The notes under the pieces were generated by a model, which had not been told where the DNA came from, did not search any database, and saw only the letters and a program-made list of their open reading frames with translations. From Sporichthyaceae bacterium (GTDB lineage: Bacteria > Actinomycetota > Actinomycetes > Sporichthyales > Sporichthyaceae), in NCBI GenBank assembly GCA_052388275.1, contig JBQTII010000081.1, forward strand, positions 1,353-65,352: a stretch of DNA of 64,000 nt. Direction: 5' to 3'. The first letter of the stretch is position 1; the number at the start of each line of letters is the position of its first letter. The position numbers and the translations under genes were made by a program. Shown here piece by piece: positions 1 to 64,000 of the stretch.

Positions 1-123
1 GCCACTGCCGCGGTCATTGCCGGCGACGAAGCCATCGCCGCCGCCACCCTCGAGACCGACTTGGACGGTTTCGGCCCGGTCACGGCCTTCGAACTGCGGC
101 GCCTGCCGAGACCCGAAGGCTGA
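1..123 (+). CDS. 3' end of an upstream gene (last 40 codons, product unknown)
   Basis: Frame 1 is open from the window edge to TGA at 121-123. Third positions are strongly G/C-biased. No recognisable motif. Confidence 0.35.
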   Translation, partial: ATAAVIAGDEAIAAATLETDLDGFGPVTAFELRRLPRPEG

Positions 124-365
124 CCTGCCCGGTCGCCGATTCCTGCCCCAGGATTCACCCTGGGGCAATACCGGTGAAACATCGGTCGGACACCCTGAAC
201 TCAGGTGAATCCAGGAACCTGGGTGCAGCGATCGGCAGGCGGGGGCCCATCCGATCGCGCAGCCGCTCGGGGCGGGGTGCCGCCCGATCCGCGCCTCGCG
301 CCGCGGGCGGCACCCCGGACGCGCTGGATAAGGTCAGCGACGTGGCATCAAGGACGCGTCGCACG

Positions 366-971
366 ATGACGGAACCGGCCGGTGACCGCGTTCTCACAAT
401 CCCGAACCTGCTCTCCGTCCTGCGGATCCTGGGAGCTCCGCTCTTTCTCTGGCTGATTCTGGGGCCCGAGCGCGATGGTCTCGCCCTTGTGGTCCTGATG
501 GTCGCCGGGCTCACCGATTACGCCGACGGATACCTTGCGCGGCGACTGAACCAGACCTCGCGCCTGGGTGCGCTGCTCGACCCCGCCGCTGATCGCCTCT
601 ACATCCTGGCAACCCTGATCGGCCTGACCGCGCGTGACATCGTGCCCTGGTGGCTTACGTTCGCGCTGATCGCCCGTGACCTGATCCTGCTCGGCTGCGT
701 TCCGACGTTGCGCCGTCTGGGGTATGGACCGGCACTGCCGGTGCACTACCTGGGCAAGGCCGCCACGTTCAACCTGCTCTACGCCTTCCCGTTCCTGCTG
801 CTCGGGGACGGCTCCGGCGCCGAGATGACCACGGTCCAGACCCTGGCCAATGTGTTCGGGTGGGCTTTCGCGATCTGGGGAAGCGGGTTGTACTGGTGGG
901 CCGGGGTGCTCTATGTGATCCAGGTTCGCGCCCTGGCCGAGAAGGTGCCACGGCGGGAGCGTCGGAGCTGA
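366..971 (+). CDS. CDP-alcohol phosphatidyltransferase (PgsA / eukaryote-type cardiolipin synthase-like)
   Basis: DYADGYLARRLNQTSRLGALLDPAADRL matches D-x2-DG-x2-AR-x8-G-x3-D-x3-D. Several hydrophobic helices. ATG at 366 is preferred over the ORF-track start at 174, whose first 64 aa are Arg/Gly/Ser low complexity. Confidence 0.85.
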   Translation: MTEPAGDRVLTIPNLLSVLRILGAPLFLWLILGPERDGLALVVLMVAGLTDYADGYLARRLNQTSRLGALLDPAADRLYILATLIGLTARDIVPWWLTFALIARDLILLGCVPTLRRLGYGPALPVHYLGKAATFNLLYAFPFLLLGDGSGAEMTTVQTLANVFGWAFAIWGSGLYWWAGVLYVIQVRALAEKVPRRERRS

Positions 972-984
972 GTCGGGAGGCACG

Positions 985-3480
985 GTGAAGGCGGTCGTGA
1001 TGGCCGGCGGGGAAGGCACCCGCCTGCGCCCCATCACCTCCACGATGCCCAAGCCGCTGCTGCCGGTCGTCGGGCGCCCAGTGATGGAACACGTGCTGCG
1101 CTTGCTGCGCCGCCACGGCCACACCGAGGTCGTCGTCACCACGGCGTTCCTCGCCTCACTGGTGCGCAACTACTTCGCCGACGGCGAGGAGCTGGGCATG
1201 AGCATCAGCTACGCCACCGAGGACATCCCGCTGGGCACCGCGGGGAGCGTGCGTAACGCCGCCGACGCACTGCGATCGGGCACCTTCCTGGTGGTCTCCG
1301 GCGACGCCCTCACCGACATCGACTTGACCGACCTGGTGCGCTTTCACCGCGAGCGGGAGGCTCTGGTCACCCTGTGCCTGGCCCGGGTGCCCAACCCGCT
1401 GGACTTCGGGATCACCGTCACCGACGGCGACGGGCGGGTCGAGCGTTTCCTGGAGAAACCGACCTGGGGCCAGGTGTTCACCGACACCGTCAACACCGGC
1501 ATCTACGTGATGGAGCCGGCCATCTTCGACTTCATTCGCGCCGACGAGGCTGTGGACTTCGCCAGCGAGGTCTTCCCGGCGCTGCTCAAGGCGGAGCTGG
1601 GAATCTACGGCTACGTCGCCCAGGGCTACTGGGAGGATGTCGGCACCCACGACACCTACCTGCAGGTGCACGCTGACGTGCTCGCCGGCCGCTGCGAGAT
1701 CGACCTGGATGCCTTCGAGATGGCGCCGGGAATCTGGGTGGGTGAGGGCGCCGAGGTCGACTCGGGTGCCCAGCTGCGCGCCCCGGTCTACATCGGCGAC
1801 TACGCGAAGATCGAGGCCGGCGCCGAACTGCGCGAGTACACCGTGGTGGGGGCCAACGCTGTGGTGAAAGCCGGCGCGTTCCTGGACCACGCGGTGGTGC
1901 ACGACAACGTCTACATCGGAGCGCAGGCCACGGTGCGCGGGGCGGTTATCGGCAAGAACACCGACATCATGCGGGGGGCCCGGATCGAAGAGGGCGCCGT
2001 CGTCGGCGATGACTGCCTGATCGGAGAGGAGGCGATCATCGCCGCCGGGGTGCGGGTCTATCCGAGCAAGACGGTCGACGCCGGCGCGGTGGTGAATCAG
2101 AACCTGATCTTCCAGTTCCGGGGGCAGCGCACGCCGTTCGGTCCGCGCGGGGTCTCGGGCATCGTCAACGTCGAGATCACCCCGGAGCTGGCGGTGCGCC
2201 TGGCAAGTTCGTATGCGACGACGTTGAAGAAGGGCGACACGGTCCTGACCGCGCGTGATGGGTCACGGGCAGCGCGGGCGCTGACCCAGGCGGTGATCGC
2301 GGCCCTGCAATCGGCCGCCATCAACGTTCGCGACCTGGAGGTGCAACCCCCACCGGTGGCCCGGATGGAGGCCGCCCGCGGGCATGCCGGCGGGGTTCTG
2401 ATCCGTACCACCGCCGGGGTGCCGGACAGCGTCGACATCACCTTCATCGATGCCTCCGGCGCCGACCTCGCCCACACCCCGCGCCGCCGGGTGGAACGCG
2501 TATTCACCCGCCAGGAGTACCGCCGGGCCTTCCCCGGGGAAATCGGGGACCTGAGTTTCCCGGGCCGGGTCGCGGAGAACTACATCAGGGCACTGCTCGC
2601 CGCCGTGGACACCTCGGGGGTTGCCGACTCCGGGATGAAGGTGGTCGTCGATGCCGGCAGCGGTGCGGCCGGTTTGCTGCTGCCGCGCCTAGTGGGCGGG
2701 CTCGGCGCTGACGTGCTCACCGTCAACCTCGGAGCCGACGAGGCGCGGCCCACGCAGACTTCTCCGGACACCTACGCCTCAATGCTCTCCCTGGCGGACC
2801 TGGTCGCCTCCTCCCGCGCGACCTTCGGTGTGCACTTCGACCCGGTGGGGGAGCGCATCTCACTCGTCGATGACCGCGGCGCAATCATCGCCGACGACCG
2901 CGCTCTGCTCGTGGTGATGGACCTCGTCGCCGCCGAACGCGGCGGCGGTCGCATTGCGCTGCCGGTATCGACCACCCGCGTGGCGGAGAAGGTTGCGGGT
3001 TTCCACGGTGTCGAGATCGCCTGGACCGCGACCTCCTCGGACGACCTCGCCCGGCGCGCCGGTGATCCCCGGCTGATCCTGGGCGGGGATGGCCGAGGCG
3101 GATTCGTCGTCCCGGAGGTCGGGAGTGCGATCGACGGCATCGCCGCCTTCGTTCGTCTGATGGGGCTCGTCGCTCGCACGAACCTGACGCTCAGCCAGAT
3201 TGATGCTCGCATTCCGCGGGCGCACGTGCAGTACCGCGAGGTCGACACCCCCTGGTCGGCCAAGGGCATCGTGATGCGCAGGGTGCTCGAGGCCGCCGGT
3301 ACCCGACTGCAGGACACCACCGACGGGCTGCGCCTGGTGGAACGCGACGCAAGCTGGGCAATGGTGCTGCCCGACCCGGCGCAGGCGAGCACGCACGTCT
3401 GGGCCGAGGCAGATACTCCCGAGGCCGCCGACGCCTTGCTCGCGCACTGGTGCGCCGTCGTGTCCGCCGCGAGGGTGTAG
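985..3480 (+). CDS. Sugar-1-phosphate nucleotidyltransferase fused to a phosphohexomutase-like module (ManC/ManB-like, 831 aa)
   Basis: N-terminus MKAVVMAGGEGTRLRPIT..PKPLLPV is a nucleotidyltransferase signature. Hexapeptide (LbH) repeats occupy the middle. The C-terminal ~450 aa have PGM/PMM-like architecture. Confidence 0.85.
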   Translation: MKAVVMAGGEGTRLRPITSTMPKPLLPVVGRPVMEHVLRLLRRHGHTEVVVTTAFLASLVRNYFADGEELGMSISYATEDIPLGTAGSVRNAADALRSGTFLVVSGDALTDIDLTDLVRFHREREALVTLCLARVPNPLDFGITVTDGDGRVERFLEKPTWGQVFTDTVNTGIYVMEPAIFDFIRADEAVDFASEVFPALLKAELGIYGYVAQGYWEDVGTHDTYLQVHADVLAGRCEIDLDAFEMAPGIWVGEGAEVDSGAQLRAPVYIGDYAKIEAGAELREYTVVGANAVVKAGAFLDHAVVHDNVYIGAQATVRGAVIGKNTDIMRGARIEEGAVVGDDCLIGEEAIIAAGVRVYPSKTVDAGAVVNQNLIFQFRGQRTPFGPRGVSGIVNVEITPELAVRLASSYATTLKKGDTVLTARDGSRAARALTQAVIAALQSAAINVRDLEVQPPPVARMEAARGHAGGVLIRTTAGVPDSVDITFIDASGADLAHTPRRRVERVFTRQEYRRAFPGEIGDLSFPGRVAENYIRALLAAVDTSGVADSGMKVVVDAGSGAAGLLLPRLVGGLGADVLTVNLGADEARPTQTSPDTYASMLSLADLVASSRATFGVHFDPVGERISLVDDRGAIIADDRALLVVMDLVAAERGGGRIALPVSTTRVAEKVAGFHGVEIAWTATSSDDLARRAGDPRLILGGDGRGGFVVPEVGSAIDGIAAFVRLMGLVARTNLTLSQIDARIPRAHVQYREVDTPWSAKGIVMRRVLEAAGTRLQDTTDGLRLVERDASWAMVLPDPAQASTHVWAEADTPEAADALLAHWCAVVSAARV

Positions 3481-3502
3481 GGATGCATGCGACGATGCGG
3501 AC

Positions 3503-4360
3503 GTGAGTGCCCAAGGCCCGACATCGGAGCCGGCACCGCGACGTCCCGACGCGAGCATGAGCCTGCTCTCGGACCTGATGACCAATGCCCTGGACGAGGG
3601 GTACCGCCGCCAGGCCGCGCGCGGGCCGGCCCAGACTTCCGCGCCCGCCGGCGCAGGCCGGCCGGTGGTGATGGTCGCTGTCTTCGCGCTGGCCGGGCTC
3701 GTGCTGGCCACCGGAGCCGCCCAGACGCAGGCGAGCGCCCCGTCCGTCGCCGAGGATCGCGAGCGTCTGATCGAGCGTGTGCTGGTGCGCACCGAGGCTG
3801 CCGACCAACTCCAGGGAGTGCTCGTCGCCCTGCGCTCGGAAGTCGACCGCCTGCGTGACGACGCGCTCGCGGCGACTTCCGCGGGCGGTGCGGCGAGCAC
3901 GGAGTTGGAGCTGCTCGCCACCCTGGCCGGGGTGAGCCCGGTGCGCGGACCGGGCATCAAGGTGGTGGTCGAGGACGCACCCGAGGACGTTCAGCGCAGC
4001 GACGGCGCGTCCGGGCGCGTCCTGGACTCCGATCTGCAACGTCTGCTCAACGGGCTGTGGGCGGCGGGCGCGGAGGCTGTGTCGGTCAACGGACAACGCC
4101 TGACCCAGCTCAGTGCGATCCGCGCGGCCGGGGACGCGATCCTCGTCGCCTATCGTCCGTTGAGCCCGCCGTACGAGGTTCTCGCGATCGGACCGCCTGA
4201 CGATCTCGAGGTCGACTTCATCGACGGCCCCGGCGGGCGGTGGTTCGCCACGCTGAAGGGCTTCGGCATCCGCTTGGATGTGACCCAACAGAAGAACCTG
4301 TTCCTGCCCGGTGCCTCCGGGGTCAGCTTGCGGGTGGCGGAGAGGAAGAACACCTCGTGA
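3503..4360 (+). CDS. DUF881 family membrane-anchored protein
   Basis: One TM (VVMVAVFALAGLVLATGAA), then a coiled region. C-terminal LLNGLWAAGAEAVSVNGQRL...PPYEVLAIGPPDDL is typical of DUF881. GTG start. Confidence 0.75.
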   Translation: MSAQGPTSEPAPRRPDASMSLLSDLMTNALDEGYRRQAARGPAQTSAPAGAGRPVVMVAVFALAGLVLATGAAQTQASAPSVAEDRERLIERVLVRTEAADQLQGVLVALRSEVDRLRDDALAATSAGGAASTELELLATLAGVSPVRGPGIKVVVEDAPEDVQRSDGASGRVLDSDLQRLLNGLWAAGAEAVSVNGQRLTQLSAIRAAGDAILVAYRPLSPPYEVLAIGPPDDLEVDFIDGPGGRWFATLKGFGIRLDVTQQKNLFLPGASGVSLRVAERKNTS

Positions 4361-4689
4361 TCGCGGCGCTGGGTCTGGCCATCGGGATCACCATCGGGCT
4401 GCTGGTCGAACCGTCGGTACCGCTATGGCTGCAGCCCTACCTGCCGATCGCGGTGGTCGCAGCGCTCGATGCGCTCTTCGGGGCACTGCGGGCACTGCTG
4501 GACGGCATCTTCAGCGACAAGGTGTTCGTCGTCTCCTTCATCGCCAACGTGCTGGTTGCCGTACTGGTGGTGTTCATCGGCGACCGTCTCGGCGTCGGGG
4601 GACAGCTGACGACGGGCGTCATCGTGGTGCTGAGTATCCGAATCTTCTCCAACGTGGCTGCCATACGACGGCACCTGCTCTCGGCCTAA
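4357..4689 (+). CDS. Small basic membrane protein (DUF1290-like)
   Basis: GTG at 4357 overlaps the upstream TGA (GTGA). About 110 aa, very hydrophobic. Sits between the two DUF881 genes, as in other actinobacteria. Confidence 0.65.
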   Translation: MIAALGLAIGITIGLLVEPSVPLWLQPYLPIAVVAALDALFGALRALLDGIFSDKVFVVSFIANVLVAVLVVFIGDRLGVGGQLTTGVIVVLSIRIFSNVAAIRRHLLSA

Positions 4690-4693
4690 CGCC

Positions 4694-5665
4694 ATGGACC
4701 AAGGGCAGGAAGGGCGCAGGGGCACGGACGGTGTCCCGGCGACGGCTGCGGATGACGCCAGCTTCGACTACGGCGCAGATTTCGAGCCCCGCGAGGACGA
4801 GACGGTCCTGATCGACGGCCGAGCCTATGGCGCAACCAGGACGTCGGCCGCGCCCGAGTCCGCGGCGCCGGCCGAGGTGCCGGCCGGGGGCGAGGCCGAG
4901 GCCGCCGGCGCCGCGGCGCAGGCGCCGGTAGTTCCGGATGCCGGTTTGCGCAAGCTGGTCGGCGCGCTGCGCACTCGCCGGGCACGCGGCACCCAGGTGG
5001 TGATCGCCGTGCTGTGCGCCTTGCTCGGTTTTGCCGGTGCCGTCCAGGTTCGACTGCAGGCCGACGATTCGACGTTTCGGACCGCTCGCCAAAGTGACTT
5101 GATCGCCATCTTGGACGACCTGGGTGATCGCTCCGACCGGCTCGAGCTCGAGATCCGGGACCTGGAGCGGCGACGCTCGGAGTTGCGCTTCGGTACCGAC
5201 CGTTCCAAGGCCGCGCTGACCGAGGCCCAGCAGCGGCGCACCGCACTGGGGATCCTGGCGGGCACGGTGGCCGCCAAGGGACCCGGGATCACCTTGACGA
5301 TCATCGATCCGGCGCGCAAAGTCGACGCCGCGGTGCTGCTGGACACCCTGCAGGAATTGCGCGACGCGGGTGCGGAGGCTGTGCAGATCAATGACGTGCG
5401 GGTGGTGGCCGGCACCGACTTCCTCGACGGGGACCCGGGGAGCGTGCGGATCGGCGGGACGCTGGTCTCGGCGCCGTATGAGTTCCGGGTCATCGGGGAA
5501 CCGGAAACGTTGGGTCCTGCGCTGCGCATCCCCGGCGGAGTGTTCTCGGTCCTCAACGAGCGGGGGGCCAGCGCCGATGTGCAGACCCGTAAGCAGGTGG
5601 TGATCGACGCTTTGCACCAAGCGCGACCACCCGAGTTCGCCCGCCCGGTGGATGCGCCAAACTGA
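4694..5665 (+). CDS. DUF881 family protein (second copy)
   Basis: TM VVIAVLCALLGFAGAV, a coiled-coil, and LLDTLQELRDAGAEAVQINDVRVVAGT...APYEFRVIGEPETL, parallel to the first DUF881. Confidence 0.75.
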   Translation: MDQGQEGRRGTDGVPATAADDASFDYGADFEPREDETVLIDGRAYGATRTSAAPESAAPAEVPAGGEAEAAGAAAQAPVVPDAGLRKLVGALRTRRARGTQVVIAVLCALLGFAGAVQVRLQADDSTFRTARQSDLIAILDDLGDRSDRLELEIRDLERRRSELRFGTDRSKAALTEAQQRRTALGILAGTVAAKGPGITLTIIDPARKVDAAVLLDTLQELRDAGAEAVQINDVRVVAGTDFLDGDPGSVRIGGTLVSAPYEFRVIGEPETLGPALRIPGGVFSVLNERGASADVQTRKQVVIDALHQARPPEFARPVDAPN

Positions 5666-5669
5666 GCTC

Positions 5670-6098
5670 ATGTCTGCCACTGTGCCTTCCCCCGATGAAG
5701 CCTCCCCCGATGAAGCCTTCCCCGAGCATCTGAAGTACACCGCCGAGCACGAATGGGCATCCCCTGGAGACGACGGTGCTGTTCGGGTCGGAATCACCGA
5801 TCACGCCCAGTCCCAACTCGGCGACATCGTGTTCGTGTCACTGCCCGAGGTCGGCGCCGCGGTAAGCGCGGGCCGGCCGTGTGGCGAACTCGAGTCGACC
5901 AAGAGCGTGAGCGAGATCTATGCCCCGGTCTCCGGGGTGATCACCGCCCGCAATGCCGCCATCGAGACCGCGCCGGAACTGGTGAACGCGGAGCCGTACG
6001 CCGGCGGCTGGATGATCGAGATCGCGCCGACCGATCCTGGAGCGCTCGCCTCCTTGATGTCCGCTGCGCAATACGCCGCCTCGCTGGGTAGTAACTGA
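5670..6098 (+). CDS. gcvH: Glycine cleavage system protein H
   Basis: YTAEHEWA...GITDHAQ..LGDIVFV.LPEVG......ELESTKSVSEIYAPVSG with the lipoyl-lysine motif E-S-T-K. Confidence 0.92.
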   Translation: MSATVPSPDEASPDEAFPEHLKYTAEHEWASPGDDGAVRVGITDHAQSQLGDIVFVSLPEVGAAVSAGRPCGELESTKSVSEIYAPVSGVITARNAAIETAPELVNAEPYAGGWMIEIAPTDPGALASLMSAAQYAASLGSN

Positions 6099-6231
6099 TC
6101 CGTTCGGAAACCCCCGCGTTGACCGCGTTCAGCGCAGCCCCTAGGTTCACATCGACCTCAACCTCAGGTTGCGGTCGAGGTGTTGCCCCTCCCGCACCAA
6201 CCACCGCGGGTCCCGCGGCGAGAGGCCGGTC

Positions 6232-6759
6232 ATGCGCTTCTGCACCCAATGCGGCTATCACGCAACCGATGACGCGCGATTTTGCGCGAGTTGTGGTTCC
6301 GCGCTCGACAGCGCGCCGAACGCCGACGGCTCCGACGTCACCTCGAGCATCTCCTTGCAAGGGCTGGAGGTGGAGGCGGAAGCGGGGTTACTCTCCCCGG
6401 GAGATCAGGCCGCGGTCGATGCCCTGCCGCCCGGCTCGGCCCTGCTCATCGTGCAGCGCGGGCCGCAGTCCGGCAGCCGTTTCCTCCTCGACGCGGCCAA
6501 GATCAGCGCGGGCCGCCACCCGGACAGCGAGATCTTTCTCGATGACGTCACGGTCTCCCGGCGGCACGCCGAGTTCGAGCGGGTCGACGATGACACCTAT
6601 CAGGTCCGCGATGCCGGCAGCCTGAACGGCACCTACGTCAACCGTGAACGGATCGAGGACCCCGCCGTGCTCTCCGGGGGCGACGAGGTCCAGATCGGCA
6701 AGTACCGCCTGGTGTTCTTCGCCTCCTCCGCCGGCGCGGGGCCGGAGAACGGCACGTGA
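6232..6759 (+). CDS. FHA-domain protein with N-terminal zinc-ribbon (GarA/OdhI position in the conserved cluster)
   Basis: MRFCTQCGYHATDDARFCASCG is a CxxC..CxxC motif. The FHA core is GRHPDSEIFLDDVTVSRRHAEF......RDAGSLNGTYVN. ATG at 6232. Confidence 0.85.
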   Translation: MRFCTQCGYHATDDARFCASCGSALDSAPNADGSDVTSSISLQGLEVEAEAGLLSPGDQAAVDALPPGSALLIVQRGPQSGSRFLLDAAKISAGRHPDSEIFLDDVTVSRRHAEFERVDDDTYQVRDAGSLNGTYVNRERIEDPAVLSGGDEVQIGKYRLVFFASSAGAGPENGT

Positions 6760-7454
6760 GCGCCGCCATGCCCTCTCGTGCGTACATGAGCATCGGTGAG
6801 GTGCTCGCCATGCTCCGTCCGGATTTCCCGGACGTCACCATCTCCAAGATCCGCTTCCTGGAGGCCGCCGGCCTCGTCGAGCCCGAGCGCAGTCCGGCGG
6901 GCTACCGCAAGTTCTCCGTCGTGGACCTGCAGCGGCTGCGTTACGTGCTGACTGCGCAGCGGGATCACTACCTGCCCCTGCGAGTCATCCGTGATCAACT
7001 TGACGCCATTGCCCGCACGGCCAACCTCGAGGGCGCTCCCGAACCGAGCGCGCCCGCGCAGCCGATTGACATCAGCATCCCTGCCCAACGCTACGACCGG
7101 GCCGGAATGCTCGCCGCGTGCGGGCTGGGGGACACCGAGCTGGCCGAGGTCGAGGCCGTCGGGCTGCTGGGTCGCCGGCGCGGGGGCACCTACGACTCCG
7201 ATGACGTCACCATCGCGGTAATCGTGGCTCAGGTGATCCGCAGCGGGCTCGACGCCCGCCATCTGCGGGCCTTCAAGGGCGCCGCAGCTCGCGAGGTCGG
7301 TCTGGTGGTGGGTGCCCTGGAGCCGCCCGCCCGTCGCAGTGGGACCCTGGCCCGAGAACGTAGTGCGGGCGCCGCCGCCGAGCTGGCCGCCACGTTGATG
7401 CGCCTGCATCAGGCCCTGGTGACGGCGGGGCTTCGTCGCGAACTCCTGCCCTGA
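6756..7454 (+). CDS. MerR-family transcriptional regulator (FtsR-like position)
   Basis: MSIGEVLAMLRPDFPDVTISKIRFLEAAGLVEPERSPAGYRKFS is a MerR HTH. GTGA overlap with the FHA gene stop. Confidence 0.8.
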   Translation: MSAAMPSRAYMSIGEVLAMLRPDFPDVTISKIRFLEAAGLVEPERSPAGYRKFSVVDLQRLRYVLTAQRDHYLPLRVIRDQLDAIARTANLEGAPEPSAPAQPIDISIPAQRYDRAGMLAACGLGDTELAEVEAVGLLGRRRGGTYDSDDVTIAVIVAQVIRSGLDARHLRAFKGAAAREVGLVVGALEPPARRSGTLARERSAGAAAELAATLMRLHQALVTAGLRRELLP

Positions 7455-7479
7455 ACATGGCGCGGGCCGGGCCGGTACT

Positions 7480-7962
7480 GTGACGGATGTGAAGCCGCTA
7501 GAGGTCGTTGGCGTACGCGTGGAAATGCCGGCCAATCAGCCGATCGTCCTGTTGCGGGAGTCCGCCGGCGAGCGCTACCTGCCGATCTGGATCGGAGCGG
7601 TGGAGGCTACCGCGATCGCCTTCGCCCAGCAGGGCGTCGTCCCGGCCCGCCCGATGACCCACGACCTGATGCGCGACCTGCTCGCCGCGCTCGGGCACGA
7701 ACTGGAGCAGGTACGGATCACGGACCTGCGCGACGGCGTCTTCTACGCCGAACTCGTCTTCGCCGACGGGGTCGAGGTCAGCGCCCGGCCTTCCGACGCC
7801 ATCGCACTAGCCCTGCGCACCGGGACACCTATCTTCGGCAGTCCGCTGGTGCTGGACGAGGCCGGGATCGCCATTCCGGACGAGCAGGAGGACGAGGTCG
7901 AGAAGTTCCGCGAGTTCCTCGACCAGATCTCACCCGAGGACTTCGGAACCACAGGAAGCTGA
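7480..7962 (+). CDS. Bifunctional nuclease family protein (DUF151)
   Basis: LLRESAGERYLPIWIG..EA.AIA......ARPMTHDL and an acidic C-terminus, typical of DUF151. Position in the cluster is conserved. Confidence 0.8.
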   Translation: MTDVKPLEVVGVRVEMPANQPIVLLRESAGERYLPIWIGAVEATAIAFAQQGVVPARPMTHDLMRDLLAALGHELEQVRITDLRDGVFYAELVFADGVEVSARPSDAIALALRTGTPIFGSPLVLDEAGIAIPDEQEDEVEKFREFLDQISPEDFGTTGS

Positions 7963-8124
7963 GCTGTCCTCCGCTAATCCGAAGACAATTCGGTCCTTCA
8001 CCCACATGCGTCACCCCAGTAACACGGCCCCCACGTTCGGCGCGGCGCGTTGCGTTGACGCTCTCCGAAGCCGGGCTTACCGTCATGAGGGAAACATCGC
8101 CGGTGTAATTCGAGGAGCCCGAAG

Positions 8125-8721
8125 ATGAGCGGCACGCAGGACACGTCCGTCAAGGGCGGCGCAGTGGACGCCCGAGCCGTCCTCGCCGCGGGCAAGCAGG
8201 GGCTGCTGTTCGAAGCCGACTACTCCGGCGCCCCGCACGACGTCGGGTTTCGCGGCCCGACCGCGTGCTCTGCGGCCGGCATCACCTACCGCCAACTGGA
8301 CTACTGGGCCCGCACGGGCCTGGTGGAGCCAAGCATCCGCCCGGCCACCGGCTCGGGCACCCAGCGCCTGTACGGCTTCCGTGACATTCTGGTGTTGAAG
8401 ATCGTCAAGCGACTGCTCGACGCCGGGGTCTCGCTGCAGCAGATCCGCCAGGCCGTGTCCCACCTTGCCGAGCGCGGCGTTTCCGATCTCGCGACGCTCA
8501 CCCTGATGAGCGACGGCGCCACCGTGTACGAGTGCGGGTCGCCCAACGAGGTCGTCGACCTGCTCCAAGGCGGCCAGGGCGTTTTCGGGATCGCGGTGGG
8601 CCGGGTGTGGCAGGAGGTCGAGGGTTCACTGGCAAACCTGCCCGGCGAGCGGCCTGAGGTGGCCGCCGAGGACTCGCACAGCGATGAACTTGCCGCTCGC
8701 CGTGCCCGCCGGATCAGCTGA
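8125..8721 (+). CDS. MerR-family transcriptional regulator
   Basis: AAGITYRQLDYWARTGLVEPS...GSGTQRLYGFRDILVLKIVKRLLDAGVSLQQIR. Confidence 0.8.
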   Translation: MSGTQDTSVKGGAVDARAVLAAGKQGLLFEADYSGAPHDVGFRGPTACSAAGITYRQLDYWARTGLVEPSIRPATGSGTQRLYGFRDILVLKIVKRLLDAGVSLQQIRQAVSHLAERGVSDLATLTLMSDGATVYECGSPNEVVDLLQGGQGVFGIAVGRVWQEVEGSLANLPGERPEVAAEDSHSDELAARRARRIS

Positions 8722-8742
8722 CGCCCGAGAGCTCACCGGGGA

Positions 8743-8783
8743 CCCAGCACCCACCTACCCAGCACCCACCTACCCAGCACCCC
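8743..8783. repeat. 15-bp tandem repeat CCCAGCACCCACCTA, about 2.7 copies
   Basis: Read directly at 8743-8757 and 8758-8772, with a partial copy from 8773. Lies in the convergent intergenic region. Confidence 0.9.
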
Positions 8784-8797
8784 TCCCCCCTGAAAAC

Positions 8798-8828
8798 AGG
8801 AAAGCCCCGGATACCCCGGGGCTTTCCT
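8798..8828. terminator. Bidirectional stem-loop terminator between convergent genes
   Basis: AGGAAAGCCCCGG (8798-8810), loop ATACC, CCGGGGCTTTCCT (8816-8828). This is a 13-bp perfect stem between the merR-like stop (8721) and the rskA stop (8855). Confidence 0.7.
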
Positions 8829-8854
8829 GCGGGGTGGCTGTGCGGGAAGGCGGG

Positions 8855-9604
8855 TCAGGCCGCCGTGGCCGGGATCGGGAACGAGAGCACCGGTGCCGTC
8901 GTCGGCTGCACTGCGCCACCCTGGCGTTCGATCGTCACGGCGAAGCTGGTGGCCTTGCCCGGTCCGGAGATCAACCGTGGCGCATGTCGGCCGTTCGACG
9001 GGGTGAAAGTCCCCACCGAGGTCGCGCCCTTGGCATTGATCAACCAGAGCTGGTAAGTCCGCTCGTCCGGCAGGTCACCGAGACCGCGGGAGACAAAGAC
9101 CATCCCGCCGTCCTGGCGGGACATGGTCAGCGACGCCACCGCGCCGCCGCCGGCCGTGGTCAAGGTCTGCGAGTCGTCGGCCGTCGCCAGCGCCGCGATC
9201 TGCGCACTCTCGCGGCGCAGGTCGGAATTCTCCTGGTGCAGCGCGGTCGCGTAGGCGCCCAGGCCGATGCTGAAGACGGCCAGACATGCCGCCACCGACA
9301 AGCTCGCCCGGCGAACTCGAGTTGAGCCGCGACGTGACTCGACATGCTCGGCCAGCGAAGCGAGCACCGGCGGCAACTGCCGCGTCGAGGCGATCTCGGC
9401 CATGACGTTGGCACGCAGGGCCGGCGGGGGAGTCTCGGACGCGGCAATGCCCAGCAGGGCCGCGGTCTCGGTGAGCTCGCGGACCTCCTGGCGGCAATGC
9501 GCGCAACGCTCCAGGTGGGTCTCGAACGAGGTCCGCTCGGCCCCGGCCAACGCGCCGCTGGCATAGACACCAGTCAGCATGTGCAGCTCGCTTCGCTCGC
9601 TCAT
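8855..9604 (-). CDS. rskA: Anti-sigma-K factor RskA-like (zf-HC2 N-terminus, one TM, extracytoplasmic RskA domain)
   Basis: HLERCAHCRQEV is a zf-HC2 motif. TM LSVAACLAVFSIGLGAYA. C-terminal YQLWLINAKGATSVGTF...SFAVTIE. Confidence 0.85.
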   Translation of the reverse strand: MSERSELHMLTGVYASGALAGAERTSFETHLERCAHCRQEVRELTETAALLGIAASETPPPALRANVMAEIASTRQLPPVLASLAEHVESRRGSTRVRRASLSVAACLAVFSIGLGAYATALHQENSDLRRESAQIAALATADDSQTLTTAGGGAVASLTMSRQDGGMVFVSRGLGDLPDERTYQLWLINAKGATSVGTFTPSNGRHAPRLISGPGKATSFAVTIERQGGAVQPTTAPVLSFPIPATAA

Positions 9605-9684
9605 GTCGAGTCTCCGCTTCGCATAAATGCCTGCTCGCGGAGCCTCGTCGTGTTCATGGCATGTGACTCGCTTCGCTCGCTCAT
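9601..9684 (-). CDS. 27-codon ORF between sigK and rskA (MSERSESHAMNTTRLREQAFMRSGDST)
   Basis: ATGA overlaps at both ends: sigK stop with ORF start at 9681-9684, and ORF stop with rskA start at 9601-9604. Its first ~9 codons duplicate the rskA start region. Confidence 0.3.
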   Translation of the reverse strand: MSERSESHAMNTTRLREQAFMRSGDST

Positions 9685-10298
9685 GCCGTCACCCCCAAAC
9701 AATCCCGCAAGCGAATGAGCCCGTCGCGCATCCGCGTCTTGATCGTGCCGAGGGGCACATCCAGCAGCTCCGCCACCTCGCGGTAGCTGTACCCCCCGTA
9801 ATACGCCAATCCCACCGACTCGCGCTGCAGTTCGGTCAAGGATCCGAGACAGCGGCGAACGGCCTCCCGCTCCAGCCTGGTCTCCACACCCTCGGCAACG
9901 ACGTCGTACTCCGCCTCGAAACTGCGACCGGCCAGCCGCTTCACTCGTTCGGCCGAGGACTGCTCCGATCGGACCCGGTCCACAGCCCGGCGATGCGCCA
10001 TCGTCATGATCCACGCCATGGCGCTGCCCTGCTTCTCGTCGAAGCGGGAGGCGGACTTCCAGACGTTGATCAGGACTTCCTGGGTGACTTCCTCGGATTG
10101 GGCGGGATCGCGCAACACCCGGCGCACGAGACCGTAGATCGGCCCCTGCGTGCGGGTGAACAGGGCCTCGAACGCACTCTCGTCGCCCTTGGCGACCTTG
10201 ACCATCAGATCCTCAAGCCGCTCCACCGGGGCGACCGGCTGCGCGGAGCCGACCGGCTGCGCCGAGCCGACCGTGCGCAGTGCTGGCCGTTCGCTCAT
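9681..10298 (-). CDS. sigK: ECF RNA polymerase sigma factor (SigK-like)
   Basis: Region 2 is VTQEVLINVWKSASRFDEKQGSAMAWIMTMAHRRAVDRVR. Region 4 is LTELQRESVGLAYYGGYSYREVAELLDVPLGTIKTRMRDGL. An RskA-type anti-sigma gene lies immediately downstream. Confidence 0.88.
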   Translation of the reverse strand: MSERPALRTVGSAQPVGSAQPVAPVERLEDLMVKVAKGDESAFEALFTRTQGPIYGLVRRVLRDPAQSEEVTQEVLINVWKSASRFDEKQGSAMAWIMTMAHRRAVDRVRSEQSSAERVKRLAGRSFEAEYDVVAEGVETRLEREAVRRCLGSLTELQRESVGLAYYGGYSYREVAELLDVPLGTIKTRMRDGLIRLRDCLGVTA

Positions 10299-10418
10299 CG
10301 TGCCCCTGACGCCGCCGGTGGGAAAGCTCCATCTCTCGTCATCAGGTTCGGCGCAGGCGCGGGCCGGGATTGGTCAGCTTCGCTCGAACTGTGAGGTCCC
10401 TCCCACCTGGTCAGGGCC

Positions 10419-11798
10419 TCAATCGCTGCCTGCTGCCCTGGCCAGGAACAGCTCGTACACCGCGTCGATTTGACCGATCTGGGCGGCGAACTGGGTCCGC
10501 AGCCGGGCGGCGACCTTGTCCGGTGCCAGGCGGCGCTCGCCCAGGGCTCCCAGGAACGCCCCGGCCCGGTCGGCGTAGGCGTCCATGTTGGACACAGCCA
10601 CAACCTGCGTTCTTTCATCGCCGCCGGCACGGCCCCGAAGGTAGTTGTCGACATCACGCAGGTGGACCCGCCAGGCAATGAGGAACTTGGCCTCCTTGGT
10701 CGGGTCGGAGATCAAGCGCAGCAACGCCGCCAGGTCCTTGCCGTTGTCGTCGACGCTCACGCTCGCCTGACGGTAGGGACGGGCCGTGAAGTCCGCCTGA
10801 CGATCGGTGCTGTAGGCAGCCAGCGTGGCCAAGGAGACCAGGTGGATGTGCTCGGCCAAGCGATAGGCCAAACCTGCCCGCAACGCTGCGGCCGGGGTGT
10901 CGGTGCTGTCCTGGAGCTCGCGCGCGCTCGCCACGCCCCGCACGATTCGGGTGGCGACCGGCTCTGCCGCGGCGGCGGCCGCTCGTAGCGAGGTGTAGCC
11001 GTCGACACTGCCGGCCTGCAATTCATCGATCGCCGTGAGCAGTGCATTGACGTAGCGCGTGAGGTCTCCGCGCAGGAATTTGGCGTTGAGAGCGCCGCCG
11101 GTGGCCGCGCGGAGGTACCGAGCCAGCGTGCCGGTGTAGACGGAGAGCTCACCGCGCGCTGTCCGCATGTCCAGGTCGACGTTGTCCTGGGCGGCTACGG
11201 CGTAGTCGAGGACGGCGGAGTTGTGGGCGCGCCAGCCGGCCAGGAAACCCTCGTCATCGCCCGCATCGCCGGCCGACTCGGCGGCGCTCGTGGGGTTCTT
11301 CGCGGCTGAACCTGGGGAGGCGCCTTGGCTGCCCTGCAGGGCTTCGGCGCCCAGGAACTTGTCCAGCGATCTCGCCTGGGCGTCCAGCGCGTCGATCGCC
11401 TGCGCCCGCTTGGGGCTGCGCGGTGGGGTCACCATTGCGGTCGTCACGGCCGCGCCGGTCAGGTAGACGTGGCTGATCAGCAGCGCGGTGAGCTCGGCGC
11501 GCAGCCGGGCGGCCGGGGAGTCGGCATCCCCATCGAGTTCAGCCTTGCGAGCGAAGGAGTCAGCCAACACAGCAGCGGTATCGGCTGCGGTGGTGGCGGC
11601 GTTGCGGGCACCGGCGAAGGGGTCCTGGTAGGCGCGCGCAGTGATCGCCAGATCCGGCCGAACCGCTTCCTCGGCGGCGACGGTGTCGGGGCCGGGAGTG
11701 GTGCTCCCGGCGTCGCCCGACCCACACCCGGCCAGAACGAGCACCAGCGCCAGAGCGCTGCTCCCACCGCTCAGGACCATCGCACGTCGAATCCGCAC
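10419..11798 (-). CDS. Lipoprotein of unknown function with two internal ~200-aa repeats
   Basis: Signal peptide plus lipobox LVLAGC. Ala-rich helical protein. Repeated blocks ARLRAELTALLISHVYL / ALRAGLAYRLAEHIHL and FLAGWRAHNSAV / FLIAWRVHLRDV. Confidence 0.7.
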   Translation of the reverse strand: MRIRRAMVLSGGSSALALVLVLAGCGSGDAGSTTPGPDTVAAEEAVRPDLAITARAYQDPFAGARNAATTAADTAAVLADSFARKAELDGDADSPAARLRAELTALLISHVYLTGAAVTTAMVTPPRSPKRAQAIDALDAQARSLDKFLGAEALQGSQGASPGSAAKNPTSAAESAGDAGDDEGFLAGWRAHNSAVLDYAVAAQDNVDLDMRTARGELSVYTGTLARYLRAATGGALNAKFLRGDLTRYVNALLTAIDELQAGSVDGYTSLRAAAAAAEPVATRIVRGVASARELQDSTDTPAAALRAGLAYRLAEHIHLVSLATLAAYSTDRQADFTARPYRQASVSVDDNGKDLAALLRLISDPTKEAKFLIAWRVHLRDVDNYLRGRAGGDERTQVVAVSNMDAYADRAGAFLGALGERRLAPDKVAARLRTQFAAQIGQIDAVYELFLARAAGSD

Positions 11799-11965
11799 TC
11801 GCGCTCACCCTCCTTCGTGCCGGCGCCCAATTCTGCCCCAGGACCGGCGCCGCATCGACGGACGCAGCCCCGAACGCCAGATACCCGCGCAGGGCACGGA
11901 TAAGGTTTCGTGGTTGACGCCGGAGCTGCGGAGCCCGGCGCGCGCGGGTGTGGGAGGTCGTCGGC

Positions 11966-12673
11966 GTGCTCTACCGGAGCATGAAGCTGACCATGGGTCC
12001 GATGATTCACCTGACCCACCGGCCCAAGGTCACCGGGCTCGCGCACGTCCCCACCAGCGGTCCGGCGATTCTCGCCGGCAACCACATCTCGTTCTCCGAC
12101 CACTTCTTCGTACCGCTGTTCATCCACCGCAAGATCATTTATCTGGCCAAAGGGGAGTACTTCACTCGCGGCGGCGTGCGCGGAAAGTTGATGAAGAGTT
12201 TCTTCGACGCCGTCGGGCAGAAGCCGGTGGATCGGGACAGCGGCCGTGCCGGGCTGGCCGCGATCGCCACCGCCGTCGAGGTGCTGGCCGAGGGTCACCT
12301 GTTGGGCATTTACCCCGAGGGCACTCGTTCCCCGGACGGGCGCCTCTACCGCGGCCGGGTCGGAGTCGCGCGACTGTGGCTGGAATCCGGGGCCCCCTTG
12401 CTGCCCTGCGCCGTGATCGGGACGGACCTGGTTCAACCCCCCGGGACGAAACTACCCAGACGCGCGCCGGTGACGGTCCGGTTCGGGCCGCCGATGGACG
12501 TCACTCGTTACGACGGGCGCAAGCGCGATGCGCTGTTGTTCCGCGAGATCACCGACGACATCATGCGGGAGATCGCGGCGCTGTCGGGCCAGGAGTATGT
12601 CAACGAGTACGCGAGCGATGTGAAGGAGCGCCTGGCCGCCGGCGGCGCAGACGGGCATCGACGCAGTCATTGA
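11966..12673 (+). CDS. 1-acyl-sn-glycerol-3-phosphate acyltransferase family
   Basis: NHISFSDH is the H-x4-D motif; YPEGTRSPDG is also present. GTG at 11966 is preceded by GGGAGG (11951-11956). Confidence 0.85.
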   Translation: MLYRSMKLTMGPMIHLTHRPKVTGLAHVPTSGPAILAGNHISFSDHFFVPLFIHRKIIYLAKGEYFTRGGVRGKLMKSFFDAVGQKPVDRDSGRAGLAAIATAVEVLAEGHLLGIYPEGTRSPDGRLYRGRVGVARLWLESGAPLLPCAVIGTDLVQPPGTKLPRRAPVTVRFGPPMDVTRYDGRKRDALLFREITDDIMREIAALSGQEYVNEYASDVKERLAAGGADGHRRSH

Positions 12674-12688
12674 TGGTGAGGAGACGGT

Positions 12689-13465
12689 ATGGACAAGGTG
12701 GTGGCCTCCGCGGCCGGGGCTGTGGCGGACATTCCCCACGGGGCCACGTTGGCCGTGGGCGGATTCGGCCTCTGCGGAATTCCGGCCGTACTGATCGACG
12801 CGCTGCTGTCCCAGGGCGCAGGCTCGCTTCGGGTCGCGAGCAACAACTGCGGCATCGACGGCCACGGGCTGGGAAAGCTGCTTGCCGCCGGCCGGATCGT
12901 ACGCGTCACCGCGTCCTACGTGGGGGAGAACAAGGAGTTCGCGCGCCAGTATCTGAGCGGTGAACTCGAGGTCGAGCTCACTCCACAGGGCACGCTCGCT
13001 GAGCGCCTGCGGGCCGGCGGCGTCGGCATCCCCGCGTTCTACACCCTGGCCGGCGTCGGGACCCAGATCGAGACCGGTGGACTGCCGTGGCGCTACGACA
13101 GCGACGGCAACGTCATCGTCGCCTCGCCACCCAAGCCGACCGCATCCTTCAACGTCGACGGAAGGGTGCAGACCTTCGTGCTCGAGGAGGCCTTCCGTGC
13201 CGATTACGCCCTGATCCGCGCCGCCAAGGGCGACCGGCACGGCAACCTGGTGTTCAACAAGTCCGCCCAGAACTTCAACCCACTCGCCGCGATGTCGGCC
13301 AAGGTGGCGATAGTCGAGGTCGAGGAACTGGTCGAGGTCGGCGAGCTGGACCCGGACCAGGTGCACCTGCCCGGGGTGTTCGTGCACCGGGTCGTGGAAC
13401 TGACGCCGGCTCAGGCCGCCGACAAGCAGGTCGAGAAGGCCACCACCCGCGAACGGAAGGTATGA
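12689..13465 (+). CDS. scoA: 3-oxoacid CoA-transferase subunit A
   Basis: GATLAVGGFGLCGIP...ASNNCG...ELTPQGTLAERLRAGGVGIPAFYT. Confidence 0.9.
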   Translation: MDKVVASAAGAVADIPHGATLAVGGFGLCGIPAVLIDALLSQGAGSLRVASNNCGIDGHGLGKLLAAGRIVRVTASYVGENKEFARQYLSGELEVELTPQGTLAERLRAGGVGIPAFYTLAGVGTQIETGGLPWRYDSDGNVIVASPPKPTASFNVDGRVQTFVLEEAFRADYALIRAAKGDRHGNLVFNKSAQNFNPLAAMSAKVAIVEVEELVEVGELDPDQVHLPGVFVHRVVELTPAQAADKQVEKATTRERKV

Positions 13466-14137
13466 GTGATGAGCCTTACCCGCGAACAGATGGCGGCCCG
13501 GGCCGCGGCCGAACTCCTCGACGGGTCCTACGTCAACCTCGGCATCGGCCTGCCGACCCTGGTACCGAACTATGTCGCCGAGGGCGTCGAGCTCCTCCTG
13601 CAGTCGGAGAACGGCATCCTGGGCACCGGGGCCTACCCGTACCCGGACGAGGTCGACCCGGACCTGATCAATGCCGGCAAGGAGACCGTCACCCTGCGTC
13701 CCGGGGCCTCCTTCTTCGATTCCGCGCTGAGTTTCGGCATGATCCGCGGCGGCAAGGTCGACGCCGCGATCTTGGGGGCGATGCAGGTGTCGGCTGCCGG
13801 CGACCTGGCGAACTGGATGATCCCCGGCAAGATGGTCAAGGGGATGGGCGGGGCGATGGATCTCGTGCACGGCGCCAAGCATGTGATTGTGCTGATGGAA
13901 CATGTCGCTCGCGACGGCACCTACAAGATCGTCAACGAGTGCTCGCTGCCCTACACCGGGCGCCAGGTCGTGCACCGGATCATCACCGACCTTGCCGTCA
14001 TGGACATCACCCCCCGTGGGCTACTGCTGCGCGAGCGGGCCCCCGGGGTCAGCGTCGAGGACATTCGAGTCGCCACCGAGCCCGACTTCGAGGTTGCGGC
14101 TGATCTGTGCGAGATCGCGATCCCCGTCGGAGTCTGA
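13466..14137 (+). CDS. scoB: 3-oxoacid CoA-transferase subunit B
   Basis: [12 protein letters not shown]...LQSENGILG..., [12 protein letters not shown]. Starts immediately after the scoA stop. Confidence 0.9.
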
Positions 14138-14144
14138 CGCACCC

Positions 14145-17100
14145 TCAATACACGTCCCGGACGTAGCGCTTCTGAGTCGCCATGCTGCGGACATACTCCT
14201 CGGCGCGCTCACCTAGGCCGCCATGATCGCGCACGATCTCGATGAGTACGGCGTGTACGTCCTTGGCCATACGCCCGGCATCACCGCAGACGTACACGTG
14301 GGCGCCGGCATCCAGCCAACGCCAGAACTCAAGACCTGCCGCACGCATCAGATCCTGGACGTAGACCTTCTGGCGCTGGTCGCGGGAGAAGGCCAGAGAG
14401 AGCCGGGTCAGCAGACCACTGCTGTAGAACTCCTCGAGTTCGGCGCGGTAATAGAAATCGGTGGCGGCCCGCTGCTCACCGAAGAACAGCCAGTTGCGCC
14501 CGTGGTGACCTAACGCACGGCGTTCCTGCAAGAAGGCGCGAAACGGCGCGACGCCGGTGCCCGGACCGATCATGATCATCGGGGTTCGATTATCGGCCGG
14601 GGGGCGGAAGTGCGGGGAACGTTGCACGAATACCGGCACGGTCTCATTCGCGCAGCGGTCCGCGAGGTAGGTCGAACAGACCCCGTGGCGTGAGCGTCCG
14701 GAGTAGGCGTAGCGCACCGCGGAGACGGTGAGTTCGACCTCCACCGCAGACACTTTGGGGCTGCCCGAAATCGAGTACAGCCGCGGGGTCAGCCGCTTGA
14801 GGACCTCGAGCCATTCGGTGGGTTCGGCGCGGACCGGATACTCGGTGAGAAGATCCATCGACTGGCGCCCCCACAGCCACTGCTCAAGCGCGATCACGTT
14901 GTGGGGACGCAACAGGCGCGAGAGCTCGCGGTCCGGTTTGCGTTCGACGGCGAAGCGCAGCAGTGCCGGGGTGATGCGCACGATGTCGAGATGTTCCGTT
15001 GCCGCAGTCCGCAGATCGGTCGCGCCCACCCCGTCGATCTCGACGACCGCGCCGCCGTCCAGGCCGGTGACGGTGAGCCATTCCTGGACGACCGCGGCGT
15101 CGTTCTTGGGCCACACCCCGATGGCGTCGCCGGCCTCGTACTCACAGCCGGACTCGAGTGCGAACGCGAACTTGCGTACGTCCTTGACCGAGCCCGCGCC
15201 CGACAGCGCCTGGTTGGTGACCAGCCGCGTCGGCAGCGGGCGCTGGCGGGAAAACGGGCGCTGGGCGGCGCCGGTGTGGCCGTCGGGCACCTGCCGTCCG
15301 AAGGACTGGCTGCTATAGCCACCAGCTGTTCGGACGTCAGCGGAAGGTGCCTGGCGGACGTCCGAAGCAGTGGCTGCTATAGCGACCGGTGGCTCGGACG
15401 TTGCGGCGCGCGCGGGGAGCGGGGCGGGCGCGGGGTCCGGGGCGGCGGGGGGGAGCGGGGGGGCGGGGGGGTCCGGGTGGGTGGGTCGCAACACGTTGCG
15501 GATCTCGGTGAGCCAGTTCGCAGCGCGGGCCCGGTCTTCGACCTCCAGGTCGACCCGTGCGAGCAGGCGGGTGGCGCCCAGGGCCGCGAGGCGTTCGTCG
15601 AGTCTGCGGCCGTGGCCGCAGAAGTCGGCGTAGACGGGGTCACCGAAAGCCAGCACCGCAAACGAGGTGTCCGGTAGCTCGGGGGCGCCGGCGGCGCAGA
15701 GCGCGCCCCAGAAGGCGGCGCCGTTGTCCGGGGCGTCGCCGTCGCCGAAGGTGCTGGTCACGATCACCAGGTACGCAGCCTGGGCAATCGTGGCCACCTC
15801 CACCTCGTCCATCACCACGAGGTCCACCTGCAACCCGTCGCGACGAAGTAGCGCCGCGGCCCCGGTGGCGAAATCTTCGGCGTTGCCGGTCTGCGATGCC
15901 CAGGCGAGCAGTACCCGCTCACCGCCAGGTGACCTCATAGCCGGCGACGAGGCCGCACCCGCCGAGCCGGCCGGTGCAACGGGATCGGGTGAGCTCTGGC
16001 CACCCGATTCCAGGGGTGTTTCGCCGTGGCGGCGCTCATCCCCCATGACGGGGGCGGCCAGGGAGGTGAGCACACCATCCACCCACGCGCGAACCGGACC
16101 GGTGAAGGGGGCGTCAGGCGCGAGCATCGACGGAATCGAGCCTCCGCGTTCGACGGCCCAGAACAGGCCGGCGAGAAAATGCCGCTGTTGCTCGGTGAAG
16201 TCCGGGGTACCAAGCACTCCCAGGCCAAGCGCCGCGGCGACCGCGGCCAGCGGATAGTCCGATGTTCCGGAGGGTGTCGTTCCTTGTGCTGACGCAGCGT
16301 CACTACTAGCGGGCACCGGCAAGGAGGGAGCCTCGGTCGCCAAGGTCGTGCCGATGCGGCTCAGTGCGACCGCACAGTGCTTGAACTCGGGTTGAAAGGA
16401 GACCGGATCGACGGCGTCGCTGGTGACCACGTTGATGGCCAGGTCCATCCCGAACGCATCGCCCCAGTGGAAGGGCGCGAAACAGGTGCCCGGCAGGGTC
16501 CGCTCCTCCACCCGCGCCGGGAGCACCGCCCGACCACGTCGGGAGACGATCTCGACCGCGTCGCCATCGCCGATCCCGAGGTGGGCGGCGTCGGTGGGGT
16601 GGATCTCCACGAATGGGCCGGGATTGAGGCGGTTCAGCTTGGCTACCTTGCCGGTCTTGGTCATCGTGTGCCATTGATGTGCGAGCCGCCCGGTGGTGAG
16701 CACCAGCGGGTAGCTCTGATCGGGGGCCTCGGCCGGACCCAGGTGCGGGCGGGCGTGGAACACCGCACGCCCATTCGCCGTCGCGAACACCAGGCGCGGC
16801 CGATTGCCGTCGGCGTCGATCAGCTCACGGTGACTGGTGCCGTCATTCAGATAGCGGATCGGGTGGCGGGTGTCGGTGTCCCCGGGCGGGCTCGGCCATT
16901 GCACGGGGGAGGTGCGCAGCCGGTCGTAGGTGACGCCGCGGATGTCCCAGCCGGTAGCCGGGTTCGCGGCGCCGCGCAACTCGTCGAAGATCTGCTCGGC
17001 GCAGTCGTAATCGAAGGCGTCCCCAAAGCCGAGCCCGCGACCGACGCGGGCAATCAGATCCCAGTCCGCAAGCGCCTCGCCGGGCGGATCGGCGACGGCC

Positions 17101-18584
17101 GTCAGCAAGGTGAGATTGCGCTCGGAGTTGACGAAAACTCCGTCCACCTCGGTCCACAGCGCCGCCGGGAGCACAATGTCGGCGTAGGCGGTGGTCTCGG
17201 CGTCGCCGAAGCACTCCTGCACAATGACGAGGTCGGCATTCGCCAGTCCGGCGAGCACAAGATCACGATTGGCGATGGAGACCACCGGGTTGGTGCAGAT
17301 CACCCATACCGCTTTGATCTGACCAGTACTCAGTTTTTCGAAAAGGTCTATGGTGCCGCTGCCGACCTGGGTCGGGATGGTTCCTGCGGGCAGGCCCCAT
17401 AGCTTCTCCATAAAGGCCCGGTCAGCGTCGATCAGCACCGAGCGCTGCCCGGGCAGCCCCGGGCCCAGATATCCCATCTCGCGGCCACCCATGGCGTTCG
17501 GCTGCCCGGTAAGGGAGAACGGGCCGGATCCGGTCCGGGCGATCGCACCGGTCGCCAGATGCAGGTTGCAGATTGCCGTGGTGTTCGCGGTGCCCTGCGT
17601 GGACTGGTTCAGGCCCATCGTCCAGCAGGTCATCCAGTTCTCGGCCTCGCCGATCCAGCGGGCGGCGGTGCGAAGATCGGCCTCACTCAGGCCGGTGAGC
17701 GCCGCGACCACGGCGGGGGAGTAGTCGGCAAGGAAGGCTTCCATGCCTACCCCGCCGGCATCGACCCAGCCGTCGGTGAACTCGCCGATAAAGACCGGAT
17801 CGATGTGCCCCTCCGCGACGATCAGATGCAGCAACCCGTGCAGCATGGCGAGGTCGGTGCCGGGGGCGATCTGCAGATGCAGGTCCGCCTTCTCCGCGGT
17901 GGGCGTGCGGCGTGGATCAACGACGATCAACTTCGCCCCGGCGCGCACCCGTTCCATCATTCGCAAGAACAGGATGGGGTGACAGTCAGCCATGTTGGCC
18001 CCGGTTACCAGGAACACGTCCGCGTGGTCGAAGTCGTCATAGGACCCCGGGGGAGCGTCCGACCCGAGCGCGGCCTTGTAGCCCGCACCGGCACTCGCCA
18101 TGCACAAGCGCGAGTTGGACTCGATCCCATTCGTCCGCAGGTACCCCTTGGCGAGCTTGGTCGCCAGGTACTGCGCCTCCAGCGTCATCTGACCTGAGAC
18201 GTAGAGAGCCACCGAATCCGGACCGTGGGCGTCGATGATCGTACGCAGGCGGGCAACCGCCTCCGCGACAGCGTCCGCTACCCCGACTGCGATCGGAGCG
18301 GCGCCGCGTTCAGGTCGGATCAAGGCGCTCTCCAGGCGGCCCGGCGCACTGGCCGCGTCGGCACTGGTCGCACCCTTGGTACACATCCGGCCACGATTGG
18401 CCGGGTGATCGGGATCTCCCTTGACCGAGGCGACCCGGCGGCGCCGGGTAGCCGGGTCGGTCTCGATCTGCAACAGCAGCCCGCACCCGACTCCGCAGTA
18501 GGAGCAGACCCCTCGGGCACGGGAGTGGGCCGCGTCAGCGGGCGCAGCGGCACCAGCGGCCGAGGTGGGGGCATCCTCGTTCAT
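14145..18584 (-). CDS. Assimilatory nitrate reductase (Mo-bisPGD, [4Fe-4S]) fused to a flavodoxin plus FAD/NADPH diflavin reductase (CysJ-like); 1479 aa
   Basis: N-terminal CSYCGVGCG...C cluster motif and the molybdopterin oxidoreductase body. Flavodoxin LLAWASQTGNAEDFA. C-terminal RLYSISGSP, GPGTGVAPFRAF and YVCGD. A Pro/Ala-rich linker separates them. Confidence 0.9.
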   Translation of the reverse strand: MNEDAPTSAAGAAAPADAAHSRARGVCSYCGVGCGLLLQIETDPATRRRRVASVKGDPDHPANRGRMCTKGATSADAASAPGRLESALIRPERGAAPIAVGVADAVAEAVARLRTIIDAHGPDSVALYVSGQMTLEAQYLATKLAKGYLRTNGIESNSRLCMASAGAGYKAALGSDAPPGSYDDFDHADVFLVTGANMADCHPILFLRMMERVRAGAKLIVVDPRRTPTAEKADLHLQIAPGTDLAMLHGLLHLIVAEGHIDPVFIGEFTDGWVDAGGVGMEAFLADYSPAVVAALTGLSEADLRTAARWIGEAENWMTCWTMGLNQSTQGTANTTAICNLHLATGAIARTGSGPFSLTGQPNAMGGREMGYLGPGLPGQRSVLIDADRAFMEKLWGLPAGTIPTQVGSGTIDLFEKLSTGQIKAVWVICTNPVVSIANRDLVLAGLANADLVIVQECFGDAETTAYADIVLPAALWTEVDGVFVNSERNLTLLTAVADPPGEALADWDLIARVGRGLGFGDAFDYDCAEQIFDELRGAANPATGWDIRGVTYDRLRTSPVQWPSPPGDTDTRHPIRYLNDGTSHRELIDADGNRPRLVFATANGRAVFHARPHLGPAEAPDQSYPLVLTTGRLAHQWHTMTKTGKVAKLNRLNPGPFVEIHPTDAAHLGIGDGDAVEIVSRRGRAVLPARVEERTLPGTCFAPFHWGDAFGMDLAINVVTSDAVDPVSFQPEFKHCAVALSRIGTTLATEAPSLPVPASSDAASAQGTTPSGTSDYPLAAVAAALGLGVLGTPDFTEQQRHFLAGLFWAVERGGSIPSMLAPDAPFTGPVRAWVDGVLTSLAAPVMGDERRHGETPLESGGQSSPDPVAPAGSAGAASSPAMRSPGGERVLLAWASQTGNAEDFATGAAALLRRDGLQVDLVVMDEVEVATIAQAAYLVIVTSTFGDGDAPDNGAAFWGALCAAGAPELPDTSFAVLAFGDPVYADFCGHGRRLDERLAALGATRLLARVDLEVEDRARAANWLTEIRNVLRPTHPDPPAPPLPPAAPDPAPAPLPARAATSEPPVAIAATASDVRQAPSADVRTAGGYSSQSFGRQVPDGHTGAAQRPFSRQRPLPTRLVTNQALSGAGSVKDVRKFAFALESGCEYEAGDAIGVWPKNDAAVVQEWLTVTGLDGGAVVEIDGVGATDLRTAATEHLDIVRITPALLRFAVERKPDRELSRLLRPHNVIALEQWLWGRQSMDLLTEYPVRAEPTEWLEVLKRLTPRLYSISGSPKVSAVEVELTVSAVRYAYSGRSRHGVCSTYLADRCANETVPVFVQRSPHFRPPADNRTPMIMIGPGTGVAPFRAFLQERRALGHHGRNWLFFGEQRAATDFYYRAELEEFYSSGLLTRLSLAFSRDQRQKVYVQDLMRAAGLEFWRWLDAGAHVYVCGDAGRMAKDVHAVLIEIVRDHGGLGERAEEYVRSMATQKRYVRDVY

Positions 18585-18746
18585 GGGGTTCAGCAGAACC
18601 GTCCCGTGTTTCCGAATGATTTCCGGTCGATCAGCACGCCCGAAACACCATCATCACAACACGCTGCCCCCAGCGTGAGACCTCGACTTTGCCCTGATCA
18701 GGCAGGATTGGGGCCTCGTGCCAAGAATGGGACCAGGGGGGTTCGG

Positions 18747-19067
18747 ATGAACACGAGCAGAGTCCGGATCCTGGCCGGGTTGAGCGTGTTCGGCGGACAA
18801 GGAGCGCAGATCAGCATTCATGACGACCAGATCCGCTTCGAAGCCCCCGACGGCGCGAGCTTTGAGGTGGACGCCGCCGAGATCCGGCGTGGGTCCTTCA
18901 ACACCCTCAACGGCATGTGGGTGCTCAAGCTCAGAGACGGCCGCAAGGTCCGCTTTCAGGGGGCCGGGGCAATGCTGTCCGCCGATAGCAGCCCGGCCGG
19001 CAAGCTCACCAACGAACTGCTTTTGGCGCTGCTGAAGAAGCACCGGGCCGGACGGTTCACCATCTGA
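18747..19067 (+). CDS. Hypothetical small protein (106 aa)
   Basis: ATG at 18747 within ORF 18225-19067. G/C third-position bias. No motif recognised. The upstream part of the ORF overlaps the nitrate reductase 5' end. Confidence 0.45.
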   Translation: MNTSRVRILAGLSVFGGQGAQISIHDDQIRFEAPDGASFEVDAAEIRRGSFNTLNGMWVLKLRDGRKVRFQGAGAMLSADSSPAGKLTNELLLALLKKHRAGRFTI

Positions 19068-19073
19068 GCCGCG

Positions 19074-19493
19074 CTACTTTTTCGGCACGACCTTGATCGT
19101 GGCCACCATCTCCGGGTGGAAGCTGCAGAAGTAGCGGTAGATCCCAGGCTTGGTGAACTTCTTCGTGTACTTGTCCTGCTGGGCCAGGGCGGGCGAGGCG
19201 AAGGCACGCGGAGCCTTGGTCGTGGCGACGTCATGGGTGTCAAGGTCCAGGTTCGTCCAGCGCACCTTGGAGCCGACCTCGACCGTCGGCTTCTTGGGCA
19301 GGTAGGTGAAGTCGACGATCTTCACCTTCGTGACGGGAATCGGCTCCGGCGCCGCCGCCGCCGCCAAGGCGGGCGCGAGTACCACCGTCATCCCCACGAG
19401 GACGGCAATTGCCGTCCTCGACAGCGCGGTCAACTTTGGCACCACACATACCTCGCAGTCGCTTCTCGCCCGGGTCTTCACAGAATCGGTCAT
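19074..19493 (-). CDS. Secreted cupredoxin (plastocyanin/amicyanin-like type-1 copper protein)
   Basis: Signal-like AIAVLVGMTVVLAPALAAAAA. Ligand pattern H (DTHD) ... C-SF-H-PE-M (YFCSFHPEM). The start is uncertain: ATG at 19493 or an internal GTG. Confidence 0.7.
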   Translation of the reverse strand: MTDSVKTRARSDCEVCVVPKLTALSRTAIAVLVGMTVVLAPALAAAAAPEPIPVTKVKIVDFTYLPKKPTVEVGSKVRWTNLDLDTHDVATTKAPRAFASPALAQQDKYTKKFTKPGIYRYFCSFHPEMVATIKVVPKK

Positions 19494-19679
19494 CGGACGT
19501 GCGCCGCCTTGCTCATCCCCTCCAATGGGGGAGGCCTCGGCTGCACCCATCCTCGCCCCGTGCCCTGGGAGAACGCTGCGTCCAGGTCCGCACAGGCTCA
19601 GGCCGCCGTGTGGAAGTGACATAACGTTCATTATCGGCGAACTACCGATCCCCTCGGACATCGCGCGCAATGAGCGCAC

Positions 19680-20072
19680 TCACCAGAGGGTGAGCAGGCC
19701 GTTGAGCTCGGTGAACAGCTCGTCACGGGTGACCAGGGTCGCCTGCCCGAGAAGGGCTTGGGCAGCGAGCATCCGGTCGAAAGGGTCGCGGTGAGTCCAG
19801 CTCAACCCGCCCGCGCGGATGGCATCGTCGGCGCTGATAGGGTGCTGATCAGCGCCGAGCCGAGCACACAGGGCGCCGTGCTGCGCAAGCAGCGCTTCGG
19901 CTTCGGGGAACCTCCCGGATCTGTGTTTGATCGACATCTCCCATGCGGTGGCGGCCGAGACCCACAACGTGTTCAGCGGGTCGGCGATCGCCTCCCGCGC
20001 CGCGTCGGAAAGCTTTGCCGGTGCCGTGACGGCCCACACGTAGGCGTGGGTGTCGAGCAGGAGAACCGTCAC
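19680..20072 (-). CDS. vapC: Type II toxin VapC (PIN domain)
   Basis: LLLDTHAYVW (N-terminal Asp), WEMSIK, HRDPFDRMLAAQA. 4-nt overlap with the upstream antitoxin. Confidence 0.85.
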   Translation of the reverse strand: MTVLLLDTHAYVWAVTAPAKLSDAAREAIADPLNTLWVSAATAWEMSIKHRSGRFPEAEALLAQHGALCARLGADQHPISADDAIRAGGLSWTHRDPFDRMLAAQALLGQATLVTRDELFTELNGLLTLW

Positions 20073-20293
20073 GACCAGTCCGCGAGGTCCGCCTCGTCCA
20101 GCGGATCGAAGCGGCCGGTAGGCACGGACATCGGCAAGAAACCGAGCTCCCTGCTGGCCGGCGCCACGATCGGGACAAGTCGGACGAGGGGGTGCCCGGC
20201 ACGGGCCAGAACGACCTCTTCGCCGGCCATTGCCGCGTCCAGCAGACGCGAAAGGTGAGCCTTCGCCTCGGCGACGTTGTAGGTGATGGTCAT
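20069..20293 (-). CDS. Phd/YefM-type antitoxin of the VapC pair
   Basis: MTITYNVAEAKAHLSRLLDAAMAGEEVVLARAGHPLVRLVPI. ATG at 20293. Confidence 0.8.
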   Translation of the reverse strand: MTITYNVAEAKAHLSRLLDAAMAGEEVVLARAGHPLVRLVPIVAPASRELGFLPMSVPTGRFDPLDEADLADWS

Positions 20294-20442
20294 AGTGGTC
20301 AGACTACCATGACCATGCCGAGTCCGGGGGGCGGAATCGCCCGCCACCAGCCCACGGCATGGGCAGTCAGCGGCCGTAGTGATCCCGGCAGGCACGCGAG
20401 AAGTAGCCGGCGACGACGTGCTTGAGCGGCACAGGTCGCCTT

Positions 20443-22830
20443 TCAGGCGGTGACATAGGCCGCGAGGTGCTTGCCGGTGAGCGTCGGCTTCTTGGCGGCG
20501 ATCAATTGGGCCGGCGGACCTTGGAAGACGACGCGGCCGCCGTCGTGGCCGGCCCCGGGACCGAGATCGATGATCCAGTCCGCATGCGCCATCACCGCCT
20601 GGTGATGCTCGATGACGATCACCGACTTGCCGGCGTCCACCAGCCGGTCGAGCAGAGCGAGCAGGTTCGCGACGTCGGCCAGATGCAGACCGGAGGTGGG
20701 CTCGTCAAGGACGAGGAGGCCGCCCTTCTCCCCCATGTGCGTGGCGAGCTTGAGGCGCTGACGTTCCCCACCGGACAGCGTCGTCAGCTGCTGACCCAGG
20801 CTCAGATACCCCAGGCCGACATCGACCAGCCGCGCGAGGATCGCGTGCGCGGCTGGGGTCCTGGCATCGCCGGCGCCGAAGAACTGCGCGGCCTCGTCCA
20901 TCGACATCGCCAGCACCTGCGCGATGTCACGGCCGCCAAAGGTGTACCCCAGCACTCCCCCGTCGAAGCGCTTGCCCTCGCACTGCTCACACGGGGTCGA
21001 GACCCCGGCCATCACCGCCAGGTCGGTGTAGATGACGCCGTTGCCGTTGCAGGTCGGGCAGGCACCTTCGGAGTTGGCGCTGAACAGGGCAGGCTTGACG
21101 CCGTTGGCCTTGGCGAACGCCTTGCGGATCGGTTCGAGCAGCCCGGTGTAGGTCGCCGGGTTGCTGCGCCGTGACCCCTTGATCGGACTTTGGTCGATGG
21201 CGACAACCCCATCGCGGCCTGCCACGGAACCATGGATCAGCGAAGTCTTACCCGAACCCGCCACCCCGGTGACCACGACGAGCAGGCCGAGGGGGATGTC
21301 AACGTCGACGCGCCGCAGGTTGTGCAGATCGGCGCCGCGAACCTGCAAGGCCCCCGAACTCCCGCGCACCGTGGCCTTGAGCGCGGCCCGATCCTGAAAA
21401 TGACGACCCGTCAGAGTATCGACCTTGCGCAGGGCGCTGACGGTGCCCTCAAATACCACCGCGCCGCCGCGGCTGCCCGCGCCAGGGCCGAGGTCGATGA
21501 CATGATCGGCTATCGCAATCATCTCCGGCTTGTGCTCGACGACGAGCACGGTGTTGCCCTTATCGCGTAATGCCTGCAACAGCTCGTTCATCCGGGCGAT
21601 GTCGTGCGGATGCAGCCCTACCGTCGGCTCGTCGAAAACGTAGGTGACATCGGTCAGCGACGACCCCAGGTGACGGATCATCTTGGTGCGCTGCGCCTCG
21701 CCACCGGACAGCGTTCCGGACGACCGTTCCAGCGAGAGGTAACCCAGGCCGATCTCCACGAAGGAGTCCAGGGTGCGCGCCAAATTGCCCAGCAATGGCG
21801 CCACGGACGGCTCCCCCAGTGTGCGCACCCATTCGGCAAGATCACTGATCTGCATCCGGCACGCATCGGCGATGCTGACGCCCTTGATCTTCGCGGCCCG
21901 GGCATGTTCGGCGAGCCGGGTCCCGTCGCACTGCGCGCAGGTGGCGAACAGGACCGCGCGCGCCACGAAGGCCCGGATGTGCGGTTGCATCGCATCGACG
22001 TCCTTGGACAGGAACGACTTGCGGATCGAGGGGATGAGCCCGGCGAAGGTCAGGTTGATGCCCTCGACCTTGATCTTCGTCGGTTCCTTGTAGAGCAGGT
22101 CGGCAAGCTCCCGCTTGGTGAACTTCGCGATCGGCTTGTCGCAGTCGAAGAATCCGCAGCCGTTGAAGATTCGGCCGTACCAGCCCTCCATGGAGTAGCC
22201 GGGGATGGTGATGGCGCCGTCGTTGATGGATTTGGCGCCGTCGTAGAGCGCGGCCAGGTCGAAGTCCGAGACGCGGCCCATGCCCTCGCACCGGGGGCAC
22301 ATGCCCCCGGTGATGCTGAAGGAACGACGCTCCTTCACCTCGCGGCCCCCCTTGGTGGTCGTGACCGCGCCGGCGCCACTGATCGAGGCGACGTTGAACG
22401 AGAACGCCTGCGGTGAGCCGACGTGGGGCTCACCGAGACGGCTGAACAGGATCCGCAGCAGGGCGTTGGTGTCGGTGACGGTGCCGACCGTGGAGCGCGC
22501 ATTGGCGCCCAGGCGCTCCTGATCGACGAGAATCGCCGTCGTCAGCCCGTCCAGGACGTCGACGTCCGGTCGGGCCATGGAGGGCATGAACCCCTGCACG
22601 AACGCGCTGTAGGTCTCATTGATCATCCGCTGCGCCTCCGCGGCGATCGTGCCGAACACCAGCGAACTCTTGCCTGAGCCGGACACCCCGGTGAACACCG
22701 TGAGCCGGCGCTTGGGGATCTCGACACTGACGTCCTTGAGGTTGTTCACCCGCGCGCCCTGCACGCGGATCAGGTCGTGGCTGTCGGCGGCGTGCGGCAC
22801 GGCGGCGTCTCCGAGTTGTCGGTTGAGCAA
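20443..22830 (-). CDS. UvrA-like ABC ATPase, class II (UvrA2-type, short form of 795 aa)
   Basis: Two ABC modules: GVSGSGKSSLVF and GVAGSGKTSL, with signature LSGGEAQR and LSGGERQR. Zinc modules CPRCEGMG, CAQCDGTR, CPTCNGNG and CEQCEGKR. At 795 aa it is shorter than the UvrA length I recall (figure from memory), consistent with the UvrB-binding insertion being absent; I did not map the domains. TTG start at 22830. Confidence 0.85.
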   Translation of the reverse strand: MLNRQLGDAAVPHAADSHDLIRVQGARVNNLKDVSVEIPKRRLTVFTGVSGSGKSSLVFGTIAAEAQRMINETYSAFVQGFMPSMARPDVDVLDGLTTAILVDQERLGANARSTVGTVTDTNALLRILFSRLGEPHVGSPQAFSFNVASISGAGAVTTTKGGREVKERRSFSITGGMCPRCEGMGRVSDFDLAALYDGAKSINDGAITIPGYSMEGWYGRIFNGCGFFDCDKPIAKFTKRELADLLYKEPTKIKVEGINLTFAGLIPSIRKSFLSKDVDAMQPHIRAFVARAVLFATCAQCDGTRLAEHARAAKIKGVSIADACRMQISDLAEWVRTLGEPSVAPLLGNLARTLDSFVEIGLGYLSLERSSGTLSGGEAQRTKMIRHLGSSLTDVTYVFDEPTVGLHPHDIARMNELLQALRDKGNTVLVVEHKPEMIAIADHVIDLGPGAGSRGGAVVFEGTVSALRKVDTLTGRHFQDRAALKATVRGSSGALQVRGADLHNLRRVDVDIPLGLLVVVTGVAGSGKTSLIHGSVAGRDGVVAIDQSPIKGSRRSNPATYTGLLEPIRKAFAKANGVKPALFSANSEGACPTCNGNGVIYTDLAVMAGVSTPCEQCEGKRFDGGVLGYTFGGRDIAQVLAMSMDEAAQFFGAGDARTPAAHAILARLVDVGLGYLSLGQQLTTLSGGERQRLKLATHMGEKGGLLVLDEPTSGLHLADVANLLALLDRLVDAGKSVIVIEHHQAVMAHADWIIDLGPGAGHDGGRVVFQGPPAQLIAAKKPTLTGKHLAAYVTA

Positions 22831-22836
22831 AGGGTG

Positions 22837-24114
22837 TCAAGTCGAGCGGCGGTAGGGCACCGGGCGAGCGGGCTTGCTGACACGAGTGTCGCCCTCGGGG
22901 CTCGCGAGCTGACGTTCCAACGCGGCGAAGGCGTCGATGACTTCGGGAGCCTCGAACGCCCGGTTGCGCCGCCCGATCGTCACCTGTCGAAGGATGCCCG
23001 CCTCGACGAGCCGCCCGATTGCCTCGTTCGCGGGCTGATAGGTCCGCGCGATCAATTGCGCCGCTGAGTGGACCGTCAGCACCGGGGCGCCGGGTAGCGC
23101 CCGCAGGAGCAGATCGGTCCCTGATCGAGCTCGCACCGGGCCGAGCCGTTCGCGCCAGGCATCCTGCAAGTCACGTGCCTGCCCCTCGAATTGCAGTGCG
23201 TCACCGACCGCCCGGGTACAGGCCGCTGCGAACCGACCTGCCCAGATGTCAATACCACGCTGGGCGGCGACACTCGCCGTGGTGCCGGTGTGGCGAAAGG
23301 CCGTCAACCCGTCGATGTAGGTGCGTGCCCAGGTCGCGAGGATCAACGACACCGGCGGGAGGACCCTTGGCGTGAGACCCCGTCGTCGAAGGACGAGGTG
23401 GATCAAGGCACGTCCCGTCCGGCCGTTGCCGTCGACGAAGGGGTGGATCGTCTCGAATTGAGCGTGGGCGATTGCGGCCTGAGCGACGGCCGGAAGGTCA
23501 TCGGTCGTGCAGAACGCGCACAGGTCCGCGAGCAGTTCAGGCACAAGATCGGGCGGCGGTGGGACGAAGGCGGCCGAGCACGGATTGTAGGAGCTCCCAC
23601 CGATCCAGTTCTGCTGGTTGCGGATCCGGCCCGCGTGGGGTTCCAGCTGTGTCCCGGCGAGGAGTCGACGGTGCACCTCCAGGATCAGCTCCACGGTGAT
23701 GGCGTCACCGGCGTCCACCGCTTCGATGGCGTACACCATGGCGGCGATGTTCCCCAGGACTTCCGCCGCGGTCACGTCCACTGTGGCGGCGTCGATTTTG
23801 ACGGCAGCTTCAGCCCGCAGCAGGCGGCGCGGGCCGACTTCGAGTCCCTCGATACGCGATGAAGCCACCGCTTCGGCGCGCAGCAGGATGCGTGCCAGCG
23901 CCTCAGTGTCGACGAGCGCCCGGGCCTGGAGATTGAGCGTGGTGATGGCCGCCTCCGCGTCGGCGACGTCTGCTGCAACGTTGCCCTCGAGAGCAAACCG
24001 ACGGCCGATCAGGCAGTCTGGGACATAGGCGTCGTACGCACACGACTGCCGGTCGCGGCGAGGTAGGCCCCCTGCGATATCGCTGATCCACTGTCGCCTT
24101 ACAAACTTTGCCAC
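22837..24114 (-). CDS. Fic family protein (class II, N-terminal inhibitory helix; C-terminal winged-helix-like tail)
   Basis: Fic motif HPFVDGNGRTGR. Inhibitory motif SSRIEG (S-x3-E-G) lies about 130 aa upstream. Confidence 0.88.
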   Translation of the reverse strand: MAKFVRRQWISDIAGGLPRRDRQSCAYDAYVPDCLIGRRFALEGNVAADVADAEAAITTLNLQARALVDTEALARILLRAEAVASSRIEGLEVGPRRLLRAEAAVKIDAATVDVTAAEVLGNIAAMVYAIEAVDAGDAITVELILEVHRRLLAGTQLEPHAGRIRNQQNWIGGSSYNPCSAAFVPPPPDLVPELLADLCAFCTTDDLPAVAQAAIAHAQFETIHPFVDGNGRTGRALIHLVLRRRGLTPRVLPPVSLILATWARTYIDGLTAFRHTGTTASVAAQRGIDIWAGRFAAACTRAVGDALQFEGQARDLQDAWRERLGPVRARSGTDLLLRALPGAPVLTVHSAAQLIARTYQPANEAIGRLVEAGILRQVTIGRRNRAFEAPEVIDAFAALERQLASPEGDTRVSKPARPVPYRRST

Positions 24115-24280
24115 AGTCCCTCCATATTCTAGGTTATACTACAAACCCAAATAAGAGACGCATCCGTCGCGCCGTGAGACGGGCGCGATGAGTGCAACCG
24201 CCGGACGTCGTGGGGATGACATCCCACGGGGACGGTGAGGTCGACGTCGGAGCCTCGGGCGGCGACGTAATCTCATCGTC

Positions 24281-25765
24281 GTGAGTCCCGAACCAGCGCT
24301 CAGCCTCCAACTTGAGAATTCGTTCGCCCGTGATCTGCCCGCCCTGGCCGTTTCGTGGCAGGCCGCGGTGTGGCCGGACCCCGAGGTGGTCGTGATCAAC
24401 GACGCCCTCGCGGCCGAACTCGGGCTCGATGCCCACTGGCTGCGCACCCCGGCCGGGCTCGCGCTGCTCACCGGCGCGCAGGTACCGGGAACGACGCCGG
24501 TGGCGCAGGCCTACGCCGGACATCAGTTCGGGGGCTACTCCCCCCGCCTCGGCGACGGGCGTGCGCTGTTGCTCGGTGAGTTGACGGACACCGCGGGCCG
24601 GCGGCGCGATCTAGCCCTCAAGGGTTCCGGGGCGACCCCGTTCTCCCGGGGCGGTGACGGCAAAGCCGCGCTCGGCCCGATGCTGCGCGAGTATCTGGTC
24701 AGTGAGGCCATGCATGCCGCCGGTGTCCCGACCACGCGCGCGCTCGCCGTGCTGAGCACCGGCGAGCGCATCCTTCGCGAGGACGGCGCGCTGCCCGGAG
24801 CGGTGCTGGTGCGCGTCGCGGCCAGCCATCTGCGGGTCGGCAGCTTCCAGTACGCCGCCGCGCGGGCGGCCCAGGAGCCGAAGCTGTTGAGGGCACTCGC
24901 CGACTACGCCATCGCCCGACACCATCCGGACGCCGCGGCGGCGCAGAACCCATACCTCGCGCTGCTCGACGCGGTCCTCGCGGCGCAGGCCACGCTGGTG
25001 GCCCAGTGGATGGGCCTGGGCTTCGTGCACGGGGTGCTGAACACCGACAACGTGACGATCTCCGGCGAAACGATCGATTACGGACCGTGCGCCTTCATGG
25101 AGGCCTACGACCCGGCATGCGTGTTCAGTTCGATCGACCACGGCGGGCGCTATGCCTACGGCAACCAGCCCGAAATCACGCTGTGGAACCTGACCCGCTT
25201 CGCCGAGGCCCTGCTGCCGCTGATCGAGGCCGACACCGAGGCGGCAGTCACGGTCGCGACGGCTGTCCTGGACACCTACGTCGCCCGCTTTGAGGCCGCC
25301 TGGCTCGCTGTGATGGCAGCCAAGCTCGGCCTGCTCACCGTGGAGCGCTCCGACCCGCTCCCCCGCGGCTTGCTGGCCCTGATGCAGGCCGGGCACATCG
25401 ACTGGACCACGGGATTCCGTTCGCTGTCCGCGCTCGCGCGCGGTGACGGCGCGCCGGCGCGTGATCTGTACCTTGACCGCGAGGCCTTCGACGCCTGGGC
25501 CTCGCAGTGGCTGGCCCGGCTCGCGGACCTGCCAGGCGGACCGGGCACCGCGGCCGCGCGCATGGATGCGGTGAACCCGGTCTACATTCCCCGCAATCAC
25601 CTCGTCGAGGCTGCGCTCGCGGCCGCGGGCAAGGGCGAGCTCGCGCCCACGCGAGAGCTGCTCGCGGTCCTCGCCGACCCGTTCACCGAGCGTCCCGGGC
25701 TCACCTCCTACGCCGAAGGCGCGCCCGTCGACTTCGGCGCGTACCGGACCTTCTGCGGCACCTGA
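24281..25765 (+). CDS. selO: Protein adenylyltransferase SelO (YdiU/UPF0061)
   Basis: [71 protein letters not shown]. Confidence 0.92.
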
Positions 25766-25786
25766 GCGGGTGCGGCTGGCAGGCTG

Positions 25787-26617
25787 ATGCGCGTGGCAGG
25801 ACTGGCGGGCAAGGTCGCGCTGATCACCGGCGCGGCCCGCGGTATGGGGCGCGCCCACGCGGTCCGCCTGGCCGCCGACGGTGCGGATATCCTCGCGCTG
25901 GACATCTGCGCGGACATCCCCTCGGTCGCCTACCCCCTGGGGACCGCCGACGACCTCGCCGAGACCGTCGCGCTCGTCCAGGCTCAGGGCCGCAAGGCCC
26001 TGCCGCTCGTCGCCGACGTGCGCGATCTGGCCGACACCGGGGCCGCCATCGCCGCCGGTGTCGAGGAGCTCGGGCGTCTGGACATCACCGTCGCCAACGC
26101 CGGCATCGCCTTGGCCGCGTACGGGATCGATGACGCGCAGGCGTTCGGTGACCAGATCGCGATCAATCTGACCGGGGTTTGGAACACCGTGCACAGTGCG
26201 GCCCCGGCGATGATCGCCGCCGGCAATGGCGGTTCGGTGGTGTTGATCAGTTCGGTGATGGGACTGACCGGGCGCCTGGGGGGCGGCAACGGCTGCGCCG
26301 ACGGGTACACCGCCAGCAAACACGGCCAGGTCGGGCTGATGCGGGCCTGGTCGAGATGGCTCGCCCCGCACGACATCCGGGTGAACACCCTGCATCCGGG
26401 TGGGGTCGCCACCCCGATGGTGCTCAATGACGCGATGTCGGTCGTGTTCGCCGACATGAAACCCCCGGAGCACGGATCGGAGGTCGGCAACCTGCTCGAC
26501 GTCACGATCCTCGCGCCTGAGCAGATCAGCAACGCGCTCGCCTGGCTCGTCTCGGACCAGGCGCGTTACGTCACCGGCGTCACGTTGCCGGTCGACGCGG
26601 GATACGCGACACCCTGA
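25787..26617 (+). CDS. SDR-family oxidoreductase (carveol dehydrogenase-like / mycofactocin-coupled subgroup pattern)
   Basis: GKVALITGAARGMGRAHAVRLAADGADILALDIC..., YTASKHG (YxxxK), LHPGGVATPM. Confidence 0.8.
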   Translation: MRVAGLAGKVALITGAARGMGRAHAVRLAADGADILALDICADIPSVAYPLGTADDLAETVALVQAQGRKALPLVADVRDLADTGAAIAAGVEELGRLDITVANAGIALAAYGIDDAQAFGDQIAINLTGVWNTVHSAAPAMIAAGNGGSVVLISSVMGLTGRLGGGNGCADGYTASKHGQVGLMRAWSRWLAPHDIRVNTLHPGGVATPMVLNDAMSVVFADMKPPEHGSEVGNLLDVTILAPEQISNALAWLVSDQARYVTGVTLPVDAGYATP

Positions 26618-26618
26618 A

Positions 26619-26641
26619 CCGGCGCAAGGGCCGCGCGCCGG
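26619..26641 (+). terminator. Possible stem-loop after the SDR gene
   Basis: CCGGCGC (26619-26625), 9-nt loop, GCGCCGG (26635-26641). No T-tract. Confidence 0.35.
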
Positions 26642-26703
26642 GGTGTGCGAGTCCTGCGCCGGTGGTACGCCAGGATGAGGATCCACCTACCCGCATTGGA
26701 ACC

Positions 26704-27078
26704 TCAGGCGCGCAGGACCGCAACCTCATACCGGCACAGGTTCTGATCCCGCGTCACCAGAGTGAAGCCCTCAAGGCTCGCTTGCGCCACGAGCAGTCGG
26801 TCGAAGGGGTCGCTGTGATGCGGCGGCAATGAACGCACAGCCAACGCATGCGCCAGGCCTATCGGCAACACCTCGAACTGGTGGTGCCGGAGTTGAACGC
26901 TCAAATCATCGGGCATGTCCAGCTTGCCCAAGCCGGCCTTGATGCTCATCTCCCACACGCTCGCGCTCGAGACCCATACCTCGTTCTCGGCGGCAGCAAT
27001 GGCGGCGACCGCCTCGGGGTTGAGCTGGACGTCGGACAGCCACCAGAGCAGCACGTGCGTGTCCAGGAGCAGCTTCAC
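26704..27078 (-). CDS. vapC: Type II toxin VapC (PIN domain), paralog of 19680-20072
   Basis: LLLDTHVLLW, WEMSIK, HHSDPFDRLLVAQA. 4-nt overlap with the antitoxin. Confidence 0.85.
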   Translation of the reverse strand: MKLLLDTHVLLWWLSDVQLNPEAVAAIAAAENEVWVSSASVWEMSIKAGLGKLDMPDDLSVQLRHHQFEVLPIGLAHALAVRSLPPHHSDPFDRLLVAQASLEGFTLVTRDQNLCRYEVAVLRA

Positions 27079-27353
27079 GCGCCCTCGCCGCGGAACATCG
27101 CCGCGATCTGGTCATCGTCGGCGTCGAAGTCCGCGCCGATCACCACTCGCCCCTGCCATCCACCTGGAGAGCGTGGCCGACGGGGCTCTTGGACCGCCAC
27201 CAAGCGAACCTTGGGGGTGCCGGCCTTGGCGATGACGATGTCCTCGCCGCCCGCCGCACGCTCGACCAGATCCGACAAGTGGGTCTTAGCCTCATAGATA
27301 TTGACCTGAGTGCTCACTACTCCAGTGTGTTGGTTGGTCAACTCTTTGGTCAA
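27075..27353 (-). CDS. Phd/YefM-type antitoxin, paralog of 20069-20293
   Basis: VNIYEAKTHLSDLVERAAGGEDIVIAKAGTPKVRLVAV. Confidence 0.8.
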   Translation of the reverse strand: MTKELTNQHTGVVSTQVNIYEAKTHLSDLVERAAGGEDIVIAKAGTPKVRLVAVQEPRRPRSPGGWQGRVVIGADFDADDDQIAAMFRGEGA

Positions 27354-27498
27354 GTAGGAGCGCAGGGGCTCGGGTAGTAGGCACGTCCGCGTCGCATTCA
27401 GCGGCCGGCTTTAGCTCACAGCCGCACCTAGCAAACACCCTCAAACAGAGGCCTAAGACCCCGTAGCTACGAGGCTAAGAGGACTATATGCCCAGCAG

Positions 27499-27918
27499 AT
27501 GCCGTACACTAATACCGTGACCAGCTTTCGCATCAGCGATGTTGCCGACCTCATGGGCGTCAGCACCGACACCGTTCGCCGCTGGACCGACAGCGGCAGA
27601 TTGCCCGCGACGCGCGACGGGAACGGGCATCGGTCCGTCGACGGGGCCGCCCTGGCGGCATTTGCTCGCGAGATGTCCGAGGACCCGGAGATGGTCGGGC
27701 TGGGGCACGCGTCCGCGCGCAACCGAATGCGCGGGATCGTCACCAAGGTCACCCGCGACACCGTGATGGCCCAGGTCGAGATGCAGTGCGGGCCCTACCG
27801 GGTCACCTCGCTGATCGGACGTGAATCCGCCGACGAGTTGGGCCTGGAACCCGGCGTGCTCGCCGTGGCGACCGTGAAGTCCACCAACGTCATCGTCGAG
27901 ATCCCCGACGCCGGCTGA
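27499..27918 (+). CDS. Molybdate-responsive regulator candidate: MerR/excisionase-type HTH fused to a TOBE (Mop) domain
   Basis: ISDVADLMGVSTDTVRRWTDSGRL is the HTH. SARNRMRGIVTKVTRDTVMAQVEM....VTSLI...[24 protein letters not shown] is the TOBE part. Confidence 0.75.
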   Translation: MPYTNTVTSFRISDVADLMGVSTDTVRRWTDSGRLPATRDGNGHRSVDGAALAAFAREMSEDPEMVGLGHASARNRMRGIVTKVTRDTVMAQVEMQCGPYRVTSLIGRESADELGLEPGVLAVATVKSTNVIVEIPDAG

Positions 27919-27948
27919 GCGCCCGCGCCGCAAGGGCAAGGAGTTCGG

Positions 27949-28587
27949 ATGCGAGTTAACCCCACGCTGCGCCGCACGACCGTCGCCGCCCTGGCCGCAG
28001 GTCTGTCCCTGACCGGCGCGATCGCCTTCTCGGCCGGCGCGAGCCCCATCGGCGAGGCGGGCGCACCGACCGCAGCGGGCGAGTCGCAGCTCGCCGCGGC
28101 GAAGCTCCGCGGAGTGCGGCTGTCCGGGGCCTTTGACGAGCGGGGCCCCGTGACCCGGGCGGAGCTGCTCGACTTCACCCAGCGCACGGTGAAGGCGAAG
28201 TTCGAGGCCGGCGGCGCGGAGCTGTCCAAGACCTTCACCGGTCCGCTGCTGCTCGACGTACTCACCGCGGCCGGCGCACAGATCGACCCCGAGGCGCGCA
28301 ACGACTCCCTGCATTACGCGATCCTGGCCAGGGCCGCCGACGGGTACACCGCTGTGCTTGCCTTCGCCGAGCTGGAGGCCAAATACGGCGCCAAGCGGGT
28401 GCTCATCGGCCTGAGCGAGGACGGCAGGACGCTGGCCCGCCCCCGGCTGATCGTTCCCGGCGACGCCCACGGCGGGCGTTACGTCTTCGATCTCGCCACC
28501 ATCACCCTGCTGCGCCTGAGCCAGTCCCTGGCGGCCGGGCCCGCGGGCAACCCCGACCGATCCGCGACCGGGGTCACCGTCGGCTGA
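27949..28587 (+). CDS. Secreted small protein with a SUOX-fold (Oxidored_molyb-like) pattern
   Basis: Signal-like N-terminus. FTGPLLLDVLTAAG......YAILARAADGYTAVLAFAEL......VLIGL.EDGRTL..PRLIVPGD..GGRYV resembles the Mo-oxidoreductase core, but I see no obvious Mo-ligand Cys. Confidence 0.5.
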   Translation: MRVNPTLRRTTVAALAAGLSLTGAIAFSAGASPIGEAGAPTAAGESQLAAAKLRGVRLSGAFDERGPVTRAELLDFTQRTVKAKFEAGGAELSKTFTGPLLLDVLTAAGAQIDPEARNDSLHYAILARAADGYTAVLAFAELEAKYGAKRVLIGLSEDGRTLARPRLIVPGDAHGGRYVFDLATITLLRLSQSLAAGPAGNPDRSATGVTVG

Positions 28588-28641
28588 CCGCCCATCCGCG
28601 CCCGCCCGATCCACGTCCACGAGCCCGCCTTGAGGAGAATC

Positions 28642-29490
28642 ATGAACAGCCTGCTCCATCGATCACGTCGGCACCTCGCCGTGGGTGCTGTGGTCGCCCT
28701 GCTGGCTTCCCTTGCGGCCTGCGCGGACGACGAGGACCCGGTCACCGCCTCCCCGGTGGTTCCGGCGCCCGGCACGCCTGCCCCGCTGGTGAGCACCCCC
28801 GCCGCAGCCGCGCCGGTGACCGGAGAACTGATCGTGTTCGCGGCAGCCTCCCTCACAGGCACCTTCACCGAACTCGGCAAGACCTTCGAGGCCGCGAACC
28901 CGGGGGCAAAGGTGACCTTCCAGTTCGGCTCCAGCGCAACGCTGGCCGCCCAGATCAACGAGGGCGCGCCCGCCGACGTCTTCGCCGCCGCATCCCCGGC
29001 CACCATGGCGACCGTCACCGCTGCGGGCGGCGCGAGTTCGCCGGCGATCTTCGTTCGCAACAGCCTGCAAATCGCGGTGCCGGCCGGGAACCCCGCCGGG
29101 GTGGACGCCCTGGCCGACTTCGCCGACGAGGCGCTGGACATCGCGCTGTGCGCCGCCGAGGTGCCGTGCGGCGCCGCCGCGGACAAGGTCTTCAGCGCCG
29201 CCACGATCACCCCCGCCCCGGACACCCGCGAACCCGACGTCAAGGCCGTACTTGCCAAGGTCGTGGCCGGCGAGGTGGACGCGGCGCTGGTCTACACCAC
29301 CGACGTGCTGGCCGCCGGGGATGCGGTGGAGGGGATCGAGTTCCCCGAGGCGGCCCAGGCGATCAACGACTACCCGATCGCCCCCCTCACGGAGGCGGGG
29401 AATGCGGCTGCGGCCGCCGCGTGGGTAGCGTTCATCCTCTCCCCCGCAGCTCAGCAGGTGCTCACTGCGGCCGGCTTCGGAGGGGCATGA
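28642..29490 (+). CDS. modA: Molybdate ABC transporter substrate-binding lipoprotein
   Basis: Lipobox LASLAAC. IVFAAASL...F......GAKVTFQFGSSATLAAQI..GAPADVFA.AS. GAGGAG RBS before ATG at 28642. Confidence 0.88.
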   Translation: MNSLLHRSRRHLAVGAVVALLASLAACADDEDPVTASPVVPAPGTPAPLVSTPAAAAPVTGELIVFAAASLTGTFTELGKTFEAANPGAKVTFQFGSSATLAAQINEGAPADVFAAASPATMATVTAAGGASSPAIFVRNSLQIAVPAGNPAGVDALADFADEALDIALCAAEVPCGAAADKVFSAATITPAPDTREPDVKAVLAKVVAGEVDAALVYTTDVLAAGDAVEGIEFPEAAQAINDYPIAPLTEAGNAAAAAAWVAFILSPAAQQVLTAAGFGGA

Positions 29491-30353
29491 CGAGTACCGA
29501 CCACCCGCGTGGGGCGGGCCACCCGATCGAGGTGGCCCGCCCTTCGCGCGCGCCCCGCGAGCGCTCGGGAATCCCGCCGGTCCTGCTGATCCCGGCAGCT
29601 CTCGGCCTGCTGTTCCTGCTGCTGCCCGTCGTCGGCCTGCTGGTACGCGCTCCTTGGACGACGCTGCCCGAACGGTTGCAGGACCCCGTCGTCGTGGACG
29701 CCCTGCAGCTCTCGCTTTACACCGCGACGATGGCGACCCTGGTCTCTCTGGTCCTCGGCATCCCGATCGCGGTGGTCCTGGCCCAAGGCCGCTTCCGCGG
29801 CCGCGGGCTGGTCCGCGCGCTGGTGACAGTGCCCTTGGTGCTGCCGCCCGTGGTCGGCGGGGTGGCCCTGCTCGCTGCGCTGGGACGGCGCGGGGTGATC
29901 GGCAAGCACATCTTCGAGTGGACCGGGTATTCGTTGCCGTTCACCACCGAGGCGGTGATCGTGGCGGAGACCTTCGTCGCGATGCCGTTCCTGATCATCG
30001 CCGTCGAAGGGGCGCTGCGCGGGCTGGACCCCCGCTACGCCGAAGCCGCTGCCGCCCTCGGGGCGAGCCGCTGGACGATCTTTCGCACGATCACCTTGCC
30101 GCTCATCGCGCCCGGGATCGCCGCCGGCGCGGTGCTGTGCTGGGCGCGCGCCCTCGGGGAGTTCGGCGCCACCATCACCTTCGCCGGCAGCCTGCAGGGC
30201 CGCACCCAGGTGATGCCCTCGGCCGTCTACGCCGCCCTGGAGACCGACCCGCAGGCCGCGATCGTGCTCAGCCTGGTACTGCTCACCGTCTCGATCGTGG
30301 TGCTGGCCAGCCTGCGGGAGAAGTGGATCTCGCCGACCGGACGTGGCGCGTGA
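29487..30353 (+). CDS. modB: Molybdate ABC transporter permease
   Basis: ATGA overlap with modA. Multiple TM helices. EAA-type loop YAEAAAALGASRWTIFRTITLP. Confidence 0.88.
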   Translation: MTSTDHPRGAGHPIEVARPSRAPRERSGIPPVLLIPAALGLLFLLLPVVGLLVRAPWTTLPERLQDPVVVDALQLSLYTATMATLVSLVLGIPIAVVLAQGRFRGRGLVRALVTVPLVLPPVVGGVALLAALGRRGVIGKHIFEWTGYSLPFTTEAVIVAETFVAMPFLIIAVEGALRGLDPRYAEAAAALGASRWTIFRTITLPLIAPGIAAGAVLCWARALGEFGATITFAGSLQGRTQVMPSAVYAALETDPQAAIVLSLVLLTVSIVVLASLREKWISPTGRGA

Positions 30354-31414
30354 GCGGGGGCTTGGAGGCGATTTTCGCCGCCTCACGCGGCGTCTTCAGC
30401 CTCGACCTTCAGCTGACGGTTACTCCAGGCCAAACGGTCGCTCTCCTCGGACCAAACGGAGCCGGGAAGTCGACGGCGCTGCGCGTGCTCACCGGCCTGC
30501 TGCGACCCAGCAGCGGACGGGTATCACTGGCCGGGGTGACGCTCGACGACAGCGCCACCTGGGTGCACGTGCCGCCGGAGCAGCGCAGCATCGGGGTGGT
30601 CTGGCAGGACTACCGGCTCTTCCCGCACCTGAGCGCGGTGGACAACGTGGCCTACGGGCTGCGCACTCGCGGCACCAACAAGGCCGCGGCCCGGGCCCTG
30701 GCCCAGACCTGGCTCGAGCGGGTCGACCTGGGCCCGCACGCCAAGTCCAAGCCTGCGGCATTGTCGGGCGGGCAGGCGCAGCGCGTCGCCCTGGCCCGCG
30801 CCCTGGCCCCGGAACCGTCCCTGCTGCTGCTGGATGAGCCGCTCGCGGCGCTGGATGCGCGCACCCGACTGGACGTGCGCACCGATCTGCGCCGCCATCT
30901 GGCCGATTTCGGCGGGGCGGCCGTCCTGGTCACCCACGACCCACTCGATGCCATGGTGCTCGCCACCGACGTCCTCGTGCTCGAGGACGGCCGCGCAGTG
31001 CAGCAGGGTCCGGTCGCCGAGGTGGCCCGGCGCCCGCAGACCGACTACGTCGCGCGTCTGGTCGGGCTCAATCTCTACCGCGGGTTCGCGGACCCCGCCG
31101 GGGTCCGCCTGCCGGGCGAGGTCGTGCTCGCCACCGCGGAACCGGCCCCGCCCGGCTCGGAGGTGCTGGTGGCCTTCGGCCCGGCCGCGGTGTCGATTTT
31201 CCGTTCCCGGCCCGATGGCAGCCCGCGCAACGTCTTCCCCGCGACGGTGTCGGATATGGAACTGCACGCCGGGTCGGTGCGCCTCGCGTTGGACGGGCCG
31301 TTGCCGGCACTCGCCGACGTCACCGCGGCCGCGGTCGCGGAGCTCGCCCTGGGACCGGGCAGCGAGGTCTGGATGGCCGTCAAGGCGACCGAGACCCACG
31401 CCTACCCTCGCTGA
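30350..31414 (+). CDS. modC: Molybdate ABC transporter ATP-binding protein with a C-terminal TOBE-like domain
   Basis: GTGA overlap with modB. Walker A GPNGAGKST, signature LSGGQAQR, Walker B LLLLDEP. Confidence 0.88.
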   Translation: MSGGLEAIFAASRGVFSLDLQLTVTPGQTVALLGPNGAGKSTALRVLTGLLRPSSGRVSLAGVTLDDSATWVHVPPEQRSIGVVWQDYRLFPHLSAVDNVAYGLRTRGTNKAAARALAQTWLERVDLGPHAKSKPAALSGGQAQRVALARALAPEPSLLLLDEPLAALDARTRLDVRTDLRRHLADFGGAAVLVTHDPLDAMVLATDVLVLEDGRAVQQGPVAEVARRPQTDYVARLVGLNLYRGFADPAGVRLPGEVVLATAEPAPPGSEVLVAFGPAAVSIFRSRPDGSPRNVFPATVSDMELHAGSVRLALDGPLPALADVTAAAVAELALGPGSEVWMAVKATETHAYPR

Positions 31415-31690
31415 GCTGGGCTTTCGTCGCGGCGGAGGGCTCCTCGCCACTCGCCGGGGTGGGCAACGTCATCGCTTCGTCATCGAAATTCCCCTGACAG
31501 CGACCCATCGAACACGATATGCAGGACGAAGCAGTACGGAACGGTTTCGTACCGTTGCCGAATCGCAATGGTTGGCAGGGGCCCGGGTGGGAATCCTGGA
31601 ACCAGAGCGGACGTTTCACCCACATAGCGCGTCTACGTGCGCCAGCATGTGGGAAAACCTGGGCTGAAAGCCCGAGAGGCGGCGTCAACC

Positions 31691-32059
31691 ATGAGTGAGC
31701 GTGCCCTTCGCGGATCGCGCCTCGGAGCCACCAGCTACGAGACCGATCGCGACGTCGAACTTGCCCCGCGGCAGGTCGTGTCCTACAGCTGCACGAAGGA
31801 GCACACCTTCTTCGTGCCGTTCTCGGCCGAGGCCGAGGAGATCCCGCTCGCCTGGGAATGCCGCGTGTGCGGTGGCGTTGCCCTGCGCACCGACGGCGTC
31901 ACCGGCGAGGAGAAGGCCGTGAAGCCGGCCCGCACCCATTGGGACATGCTGATGGAGCGGCGCACTCGCGAGGAGCTCGAGGAGATTCTGGCCGAGCGTC
32001 TGGCGGTCCTGCGGGCCGGTGGGATCAAGGGGTACGACCCCAAACGCAAGAGCGCCTGA
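31691..32059 (+). CDS. rbpA: RNA polymerase-binding protein RbpA
   Basis: RGSRLGATSYETDR...VSYSC...H.F.VPFS......P..WECR.CG, then RTHWDMLMERRT..ELEE.L.ERL. Confidence 0.92.
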   Translation: MSERALRGSRLGATSYETDRDVELAPRQVVSYSCTKEHTFFVPFSAEAEEIPLAWECRVCGGVALRTDGVTGEEKAVKPARTHWDMLMERRTREELEEILAERLAVLRAGGIKGYDPKRKSA

Positions 32060-32062
32060 GCC

Positions 32063-32515
32063 TTACCCCTCGTCGTCGATCCGCTCCCCGCGGATCACTC
32101 CTGGATTACCGCTGCCCGGTCCGCCCGGCGGCCCGTTCCTGCCGACCCGCCCTCCGAACAGGGCTCGCCTCGCGCCGGTCACCAGCGCCCGTCGCGCCAG
32201 CGGGCGGGTGAAGGGCAGGACGAGGAAGAAGCCGACGAGGTCGGTGAGGAAACCCGGGGTGAGCAGCAAGGTGCCGCCGACGAGGATCAGGGCACCATCG
32301 GCGAGTTCGGTGGCCGGCATCCCGCCGCTTCCCAGTTTCTCCCGCAGCGCCGTCCAGGTCCGCCGGCCCTCCCGGCGGATCAGCCAGGAGCCCAGCACCG
32401 CGCTGGCGATCAGCAAGGCAATGGTGGGCAGCGCGCCGAGCGAGCGCCCGACCTGCACGATGACGAAGATCTCGATGATCGGCACGAGCAAGAGCGCGAG
32501 AACGACTACGGGCAT
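32063..32515 (-). CDS. fxsA: FxsA family membrane protein
   Basis: LLLVPIIEIFVIVQVG...G...T..L...SA.LG..L.R.EG. ATG at 32515. Confidence 0.8.
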   Translation of the reverse strand: MPVVVLALLLVPIIEIFVIVQVGRSLGALPTIALLIASAVLGSWLIRREGRRTWTALREKLGSGGMPATELADGALILVGGTLLLTPGFLTDLVGFFLVLPFTRPLARRALVTGARRALFGGRVGRNGPPGGPGSGNPGVIRGERIDDEG

Positions 32516-33309
32516 CAGACGCGTTCCCGGGTCATCCGCTGGCGACGGGCACCCGGATGCAGCCGCCGCATCCGGTGCGCCACTCCCCAGGCCGTGACCC
32601 GCCACAGGGCCTCGGCGACGATCGCCCGGCTCATCTTCGAGGTGCCCAGCTCACGCTCGACGAAGGTGATCGGCACCTCCAGCACGACATAGCCGCGCTG
32701 GACCGCACGCCAGGCCAGGTCGATCTGGAAGCAGTAGCCCTGCGAGTGCACACCGTCGAGGTCCAGCCCGCGCAACGTCTCGGCCCGGAAGGCGCGAAAT
32801 CCGCCGGTGGCATCACGGATGGGAATACCGAGGGCGACCTTTGCGTAGAAGGTGCCCCCGCGCGAGATCGCGCGACGCAGCGGCGGCCAGTTCACGACCG
32901 CTCCCCCGGGCACCCAGCGCGAACCGAGCACGAGGTCGGCACCGCCGCGGCCATCGGTACCTTCCAGCGCAACCAGCAGGCGCGGCAGATCTTCCGGACG
33001 GTGCGAGCCGTCGGCGTCCATCTCGACCAGGACGTCGTAACCCCGCTCCAGAGCCCAGGCGAATCCGGCCAGATAAGCCGCTCCGAGACCGGCCTTGCCA
33101 CCGCGGTGCAAGACCTCAATCGCGGGGTCGGCGGCGGCAAGACCGTCGGCCACCAGGCCGGTTCCGTCGGGACTGGCGTCGTCGACGACGAGCACGTCGG
33201 CGTCCGGAACAACGCCGCGTAACCGCTCCAGCACCGAGGCCAGGTTGTCCACCTCGTTGTAGGTCGGCACGATCACGAGCAACGTCATGACTTCGCTGCG
33301 CTCGCTCAT
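32515..33309 (-). CDS. ppm1: Polyprenol-monophosphomannose synthase (GT2)
   Basis: [29 protein letters not shown], and the GT2 DPM-synthase pattern. ATGA overlap with the lnt stop at 33306-33309. Confidence 0.88.
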
Positions 33310-34886
33310 GACGTCACGGTAACCGCGTTTGAGCGGATCCGCCGGGAGGTCCGGCGCAGCAGGGCCGCGCCGACCAGGATCGCCGCCGGCAAGGCACCGA
33401 GCCACTCCGGCCAGGCACCCAGGCGGGTGGCGAGCGTGCGGGCACTGCGCAGCGGGACCTCCGCGACCAGCACATCAGCGGTGAACTCGGCCGTGCGCTC
33501 GATGACCTCGCCGTCGGGAGCGATCACCGCGCTCACCCCGGAGGTGGCCGCGATGAGCATCGCGCGTCCGTGCTCGATGGAGCGCAGCCGGGATATCGCC
33601 AGCTGCTGCTCGGGTTGCCCGGTGCGACCATAGGTGGCGTTGTTGGTCTGCACCACCAGCAGCCGTCCGCCGCCGCGCACGGTGTCGCGCACCAGGTCGT
33701 CGTAGGCGACCTCGAAGCAGATCACCGCCCCGATCCGGGTGCCGGCCACCGCCAGCACCCCCGGCTCGGTGCCGGGCAGGAAGTCGCGCGGGATCAGCGC
33801 AAGGCGTCCGATGAACTTGGTCAGCACGGCCCGGCCGGGGATGTACTCCCCGAAGGGCACCAGGTGCCGCTTGCTGTACCGCGCCCCGGCCCCGTGCTCG
33901 GGTGAGAAGACGATGCCGGTGTTGGTCAGGCGGTTCTCCCCGGCGTCCAGCAGGGTGCCCACCAGCAGCGGCGCACCGAGGTCATCGACCACGGCACTGA
34001 TCCGCTGCCCCAGCACGGGGTCGGTGAACGGGTCGTCGTCGGAGGCGTTCTCCGGCCAGATCACCCGGGCGGGTGCGCGCACCCGACCGGCGCGAATGTC
34101 GGCGGCCAACGCGGCCGTGGCATTGAGGTGGTTGGTGAGGACCGCGTCGCGCTGGCCGGCGATGTCGAAGCCCAAACGCGGCACGTTGCCTTGGACCACG
34201 GCGGTCACCAGGGTGTCCTGCCCGGCGGTCGGTAGCGGGATCAGGACACCCAGGCCGAGCAGGGCGAGCACTGAGCCGGCCGGCACAGTCAACGCCGCGT
34301 GGCGTCGGGTTGGGCGGGCCCGCGCAGCGAGGAAGAACGCCGCGGCGCCGATGCCGACCCCGGCGGTGGCCGCGCTCACCGCGGGACTGCCACCCCACGC
34401 GGCGAAGGCGGCCAGCGGCCCGTCCACTGCGGCGAAGGCGAGCTTGCCCCAGGGCAGCCCGCCCAGGGGGTAGCGGGCCCGCAACGCCTCGACCAGGAGC
34501 CAGCCGCTCACGTGCCACAGCGGCCACGCGCGTCTGGTGGCCGTAGCGGCCAGGTAGGCCCCCAACGGTGCGTAGAAGGCCGCCTGCAGGGCGCTGAGCA
34601 TGATCATGGCGTCCCAGCCGATGACGCGCAGCCAGCGCAACAGGACAAGAAAGAACACCAGAGCGAAGGCAGCACCGAGCTGGGCGCCGCGACGTGCACT
34701 CATCCCCCGGGTGGCCAGGCTCAGCCCCGCCACCGCGACGAAGGCCAGCGGCCAGGCGCCGAACGGCGGGAAGGCCAGCGCGAGCAGCAAGCCGAGCACG
34801 CATACCGCCAGCAGGCGCACGCCCTCCCCGCGGGTCCAGGGTGAGCGGGTGGCGCGCGGGGATCGGGATCGGGCGCCGCGTCTCAC
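33306..34886 (-). CDS. lnt: Apolipoprotein N-acyltransferase
   Basis: N-terminal polytopic domain ([15 protein letters not shown]) plus a C-terminal nitrilase-type CN-hydrolase domain ([22 protein letters not shown]). The start is uncertain: GTG at 34886 or 34820. The ORF-track N-terminal extension overlaps the opposite-strand gene. Confidence 0.85.
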
Positions 34887-35031
34887 CCGCGCACCGTATC
34901 CCGGGCGAAACGGTCGTGCCGCTGCTAAATTAAACTCACCCAATTGGCTTTCTTTCCGGTCGCTGCCCGACCGGAAGCTGACCTCCGCGTACCGATGCCC
35001 CCGGTGCCGCCACGCTGATTGAGGACCGTGG

Positions 35032-36066
35032 GTGGATATCGATCCGATGCTGGCGCTGGCCGGTGTGTTCGTCGGGTTCATCGTCGGCCTGACCGGGATG
35101 GGCGGCGGGGCGCTGATGACCCCCGTGCTGGTGATCTTCTTCAACGTCAACCCACTTACCGCGGTCTCCAGTGACCTGGTGGTCTCGCTGATCATGAAAC
35201 CCGTGGGTGGGGCCGTGCACGCGCGCCGGGGCACCGTGAACAAGCCTCTGGTGCTCTGGTTGTGCGTCGGGTCGATCCGCTGCGCCTTCCTCGGGGTGCT
35301 GCTGCTCAAGTGGCTGGGCGGCGATGATGCTCAGCTCCAGGACCTGGTCAAGACCTCGCTGGGAGTGGCGCTGCTGGCCGCGTCCGCCGGCATCGTGCTC
35401 AAGGCCTTGCAGTCGATGCGCCAGCGCGCCCGCTACGGGAACGTCGCCCTGCCGCCGGTCATCGTGCGCCCGATTCCCACGATGATCGTCGGCGCCATCG
35501 GCGGGGTGATCGTGGGCATGACCTCGGTCGGGTCCGGCTCGCTGATCATCGTCGCGTTGCTGTTCCTCAACCCGGGCCTGAAGGCGGCCGAGATCGTCGG
35601 GACCGACCTGGTGCAGGCGGTCCCCCTGGTCGGCGCCGCGGCGATCGGTCACCTGCTCTTCGGCGACTTCGAGGCCGAACTCACCACCTCGATCCTGATC
35701 GGGGCGCTGCCCGGGGTGTACGTCGGTGCCCGGGTCTCCTCCCGGGCCTCGCAGTCGATCATCCGCCGCGCGCTGGTCGTGGTTCTGGTCGCCTCCGCGC
35801 TGAAGCTACTGGGCGCCTCGAACGAGATGTTGCTGCTGCTGCTCGCGATCGCGCTGCTGAGCGGTCCCCTGCTCTGGGCGCTCGCCCGGCACACCGCAGG
35901 GTTCACCCGCCGCCCGGCCCCGCTGGACCGGGGGGCCGCGCTGCGCCTGTTCGCGGGGGCCGCGATCGGGCGACGCGTCGGGGTTCGCCAGGACGCTGCG
36001 GCGCCGGTCTCGACGACGGCATCGGGCGGGTCCCGCGAACCTGACGAACCGTCAGATCAACGCTGA
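35032..36066 (+). CDS. TauE/SafE family (sulfite/anion exporter-like) membrane protein
   Basis: VGLTGMGGGALMTP and GMTSVGSGSLII repeats typical of the DUF81/TauE family. About 8 TM helices. Non-conserved C-terminal tail. Confidence 0.75.
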   Translation: MDIDPMLALAGVFVGFIVGLTGMGGGALMTPVLVIFFNVNPLTAVSSDLVVSLIMKPVGGAVHARRGTVNKPLVLWLCVGSIRCAFLGVLLLKWLGGDDAQLQDLVKTSLGVALLAASAGIVLKALQSMRQRARYGNVALPPVIVRPIPTMIVGAIGGVIVGMTSVGSGSLIIVALLFLNPGLKAAEIVGTDLVQAVPLVGAAAIGHLLFGDFEAELTTSILIGALPGVYVGARVSSRASQSIIRRALVVVLVASALKLLGASNEMLLLLLAIALLSGPLLWALARHTAGFTRRPAPLDRGAALRLFAGAAIGRRVGVRQDAAAPVSTTASGGSREPDEPSDQR

Positions 36067-36081
36067 TTCTCGCAGGGGCGA

Positions 36082-36112
36082 CGGTCCGGACGGAAGGCCT
36101 CCGTCCGGACCG
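36082..36112 (+). terminator. Stem-loop terminator after the TauE-like gene
   Basis: CGGTCCGGACGGA, loop AGGCC, TCCGTCCGGACCG. This is a 13-bp perfect stem 16 nt after the stop. Confidence 0.65.
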
Positions 36113-36440
36113 TGCCATGTGCACCTCACTCACGCGAGCGGGATCCGGAAGGCCTTCGAACCGAGCGTGCGCCCGATGGATGCGGGGCCACGCGTCGTTG
36201 TCTACTGGCGTTCCGGATCCCACCCGGGTCCAGCCCCCGCGGCGGTTTCTGCGATGCTCGGACAACGGGGACGCGGGTTTTTTACTAGTCCAGGTCGCCA
36301 ACGATCAAGGCGACGTTGACCTGCGACGATGAAGAACACTGCAGGTCACACGCACACAGATTCGAGATGATCAATCCGGAAATTTCAGTGCGTCGCGGCG
36401 TGTCGCGACATCGATTGCTCCATTCGGGTTGGAGGCAGGT

Positions 36441-37502
36441 GTGCACGTGCTCGTCACCGGCGGCGCCGGGTTCATCGGCTCCCACATCGTGAGTGCACTC
36501 GCGCATCGTGGGCACCAGGTGCGGGTGCTGGATTCCCTGCTCCCGGCGGTGCATCCGGTTGCGACGACACTGCCCACGGACGCGGAGTTCCGCCGCGGTG
36601 ATCTGCGCGACGTCGCCGCGGTCGCCCACGCGCTGGAGGGCATCGACGCGGTGTGTCATCAGGCGGCGATGGTGGGCCTGGGCCTCAACCTCGACGATGC
36701 GCCGGACTACGTCGGCGCGAACGATCTCGGCACTGCGGTGCTGCTCGCCGCGATGGCCCGTACCCGGATCGCGCGCCTCGTGCTCGCCTCCTCGATGGTC
36801 GTCTACGGCGAGGGGCGCTACGCCTGCCAGTTGCACGGCCACACGCCCGCCGCCCCGCGGCAGGTCGCTGACCTCGAAGCGGGCCGTTTCGAACCGCGGT
36901 GTTCCTGTGGACGCGTACTCTGCCCCGAACTCGTGGACGAGAGCGCCCCACTTGACCCGCGCAACGTCTATGCCGCGACCAAGGTTGCCCAGGAACATCT
37001 GTGCGCTGCCTGGGCGCGCGCCACCGGCGGCCGGGTCGCCGCCCTGCGTTACCACAACGTCTACGGCCCACGGATGCCGCGGGACACCCCGTACGCAGGG
37101 GTGGCCGCCATCTTCCGCTCCGCCCTCGCCGACTCCCGGCCACCGCAGGTCTTCGAGGACGGCGCGATGCGCCGAGACTTCGTGCACGTGCGCGATGTCG
37201 CCGGCGCCAACCTCGCCGCCCTCGCCGCCCTCACCGCCGATGGCGGACCGATCGCGGCCGGGACACTACGCCCCTACAACGTGGGCAGCGGGACCGTACG
37301 TACCGTGGCAGAGCTGGCCCGGGCACTCTCGGTGGCCTGCGGTGGACCCGCGCCGGTGGTGACCGGGGCCTATCGGCTCGGGGACGTGCGCCACATCACC
37401 GCGAGTTCGGACCGGCTGCGCGCCGAGCTGGGCTGGCGGGTGAGCGAAGACTTCACCGCAGGGATGGCGGAGTTCGCCGCGGCCCCGCTACGCGGCAGCT
37501 GA
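36441..37502 (+). CDS. NAD-dependent epimerase/dehydratase (extended SDR) with a Cys-rich insertion
   Basis: VLVTGGAGFIGSH Rossmann motif and YAATK (YxxxK). GGAGG at 36431-36435 precedes GTG at 36441. Confidence 0.85.
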   Translation: MHVLVTGGAGFIGSHIVSALAHRGHQVRVLDSLLPAVHPVATTLPTDAEFRRGDLRDVAAVAHALEGIDAVCHQAAMVGLGLNLDDAPDYVGANDLGTAVLLAAMARTRIARLVLASSMVVYGEGRYACQLHGHTPAAPRQVADLEAGRFEPRCSCGRVLCPELVDESAPLDPRNVYAATKVAQEHLCAAWARATGGRVAALRYHNVYGPRMPRDTPYAGVAAIFRSALADSRPPQVFEDGAMRRDFVHVRDVAGANLAALAALTADGGPIAAGTLRPYNVGSGTVRTVAELARALSVACGGPAPVVTGAYRLGDVRHITASSDRLRAELGWRVSEDFTAGMAEFAAAPLRGS

Positions 37503-37509
37503 GTGCCCG

Positions 37510-38646
37510 TCAGGCCGCCAGCGCCGGGAGCTGAACCTCGAAGCGGCAGCCACCGCCCACGTTGACCACAGTGATCTCCCCCGCGTGCGCCTCCACGATC
37601 CCCCGCACGATCGCCAGCCCCAACCCGGCCCCGCCATCGCGTCCCGGGGTGCGCGCATTCGTCCCCCGCCAGGCCACGTCAAAGACGCGAGCGAGATCGG
37701 GCTCCGGGATGCCACCGCAGCCGTCGGTGACCGTGATGCGGGCCCGGCCCTCGGCGCGGTCCAGGTGAATCTCGACCGTCCCGTCGGCCGGGGTGTGTCG
37801 GATGGCGTTCACCACCAGGTTGCTCATCAGCCGGGACAGCTCCCGGCCGTCAGCCCGCACGGCCACGTCGGTCAGGGCATGACCGCGCAGCGTGATCCCG
37901 CGTTCGCGAGCGAGCGCATCCGCCCCGGCCAGGGTGTCCGAGACCAGATCGGAGAGCGAGATACGTTCCAGGGTCAACTTCAGGGCGCCGGCGTGGATGA
38001 CGGAGAGTTCGAAGAGATCGTCGACCATCGCGGCGAGGCGATCGACCTCCATCCGGATCTGCTTGCGGTAACGGTCCGGATCGCTCGCGACGCCGTCCTC
38101 CAATGCCTCGGCCATCGCACGCATCCCGGCCAGCGGGGTGCGCAGATCGTGTGAGACCCAGGCGACGAGCTCGCGGCGCGAGGACTCAAGCGCGTTCGCC
38201 CGATCCCGGGACTCGGCCAGGCGGGTGCGCGCGGCCTCCAGCTCCCGGCTGAGCTCGGTGAACTCCGAGGACATCCGATGCCGACCCCGTGAGGTGGACT
38301 GACCGGGGGTGAGGCGCCCGATGTCGCCGATCGCCCGGGCCTCGGCGGTCAGCACCCGGCTGCCGGCCGCGAACGTACGGGCCAACGCGAACGAGACCCC
38401 GGTCATCAGCAGCGCGACCACGACGCTGACCATGATCACCACGTCGAAATCGTGACTCGACAGGAACATCGCGTGCGCCGTGCCGACCGTCGCGGCGATC
38501 ATCGCGGCGACGGTCGTCAGGCAGAGCGTGAGCAGCGCGGCCCGCAACGAGCGATGGCGCAGGCGGCGCAGCAGCGTGAGCCCCAGGATGGCCACCGCGC
38601 CGGACCAGGCCAGCGCGATCAGCACGACCTCGACCTTCTCGTTCAC
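37510..38646 (-). CDS. Sensor histidine kinase (2 TM, HAMP, HisKA, HATPase_c)
   Basis: H-box VSHDLRTPLAG, N-box VVNAIRHTP, G-boxes DGCGGIP and GGAGLGLAIV. GTGA overlap with the response regulator stop. Confidence 0.9.
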   Translation of the reverse strand: MNEKVEVVLIALAWSGAVAILGLTLLRRLRHRSLRAALLTLCLTTVAAMIAATVGTAHAMFLSSHDFDVVIMVSVVVALLMTGVSFALARTFAAGSRVLTAEARAIGDIGRLTPGQSTSRGRHRMSSEFTELSRELEAARTRLAESRDRANALESSRRELVAWVSHDLRTPLAGMRAMAEALEDGVASDPDRYRKQIRMEVDRLAAMVDDLFELSVIHAGALKLTLERISLSDLVSDTLAGADALARERGITLRGHALTDVAVRADGRELSRLMSNLVVNAIRHTPADGTVEIHLDRAEGRARITVTDGCGGIPEPDLARVFDVAWRGTNARTPGRDGGAGLGLAIVRGIVEAHAGEITVVNVGGGCRFEVQLPALAA

Positions 38647-39407
38647 AGCCGCACGTCCTGGGCCGAGGTCGGCTCGTCGGCCGCGGGGTGATCGCCGCCC
38701 TCGCCCGGGGGATCAAAGCGGTAGCCCACCCCCCATACCGTGACCAGCATCTGCGGGTTCGCGGGGTCCTGCTCCACCTTCTCCCGCAGGCGGCGCATGT
38801 GCACGGTGACGGTGGACTGGTCCCCGAACTCCCAGCCCCACACCGTGCGCATGAGTTCTTCGCGGGTGAAGGCCTGCCCGGGATGCGCGAGCAGGAAGGC
38901 GAGCAGGTCGAACTCACGCGCCGTCAGGGCCAGCTCGAGGCCACCTTTGCTCACCCGATGTCCGATGACGTCGACCCGCAGCGACCCGCTCTCCAGTACG
39001 CTGGGCCCCTCGCAGGCCGCGGGATCGGGACCGGTTGCCCGGCGCAGCACCGAACGTACCCGCAGGGTGAGTTCACGGGGGCTGAACGGCTTGGTGACGT
39101 AGTCGTCGGCCCCGACCTCCAAACCGAGGACGCGATCGTTCTCGCCCCCGAGCGCGGTGAGCATGATCACCGGTACCGGCGCGGTGGCCCGCAGCCGGCG
39201 GCAAACCTCGAGCCCGTCGATGCCGGGGAGCATGAGGTCCAGCACCACCAGGTCGGGCCACGCCCGCGCGGCCGCCGCCAGCGCCTGGGCCCCGTCCGCC
39301 GCATGGATCACCTCGTACCCGGCATTGCGCAGATAGGTGGACACGACCTCGGCGATGGTGAGGTCATCCTCGACCACGAGGACGCGCGGCGTACTCGGCG
39401 TGTTCAT
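38643..39407 (-). CDS. OmpR-family response regulator
   Basis: VLVVEDD...DLVVLDLMLPG.DG, and the winged-helix part LT.REFDLLAFLL.HPG..F.RE.L...VWG. Confidence 0.9.
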   Translation of the reverse strand: MNTPSTPRVLVVEDDLTIAEVVSTYLRNAGYEVIHAADGAQALAAAARAWPDLVVLDLMLPGIDGLEVCRRLRATAPVPVIMLTALGGENDRVLGLEVGADDYVTKPFSPRELTLRVRSVLRRATGPDPAACEGPSVLESGSLRVDVIGHRVSKGGLELALTAREFDLLAFLLAHPGQAFTREELMRTVWGWEFGDQSTVTVHMRRLREKVEQDPANPQMLVTVWGVGYRFDPPGEGGDHPAADEPTSAQDVRL

Positions 39408-39493
39408 GGCGAGGTACTCAGCGGGTGCCCTTGGCGCATGCTCGCGAGTTTAGGGGCCGTCAGCTCCCCGCTAAACCGATCACCACGCCGCGT

Positions 39494-39540
39494 CAGCAGA
39501 CCGTAAGGGCATCGCCGGGAACCTGGCAGCAGTTCGTAAC
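39494..39540. promoter_or_regulatory. Direct repeat CAGCAGaCCGTAAG / CAGCAGtTCGTAAC spaced 33 bp, in the divergent RR / GT2-operon promoter region
   Basis: Read directly; 11 of 14 positions are identical. Located between the response regulator start (39407) and the GT2 start (39586). Confidence 0.35.
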
Positions 39541-39585
39541 AACGCACCGAAGGTTTCGCCTCACCACTGACCCTACCGTGGGGTC

Positions 39586-40281
39586 ATGCCTTCATCGTTG
39601 CCCGCAGACCCTCGTGAGCACCGCACCGTCCCTGCCCAGGTCGACGTCGTGCTGCCGTGCCTGAACGAGGCCGCCGCGCTGCCGTGGGTGCTGGAACGCT
39701 TCCCCGCCTGGGCTCGACCGATCGTCGTCGACAACGCCAGCAACGACGCCAGCGCCCGGATCGCCGCCGAGCTGGGCGCGTTGGTCGTGCGCGAGGAGCG
39801 GCGCGGGTTCGGGGCCGCCGCACACGCCGGGCTGCTCGCCGCCAGTGCCCCGATCGTGGCGTTCTGCGACGCGGACGCTTCGATGGATCCCCGCGAACTG
39901 CATCTGGTGGTCGAACCGATCCAGGCCGGCCGGGCGGACCTGGTCCTTGGCCGGCGGGTGCCACGGCCCGGGTCGTGGCCTGCCCATGCCCGCATCGCCA
40001 ACCGGGCACTCGGGGCGCTGCTCGGCCGGCGGGCGGGCCTGCGGTTGCGAGACCTGGGCCCGATGCGGGCCGCCCGCAGGACCGACCTACTCGACCTGAA
40101 TCTGATGGACCGTCGGTTCGGCTATCCACTGGAGATGGTGGTCGTTGCGGCGCGCGCCAGGTGGCGGATCGTCGAGGTTGACACGAGCTATCACCCACGA
40201 ATCGGGCGCTCCAAGGTCACCGGGACACTGCGCGGCACGCTGCGGACCGTCAAAGACATGAGCGCGGTGCTGGCCCGGTGA
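39586..40281 (+). CDS. Glycosyltransferase family 2 (polyprenyl-phosphate sugar synthase-like; Rv0539-like)
   Basis: VDVVLPCLNEA, VVDNASNDAS, FCDADASMDP (DxD), VLGRR. Confidence 0.85.
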   Translation: MPSSLPADPREHRTVPAQVDVVLPCLNEAAALPWVLERFPAWARPIVVDNASNDASARIAAELGALVVREERRGFGAAAHAGLLAASAPIVAFCDADASMDPRELHLVVEPIQAGRADLVLGRRVPRPGSWPAHARIANRALGALLGRRAGLRLRDLGPMRAARRTDLLDLNLMDRRFGYPLEMVVVAARARWRIVEVDTSYHPRIGRSKVTGTLRGTLRTVKDMSAVLAR

Positions 40282-40922
40282 AAGACGCCGGCGAGTTGAC
40301 GATCGTCGTGATGGCCAAAGAGCCCGTTGCGGGCCGGGTCAAGACCCGGTTGAGTCCACCGTTCACCCCCGAGCAGGCCGCGGCGCTCGCCGAGGCCGCC
40401 TTGCGCGACACCCTGGACACGGTCGTCCTCGCCCCGGCTACGCGCCGAGTGCTCTGCCTGGACGGCACTGCGGGCCGCTGGCTGCCGCCCGGGTTCGACG
40501 TGCTACCGCAATGCGCCGGCTCCTTGGACGAGCGACTGGCCGGGGCGCTCGCGGGCTGCTGCGGGCCGACGCTCATCATCGGCATGGACACCCCACAACT
40601 GAGCTCCCATCACCTGCACCTGACCTGGAGCACCTACGACGCATGGCTAGGGCCGGCCTGCGACGGCGGCTACTGGGGCATCGCTGTGCGCAACCCTGAC
40701 CCGGCGTTGCTCCTCGGCGTACCCATGTCGAGCGCGCACACCGGCGCCGCACAACTGAGCAGGCTGACCGGCGCGGGGCTGCGAACGGGGCTGTTGGCAA
40801 CCTTGCGCGACGTCGACACCGCAGAGGATGCGGCCGCGGTCGCCGCCCTGTGTCCGCAGAGCCGGTTCGGGCGCCGGCACCGCACCTTCGCCGCGGAAGT
40901 GGCGATCGCAGATGTCTGTTGA
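40278..40922 (+). CDS. DUF2064 family protein (TIGR04282-type; Rv0540-like)
   Basis: VVMAKEPVAGRVKTRLSPPFTPEQAA.L..A.L.DT, IGMDTPQL, GPA.DGGYW. GTGA overlap with the GT2 stop. Confidence 0.8.
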   Translation: MKDAGELTIVVMAKEPVAGRVKTRLSPPFTPEQAAALAEAALRDTLDTVVLAPATRRVLCLDGTAGRWLPPGFDVLPQCAGSLDERLAGALAGCCGPTLIIGMDTPQLSSHHLHLTWSTYDAWLGPACDGGYWGIAVRNPDPALLLGVPMSSAHTGAAQLSRLTGAGLRTGLLATLRDVDTAEDAAAVAALCPQSRFGRRHRTFAAEVAIADVC

Positions 40923-41568
40923 CACCCTGCCCTGGGCCGGCGATGTCCTCGCGGAATACCAGGACGCATTGTGGTCCGAGGTCGCGATGACCGTTCGCGA
41001 CTGTAGCGGCCGAGCGCTGCCCTTCGACATCCCGCGCTGGAGCGCGCAGGCCGATACCGCCGACCAGAGCATGCTGGCGCGCTGCGAGGGACCGACCTTG
41101 GACATCGGCTGCGGGCCGGGCCGTCTGGTCGCCGCGCTGGCCCACCGGGGCCTACCGGCACTCGGTGTGGATATCGCCCCAGCGGCGGTAGCCCTCACCC
41201 GTGCCGGGGGTGCGAGCGCGCTGCGCCGCTCGGTCTTCGACCCCCTTCCCGGCGAGGGCCGCTGGCGCTTCGCGCTGCTCGCCGACGGCAACATCGGCAT
41301 CGGTGGCAACGCAGCGAGACTGCTCGGGCGGGTGCGCGAGTTACTGGCGCCGGGCGGGGTGGTGCTCATTGAGGCCGACCCGCACGGCCGGACCGAGACC
41401 GTCCTGGCCACTGTGCACTCGCCGGAGAATCGACCGGCGGCGACTTTTCCGTGGCTGCACATCAGCGCCCCCGATGTCTGCGTCGTGGGAGCGGGCCTGG
41501 GCCTGACCCTGGCCGAGACCTGGTCATCGGGCGGACGATGCTTTGTCGCGCTACGGAAGGCGGAGTAA
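40912..41568 (+). CDS. Class I SAM-dependent methyltransferase
   Basis: Motif I LDIGCGPGRL. Post-I GVDIAP. ATG at 40912 overlaps the upstream gene by 11 nt. Confidence 0.8.
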   Translation: MSVDTLPWAGDVLAEYQDALWSEVAMTVRDCSGRALPFDIPRWSAQADTADQSMLARCEGPTLDIGCGPGRLVAALAHRGLPALGVDIAPAAVALTRAGGASALRRSVFDPLPGEGRWRFALLADGNIGIGGNAARLLGRVRELLAPGGVVLIEADPHGRTETVLATVHSPENRPAATFPWLHISAPDVCVVGAGLGLTLAETWSSGGRCFVALRKAE

Positions 41569-42837
41569 ATGCTCGGCACACCGCCCGGCCCGTTCCGGGC
41601 CGGTTTCTGGCGCAGCCCGATCCGCGGGCCCTGGATCACCTCCGTACTCGGCGCACTATTGCTCATCGGGATCCCGGTCATGTTCGCGACCGGGATGCTG
41701 TCCTACCTCGCGTACAACCCGTGGCTGCCGGGTAACGACGAGCGCCACGGCAGCGGCGTGTTGACCTTCATCCCCTTCCACTGGCCGGCCAGTCCGGCGT
41801 GGGGGTACCGCTTCACCCAGGGACTGCACGTGTGCCTCGGGGTGATCCTGATCCCGGTCCTGCTGGCCAAGCTGTGGTCGGTCATCCCGAAGCTGTTCGC
41901 CTGGCCGCCGGTCCGCTCGCCGGCCCACGCCCTGGAACGACTGTCGTTGTTCCTGCTCGTCGGCGGCGCCCTGTTCACCTTCGCCACCGGCCTGCTCAAC
42001 ATCCAGTACTGGTACCGCTTCCCCGGCTCGTTCTACGTCCTGCACTTCTACGGCGCCTGGGTGTTCATCGCGGCGTTCTTTGCTCATGCGGCGCTCAAGA
42101 TCCCGCTGATGGTCGCCACCCTGCGGGCGCGGCCGCTACGCGCGGAACTGCGCGTCGACCTGGCCCGCACCGAGCCGGAGCCGTACCCCGAGGATGGGCT
42201 GGTCAGTTCCGATCCGGCGCCGCCCTCGGTGTCCCGCCGAGGGGTCCTCGGCCTGGTCGGAGCCGGTAGCGCCGCCATGGCCGTCGTGATGGCGGGGCAG
42301 TCGATCGGCGGACCGCTACGCCGGATCTCGGTGCTCGCCCCGCGCGGCGGCTTCACCGAGGGCAGCGGGCCGAACGATTTCCAGGTCAACATCACCGCCG
42401 GCGAGGCGCAGATCACGGCCTCGCAGGTCGGTGCCGGCTGGCGGCTGGAACTGGCGGGCGGACGCGCTCGGGTCGTACTGACCCGTGATCAGCTGCTGGC
42501 GATGACCCTGTACACCGCGAACCTGCCGATCGCCTGCGTCGAGGGTTGGTCGACCGGCAATCAACGCTGGGAGGGCGTGCGCCTGCGCGACCTGGCGGCC
42601 CTGGCTGGATCGCAGGATCCGGGGTCGGTGTTCGTCGAGTCGCTGCAGTCCGGCGGGTCGTTCTCGCGGGGCCGCCTGGCGGGTAATCAGATCGCGCACC
42701 CGGACAGCCTGCTCGCGCTGCGCGTCAACGGCGTCGACCTATCGATGGACCACGGCTTTCCGGCGCGGGTGATCGTCCCCAACAACCCCGGGGTGCGCAA
42801 CACCAAGTGGGTCAACCGTCTCACCTTCGAGGCCTGA
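41569..42837 (+). CDS. Membrane cytochrome-b-like domain fused to a molybdopterin-dependent (SUOX-fold) oxidoreductase domain
   Basis: N-terminal ~190 aa with 4-5 TM helices carrying conserved-looking His (GLHVCLG, HFYGAW, FFAHAAL). C-terminal PIACVEGWS...WEGVRLRDL...LLALRVNG..L...HGFPARVIVP...G..NTKWV. The ATG directly follows the upstream TAA. Confidence 0.8.
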   Translation: MLGTPPGPFRAGFWRSPIRGPWITSVLGALLLIGIPVMFATGMLSYLAYNPWLPGNDERHGSGVLTFIPFHWPASPAWGYRFTQGLHVCLGVILIPVLLAKLWSVIPKLFAWPPVRSPAHALERLSLFLLVGGALFTFATGLLNIQYWYRFPGSFYVLHFYGAWVFIAAFFAHAALKIPLMVATLRARPLRAELRVDLARTEPEPYPEDGLVSSDPAPPSVSRRGVLGLVGAGSAAMAVVMAGQSIGGPLRRISVLAPRGGFTEGSGPNDFQVNITAGEAQITASQVGAGWRLELAGGRARVVLTRDQLLAMTLYTANLPIACVEGWSTGNQRWEGVRLRDLAALAGSQDPGSVFVESLQSGGSFSRGRLAGNQIAHPDSLLALRVNGVDLSMDHGFPARVIVPNNPGVRNTKWVNRLTFEA

Positions 42838-42841
42838 GGCC

Positions 42842-43336
42842 GTGTCCCCCACCCTGCGCCCGCCCGGCCCACGACCCGGTGTCGAGAGGATCCGGCGCCG
42901 CTACGGCGCCCACCCCGCACACCTGCTCGTCCTGGCCGGCGCCCTGGCCATCGCCCTGATCGCCGGCAGGCCCCTGCTCGATGAAGGAGGCCTGGAGGTG
43001 GTCATCTGGTTCGCGGGCTCCGCGATCCTGCACGACGCCGTGTTCGTCATGGCCTACATCGGCGCCGACTCGCTGCTCGTGCGAGCGTGGCGCCGACGCC
43101 CCGGCCGGGTAGCGTGGATCAACTTTGTCCGGGTACCGGCCGCGATCTCCGCGATCATGTTCGTTGTCTACTCGCCGGTGATCCTCGGCAAGGCGACCTC
43201 GTTCCAGAGCAAGACCCTGCGCTCGACGGACGCCTATCTTGGGCACTGGCTGCTGGTCAGCGCGGTGCTCGCCGGGATCTCCCTGACGGCCTACCTCGCC
43301 CGGGTGCTGGTGGTGGCGTGGCGGCGCCGGCAATGA
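42842..43336 (+). CDS. Hypothetical polytopic membrane protein (about 4 TM)
   Basis: Hydrophobic segments. 4-nt gap after the upstream gene and ATGA overlap with the downstream gene. No motif recognised. Confidence 0.6.
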   Translation: MSPTLRPPGPRPGVERIRRRYGAHPAHLLVLAGALAIALIAGRPLLDEGGLEVVIWFAGSAILHDAVFVMAYIGADSLLVRAWRRRPGRVAWINFVRVPAAISAIMFVVYSPVILGKATSFQSKTLRSTDAYLGHWLLVSAVLAGISLTAYLARVLVVAWRRRQ

Positions 43337-44787
43337 GCTCGGAGAACGCGCCCGAGGTGAGGCCCAGGAACCTGCGCCCTCGCCTGCTGGTGATCGCGGC
43401 ACTGCTGGCCCTCGGCGGTCAGGTCGCGTTCGAGGTCGCCGCGCTGAGCATGGGCGATCCGGGCCGAGAGGGCGCCTCGCGCATCCTGCTCCGCTACGCC
43501 GGGGCGGCGGTGGCGTTCGTCGCCGGGGCACTGGTGGTGCGCGCCCTGCCGGTGCGCACCTCCGTGGCGCTCAGCCTGGCCGGCGGCGCGCTGCTGCAGG
43601 TGATCGCGGTCGGCTACTCCCCCACCACCACGGACGATTTCTGGCGCTACCTGTGGGACGGCAAGGTCCAGGCCGCGGGGATCAATCCCTACCGCTACAC
43701 CCCGCTCGATCCCGCCCTGCTCGCCTTGCGTGAGGCCGAGTTGTTCCCCCCCGACACCCGCACACCGGAGCAGGCCGCGAGCGCCGTCGCCGAAAAGCGA
43801 ACCGACCCCTGCACCTCCCGTGGGGTGCCCCACGACTGCACACTGATCAACCGCCCGAACGTGAACACGATCTATCCACCGGTGGCCGAGGCCGCCTTTC
43901 TCGGCCTGCACCACCTTTCCCCCGCCGATCACCGCGTCCGCAGCCTGCAGATCGCGCTTGCGCTGGTGGCGCTCGCCGTCGCCTTGGCGCTGATGTGGGC
44001 GAGGCACCGCGCCGGCCGGGACCCTAGGGCCGCGGTGTGGTGGACCTGGTGCCCGGTGGTGTGGTTGGAGGCATCGAACAACGCCCACATTGACGTGCTC
44101 GCCGTGCTGCTGGTGGTCACGACGTTCGGGGTGCTCGCGGGGGCTGGCGGTGACCCAAGTCGGCGGCGGCTGGCCGCAGCGGGAGCCCTCTTCGGCGGCG
44201 CCGTGGCGGTGAAGTTCGTCCCCGTGCTGATCGCGCCGGCGCTGCTGATCCGCCGGGGTCACCTCCTGCTCGGGGCCGCCGCGGCCCTGTTCGCTCTCAG
44301 CTACCTCCCGCACGTCCTCGCCGTGGGCAGCGATGTGCTCGGGTACCTGCCCGGCTACCTCGACGAAGAGGGCTACTCCGGAGCCCAGCGCTTCGGGCTG
44401 GTGCGCCTGGTGGTTCCGGACCAGTTGGCTCCCGCGGCTGTGGTGGTGATCGGCGCGGGTCTCGCTGCGCTCGTCTGGCGCCAGGGGTGTTCGCACGTGT
44501 CGGCGCCAGACGCGCTTCTGCTCACCGGCACCGCCTTTCTCCTCGTCGGCCCGAGCCAACCCTGGTACGCCGTCCTGCTCGTGGCGCTGGTTGCCCTGGC
44601 GGACCGCCCGCAGTGGCTGGCCGTCGCGGCCGCGGGCTATCCCGTCTACCAGGCCGGACACCTGGGCGTGGACAACGCGCTGATGCAGCAGTGGGCCTAC
44701 GGCAGTGCCGCGGTGTTGGTCGTCCTCTTCGCCTGGGCTCGGCGGTCGGGAGCGGTGGAGCACCCGGAGAGATCAGAGGCCCTCTGA
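43333..44787 (+). CDS. GT87/DUF2029 family polyprenyl-phosphate-sugar-dependent glycosyltransferase (GT-C; Rv0541c/PimE-like)
   Basis: Many TM helices. First extracytoplasmic loop SPTTTDDFWRYLWDGKV...GINPY and VKF.P. Confidence 0.75.
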   Translation: MSSENAPEVRPRNLRPRLLVIAALLALGGQVAFEVAALSMGDPGREGASRILLRYAGAAVAFVAGALVVRALPVRTSVALSLAGGALLQVIAVGYSPTTTDDFWRYLWDGKVQAAGINPYRYTPLDPALLALREAELFPPDTRTPEQAASAVAEKRTDPCTSRGVPHDCTLINRPNVNTIYPPVAEAAFLGLHHLSPADHRVRSLQIALALVALAVALALMWARHRAGRDPRAAVWWTWCPVVWLEASNNAHIDVLAVLLVVTTFGVLAGAGGDPSRRRLAAAGALFGGAVAVKFVPVLIAPALLIRRGHLLLGAAAALFALSYLPHVLAVGSDVLGYLPGYLDEEGYSGAQRFGLVRLVVPDQLAPAAVVVIGAGLAALVWRQGCSHVSAPDALLLTGTAFLLVGPSQPWYAVLLVALVALADRPQWLAVAAAGYPVYQAGHLGVDNALMQQWAYGSAAVLVVLFAWARRSGAVEHPERSEAL

Positions 44788-44986
44788 ATGGCCTAGCACA
44801 ACTGGATCTCAAAGTACAAGGACGGTTTAGCCCGCTCGTGCGTCTCACCGAATTCGTCGCGTTGCGGTGCTGCGAGCTTGGAACGCGGTCAAAGAGCGGC
44901 ATTTAGCGGCCGATACACCGAGCAAGGCCGAACGACGGTTGACGTCACGCGCGTACAGCTTCTTGTCCGACATCTCTGGGGGGTCC

Positions 44987-46336
44987 ATGAGAATCAGTTT
45001 CACCATGCAGGTCAGCGCAATCTTGATTGGCGTGAGTGTGTCCGGCCTGGCCGGCCTCTCCCAAGCCTCGGGGGCGTTACAGGCCTCGGCGGACGGCTGC
45101 CGCGTCGACGATGGCCGGGCATTGGCCGAGTTTGCAGAACGGGACAACACAACTGAAATCTTCCAGCATGAGCGCTGGCTGCTCTCCGACGGCGCCCAAG
45201 AGAACAAGCGTTCCGTCGATGCGGCCATTGCACAACGCTTCGGTGACAACACCAAGTCGGAGTTGCACAGGACCCTCGCGGCAGGTCTGATTGGGGTTGG
45301 CCCTGATCACCGGGCTCAGCAGTTGGTGGTTCTAGTCGACCCAAAGAAGGTCAACGTGGCCGAACTGCAGACGGAGTTGCGCACCCGTGCTTCCAATGCG
45401 TCGCGCTCGCGCCCAGAGAACGGTCCCCCCATCGGTATCAGAGTGCAGGCCGGATGCCATGGCAGCGACGAATTGATCAAGGCTGACCAGATCATCGCCG
45501 AGAGGGCCTGGCACCCGCGTGCAGGCACCACCGCCCTCTTCAGCATGGTCGACGCGACTACGTCCACCGTAAAGGTGAGCTTCAACATGAGTGACCGCGA
45601 GGCCGCGGAGGCCCTTCAAGCAACACTAGGACCTGTCGTGACAGTCGAACTCAACGGCGGCGGAGTACGAGACAAGATCCGAACCAACGACACATGGAGC
45701 AGTTCGGTCGGACATTGGGGCGGCGCAGAGATTACGAATGGAAACGTCGCCTGCACGTCCGGATTCGCTGTGGACACGCCCACCGCTGGGAAAGCGTTTG
45801 TGACCGCTGGGCACTGCTTCGACAACGGCGAGGCCATCAGCTCAGGTTCGAGCTCGTACGGAACCGCTCAAGGAGAATACGACTTTCCGGTGTACGACAT
45901 GATACTCCTCAACGGCAACATCAACTACGACGACGACATTTACCACACCACGGATCCCAACGCTAATGAAACCTCGCCGATTGACGTCACGGGCCACGCG
46001 AACGGCAGCGCAGGTGAAGGCGTGTGTATCAGCGGCCAGAATACGGGGCGGCGCTGCGGTGCGACAATCGTCGACCCGAGCGGGGGCCGAGTCTGTGATT
46101 CCGCCCGCTGTACATCCGGCCTCGTCGTGATCCAGAAGATCGGTGACCAGATTTGTCAACCCGGCGACTCCGGAGCCCCTTACTACAGGAGAAATTCCGA
46201 CGACACCCAGGCCTCCATCCGGGGCTTGCATGTCGGCAGGCCAACTGGCTACACCTTCAGCGGGCAGACGTGTGCGGGCGAACGCCCATCCAGTGTGGAG
46301 AGCCACCTCGACGTGGAGATCGCGAGCTCGCCTTGA
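44987..46336 (+). CDS. Secreted S1 (alpha-lytic protease/streptogrisin-type) serine protease precursor
   Basis: Signal peptide, then a ~230-aa pro-region. Catalytic His in TAGHC, Asp in YDMILL, Ser in GDSGAP. Paired cysteines. Lies in a low-GC stretch. Confidence 0.85.
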   Translation: MRISFTMQVSAILIGVSVSGLAGLSQASGALQASADGCRVDDGRALAEFAERDNTTEIFQHERWLLSDGAQENKRSVDAAIAQRFGDNTKSELHRTLAAGLIGVGPDHRAQQLVVLVDPKKVNVAELQTELRTRASNASRSRPENGPPIGIRVQAGCHGSDELIKADQIIAERAWHPRAGTTALFSMVDATTSTVKVSFNMSDREAAEALQATLGPVVTVELNGGGVRDKIRTNDTWSSSVGHWGGAEITNGNVACTSGFAVDTPTAGKAFVTAGHCFDNGEAISSGSSSYGTAQGEYDFPVYDMILLNGNINYDDDIYHTTDPNANETSPIDVTGHANGSAGEGVCISGQNTGRRCGATIVDPSGGRVCDSARCTSGLVVIQKIGDQICQPGDSGAPYYRRNSDDTQASIRGLHVGRPTGYTFSGQTCAGERPSSVESHLDVEIASSP

Positions 46337-46693
46337 CCGCCGCCCGCGACTGCCTCTCGTGCCTGCCTCCAGGGCAACCTGAGAAGAGGCACCACCGAGG
46401 CACCCTGCTGTTCTCGCGCCCCGGCGGAGTGCGGGTTCGGCTGGGCGCTGTGCTGCAAAGTTGCCTATCGTTGAACGACCAGTGCCGAGTCAGACCGTGT
46501 GTTCTTGGCCCAGATGCAGCCCTGATGGATATCCGCGGCAGCGTCGACGCCGACAGTAGGGAGCGAATAAGTGAATGCCACTAACGGCTTTCCGGATTCT
46601 CGGCTGGGCGCAACTCCAGCGAACTACGGCTCCTGGCCGCTATGGCCAAGAGGTTGGCTGCAGTCTGGTCGGCGGTCTCGGCAGCGCAAGCGT

Positions 46694-47377
46694 GTGCATC
46701 GCGTTGGAAGTGCATTCGGGGTCCTGACTGTCGTCGCGCTGGCGCTCACGGCCTGCGGCACTCTTGCTTCCGATTCATCCAAGAATCAATCGTCGGCTCT
46801 GGTTACGGAACTCGAGGGGCGCATGCCTCGCTGCGCAATACCCGCGCTGCGCTCGCCCGAGGACCAGCGGTGGGTCACATCGGGCGCTCCTCAACAGGTC
46901 CTCGCCCAGACCGAGAAGGTGCTGAGCAATGAAGTGGGTGTCGCCACCAAGGAGGATCCTCACGTAAGGCTGAGGAATGGATTGATAGGCGTAACACCAG
47001 ATCCGATGGACAGAGAAATCGTCGTTGTCGTTGATCCTGAGGTCATTGATATGAAGCGGCTTGAAAAGGACCTGCAAGACCAGCTTGGTTCGTCAGGTCC
47101 TCCAGTCGTCGTGCAAGAAGGATGTCACAGTGCGGCAGAACTAGTGCATGCGTCACAAATCATTGCGGAGGGTCGCTGGATTCCAAATTCGGCCGAAATA
47201 TCTTATGGTTCCTATCTGGACGCCGGCAGTGCACAATACCGCTTAACGATCTCTGACAGCGGTGAGGGTAAGTCTGCCGGACGGTCGCTTAAAGAAGAAC
47301 TCGGTGACTTGGTGGCTATTTCATATGGCGACGTAGGGCGCGATGTAGAGCGCCGGCCCGCTAACAAGTCACCCTAA
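46694..47377 (+). CDS. Lipoprotein homologous to the pro-domain of the adjacent S1 protease (no protease domain)
   Basis: Lipobox LALTAC. GLIGVTPDPMDREIVVVVDPEVIDMKRLEKDL and VVVQEGCHSAAELVHASQIIAEGRWIP align with GLIGVGPDHRAQQLVVLVDPKKVNVAELQTEL and IRVQAGCHGSDELIKADQIIAERAWHP of the protease. The start is uncertain (ORF is open from 46571). Confidence 0.7.
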   Translation: MHRVGSAFGVLTVVALALTACGTLASDSSKNQSSALVTELEGRMPRCAIPALRSPEDQRWVTSGAPQQVLAQTEKVLSNEVGVATKEDPHVRLRNGLIGVTPDPMDREIVVVVDPEVIDMKRLEKDLQDQLGSSGPPVVVQEGCHSAAELVHASQIIAEGRWIPNSAEISYGSYLDAGSAQYRLTISDSGEGKSAGRSLKEELGDLVAISYGDVGRDVERRPANKSP

Positions 47378-47456
47378 GATTGCACATCGCTCGATGGCCC
47401 TGCAGTTCGCATGCGGCTCGACCGGCAGAAAATGACGATCGCCGCCGGATCGGGGA

Positions 47457-49760
47457 CTACCCCGCGGCGCCGCCCGGCGCCCGGGTCCCATTGACCGTCA
47501 GCGTGTACTGCGGCGAGCTCAGCAGTGAGCCGCCCAGGTCCACGGCACTGATGATCGCGACGAGCACCGGGTAGGGGCGCAGGGCGCGCCGCTGCGCTGC
47601 CGTCAGGCGCATGGAGTACGTGCCGGTGAAGCGCAGCACGTGGGCCCGGCCCTGGCCGGTGTCCAGGCCGACGATGGTCACCGTCCAGGGGCGCACCTTG
47701 ATCGGGCTGACGGCGGCGTAGGGCCGCAGGCCGTCCAACGAACTGCCGTCGCTGATCAGCCGGTCGCCAACTCGGACGTCGTCGACGTACCAGCCGCCGT
47801 TGTTGACGGCCGCGTCGGCCACGTGGCGGAAGCCCAGCAGCACCTTCTTTCCGGCGAACGCGCTCAGGTCGAACGACATCGGGACCGGAACTCCCGAGGT
47901 GCCGGTGAGTCCGTGTCCCGACGGCGCGGGTGCGGCCGCCTTCGTGGTCGCCGCGTTGCTCAGGGTCTGGAAGGACGCTCCGCCGTCGCTGGAGATGACC
48001 GTGTAGCCGTAGTCCAACCCCGGCTCGAGGTGATGCAGACTCAGATAACGCAGGACCGGATCAGCGCGCGGCACGGTGAGTGTGAACACGGCGGTGGAGT
48101 CGAGGCGGGGGGTATCGCCCGAGAACAGCGCCGGGTTGTCCAATGCCCCAGCCGGCAGCGCGGATGCCCCAGGGTCCGGGGTCAGCGGCATCCGCGGCGC
48201 CACCGACCACGGGATCGGGATCGGGGCGAGGGTGCGCGCGCCGGTGAACTGCAGCTCCGCCAGCTCGGTGCCCACCAGCGGGCGGGTGCCGCCGGCGCGC
48301 AGTTGCACGTAGTCGGCGCCGTTGGGCGCGACGCCCGGCGCGGCATACGCGGCCGGGTTGTCCAGGTTCAGGGCGAAGTTCAGGCTCGGCGTGCTCACCC
48401 GCTTCTTGGCGATTCCGGTGATGGTGGCGTCCCGAGCACCCACCACCTTGTCCACGAGCAGCATCACCTGGAAGTCGTGGAGGATCTCGGTGAGGGGGTC
48501 CTTGACCCCGCCCGCGCGCAGCGCGGCCCGCACTGCGTCCAAGCCGCGGGTCTTGCCGTCGCGGTGGAGTCGCGACAGCACGGCCTCGCCGTAGCGATCG
48601 CGCAGGAACAGCAAGAACGCCCAGGCGACGCCGTAGTCGGCGAGGATCTGCGCGCCGTTGCCCTCGTCTCCCCAGAGCGTCAGCGAGTTCTGCGGGCCGC
48701 CGCAGTCCCGTGGGTTGGGGTTGAAGGGAGTCCGCACGGTGCCGAAGCCCGCAAAGCACACGATGTGGCTCTCGAAGGCCCGCTGGAACACCGACCGCTG
48801 CGGATCGCCGTACCCGGTGACGGTCAGCGCATAGTCCGAGAGCCCCTCGTTGAGCCAGATCGATTCGCCGGGATCGGTGTAGTACTGGAGCAGGTGCTGG
48901 TACTCGTGGGCGAAGATCCCCTCGTAGAGCTCGGGACGCGCGGGGCGAGAGCGGCACAGGTCGGCGTCGGGTTCGTCCGCGGGGTTCACCCCGGTGCGGT
49001 GCGCCCAGTCGTAGGCATCGATCGTCATCACATTGCGGTCGGTGAGTTCGTTGAACTGACGGGAGAAGAACCCCGCGATGTAGGTCTGGTTGCGCGGGAA
49101 GTCGTAGAAGTTCGGGTCGCGGACGTTGTCGACGAGCGTGACGACCTTGTCACCGTCACCGGTGAAGTTCAGGCCGGCGGTGATCCCGCGCTCCGCGCTG
49201 CGGGCTCCATCACGCGCCGGGGCGACCGAGAAGGCCTTGGACAGCTTCGGCAGCATGTTGGTGTCGTAGGCGCGTACCAGCGAACTCACCTGAGCATCCG
49301 TCACCGTCGTGGAGTCGGCTATGACCTTGCGGCAGTCGGTAGCCGGAAAGTCCGTGCCGACCACCCCGCCGGGTCCGATCCCGCTGGCCACCCAGACCTC
49401 GATGCCCTTCCCGACCCCGCGCAGGGTGTACTCCTTGAGGTACACCTGATCGGCGACGTCATCAAGGGAGAGCCAGAGCCGGGTGGTGCCCACCGCGGGC
49501 GTTTTCGCCGCCGCGGCGGTGGGCCTCGCGAACTGGGCCGCCCCCGCGGGGGTGCGCTTCCATGCGGCGAGGATCGCGCCGGTGTCGGGAGCGAGCGGGT
49601 AATGCGCGGCCTCGGACAGGTGCTCGACGTCGGAGATCAGATCCGCGACCGCCGCGGGCGCGTTCGCGCGTTGGGCAACCGTGGCCGCTCCGCTCGCGCC
49701 CGCCGCCGCGGCGAGCAGGATCAGCGCGCCGCCGCCGGCCACCAAGCGCATCCCGAGCAC
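47457..49760 (-). CDS. Secreted M6-family metalloprotease (immune inhibitor A-like)
   Basis: Signal peptide. Zinc motif FAHEYQHLL (HExxH). Size and C-terminal beta-rich domains are consistent with InhA-type peptidases. Confidence 0.8.
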   Translation of the reverse strand: MLGMRLVAGGGALILLAAAAGASGAATVAQRANAPAAVADLISDVEHLSEAAHYPLAPDTGAILAAWKRTPAGAAQFARPTAAAAKTPAVGTTRLWLSLDDVADQVYLKEYTLRGVGKGIEVWVASGIGPGGVVGTDFPATDCRKVIADSTTVTDAQVSSLVRAYDTNMLPKLSKAFSVAPARDGARSAERGITAGLNFTGDGDKVVTLVDNVRDPNFYDFPRNQTYIAGFFSRQFNELTDRNVMTIDAYDWAHRTGVNPADEPDADLCRSRPARPELYEGIFAHEYQHLLQYYTDPGESIWLNEGLSDYALTVTGYGDPQRSVFQRAFESHIVCFAGFGTVRTPFNPNPRDCGGPQNSLTLWGDEGNGAQILADYGVAWAFLLFLRDRYGEAVLSRLHRDGKTRGLDAVRAALRAGGVKDPLTEILHDFQVMLLVDKVVGARDATITGIAKKRVSTPSLNFALNLDNPAAYAAPGVAPNGADYVQLRAGGTRPLVGTELAELQFTGARTLAPIPIPWSVAPRMPLTPDPGASALPAGALDNPALFSGDTPRLDSTAVFTLTVPRADPVLRYLSLHHLEPGLDYGYTVISSDGGASFQTLSNAATTKAAAPAPSGHGLTGTSGVPVPMSFDLSAFAGKKVLLGFRHVADAAVNNGGWYVDDVRVGDRLISDGSSLDGLRPYAAVSPIKVRPWTVTIVGLDTGQGRAHVLRFTGTYSMRLTAAQRRALRPYPVLVAIISAVDLGGSLLSSPQYTLTVNGTRAPGGAAG

Positions 49761-49763
49761 GCC

Positions 49764-50879
49764 TCAAACCTCCAGCACGACCAGCTCGCGGGGCCGGTGA
49801 TTTACCCGTTCACCACCGGATTCGGTGCAGATGACGATGTCCTCAATGCGTGCGCCGTGCCGACCCGGCAGGTAGATGCCCGGCTCGACGGAGAACGCCA
49901 TGCCCACCTCCAGCGCCTCGGTGTTCCCCTCGACGATGTAGGGGTGCTCGTGACCTTCCAGCCCGATGCCGTGGCCTGTTCGGTGCACGAAGAACTCGCC
50001 GTACCCGGCATCGTCGATGACGTCGCGAGCGACCCGGTCCAGACTTTCCGCGCTCATGCCCGGCGTGACGGCCTCGCAGGCGGCGATCTGGGCCGTGAGT
50101 AGCACGTCGTAATAGCGCAAGAACTCCGCATCGGGGGTGCCCAGGGAGTACATCCGGGTCTCGTCCGAGCAGTACCCGTCCTCGGTGGTGCCGCCGATGT
50201 CGACGACGACCGCGTCGCCGGCCTCGATCACCCGGTCCGAGAGATCGTGATGCGGGCTCGCGCCATTCGGGCCGGAGCCGACGATCACGAAATCCGCGCG
50301 CACGTGGCCTTCCGCCACGATCGCCTCCGCGATGTCCCGGCCGACCGCGCGTTCGGTGCGCCCGACCCGCAGCCACTCCCCCATTCGGGCGTGCACCCGG
50401 TCGATCGCGGCACCGGCATCGCGCAGCGCCTGGATCTCCGCCGCGCTCTTGCGGATCCGCAACTCGCGCAGCACCGGCCCGGCTAGGGCCTGGCCCACCC
50501 CAGGGATGCCGTCGCGCAACCGCAGGACCTTCTCGGCCCACATGTGATCGTCGACCCCGTAGCGGCGGGCACCGGGGGGCAGCAGGCTGCGCACGAGCGC
50601 GATGGGGTCCTCGGTCTCCTGCCAGTGCGCGATCGTCAGGCCGAGTGTGCTGACCCCGGCCGCCTCGGCCGCGGGACGCTCCAGGAACGGCACCACCAAG
50701 ACCGGTTCGCCGCCGGCCGCCAGCACGAGGGCGGTCAACCGCTCCAGCGGCTTGGCGACGTAACCGGTGAGGTAACGCAGGTCCGGGCCGGGTGTGATCA
50801 CGATGGCGTCCAAACCGGCTTCGGCACTCGCGGCGGCGGCCCGATGCAGGCGGGCAATGAAGTCGGCGGCAGCGGGCAT
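49764..50879 (-). CDS. M24-family Xaa-Pro peptidase
   Basis: DIGG...GY.SD.TR, HRTGHGIGLE.HE, FSVEPG.Y....GARIED. ATG at 50879; the upstream ORF extension is non-coding-like. Confidence 0.88.
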   Translation of the reverse strand: MPAAADFIARLHRAAAASAEAGLDAIVITPGPDLRYLTGYVAKPLERLTALVLAAGGEPVLVVPFLERPAAEAAGVSTLGLTIAHWQETEDPIALVRSLLPPGARRYGVDDHMWAEKVLRLRDGIPGVGQALAGPVLRELRIRKSAAEIQALRDAGAAIDRVHARMGEWLRVGRTERAVGRDIAEAIVAEGHVRADFVIVGSGPNGASPHHDLSDRVIEAGDAVVVDIGGTTEDGYCSDETRMYSLGTPDAEFLRYYDVLLTAQIAACEAVTPGMSAESLDRVARDVIDDAGYGEFFVHRTGHGIGLEGHEHPYIVEGNTEALEVGMAFSVEPGIYLPGRHGARIEDIVICTESGGERVNHRPRELVVLEV

Positions 50880-50913
50880 GCCCCGATCCTGCCATCTGGC
50901 AGGCTGTCCTGCC

Positions 50914-51840
50914 GTGTCCCGCCTGATGCTGCTCGATGCCCCGTCGATGTACTTCCGTGCCTTCTTCGGTGTTCCGGACACCGTGAGCGCCCCGGACGGC
51001 TCGCCGGTGAACGCGGTGCGGGGATTCCTGGACTTCGTCTCGACGCTGGTGACCCAGCGCCGGCCCACCGACCTGATTGCCTGCTTCGATGCCGACTGGC
51101 GGCCCCAGTTCCGAGTCGACGCGCTGCCGTCGTACAAGGCGCACCGGGTACTCACCGAGGCTCCGGGCGGCCAGGTGGACACCGAGGAGGTCCCCGACCT
51201 GCTCAGCCCACAGGTCCCCGTCATCTACGCCGTCCTGGACGCACTCGGGATCGCCCGCGCCGAGGCGGTCGGGTTCGAGGCTGACGACATCATCGGCACG
51301 CTGGCCACCACGGCCCCGGGGGAGGTCGACATCGTCACCGGCGACCGCGACCTGTTCCAACTCGTCGAGGACACCCGCGGGGTACGGGTGCTCTACATCG
51401 CCAAGGGCATTCGCAACCTCGAGGTCATCGACGAGGCCGCAGTCAACGCCAAGTACGCCATCCCCGGCCGCGCCTACGCGGCGTTCGCCACGCTACGCGG
51501 GGACGCCTCCGACGGCCTGCCCGGCGTTCGGGGGGTCGGCGACAAGACCGCGGCCGCCCTGGTCACCAGCTACGGCGACCTCCAGAGCATTGCCAGGGCC
51601 GCCCTCGATCCCGGCTCGGGGATTTCACCGGCGGTTCGCCGCAAACTCATCGCGGCCACCGACTATCTGGCGCTCGCACCAGCCGTCGTCAACGTCGTGC
51701 GCGACATCGCGCTGCCTGCCCTCGACTGTGCGCTGCCGGCGGCGGCAAGAGAACCCGAGGCCCTGCTGGCGTTGTCCGAGCGGTGGGGCCTCGAATCCCC
51801 GCTCAACCGGCTCCTGAACGTGCTGGCGGCGCCTCGCTGA
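50914..51840 (+). CDS. 5'-3' exonuclease (Pol I N-terminal domain-like / FEN family)
   Basis: MLLDAPSMYFRAFFG, YKAHR, EADD.IGTLA, TGDRDL.QLV, GDASDGLPGV.GVG.KTAA.L. The start is GTG at 50914 or ATG at 50926. Confidence 0.88.
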   Translation: MSRLMLLDAPSMYFRAFFGVPDTVSAPDGSPVNAVRGFLDFVSTLVTQRRPTDLIACFDADWRPQFRVDALPSYKAHRVLTEAPGGQVDTEEVPDLLSPQVPVIYAVLDALGIARAEAVGFEADDIIGTLATTAPGEVDIVTGDRDLFQLVEDTRGVRVLYIAKGIRNLEVIDEAAVNAKYAIPGRAYAAFATLRGDASDGLPGVRGVGDKTAAALVTSYGDLQSIARAALDPGSGISPAVRRKLIAATDYLALAPAVVNVVRDIALPALDCALPAAAREPEALLALSERWGLESPLNRLLNVLAAPR

Positions 51841-51884
51841 CCTGTAGCGCGGCGACGTCGACCCCCGATCGACAGCGGTCGCGG

Positions 51885-52502
51885 CTAACGCCCCCGGACC
51901 TCGCGCTCACCGTCCCGAGCCGGGTCGTGGGCGGGCAACACGTCGGCGGACCAGTCCATCCGCTTCCACTCCGGCACCGGTGTCGACCGGCCGGCTGCGG
52001 GGACGAAAGCGGAGGGCTCCGCCAGCACGTAGCGGTGGATGTAGCGCGGGCAGTTCGGGTAAACGACGCGAGTGCGTACCCGGACCACGAACTGAGCTTC
52101 GGGATACTCACCCTGCAGCGGATCGTCGAAGTCGATGCTCGCCCTACCCTCAATCCGCATCCGGTGACCCGCCGTCAGGTCCAGGAACAACATCCCGACC
52201 TCGGCATTGGCCATCAGGTTTCCCGCGGACAGGTACATCCCGTTGCCGTCGTAGTTCGGGAACGCCAGCGTGCGCGGGTCCAGCACCTGCACGAACCCCG
52301 GGGCACCGCCTTTGTACGAGCACGTCGGTCGTCCCTGAGCATCGGCGGTGGCCAGGAAGAACATGTCCAGGCGCGAGATGAACTCCGCATCCGAGTCGCT
52401 GATCGTCTCGCTGAGGAGCATCTCCTCGATGCGGTCGGCGAGTCGCCGGGTGTCGAAGCGGTCCTGCAGCGCCCGCTGATCGTGGTGGAATCCTGCGCTC
52501 AT
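51885..52502 (-). CDS. Pyridoxamine 5'-phosphate oxidase family (FMN-binding split-barrel) protein
   Basis: MFFLATADAQGRPTCSYKGG.PGFV. AAGGAGG sits 6 nt upstream of ATG at 52502. Confidence 0.75.
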   Translation of the reverse strand: MSAGFHHDQRALQDRFDTRRLADRIEEMLLSETISDSDAEFISRLDMFFLATADAQGRPTCSYKGGAPGFVQVLDPRTLAFPNYDGNGMYLSAGNLMANAEVGMLFLDLTAGHRMRIEGRASIDFDDPLQGEYPEAQFVVRVRTRVVYPNCPRYIHRYVLAEPSAFVPAAGRSTPVPEWKRMDWSADVLPAHDPARDGEREVRGR

Positions 52503-52525
52503 CCGCGCCTCCTTTGCCCTCGACA

Positions 52526-55219
52526 TCACACCACAGCGGAGTAGGCGACGACGCCCCGGCGCACGGCGGCGATGGCCTGTTCCGCAACCTCGCGCAGGTC
52601 GCCCTCGGCGGCCTTGGCGATCTGGCCCAGCAGGTCGATGAGTCCCTTGGTGGCGCGCACGAAATCGCCCGCGGTCAGTTCCGTGTCGCGCAACACCGAT
52701 TCCAGGGAGTTACCCGAGGCCCAGCGGTAGGTCGTGGTGACGAAGCCCAGGTCTGGCTCACGCAGGAGATCGACGCGGTGCCGCTTCTCGACGGCCTCGA
52801 GCTCGGCCCAGAGCCGCACCATGGCGGCCAGGACCTCACGCACCGGGCCGTCCGGCAGCCGAGGTGCACCGGCGACCTCGGAACGAGACTCGAAGACCAG
52901 CGCCGACACGCACGCCGCCAACTGAGGCGGCGTCAGTGAATGCCAGAGGCCGGTGCGCAGACAGTCGGCGGCGAGGAGGTCGAGCTCGGAGTAGAGCCTG
53001 CCCAGCCGAACGCCGTCGGGGGGGACGTGATCGGTGTCCAAGTACCCGAGTTCATCGAGTACCGCGCAGACGCGGTCGAAGGTCCGTGCCACGGTGGCGG
53101 TCCGCCCGGCCACCTGCGCGCGCAGTTTGGCGGCGTCGCGCTCCAGACGTCTGTGCCGCTCACGCCAACGCGCATGGTCTTCGCGCTCGGGGCAGCCGTG
53201 GACGGGGTGCGCTCGCAGTTCGCGCCGCAACCGCTCGATCTCGGGGTCCTCCGTTGCGGCCGGCGCCCGGCGGCGGGCAGCTGCCGGCTCGATGCCCTTG
53301 GCACGAAGCGCCGAGGCAAGATCGCGCCTGGCGGTGGGCACACGCGGGTTGAACGACTTCGGGATCCGCAGGGTGTCCAGTGCCACCACCGGCCCCGCGA
53401 AGTCCGCCGTGCTCAAGGTGCGGTAGTGCCGGTCCGCGGTCAGCACCACCGGGCGCGGGTCCGCCGCAGCAGGCGAGAGCCCCGGATCCAGTACGACGGC
53501 GATCCCGGCGAATCGTCCCCGCGGGATGTGAATGACGTCGCCCTTACGTAACTTCTCCAGGGTGGCGACCACCTCCAGCGCGCGGTCCCCGCGCCGGCCC
53601 CGAGCCAGCTGCTGCTCACGGTCGCTGAGTGCGGTGCGCAGCGCGAAATAGGCGGCGTAGTCCCCGAGATGACACGTCGCGGCCTCGGCGTAGCCGGCCA
53701 GCGCGGTGTCCATCGTCCGGATCTGCGCTGCGATCCCGACGACGCTGCGGTCGGCCTGGAATTGTGCGAAGGAGGTTTCCAGCAGGGCACGGGAGCGCTC
53801 GCGCCCCACTCGCGCAACCAGGTTGACCGCCATGTTGTAGGACGGGCGAAAGCTTGAGCGCAGCGGATAGGTGCGCGCCGAGGCCAGCCCAGCCACCGAG
53901 CGCGGCTCCAACTGGGCGTTCCACAACACGACCGCGTGACCTTCGACGTCGATCCCGCGCCGCCCGGCCCGACCGGTCAGCTGGGTGAACTCCCCCGGCG
54001 TGACGTCGGCGTGCGCCTCCCCATTCCACTTCACGAGCTTTTCCAGCACCACCGAGCGCGCCGGCATGTTGATGCCCAGCGCGAGGGTCTCGGTGGCGAA
54101 GACCGCCTTGACCAGGCCCGCGACGAAAGCCGCCTCGACTACCTCACGGAAGGTCGGCAACATCCCGGCGTGGTGGGCGGCGATCCCGCGCTCCAGAGCG
54201 TCCAACCAGGCCGCGTAGCCCAGGACCGCGCGATCCGACTCGGGAATCACGGCGCAGGCCCGCGCGGCGAGTTCCCGCACAGCGGCGGCCTGGGCCGGGC
54301 TGCTCAGGCGTAGACCGGCCCGCACGCAGGCGCTCACCGCGGCGTCACACCCGGCCCGGCTGAAGATGAAGGTGATCGCCGGCAGCAACCCCTCGCGGTC
54401 CAGTCGCAGGATCACCTCGGGCCGGGACGGGGTGTACGCACCCCCCCGGCGACGCGGTGACGGCGGTGCGCCCCGCCCGCGATGGCGCGGCGGGCCTGCG
54501 GTCCGGCTCAGGCGCATCAGGTCGGGGTTGACGGCCGCCTCCTTGGATGAACCGCCGCGCCCGGTGTCGGACACGAACAGGTCGAGCATCGCGTCGCCCA
54601 CCATCACGTGCTGCCAGAGCGGGACCGGGCGGTGTTCGGAGACGATCACCTCGGTGGTACCGCGCACTGTCTGCAACCATTCGCCGAACTCCTCGGCGTT
54701 GGACACCGTCGCGGAGAGCGAGACGAGGGTGACCGACTCCGGGAGGTGGATGATCACCTCCTCCCAGGCGGCACCGCGGAAGGGATCGGCGAGGTAATGC
54801 ACCTCATCCATGACGACGAACGCGAGTCCGCGCAAGGTGGGTGAGGCGGCGTAGAGCATGTTGCGCAGCACCTCGGTGGTCATCACGACCACCGCCGCCT
54901 CGGAATTGATGGAGTTGTCCCCGGTCAGCAGGCCGACCGCCTGCCCGCCGTGGCGGGCCACCAGATCGGCGTACTTCTGATTGGACAACGCCTTGATGGG
55001 CGTGGTGTAGAAGCACTTGGCGCCTCGCGCCAGCGCGAGGTGCACGGCGAACTCACCGACCACGGTCTTGCCGGCGCCGGTGGGCGCGGCCACCAGCACC
55101 CCGGATCCGGCCTGTAGCGCCGCGCAGGCGAGCTCCTGGAACTCGTCGAGCGCGAAGCCCAGGCTGCCCCGGAATCGGGTCAGTTCATCGGCCGGCGCCG
55201 GCCCTGGGGCGTCCCTCAG
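52526..55219 (-). CDS. helY: Ski2-like DEAD/DEAH-box helicase HelY
   Basis: FALDEFQ (Q-motif), APTGAGKT, MDEVHY, SAT, LGINMPA, GRAGRRG. C-terminal Ski2/DSHCT-like region. There is no in-frame ATG or GTG near the expected start; CTG at 55219 is proposed. Confidence 0.85.
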   Translation of the reverse strand: MRDAPGPAPADELTRFRGSLGFALDEFQELACAALQAGSGVLVAAPTGAGKTVVGEFAVHLALARGAKCFYTTPIKALSNQKYADLVARHGGQAVGLLTGDNSINSEAAVVVMTTEVLRNMLYAASPTLRGLAFVVMDEVHYLADPFRGAAWEEVIIHLPESVTLVSLSATVSNAEEFGEWLQTVRGTTEVIVSEHRPVPLWQHVMVGDAMLDLFVSDTGRGGSSKEAAVNPDLMRLSRTAGPPRHRGRGAPPSPRRRGGAYTPSRPEVILRLDREGLLPAITFIFSRAGCDAAVSACVRAGLRLSSPAQAAAVRELAARACAVIPESDRAVLGYAAWLDALERGIAAHHAGMLPTFREVVEAAFVAGLVKAVFATETLALGINMPARSVVLEKLVKWNGEAHADVTPGEFTQLTGRAGRRGIDVEGHAVVLWNAQLEPRSVAGLASARTYPLRSSFRPSYNMAVNLVARVGRERSRALLETSFAQFQADRSVVGIAAQIRTMDTALAGYAEAATCHLGDYAAYFALRTALSDREQQLARGRRGDRALEVVATLEKLRKGDVIHIPRGRFAGIAVVLDPGLSPAAADPRPVVLTADRHYRTLSTADFAGPVVALDTLRIPKSFNPRVPTARRDLASALRAKGIEPAAARRRAPAATEDPEIERLRRELRAHPVHGCPEREDHARWRERHRRLERDAAKLRAQVAGRTATVARTFDRVCAVLDELGYLDTDHVPPDGVRLGRLYSELDLLAADCLRTGLWHSLTPPQLAACVSALVFESRSEVAGAPRLPDGPVREVLAAMVRLWAELEAVEKRHRVDLLREPDLGFVTTTYRWASGNSLESVLRDTELTAGDFVRATKGLIDLLGQIAKAAEGDLREVAEQAIAAVRRGVVAYSAVV

Positions 55220-56046
55220 GGGAGATCCTCGCCATTTCCGGCAGCAAGCTCGGCGGCCGCCTCGCGTCGGGACTTGCGGCGATCCAGAATCGCCGTGATC
55301 ACGATCGCGATGCCGTACAGGATCGTCATCGGTGCGGCCAGGGCGATCATCGTGTACGGGTCCCCGGTCGGGGTCGCGATGGCGGCGAAGACGAAGATCC
55401 CGAAGATCATCTGCCGCCACCAGCCCCGGATCTGCCGCGACGTGCACAGCCCGGCCATGTTGAACATGACCAGGATCAGCGGCAACTCGAACGAGATTCC
55501 GAACACCAGGATCATGCGCAGGACGAAGTCGAGGTAGTTGTCCAGCGGCAGCAGGTTGGCGACCTCGCCGGGCGCGAATCCCAGCAGGATGTCCACGGCG
55601 ACCGGCAGCAGGAGGTAGGACAGGTAGGCGCCGGCAAGGAACAGCGGGGCGCCGGCGCCGACAAAGATGTAGGTCCAGCGCTTCTCGCGCCGGTGCAGCC
55701 CGGGGGCAAGGAAGGCCCACAGTTGCCAGAGCCAGAATGGGCTGGACAACATCAGGCCGCAGAACAGGGCGACCTTGAGCTGCAGGGACAGCGGGCCGAT
55801 GACGCCGGTCACGACCAGCGCCCCGCAGCGGCCGTCCGCAACCCCGCGCACGCCCGACTCGCAGACCGGCTCGATGAGCACGTCGATGATGTGGTCGTAG
55901 AGCGCGAAGCAGATGATGCTCGTGATGACGATCGCGATCACCGCGCGGATCAGCCGGCCCCGCAGCTCACGCAGATGCTCGAGGAGAGGCATTCGCCCCT
56001 CGTCGGCGGGGCGGCCGGCGGGCGCGTTCCCCGTGGTCGCTGTCAC
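55216..56046 (-). CDS. tatC: Twin-arginine translocase subunit TatC
   Basis: MPLLEHLRELR.R......, PGL...E, six TM helices, F.L..GI.FE.P. Confidence 0.92.
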   Translation of the reverse strand: MTATTGNAPAGRPADEGRMPLLEHLRELRGRLIRAVIAIVITSIICFALYDHIIDVLIEPVCESGVRGVADGRCGALVVTGVIGPLSLQLKVALFCGLMLSSPFWLWQLWAFLAPGLHRREKRWTYIFVGAGAPLFLAGAYLSYLLLPVAVDILLGFAPGEVANLLPLDNYLDFVLRMILVFGISFELPLILVMFNMAGLCTSRQIRGWWRQMIFGIFVFAAIATPTGDPYTMIALAAPMTILYGIAIVITAILDRRKSRREAAAELAAGNGEDLP

Positions 56047-56055
56047 TGCAGGGTG

Positions 56056-56310
56056 TTACCGGTCGATCTGGTTCGGGTCTTCGACCCGGGTGGGCGGGGT
56101 GATCACCGGGGTTGCCGGCGGCAGGTCCCCTGCGGCCGTCACCTGCGGCGGCGCCGCCGGCTTGGGCGCGTCGTCGTCAGCAATGGACTTCTTGAAGATC
56201 TTCAGCGACTGCCCTACGGACTTTGCGGTGTCCGGAAGGCGCTTGGCGCCGAACAGCAGGACGACGATCACGAGGATCAGCGTCAGTTCAAGCGGGCCGA
56301 GATTGCCCAT
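56056..56310 (-). CDS. tatA: Twin-arginine translocase subunit TatA
   Basis: LILVIVVLLFGAKRLP....VG.S...FKK. Confidence 0.92.
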   Translation of the reverse strand: MGNLGPLELTLILVIVVLLFGAKRLPDTAKSVGQSLKIFKKSIADDDAPKPAAPPQVTAAGDLPPATPVITPPTRVEDPNQIDR

Positions 56311-56353
56311 GGCGGACTCCGTTCCGGAACGAGGCGTTCCTCAAGGTTACCTG

Positions 56354-56367
56354 CAGATACGTATCTG
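56354..56367. promoter_or_regulatory. Perfect 14-bp palindrome CAGATACGTATCTG upstream of tatA
   Basis: Read directly. Lies about 45 nt upstream of the tatA start codon, in an otherwise GC-rich spacer. Confidence 0.4.
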
Positions 56368-56429
56368 ACCAGTGCGCGGACAGGCCCAGACCTCCACATG
56401 TGGGGTCATTCTCACCTGCCGGGACAGCC

Positions 56430-56636
56430 TTACCTGAACTCCCGTGCGTTATTCGCAGCCGGCAGGCTCCGGGATGCCGCATCGAGGGCGGAACTGGCAT
56501 CGGCGAGGGAATTCGACACCCGCCCTACCTCACGTCCCAGCGCGGTCACCGCCCGCCACAAGCGCAACGCCGGGACCACGAGAACAATTGCCCCACCCGC
56601 CGCTGCCACGATGCCGATCGCCACAAAGGTCACCAC
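56430..56636 (-). CDS. Small membrane-anchored protein (68 aa), unknown function
   Basis: One N-terminal TM (FVAIGIVAAAGGAIVLVV), then an amphipathic helix. G/C third-position bias. Confidence 0.5.
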   Translation of the reverse strand: MVTFVAIGIVAAAGGAIVLVVPALRLWRAVTALGREVGRVSNSLADASSALDAASRSLPAANNAREFR

Positions 56637-56672
56637 CCGAGACTAGGGCATGTCCTGGCAGGGCCGGGTCGG

Positions 56673-56924
56673 CTACCGCGCGCTCACCGTCGGCACCCGG
56701 CGGGCGAGTAGTTCGGCGGCGACCACCCGCGAGGCCTCCCGCCTGACGTCTGCGCCGCACTGCGGGCACCGGAATCGGTAGTGCGCGGACCGGCCGGATC
56801 CGGGCACCACCAGGCGCAGGTCCGCTGCCCGGACCCGGACATGCCCGCAGTCCGGGCAGGTGACCTTGACCTCGATGTCGGGCGAACCCATGGCCGGGCC
56901 CGGGGTGAGCTCGAACTCGCTCAT
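56673..56924 (-). CDS. Small zinc-ribbon protein (83 aa) translationally coupled to pafC
   Basis: CPDCG ... CPQCG (CxxC-x27-CxxC). ATGA overlap with the pafC stop at 56921-56924. Confidence 0.6.
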   Translation of the reverse strand: MSEFELTPGPAMGSPDIEVKVTCPDCGHVRVRAADLRLVVPGSGRSAHYRFRCPQCGADVRREASRVVAAELLARRVPTVSAR

Positions 56925-57895
56925 CGGCAGGTCGAGTCCGGATAGAGCGCCAGCGCGGTGCCCGCCGCGGTGCGTACCTGCGCCACGAGCTCGGGCGGTT
57001 CCAGCAGGGTGGCGGTCGGGCCGAGCCGCAGCGCGAGCCGCACCAGCCACGCCGGGTCCCCCGAGCGGATCCGGACCCGGGTCCGCCCCCCTGGCAGATC
57101 AACCACGTCCTCGCAGGGGTAGTACTCACTCACCCAGCGGGCTGCCGCTTCACACTCGAACTCCGCGAGGGTGCCACCGGAGTCGGAGCCGAACAGCCCT
57201 GCGTCCACATCGGCCAGGCCGGCCTCGGGGTGCGTCGCCGAAGGTGTGTCCAGCACCCGCACGTCCAGCATCCGGTCAAGACGGAACTTGCGCACCGCCT
57301 CGGCGCGGTAACACCAACCCTGTAGGTAGGTGCGTCCGGAGATCACGGCGATCCGCAGGGGATCGACCTCCCGCTCGGTGTCCTCGTCGCGACCGGGCAC
57401 GTGATAGCTCAGGTGCAACCGGCGCCCGCTCGCCAAGGCGTCCCGGACCAGGGCATGGATCAGCGGGTCGACCTGCTCGGCCGATGCGACTCCCACTCGC
57501 GCTTCGGCTGGGCCCAGCGCGCTACCCGCAACCTCGGTCAGCTTGGCCATGGTGCGGTCCAGCGCATCGTGCTCTGCCGCGCCGGGCAGCCCGGCCAGCA
57601 ACTGCAGCCCCACGAGCAAGGCGGCGGATTCCTCGACGCCGAGCCGCAGCGGGCGCGCGATGGTGTCGGCGTTGCCCAGAAAGACCTGCCCGTCGGACCA
57701 CTCCGCCTCGATGAGATCGTCGGGCAGGTGTCCCGGCGTTCCGCAGCAGAACAACAGGTAAAGGTCCTTCTCCAGCTGGTCCGGGGTGACGCCCGCGTCG
57801 GCGGCCGCCTGCTGGAGCGAGATCCCTTGACGCGTGAGCAGATAGGGCACCAGCGCGAGTAACCGCGTCAGATGCTCGGCGGCGCCGGTCGTCAT
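56921..57895 (-). CDS. pafC: Proteasome accessory factor C (HTH-WYL regulator)
   Basis: Position immediately after pafB with a 4-nt overlap. WYL-type core RLHLSYHVPGRDEDTEREVDPLRIAVISGRTYLQGWC. Confidence 0.8.
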   Translation of the reverse strand: MTTGAAEHLTRLLALVPYLLTRQGISLQQAAADAGVTPDQLEKDLYLLFCCGTPGHLPDDLIEAEWSDGQVFLGNADTIARPLRLGVEESAALLVGLQLLAGLPGAAEHDALDRTMAKLTEVAGSALGPAEARVGVASAEQVDPLIHALVRDALASGRRLHLSYHVPGRDEDTEREVDPLRIAVISGRTYLQGWCYRAEAVRKFRLDRMLDVRVLDTPSATHPEAGLADVDAGLFGSDSGGTLAEFECEAAARWVSEYYPCEDVVDLPGGRTRVRIRSGDPAWLVRLALRLGPTATLLEPPELVAQVRTAAGTALALYPDSTCR

Positions 57896-58857
57896 GGTGA
57901 GGCCGCCAATTGACGCAGGCGAGCGAGCACCGCGGCCCGGATCTCGGGTGGGCCCTCGGCAACCACCTCCGGGCCGTGCGCGACCAGCTCGTCGACCAGA
58001 AATCCTGGCTCGCCGTAGGGAAGCATGAGACGGTCCCAGCCGGCCTGCGGGCCCGCCGTGACCCGGGTGGCGCTACGGCGCAGGCCGGCGCCCCCACCGG
58101 TGCGTACCAGGACGCTCGCGCTGCCCACCGGCTCGGGCGGGGCGAAGGCGCGCAGGTGCTCCCGGATCGCCTCATCGGGCGGGCGGTGGACCGACCCAGC
58201 CGCTGCGAAGGTCTTGACCCCAGAGGTAATCCTGCTCAGCCGGAACATGCGTGCCGCGTCCCGGTCGCGGTCATGCCCGATCACGTACCAGCGCACCCCC
58301 CGGACCAGCAGGTGCCAGGGTTCCACGCGGCGCCGCACCGACTCGCTCGCACCGGCGCTGCGGTAGTCGAAGGTGACCGGCTGCCCGCGCAGCACCGCGG
58401 ACCACAACGGGGTGAATGCGGGGTCGGTAGCGCCCAGGCGCGGCTCGAAACCGACGACCGTAGAAAGATCAGGGTCGACGCCGTCGGCGCGCAGCTTGAG
58501 CAACGCGGTGTGCGCAGCCCCGGAGACCGAGGCCTGCGACCAGGCCCGGGCGGCCAGCGCCAGCACCGCCAACTCGTCGGGGGCGAACGACACCGCCGGC
58601 AGCGCATAGGTGCTGCGGTCGATCCGATAGCCGACCTCGTCCTCGAAGTACGCGTCCTGGCCGCCGGTCTCCAGCGGAATCCCCAGCTCGCGCAGCTCGT
58701 CCTTGTCGCGCTCAAACATGCGCTCGAAGGCCTCATCGCTCGCGCACTGGGCGTAGGAGGGCACCGCCCGGCGGATCTGGTCCTTCGTCAGATAGCGCCG
58801 CGTCGAGAGCAGGCACATGGTGAGGTTGAGCAGTCGCTCGGTGCGCTTCGCGGACAT
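57892..58857 (-). CDS. pafB: Proteasome accessory factor B (HTH-WYL regulator)
   Basis: TERLLNLTMCLLSTRRYLTKDQIR (HTH). WYL core VTFDYRSAGASESVRRRVEPWHLLVRGVRWYVIGH. Confidence 0.8.
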   Translation of the reverse strand: MSAKRTERLLNLTMCLLSTRRYLTKDQIRRAVPSYAQCASDEAFERMFERDKDELRELGIPLETGGQDAYFEDEVGYRIDRSTYALPAVSFAPDELAVLALAARAWSQASVSGAAHTALLKLRADGVDPDLSTVVGFEPRLGATDPAFTPLWSAVLRGQPVTFDYRSAGASESVRRRVEPWHLLVRGVRWYVIGHDRDRDAARMFRLSRITSGVKTFAAAGSVHRPPDEAIREHLRAFAPPEPVGSASVLVRTGGGAGLRRSATRVTAGPQAGWDRLMLPYGEPGFLVDELVAHGPEVVAEGPPEIRAAVLARLRQLAASP

Positions 58858-58911
58858 CGACTGCGATGCTATTAGGTTGTGCGCGTGATCCATTGGCGGC
58901 GCGGGGGCGTG

Positions 58912-59970
58912 ATGAGCCTGGGTCGCGAGTGGCCCGGGGCCCTTGAACTCAGTGTCGACGTCGACGGCTCACCCCTGCTCGCGCTGGCCTATCCGGCGCT
59001 GACCGGGCGACCCGAGATCGGCGACGAAGTGCTGGTGAACGTCGGGGCGCTGGTGGCCGGGCCCGGGGGCCGGGCGCTGGGCACCGGGGGCTACGCGCCG
59101 GTGATCGCCCTTCCCACTCGCCTGCCGGTGGATCCGCCGGCAGGTGGGCATCTGGTGAAGGCTCGCTACACCCCCCAGCAGGTAATGGTGGGCGGAGCCG
59201 ACGAGCAGGGCTCACCCCACCACGACCTGCTGCGTGACGCGGACGATCTGGGCGCCATGCCGGTCATCACCGCCGATCTGCACTCCGCGCTGGCGGCGAT
59301 CTGCGCAGCGATAGCCGCGGATGCGCCCGGGACCCGGGTCGCCTATGTCCTCACCGACGGCGGCGCACTGCCGGCCTGGTTCTCCCGCACCGTGCCCGCG
59401 CTACGCGGGGCGGGCCTGCTGGTGGGGGCGGTGAGCACCGGACAGTCCTTCGGCGGCGACCTGGAGTGCGTGTCGCTGCATTCCGGCCTGCTGGCGGCCC
59501 GGGTCGTCCTGGGCGCGGACATCGCCGTGGTCGCCCCTGGCCCCGGAAACCTGGGCACCGGAACGCGCTGGGGCTTCTCCGGGGTCGCCGCGGGGGAGGC
59601 CGTCAACGCCGCTGCCACCCTTGGCGGGCGCCCGGTGGCGTGCCTGCGGTTATCGGCCGTCGATGAGCGCGAGCGACACCGCGGGGTCTCTCATCACAGC
59701 CTCACCGCTTACGGGCGGGTCGCTCTTGCGCCGGCGGACGTCGCGGTGCCCTTGCTGACCGGGGCGTTCGGCGCGGCCGTGCGTGCGCAATGCGCCCCGC
59801 TGGCCACCTCTCACCGTCTAGTAGAGGTTGATCTAGCGGGGCTTCGGGAGGTCCTCGAAGCATCCGCTGTGCCGCTGTCCAGCATGGGGCGAGACCTGTC
59901 CGAGGACCCCGCGTGCTTCCTCGCCGCCGCGGCCGCCGGCCGCCATGCGGCGAGCCTGCTCGGTCAGTAG
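58912..59970 (+). CDS. Conserved hypothetical protein (DUF3866-like, from memory)
   Basis: A..YPALTGRPEIGDEVLVNVGA...ALGTGGYAPV pattern, about 350 aa. The start is uncertain (GTG at 58879, 58885 or 58909; ATG at 58912). Confidence 0.55.
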   Translation: MSLGREWPGALELSVDVDGSPLLALAYPALTGRPEIGDEVLVNVGALVAGPGGRALGTGGYAPVIALPTRLPVDPPAGGHLVKARYTPQQVMVGGADEQGSPHHDLLRDADDLGAMPVITADLHSALAAICAAIAADAPGTRVAYVLTDGGALPAWFSRTVPALRGAGLLVGAVSTGQSFGGDLECVSLHSGLLAARVVLGADIAVVAPGPGNLGTGTRWGFSGVAAGEAVNAAATLGGRPVACLRLSAVDERERHRGVSHHSLTAYGRVALAPADVAVPLLTGAFGAAVRAQCAPLATSHRLVEVDLAGLREVLEASAVPLSSMGRDLSEDPACFLAAAAAGRHAASLLGQ

Positions 59971-60950
59971 GTGCCCAGCAGGTCGATCACGAATACGAGG
60001 GTGTCGGTGCCCTTGATACCGGCGGCCTCGTTGCCCGCGGCGCCGTAGCCGAGCTTGGGCGGGATCACCAGGATGACCCGGGAGCCGACCGTCTGCCCCG
60101 TCAGGCCCTTCACCCAGCCCTCGATGACCCCGCCCTCGCCGTTGGCCGGATCACCCGCGCCGAGCACGGCGCCGAAGGGGCCGCGTCCCGGCTGCCAGGA
60201 GGAGTCGAACACCTTGCCGTTTCGCCAGAGCGCGCCGGTGTACTGGGCGACGATCGAGGAATCCCTTCTCACCTGTGGACCGCCACCAGTGGTGAGCACC
60301 CGGGCGATGAGGTCCTGGGGCGCTGCGACCTCAGGCACCGTCAGCTTCGGGTCCGCCCCGGTGGGATCCGCACTGGGCAGCGAGGGCGCCTTGTCCGCGT
60401 TCGAGGCCTTACCCGCTGCCGCGGCGCCGGCGCCGAAGGCGTCCAGGACGTCGATGACGAACATCAGGCTGTCGCCGGGTAGCACGCCGACGGCCGTATT
60501 GCCCTGCGCGCCGAACCCGTCCGCTGCCGGAATGGCGAGAAGCACCCTCGACCCGATCGGCACACCCGGCAGCGCCGTGGCCCAGCCGGGCACCACGTCG
60601 TCGAGGCGGCGGATCAGGGGACGCTTGCCGAAGGTGTTGACGAAGGCCGGCAACTCGACTCCGTCGACGTCCCAGACCTGACCCTTGACGTCAGCGACGA
60701 GCAGATCATCAGCCGCCAGCGCCCGCCCCGTTCCGCGGGTCAGCACCGAGGTCGTCGTCTGCGGCGGCGGTGCGGTGATGGACCGCAGCGTGGGCTCGAC
60801 TCCGAGCTCCGCCGTCGAAACCTCGGGCAGCGCGAACGACTTCGCCTTGGCCTTCTCGCCGCCACCACCGCCGCAGGCCGACAGGACCAGAACGGCGATC
60901 AGCACGAGGGCAGCTTTACGGCGCACGCTCCATCGTTCCATGCGCAGCAT
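59964..60950 (-). CDS. Lipoprotein with two tandem FKBP-type peptidyl-prolyl isomerase domains
   Basis: Lipobox VLSAC. Two copies of the FKBP C-terminal pattern: (GSRVLLAIPAADGFG...LMFVIDVL) and (GSRVILVIPPKLGYG...LVFVIDLL). Confidence 0.85.
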   Translation of the reverse strand: MLRMERWSVRRKAALVLIAVLVLSACGGGGGEKAKAKSFALPEVSTAELGVEPTLRSITAPPPQTTTSVLTRGTGRALAADDLLVADVKGQVWDVDGVELPAFVNTFGKRPLIRRLDDVVPGWATALPGVPIGSRVLLAIPAADGFGAQGNTAVGVLPGDSLMFVIDVLDAFGAGAAAAGKASNADKAPSLPSADPTGADPKLTVPEVAAPQDLIARVLTTGGGPQVRRDSSIVAQYTGALWRNGKVFDSSWQPGRGPFGAVLGAGDPANGEGGVIEGWVKGLTGQTVGSRVILVIPPKLGYGAAGNEAAGIKGTDTLVFVIDLLGTY

Positions 60951-60967
60951 GCACCGGGCGCCGCAGG

Positions 60968-62329
60968 TCACATCGAGGCGATGAGCTTTTCCACCCGCTC
61001 GTCGGTGTGGCGGAACGGGTCCTTGCACAGCACAGTGCGCTGGGCCTGGTCGTTGAGCTTGAGGTGCACCCAGTCGACGGTGAAGTCGCGGCGGCGTTCC
61101 TGTGCCCGTTTGATGAACTCCCCGCGCAGGCGAGCACGAGTGGTCTGCGGCGGCACCGACTTGGCCTCGAAGATGTCCAGGTCTCGCGAGATGCGCTCGA
61201 CCATGCCCTTGCGCTCCAGCATGTAGTACAGCCCGCGGTGGCGGTTGATGTCGTGGTAGGCGAGGTCGAGCTGCGCAACGCGGGGCGCCGAGAGCGGCAG
61301 GTCGTTCTTGGCCCGGTAGGCCTCGATGAGCTTGTACTTGATCACCCAGTCGATCTCGCGCTCGATCGCCGTGAGGTCGCCGGAACCGATGGCGAGCACG
61401 GCACGCTCCCACAGGTCGAGCACCGTCTTGACCACGCCGGAGTCCAGCCCGCGCCGGGAGGCGAAGTCGCGGGCCTTACTCAGGTACTCCTCCTGGATCT
61501 CCAGGGCGCTGGCCTCCTTGCCGTTGGCCAGGCGAACCTTGCGCTGGCCGGTGAGGTCGTGGCTGATCTCGCGGATCGCGCGGATCGGGTTCTCCAGCGT
61601 CAGATCCCGCATCACGACGCCGGCCTCGATCATCCGCAGCACGAGATCGGTGGAGCCGACCTTGAGCATCGTGGTGGTCTCACTCATGTTCGAGTCGCCC
61701 ACGATGACATGCAGGCGGCGGTAACGCTCGGCGTCGGCGTGCGGCTCGTCGCGGGTGTTGATGATCGGCCGAGACCGGGTGGTCGCCGAGGAGACCCCTT
61801 CCCAGATGTGTTCGGCCCGCTGGCTGAGGCAGTACACCGCTCCACGCGGGGTGGCCAGAACCTTGCCCGCGCCGCAGATGATCTGACGGGACACCAGAAA
61901 CGGGATCAGCACGTCCGCCAGGCGGGAGAACTCGCCATGGCGGGCGACCAGGTAGTTCTCGTGGCAGCCGTAGGAGTTGCCGGCGGAGTCGGTGTTGTTC
62001 GTGAACAGGTAGACATCCCCGGCGATGCCCTCTTCGCGCAGGCGCCGCTCCGCGTCGACCAGCAGGCCCTCGAGGATCCGCTCCCCTGCCTTGTCGTGGG
62101 TCACCAGATCGACGACACTGTCGCATTCCGGGGTCGCATACTCCGGGTGGGACCCGACGTCGAGATAGAGCCGGGCACCGTTGCGCAGGAAGACGTTACT
62201 TGATCGACCCCAGGACACGACCCGGCGGAACAGGTAGCGCGCGACCTCGTCGGGTGAGAGGCGGCGCTGCCCCCGGAAGGTGCAGGTGACGCCGTACTCG
62301 TTCTCCAAGCCGAAGATGCGGCGGTCCAT
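60968..62329 (-). CDS. pafA: Pup--protein ligase PafA
   Basis: [41 protein letters not shown]. Confidence 0.93.
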
Positions 62330-62379
62330 GACTGGAGGATAACGGCCGCGATCATCCTCGGTGGGCAGACTCACAAGGC

Positions 62380-63219
62380 TTAGAGCACCGGGCCGTCCGG
62401 GTCGTCCGGGGCGCCGGGTTTAGGCGGGGTCGGGCCGACGGGCGGGCGATCGAGCGTGGACGCCGGTGCCTGCGGCACGGCGTCCGCGGCTTCGGCTACC
62501 TCAACTGCTCCCCTCGAGCCGAGGATCTCCTCCAAGCGAGCCCGGGTGATCCGCTTGAACTTGCGGGTGGGCCGCGCCCGATCCAATACCGCGACCTCGA
62601 GCTGGTTGGCCGCGATGGCGCGCGGTGAGTCGGTGCCCGGCGCGTTCCCGCCCTCCCCGAGGGCCCGCACCGCGAGGGCGATCGCCGCCGACAACCCAAG
62701 ACCCGCGCCGTAGTGCGTCTGCAGGTAGGTCCCGATCGGTTCGGTCTGCCCACCCATCACCATGTAGCTGTGCTCGTCGGCCACCGAGCCGTCGTAGGTC
62801 AGCCGATAGATCTGGTCGGACTCGGCATCCTCTCCCACCTCGGCCACGACAAGTTCGACCTCGTAGGGCTTCTCCCCGGCGGAGGAGAAAATGGCGCCCA
62901 AGGTCTGGGCATAGGCGTTGGCCAGGCCACGAGCGGTGACATCGCGCCGGTCGTAGGAATACCCGCGCAGGTCCGCGACCCGCACCCCCATGATCCGCAG
63001 GTTCTCGAACTCGTTGTACCGGCCGACGGCGGCGAAGGCGATGCGGTCATAGATCTCACTGATCTTGTGCAGCGCCGGGGACCAGTTCTCGGCGACCAGC
63101 AGAATCCCCGCCTCGTACTGCAGGACCACGGCGGACCGACCGCGTGCGATGCCCTTGCGGGCATAGTCGGCCTTGTCCTTCATGATCTGCTCGGGCGAGA
63201 TGTAGAACGGCGTCGTCAC
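62380..63219 (-). CDS. prcA: Proteasome subunit alpha
   Basis: [24 protein letters not shown], and the 20S alpha fold pattern. Lies downstream of prcB. Confidence 0.92.
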
Positions 63220-63280
63220 CGTGCGGGTCCTTCCTGGTGTGGAGCACGAGCGGGATCACGTCAGGGCGAGGTGGTGCGCG

Positions 63281-64000
63281 TCAGGGCAGCGGCGCGTGGG
63301 GACCGTCGGGCGCATCCATCCGTCCGGCGACCACCGCGCGGACCACCCCGGCGAGTTCGTCATCGCCCAGGCGGCGCGCACCGTCCGCGGAGATCACGTA
63401 CATCACCGGCCAGATGGAGCGGGTCAGGTCCGGGCCGCCGGTCGCGGAGTCGTCGTCCGCGGCGTCGTAGAGCGCCTGCACCAGCACCGTGGTCACCTGC
63501 TCGGCGGTCATCGACGCCTTGTGCAGCTTCTTGAGCGCCCCGCGCGCGAACAGCGATCCCGAGCCGACCGAGTGGTAGGCGCTCTCCTCATAGCGACCGC
63601 CGGTCACGTCATAACTGAAGATGCGCCCGATGCCGGACTCGGTGTCATAGCCCACGAACAGCGGCACCACGGCCAGGCCCTGCATGGCCAGCCCGAGATT
63701 CTGGCGGATCATCGAGGAGAGCCGGTTCGCCTTGCCGTCCAGGGAGAGGGTCGTGCCCTCGATCTTCTCGTAGTGCTCGAGTTCGACCTGGAAGAGCCTG
63801 ACCATCTCGATCGCCAGGCCGGCGGTGCCGGCGATCCCTACCGCCGAGTACTCATCGCCGGGGAAGATCTTCTCGATGTCACGCTGGGCGATGATGTTGC
63901 CCATCGTCGCGCGGCGGTCCCCGGCGATGATCACCCCACCGGGGAAGGTCGCGGCGACGATCGTGGTTCCGTGGGGCGCGTCCAGGGTGCCGCCGGCAGG
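63281..64000 (-). CDS. prcB: Proteasome subunit beta (5' end outside the window)
   Basis: [21 protein letters not shown] with the catalytic Thr context. The frame is open to the window edge. Confidence 0.9.

Follow-up and report, generated by a model that had tools for sequence, protein, structure and literature searches.

Gene content of the locus

The window, a 64,000-nucleotide stretch of contig JBQTII010000081.1 from a Sporichthyaceae bacterium, carries nine genes at 36429-44787, and an ORF check of the sequence reproduced the coordinates and strands of the first-pass annotation. The genes and the regulatory features between them are as follows.

36429..37502, +, extended-SDR NDP-sugar epimerase (Pfam Epimerase, 162 bits)
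37510..38646, -, histidine kinase (HK; HisKA and HATPase_c)
38643..39407, -, OmpR-family response regulator (RR; Response_reg and Trans_reg_C)
39491..39506, +, operator-like direct repeat CGTCAGCAGACCGTAA in the divergent RR-GT2 spacer, half-sites 11 bp apart
39527-39539, weaker copy of the operator-like repeat, CAGCAGTTCGTAA, in the same spacer
39574..39579, +, -10-like hexamer TACCGT, 6 nt before the GT2 ATG
39586..40281, +, soluble GT2 of the polyprenyl-phosphate sugar synthase type (Glycos_transf_2, 68 bits)
40278..40922, +, DUF2064 protein, a CofC-like putative nucleotidyltransferase (Pfam DUF2064, 67.7 bits)
40912..41568, +, class I SAM-dependent methyltransferase-fold protein (Pfam Methyltransf_23/12/25)
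41569..42837, +, Sco3746-type membrane oxidoreductase with TM helices and a Mo domain (Oxidored_molyb, 81 bits)
42842..43336, +, small four-helix membrane protein of 164 aa, constant partner of the Mo protein
43333..44787, +, GT87-family GT-C glycosyltransferase (Pfam GT87, 36.1 bits; cut-off 25)

All Pfam matches of the window proteins exceed the gathering score. The family calls made earlier were upheld by Pfam and NCBIfam profile searches, with neither the Oxidored_molyb nor the DUF2064 ORF reassigned, and every peptide motif that had been quoted was found in the translations. The tight junctions reported for the operon likewise lie where they had been placed: the GT2 and DUF2064 genes share a GTGA (40278-40281), the DUF2064 and methyltransferase genes overlap by 11 nt (40912-40922), the methyltransferase TAA is followed by the ATG of the Mo gene (41566-41571), a 4-nt gap (42838-42841) separates the Mo gene from that of the small membrane protein, and the latter meets the GT87 gene at an ATGA (43333-43336). 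Tight junctions are retained in two other Sporichthyaceae genomes, and the junction geometry, as read from sequence, suggests that the operon genes are translationally coupled. The RR gene overlaps the HK gene by 4 nt and is separated from the GT2 gene by a spacer of 178 bp (39408-39585). A gene of the TauE/SafE sulfite-exporter family lies upstream, both in the window and at locus L005.

Two starts deserve comment. The epimerase may begin at TTG 36429 or GTG 36441. The DUF2064 start is ambiguous, and the NCBI model of an identical protein (P0121, 203 aa) implies an ATG 33 nt further in; however, a strand TxLVxAK upstream of this internal ATG is kept in the homologue alignment, which favours the GTG start, with its GTGA overlap, of the earlier annotation.

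The epimerase has GalE-like matches in the PDB, in two blocks flanking a family-specific insertion that is conserved across homologues and contains three invariant Cys. The top matches of the GT2 are AglJ and dolichyl-phosphate hexose transferase in NCBIfam, and dolichol-phosphate mannose synthase and ArnC in the PDB. The DUF2064 protein scores 116.5 bits against TIGR04282, under the cut-off of 134, and 39.6 bits against CofC in NCBIfam; its PDB match is 3cgx. PDB relatives of the methyltransferase are generic only. The first outer loop of the GT87 protein carries a DD motif (TTDDFWRY). Natural fusions in other organisms (GT87-GT2 and GT87-GT2-DUF2064-GT2) support a tie between the glycosyltransferases and DUF2064. 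The GT-C partner itself varies: an unrelated PMT_2-like protein of ~450 aa, found in Streptomyces and Mycobacteriales, substitutes for GT87 in most other lineages, and a comparison of the window GT87 with the Mycobacteriales form of this ~450-aa protein detected no similarity.

The membrane Mo protein and its small partner

The N-terminal part of the Mo protein is a four-helix cytochrome-b-like domain with His87, His159 and His173, followed by a cytoplasmic linker; a twin-arginine SRRG (aa 222-225), a fifth helix (aa 223-246) and a SUOX-fold Mo domain with Cys323 in CVEGWS complete the protein. Four or five helices had been proposed at first; the structure model has five, which leaves the higher count standing and not the lower. 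The twin-arginine, the three His and the Cys are invariant in the alignment, and these residues and the five helices match the mapped topology of Sco3746, whose membrane topology and Tat-dependent Mo-domain export were determined experimentally (PMC5449189). By analogy, the Mo domain of the window protein is predicted to face outward. The 164-aa partner has no match in Pfam, NCBIfam or the PDB, although its alignment shows conserved YGxxPxHLL and WxxGxxxxHD motifs, and its gene adjoins the Mo gene in ~75 of 80 Mo-seeded loci.

Sequence, profile and structure comparisons show no greater similarity of the Mo domain to MsrP than to sulfite oxidases, and Foldseek matches to sulfite oxidase and YedY/MsrP are about equal. 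In sequence searches sulfite oxidases come out on top (E 1e-9), and the NCBIfam SorT, SorA and SoxC models score about 31 bits. Together with the TauE/SafE-family gene upstream in the window and L005, these matches would fit a membrane-bound sulfite dehydrogenase with no relation to sugars, its role being the detoxification of exported sulfite with the quinone pool as electron acceptor. We nevertheless consider such an activity very improbable: the scores fall far under the equivalog cut-offs of 420-600 bits, the protein ends immediately behind the Mo domain and lacks a dimerisation domain, its Cys motif is CVEGWS, which we take to be that of YedY where sulfite oxidases have CAGNRR, and the Streptomyces, Nocardia and Tsukamurella clusters contain no TauE gene. 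Our tentative assignment is an enzyme that reduces a sulfoxide in the envelope, which is possible rather than probable.

Linkage across Actinomycetota and a common operator-like repeat

Among 65 full-flank genome loci seeded with DUF2064, the epimerase gene is present in 65, GT2 in 64, the methyltransferase in 64 (following DUF2064 in 64/65), Mo in 57 and HK/RR in 54, counts that overstate the number of independent events because most of these loci are from Streptomyces. Co-occurrence of the genes exceeds chance. A search seeded with the Mo enzyme (80 loci from soil metagenomes) returns the same partners; the informative loci include 27 with glycosylation genes, 15 with the two-component system only and one with neither. 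The linkage is seen in Streptomyces, Sporichthya, Nocardia, Tsukamurella, Nonomuraea and Patulibacter; it crosses order boundaries within Actinomycetota and includes one genome of Thermoleophilia. The genes stay linked in at least three arrangements: the Mo gene lies inside the operon in Sporichthyaceae, Patulibacter and Mycobacteriales, the Streptomyces arrangement is convergent, and a Trebonia-like order runs RR-GT-C-Mo-TM4-HK. The expectation of conserved neighbourhoods is therefore borne out for co-occurrence but not for a fixed gene order, and the cluster is widespread, from Streptomyces to Nocardia, rather than a local oddity.

A direct repeat with the consensus CGTCx-N6-CGTxA precedes the GT2 operon and the epimerase gene, and also the Mo gene where this is a separate transcription unit. 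Every one of the 64 RR-GT2 spacers has the CGTAAG core of this repeat on the GT2 strand, whereas the background frequency of the core is 0.07 per kb per strand. The repeat was found before GT2 in 60 loci, before Mo on its own strand in 48/72, and inverted before the epimerase in ~45 loci; in Mycobacteriales (Tsukamurella and a Mycobacteriaceae MAG) the same repeat precedes both GT2 and epimerase. The strict pattern fails in a Streptosporangiales-like metagenome group, although a looser TT[CT]GTAAGG core holds there. A consensus promoter scan found nothing, and the GT2 start has no Shine-Dalgarno sequence; judged from its sequence context, the GT2 transcript is probably leaderless. Mo genes of Streptomyces and epimerase genes from metagenomes show the same upstream layout as the window GT2 gene, TAnnnT followed by 6-7 nt and ATG.

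Across lineages the kinase has three N-terminal membrane helices and no extracytoplasmic domain, helices 2 and 3 enclosing an invariant AxAMFLSxHD motif. The regulator falls under all NCBIfam equivalog cut-offs, MtrA and HprR included. The want of an outer sensing domain, the many loci in which a single transcription unit has Mo and its partner flanked by RR and HK, and the occurrence of PruR, pterin-binding sensor proteins of the SUOX fold, among the structural matches would be in keeping with the Mo-haem protein and its partner acting as a redox- or pterin-type sensory input to the kinase that switches the glycan pathway on. We find this improbable: no variation is seen in the Mo-ligand Cys, the haem-ligand His residues or the Tat motif, which is what a functional redox enzyme would show, and the Streptomyces Mo operon has its own operator-like motif and would therefore be an output of the two-component system.

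Linkage, fusions and the common operator-like motif support the earlier proposal of one functional unit with a divergent two-component system, and we hold it highly likely that the cluster is such a unit. Two biochemically independent modules could nevertheless be merely co-regulated by a stress-responsive system, sharing no substrate, with the Mo-haem protein a reductase for general repair outside the cytoplasm, methionine sulfoxide of exported proteins being one example of a substrate, and the glycosylation genes making an unrelated surface decoration. The Mo and small membrane protein pair also occurs without glycosylation genes in Streptomyces and Modestobacter, so that the Mo fusion is not confined to a glycosylation context; Rv0218 of M. 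tuberculosis is likewise apart from such genes, judged by gene number; the two-component system is linked to Mo at least as tightly as the glycosylation genes are; and E. coli msrPQ adjoins its own two-component system without glycosylation genes. Against this, one tightly packed operon in Sporichthyaceae has Mo and its partner placed after the methyltransferase and before the GT-C, and in Nocardia, Tsukamurella and Patulibacter the two come directly 3' of the methyltransferase; a GT-C adjoins Mo in three different architectures, and does so in 48/49 Streptomyces-type loci and 41/80 Mo-seeded loci; and co-location outlasts repeated rearrangement. Mere co-regulation is on the unlikely side, albeit a real contender.

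A proposed two-arm regulon and its relation to known systems

The best overall explanation, to which we give about an even chance, is a two-arm actinobacterial regulon under one two-component system. In arm 1, the DUF2064 protein would nucleotide-activate a sugar 1-phosphate, the epimerase would invert one sugar centre, the methyltransferase-fold protein would act at some cytoplasmic step, and the GT2, judged by its family, would place the sugar onto polyprenyl phosphate; after flipping, the GT-C (GT87 here) would add it to an outer envelope acceptor. That arm 1 works as such a lipid-linked sugar decoration pathway we think reasonably probable. In the other arm, electrons from the quinol pool would pass through the cytochrome-b-like domain to the Mo centre on the outer face, which, MsrP-like, would reduce an oxygenated sulfur group. 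The preferred target is a sulfoxide of an arm 1 thioether sugar, and the second choice is oxidised methionine of exported proteins; even so, we rate it as rather unlikely that the enzyme acts on the sugar of its own cluster. Sensing by the kinase probably takes place in or at the membrane, via the invariant AMFLSxHD loop, and the regulator would act on each transcription unit by binding the direct repeats, spaced 11 bp apart, upstream of it.

The Rv0539-Rv0541c neighbourhood of M. tuberculosis, at first described as uncharacterised, is the methylthioxylose (MTX) capping pathway: Rv0539 is MtxS, which makes the polyprenyl-phosphate methylthioxylose donor, and Rv0541c is MtxT, which transfers methylthioxylose to LAM caps (PMC12088412; PMC8780516). 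In its enzyme families arm 1 is built like this pathway, with MtxS, Rv0540, GalE3 and MtxT as putative counterparts. Because that neighbourhood makes methylthioxylose, it becomes a testable idea that arm 1 makes a thioether sugar and that a sulfoxide reductase uses it as substrate. In NCBIfam, arsenosugars are the only other annotated context of DUF2064 with GT2. The family of Rv0540 is presumably DUF2064, and we know of no other characterised pathway than MTX with an adjacent GT2-DUF2064 pair. MTX and arsenosugars are both 5-deoxy-5-heteroatom pentoses derived from S-adenosylmethionine.

The sugar could also be O-methylated or otherwise ordinary, the MTX likeness reflecting common enzyme families only. 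A SAM methyltransferase is present, and no MTA phosphorylase gene was found in the cluster gene tables, Sporichthyaceae, Streptomyces, Nocardia and Tsukamurella being among those inspected; the GT-C family is interchangeable, and the GT2, SDR epimerase and GT-C families are all very common. DUF2064 is, however, rare as a GT2 partner, both of its known contexts involve the heteroatom pentoses, and the cluster is linked to a sulfoxide-reductase-like enzyme. We regard an ordinary sugar as doubtful, though it merits serious consideration.

In the literature searched, no characterised pathway unites a Mo enzyme with these glycosyltransferase parts, and the earlier statement to that effect stands. 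Relative to the proposed regulon, the M. tuberculosis MTX cluster has, to our knowledge, no methyltransferase, Mo enzyme or two-component system, and the Mo homologue Rv0218 lies elsewhere. Expression of msrPQ in E. coli is controlled by a two-component system, YedVW/HprSR, in which the kinase has a redox switch based on methionine.

Gene content and family assignments

The window has a G+C content of 70% and is actinobacterial sequence, and in our ORF list and translations the cluster's nine genes stand at the coordinates proposed in the first-pass annotation. An epimerase gene (+) is followed by a histidine kinase and response regulator pair (-), whose genes share a 4-nt overlap, and then by six (+) genes for a GT2 protein, a DUF2064 protein, a methyltransferase, the Mo protein, a small transmembrane (TM) protein and a GT87 protein. 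The junctions reported between these six genes (GTGA, an 11-nt overlap, TAA/ATG, a 4-nt gap and ATGA) were confirmed base by base.

Located features of the cluster
36429-37502 (+), epimerase
39491-39506, operator-like repeat CGTCAGCAGACCGTAA, with a weaker copy 36 bp downstream
41569-42837 (+), Mo protein, with five membrane helices and a SUOX-fold Mo domain
42842-43336 (+), 164-aa small TM partner of the Mo protein

Profile-HMM searches returned the families assigned earlier, above the Pfam gathering score, for all proteins but one; the 164-aa membrane protein has no match in Pfam, NCBIfam or the PDB. The nearest NCBIfam relatives of the GT2 protein are archaeal dolichyl-phosphate hexose synthases, and its PDB sequence matches are dolichol-phosphate mannose synthase and ArnC. 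PDB sequence searches also matched the DUF2064 protein to 3cgx and the epimerase to GalE-like enzymes, returned only generic relatives of the methyltransferase, and gave no solved relative of the GT87 protein, which scores 36.1 bits with Pfam PF09594 (gathering score 25). The start of the DUF2064 gene is ambiguous, in that the NCBI model of an identical protein (P0121) is 11 residues shorter; the strand upstream of NCBI's start is conserved in homologues, which favors the GTGA overlap. Scans for consensus promoters and terminators found nothing within 36000-45200, and Rfam has no match within the window.

Natural fusion proteins recovered in an exhaustive GT2-seeded search join the GT2, DUF2064 and GT87 domains in several arrangements (GT87-GT2, GT2-DUF2064, DUF2064-GT2, GT2-DUF2064-GT2 and GT87-GT2-DUF2064-GT2), and thus place a lipid-sugar synthase, the DUF2064 protein and a GT-C enzyme in one pathway. 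The fusion proteins P0244, P0256, P0303, P0267 and P0268, all from outside the window, are up to 1143 aa long, and the second GT2 domain of the large ones has no counterpart in the window cluster. The GT-C enzyme itself differs among versions of the cluster: it is a GT87 in the window and a ~450-aa PMT_2-like protein in the Streptomyces and Mycobacteriales versions, which are 50% identical to each other and both unrelated in sequence to GT87.

Several features of the cluster and its flanks are noted in their own right. Residues ~131-169 of the epimerase form an insertion that is missing from GalE structures and kept in every lineage examined, with three invariant cysteines (C-x~26-C-x2-C) and a mostly conserved histidine, a pattern that suggests a zinc-ribbon-like site. 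Upstream, between the epimerase gene and a TauE gene, a non-coding block (36125-36240) is near-identical in the locus of a Sporichthyaceae relative (L005) despite divergence of the proteins on either side; it holds a long hairpin, GGATCCGGAA...TTCCGGATCC (-56 kcal/mol), with no Rfam match and not found in other loci. Downstream, between the GT87 gene and an InhA-like metalloprotease gene, the stretch 44800-47400 has a G+C content of 0.64-0.65 compared with ~0.70 and carries a trypsin-like protein (44867-46336) and an unassigned 268-aa ORF (46571-47377). Its absence from L005 indicates either an insertion in the window or a deletion in L005.

Conservation, linkage and operator-like repeats

Two other Sporichthyaceae genomes share the nine genes, their order and the tightness of the junctions. 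Relatives further afield were sought by a DUF2064-alignment scan with one genome per species, from which the closest 80 loci were taken; these are mostly from Streptomyces, and also from Herbidospora, Nonomuraea, Nocardiopsis, Trebonia, Actinorhabdospora, Streptantibioticus and Patulibacter. The window proteins were compared with these loci by tblastn, and the 65 loci with full flanks were counted.

Occurrence of window proteins (tblastn) at the 65 full-flank loci among the closest 80 DUF2064 loci; the many Streptomyces genomes inflate the counts, and the loci are not to be taken as independent events
Epimerase: 65/65
GT2: 64/65
Methyltransferase: 64/65
Mo protein: 57/65
Kinase and regulator: 54/65

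A search from one Nocardia homologue, itself recovered by the exhaustive search, showed this gene set in Nocardia, in Tsukamurella paurometabola and in a Mycobacteriaceae MAG, and reached also Gordonia and Rhodococcus. Gene order varies among lineages, as the Mo and partner genes lie inside the operon in the Sporichthyaceae, Patulibacter and the Mycobacteriales, past the methyltransferase gene and convergent in Streptomyces, and between regulator and kinase in the Trebonia-like group. That linkage is kept despite such rearrangement argues for function. The neighbourhood check proposed earlier thus finds the gene set linked in several actinobacterial lineages, and we conclude that the cluster is a real, widespread unit.

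In our reading the locus is a single, two-armed regulon. In the first, a sugar would be activated in the cytoplasm by the DUF2064 protein and then epimerised, with an additional step by the methyltransferase-fold protein; the GT2 enzyme would load it on polyprenyl phosphate, and the GT-C enzyme would transfer it outside the membrane. The second arm would consist of a quinol-linked Mo enzyme on the outer face with the small membrane partner beside it.

As the chief alternative, the arms may share their control and nothing more. The reverse search was seeded with the Mo protein in soil metagenomes. The small membrane protein adjoins the Mo protein in ~75/80 loci, and among those long enough to judge, 27 have the glycosylation genes, 15 have only the two-component system and one has neither. 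Stand-alone pairs of Mo protein and partner also occur, in one Streptomyces and one Modestobacter genome.

Three other genes lie beside the cluster in some genomes. An MsrB (SelR) gene lies beside the Streptomyces cluster at only 2 loci and was dismissed as coincidence, and the TauE gene beside the epimerase was rejected since it is limited to the Sporichthyaceae. A gene of the NADPH-dependent FMN reductase family (FMN_red) follows the small TM gene in Nocardia (L168 13682-14386), and another lies near the cluster in Sporichthya brevicatena (L004 2086-2835); such a gene may encode another redox partner, or its presence may be coincidental.

The spacers between regulator and GT2 genes share a short element. 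CGTAAG is present on the GT2 strand in 64/64 of them, where the background is 0.07 per kb per strand, and in the Streptomyces spacer consensus, CGACGTCCGnGTTTCGTAAGGA, the half-sites form a direct repeat spaced by 11 bp, as is typical for OmpR-family operators. A generalised pattern of the CGTCx-N6-CGTxA type occurs no more than 250 nt upstream of GT2 at 60 loci, upstream of the Mo gene and on its strand at 48/72 loci, and inverted just upstream of the epimerase gene at ~45 loci. CGTCA-N6-CGTCA stands 63 nt before GT2 in Tsukamurella and the Mycobacteriaceae MAG, and inverted before the epimerase gene in Tsukamurella and Nocardia. The adjacent response regulator is predicted to bind these repeats. 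The strict pattern does not serve as a general rule, as it fails in a Streptosporangiales-like group of the Mo-seeded metagenome set, where the core TT[CT]GTAAGG alone is left of it. At the GT2, Mo and epimerase genes a TAnnnT hexamer recurs 6-7 nt ahead of the start codon and a ribosome-binding site is missing, a layout that suggests leaderless transcripts.

At 31467-31482 (+), in the gap that separates the ABC ATPase gene from rbpA, lies a lone operator-like match, CGTCATCGCTTCGTCA; chance should give about this many in 64 kb, so that it probably carries no meaning.

The kinase has three helices and lacks an outer domain, and the AMFLSxHD sequence of its outer loop is invariant. The wider motif AxAMFLSxHD, at residues ~55-66, occupies the only outward-facing loop and is kept from the Sporichthyaceae to Streptomyces and in metagenomic relatives, which makes this loop a candidate signal-sensing site.

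The membrane molybdenum protein and its partner

A Sporichthyaceae MAG encodes a protein with 100% identity to the Mo protein, which was aligned with 34 homologues that are 63-88% identical to it. In its membrane domain His87, His159 and His173 are invariant, the latter two spaced by 14 residues as in cytochrome b561-type proteins; Arg223-Arg224 (SRRG), directly before helix 5, and Cys323 (CVEGWS) of the Mo domain are likewise invariant. The structural model has five helices (21-47, 77-111, 118-147, 156-187 and 223-246) and a confident C-terminal domain, which scores 81 bits with Pfam Oxidored_molyb and has SUOX-fold structural matches. There is thus good support for the fold, for the cofactor ligand and for an outward location.

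The protein belongs to the family of Sco3746, a haem b-Moco membrane protein of Streptomyces coelicolor that is inserted by both Sec and Tat (Tooke et al. 2017, PMC5449189). Five helices were demonstrated there by cysteine accessibility, and reporter fusions showed that the sequence past helix 5 is exported in a twin-arginine- and Tat-dependent manner; the authors predicted haem b ligation, with three of four histidines conserved and one variable, and named MsrPQ as a distant split relative (PMC5449189). All of the corresponding features are present in the window protein, namely five helices, the arginine pair before helix 5, three histidines in helices 2 and 4, and a C-terminal Mo domain. The Sco3746 study dealt with biogenesis only and reported no function or gene context (PMC5449189). 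SCO3740/SCO3741 is an unnamed kinase/regulator pair of S. coelicolor, and from gene numbering alone we infer that Sco3746 and this pair belong to that organism's copy of the cluster. M. tuberculosis Rv0218 also has this Mo architecture, at a locus distant from the methylthioxylose (MTX) genes, and one study cites a need for it for growth in mouse spleen.

The substrate class is less clearly indicated. Foldseek gave matches of about equal quality to sulfite oxidases, SorA/SorT, YedY/MsrP and PruR, and in the sequence search sulfite oxidase is slightly ahead in an alignment that covers 90 residues only (330-419). Scores with the equivalog models fall far below their cut-offs, both for MsrP (NF003767, 20.5 bits against 207; the PDB 1xdq sequence match has an E of 0.13) and for the sulfite-oxidising enzymes SO, SorA, SorT and SoxC (~31 bits against 420-600). 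The C-terminal dimerisation domain of sulfite-oxidising enzymes is absent, the protein ending at residue 422, right after the Mo domain. As in MsrP, a SUOX fold without dimerisation domain is predicted, from sequence and model, to be combined with Tat export. The membrane domain yields only faint Ni_hydr_CYTB and DUF4405 matches and no MsrQ-type partner.

Alignment of the small membrane partner reveals two conserved histidines, which may complete a haem or quinone site. A GtrA-like flippase role for it found no support, as it has no Pfam hit and accompanies the Mo protein even where glycosylation genes are missing. A second Mo subtype, ~40% identical and found in some Streptomyces and Herbidospora, has the same architecture and no small partner, and always adjoins a GT87 gene.

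Elsewhere in the window, ~8 kb upstream of the Mo enzyme, a molybdate-uptake-like operon (27499-31414, +) encodes a MerR-HTH and TOBE regulator, an unassigned 212-aa ORF, an SBP_bac_11 binding protein, a BPD_transp_1 permease and an ABC ATPase with TOBE. A SelO-family protein adenylyltransferase gene (24281-25765, +; Pfam SelO 361 bits) adjoins a short-chain dehydrogenase gene and is unrelated to the cluster.

Comparison with known systems

Searches of the literature on DUF2064, TIGR04282/3, SCO3742-3747 and actinobacterial MsrPQ found no functional study, and the earlier statement that no characterised pathway combines these parts agrees with the literature searched, which holds no functional description of the combination. 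If the parts cooperate, they constitute a conserved envelope modification system without reported function in Streptomyces, Nocardia, Tsukamurella and many soil Actinobacteria.

The first-pass interpretation was right in outline, speculative on what the Mo enzyme does, and outdated in regard to M. tuberculosis, where the resembling genes Rv0539-Rv0541c had been called uncharacterised: the lipid-linked methylthioxylose donor is the product of Rv0539 (MtxS), and Rv0541c is MtxT of MTX capping (PMC12088412; PMC8780516). An Rv0539 mutant has no MTX caps, and lipoarabinomannan (LAM) bears both MTX and its sulfoxide (MSX). Angala et al. are said to have described in 2017 an MTX cluster that also includes an MTA phosphorylase, Rv0535 (Pnp), an epimerase, Rv0536 (GalE3), and a putative nucleotidyltransferase, Rv0540, and reportedly considered it conserved in other Actinobacteria.

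In the specific reading that we find most appealing, itself doubtful, the cluster sugar would likewise be a thioether sugar and the Mo enzyme would reduce its sulfoxide. Of much the same low probability is the fuller proposal that many Actinobacteria carry on an envelope glycan a methionine-like, oxidant-scavenging methylthio-pentose like that of M. tuberculosis LAM, that the quinol-driven Mo enzyme of the Sco3746/Rv0218 family, on the outer face, reduces the methylsulfinyl sugar formed, and that the membrane-embedded methionine-loop kinase induces the regulon. Were this so, the decoration would be a renewable antioxidant shield, with a parallel to E. coli HprSR-MsrPQ acting on sugar rather than protein. 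If the parts do cooperate, a sugar decoration known chiefly from M. tuberculosis LAM, of which it forms a diagnostic epitope, would extend to much of the phylum; a first function would be given to a large family of membrane molybdoenzymes, Rv0218 included; and a regulon and operator would be assigned to an unnamed two-component system, probably SCO3740/3741.

MsrPQ resembles the proposed Mo arm in that a membrane haem b passes electrons of the respiratory chain on to an outward SUOX-fold Mo enzyme without dimerisation domain, and in the presence of an OmpR-type two-component system, HprSR (YedVW/HypVW) in E. coli, in which a methionine redox switch in the kinase controls the outward-facing Mo reductase MsrPQ. 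The window protein differs in fusing both parts in one polypeptide and in having a cytochrome b561-like membrane domain, not one of MsrQ type, and there is an extra small membrane subunit as well as linkage to glycosylation genes.

The TIGR04282/TIGR04283 arsenosugar pair is similar in that a DUF2064/CofC-like protein is paired with a GT2, and NCBI names P0121 as TIGR04282 family. The NCBIfam scores lie below the cut-offs, just short for DUF2064 (116.5 against 134) and far short for GT2 (37.2 against 182), and no radical SAM partner was seen in any gene table inspected. The name "arsenosugar biosynthesis" rests on context only.

In actinobacterial polyprenyl-phosphate-mannose pathways, too, a GT87 GT-C enzyme such as PimE is supplied by a GT2 lipid-sugar synthase, Ppm1. 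The window has a Ppm-type GT2 of its own, to which the cluster GT2 is ~30% identical; the tie of the latter to DUF2064 and the epimerase implies a different, dedicated sugar. This Ppm-type GT2 (32515-33405, -) provides another polyprenyl-phosphate sugar synthase, distinct from that of the cluster but near it, and with Lnt (apolipoprotein N-acyltransferase; 33306-35309, -) forms a pair 4 kb upstream that is a split form of mycobacterial Ppm1, with FxsA (32063-32605) and RbpA (31637-32059) beside it.

The closest parallel is with the MTX cluster. Both have a soluble GT2 gene followed directly by a DUF2064 gene (a match at family level only), a GalE-type SDR epimerase and a GT-C enzyme of possibly different type, and would share the route from nucleotide sugar to polyprenyl-phosphate sugar to transfer outside the membrane. 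In the MTX case the product is 5-deoxy-5-methylthio-xylofuranose on a lipoglycan. The Mycobacteriales also have relatives of the window cluster. The window cluster differs in that its GT-C is a GT87 and in its lack of an MTA phosphorylase, no gene for which appears in the gene tables of the inspected clusters or among the scanned flanking genes of the window; it adds the methyltransferase, the Mo-haem enzyme with its membrane partner, and the two-component system. We rate the window cluster as a putative MTX-type polyprenyl-phosphate sugar decoration cluster to which a Sco3746-type molybdoenzyme and a methyltransferase have been added, together with a two-component system of its own whose putative operator can be recognised.
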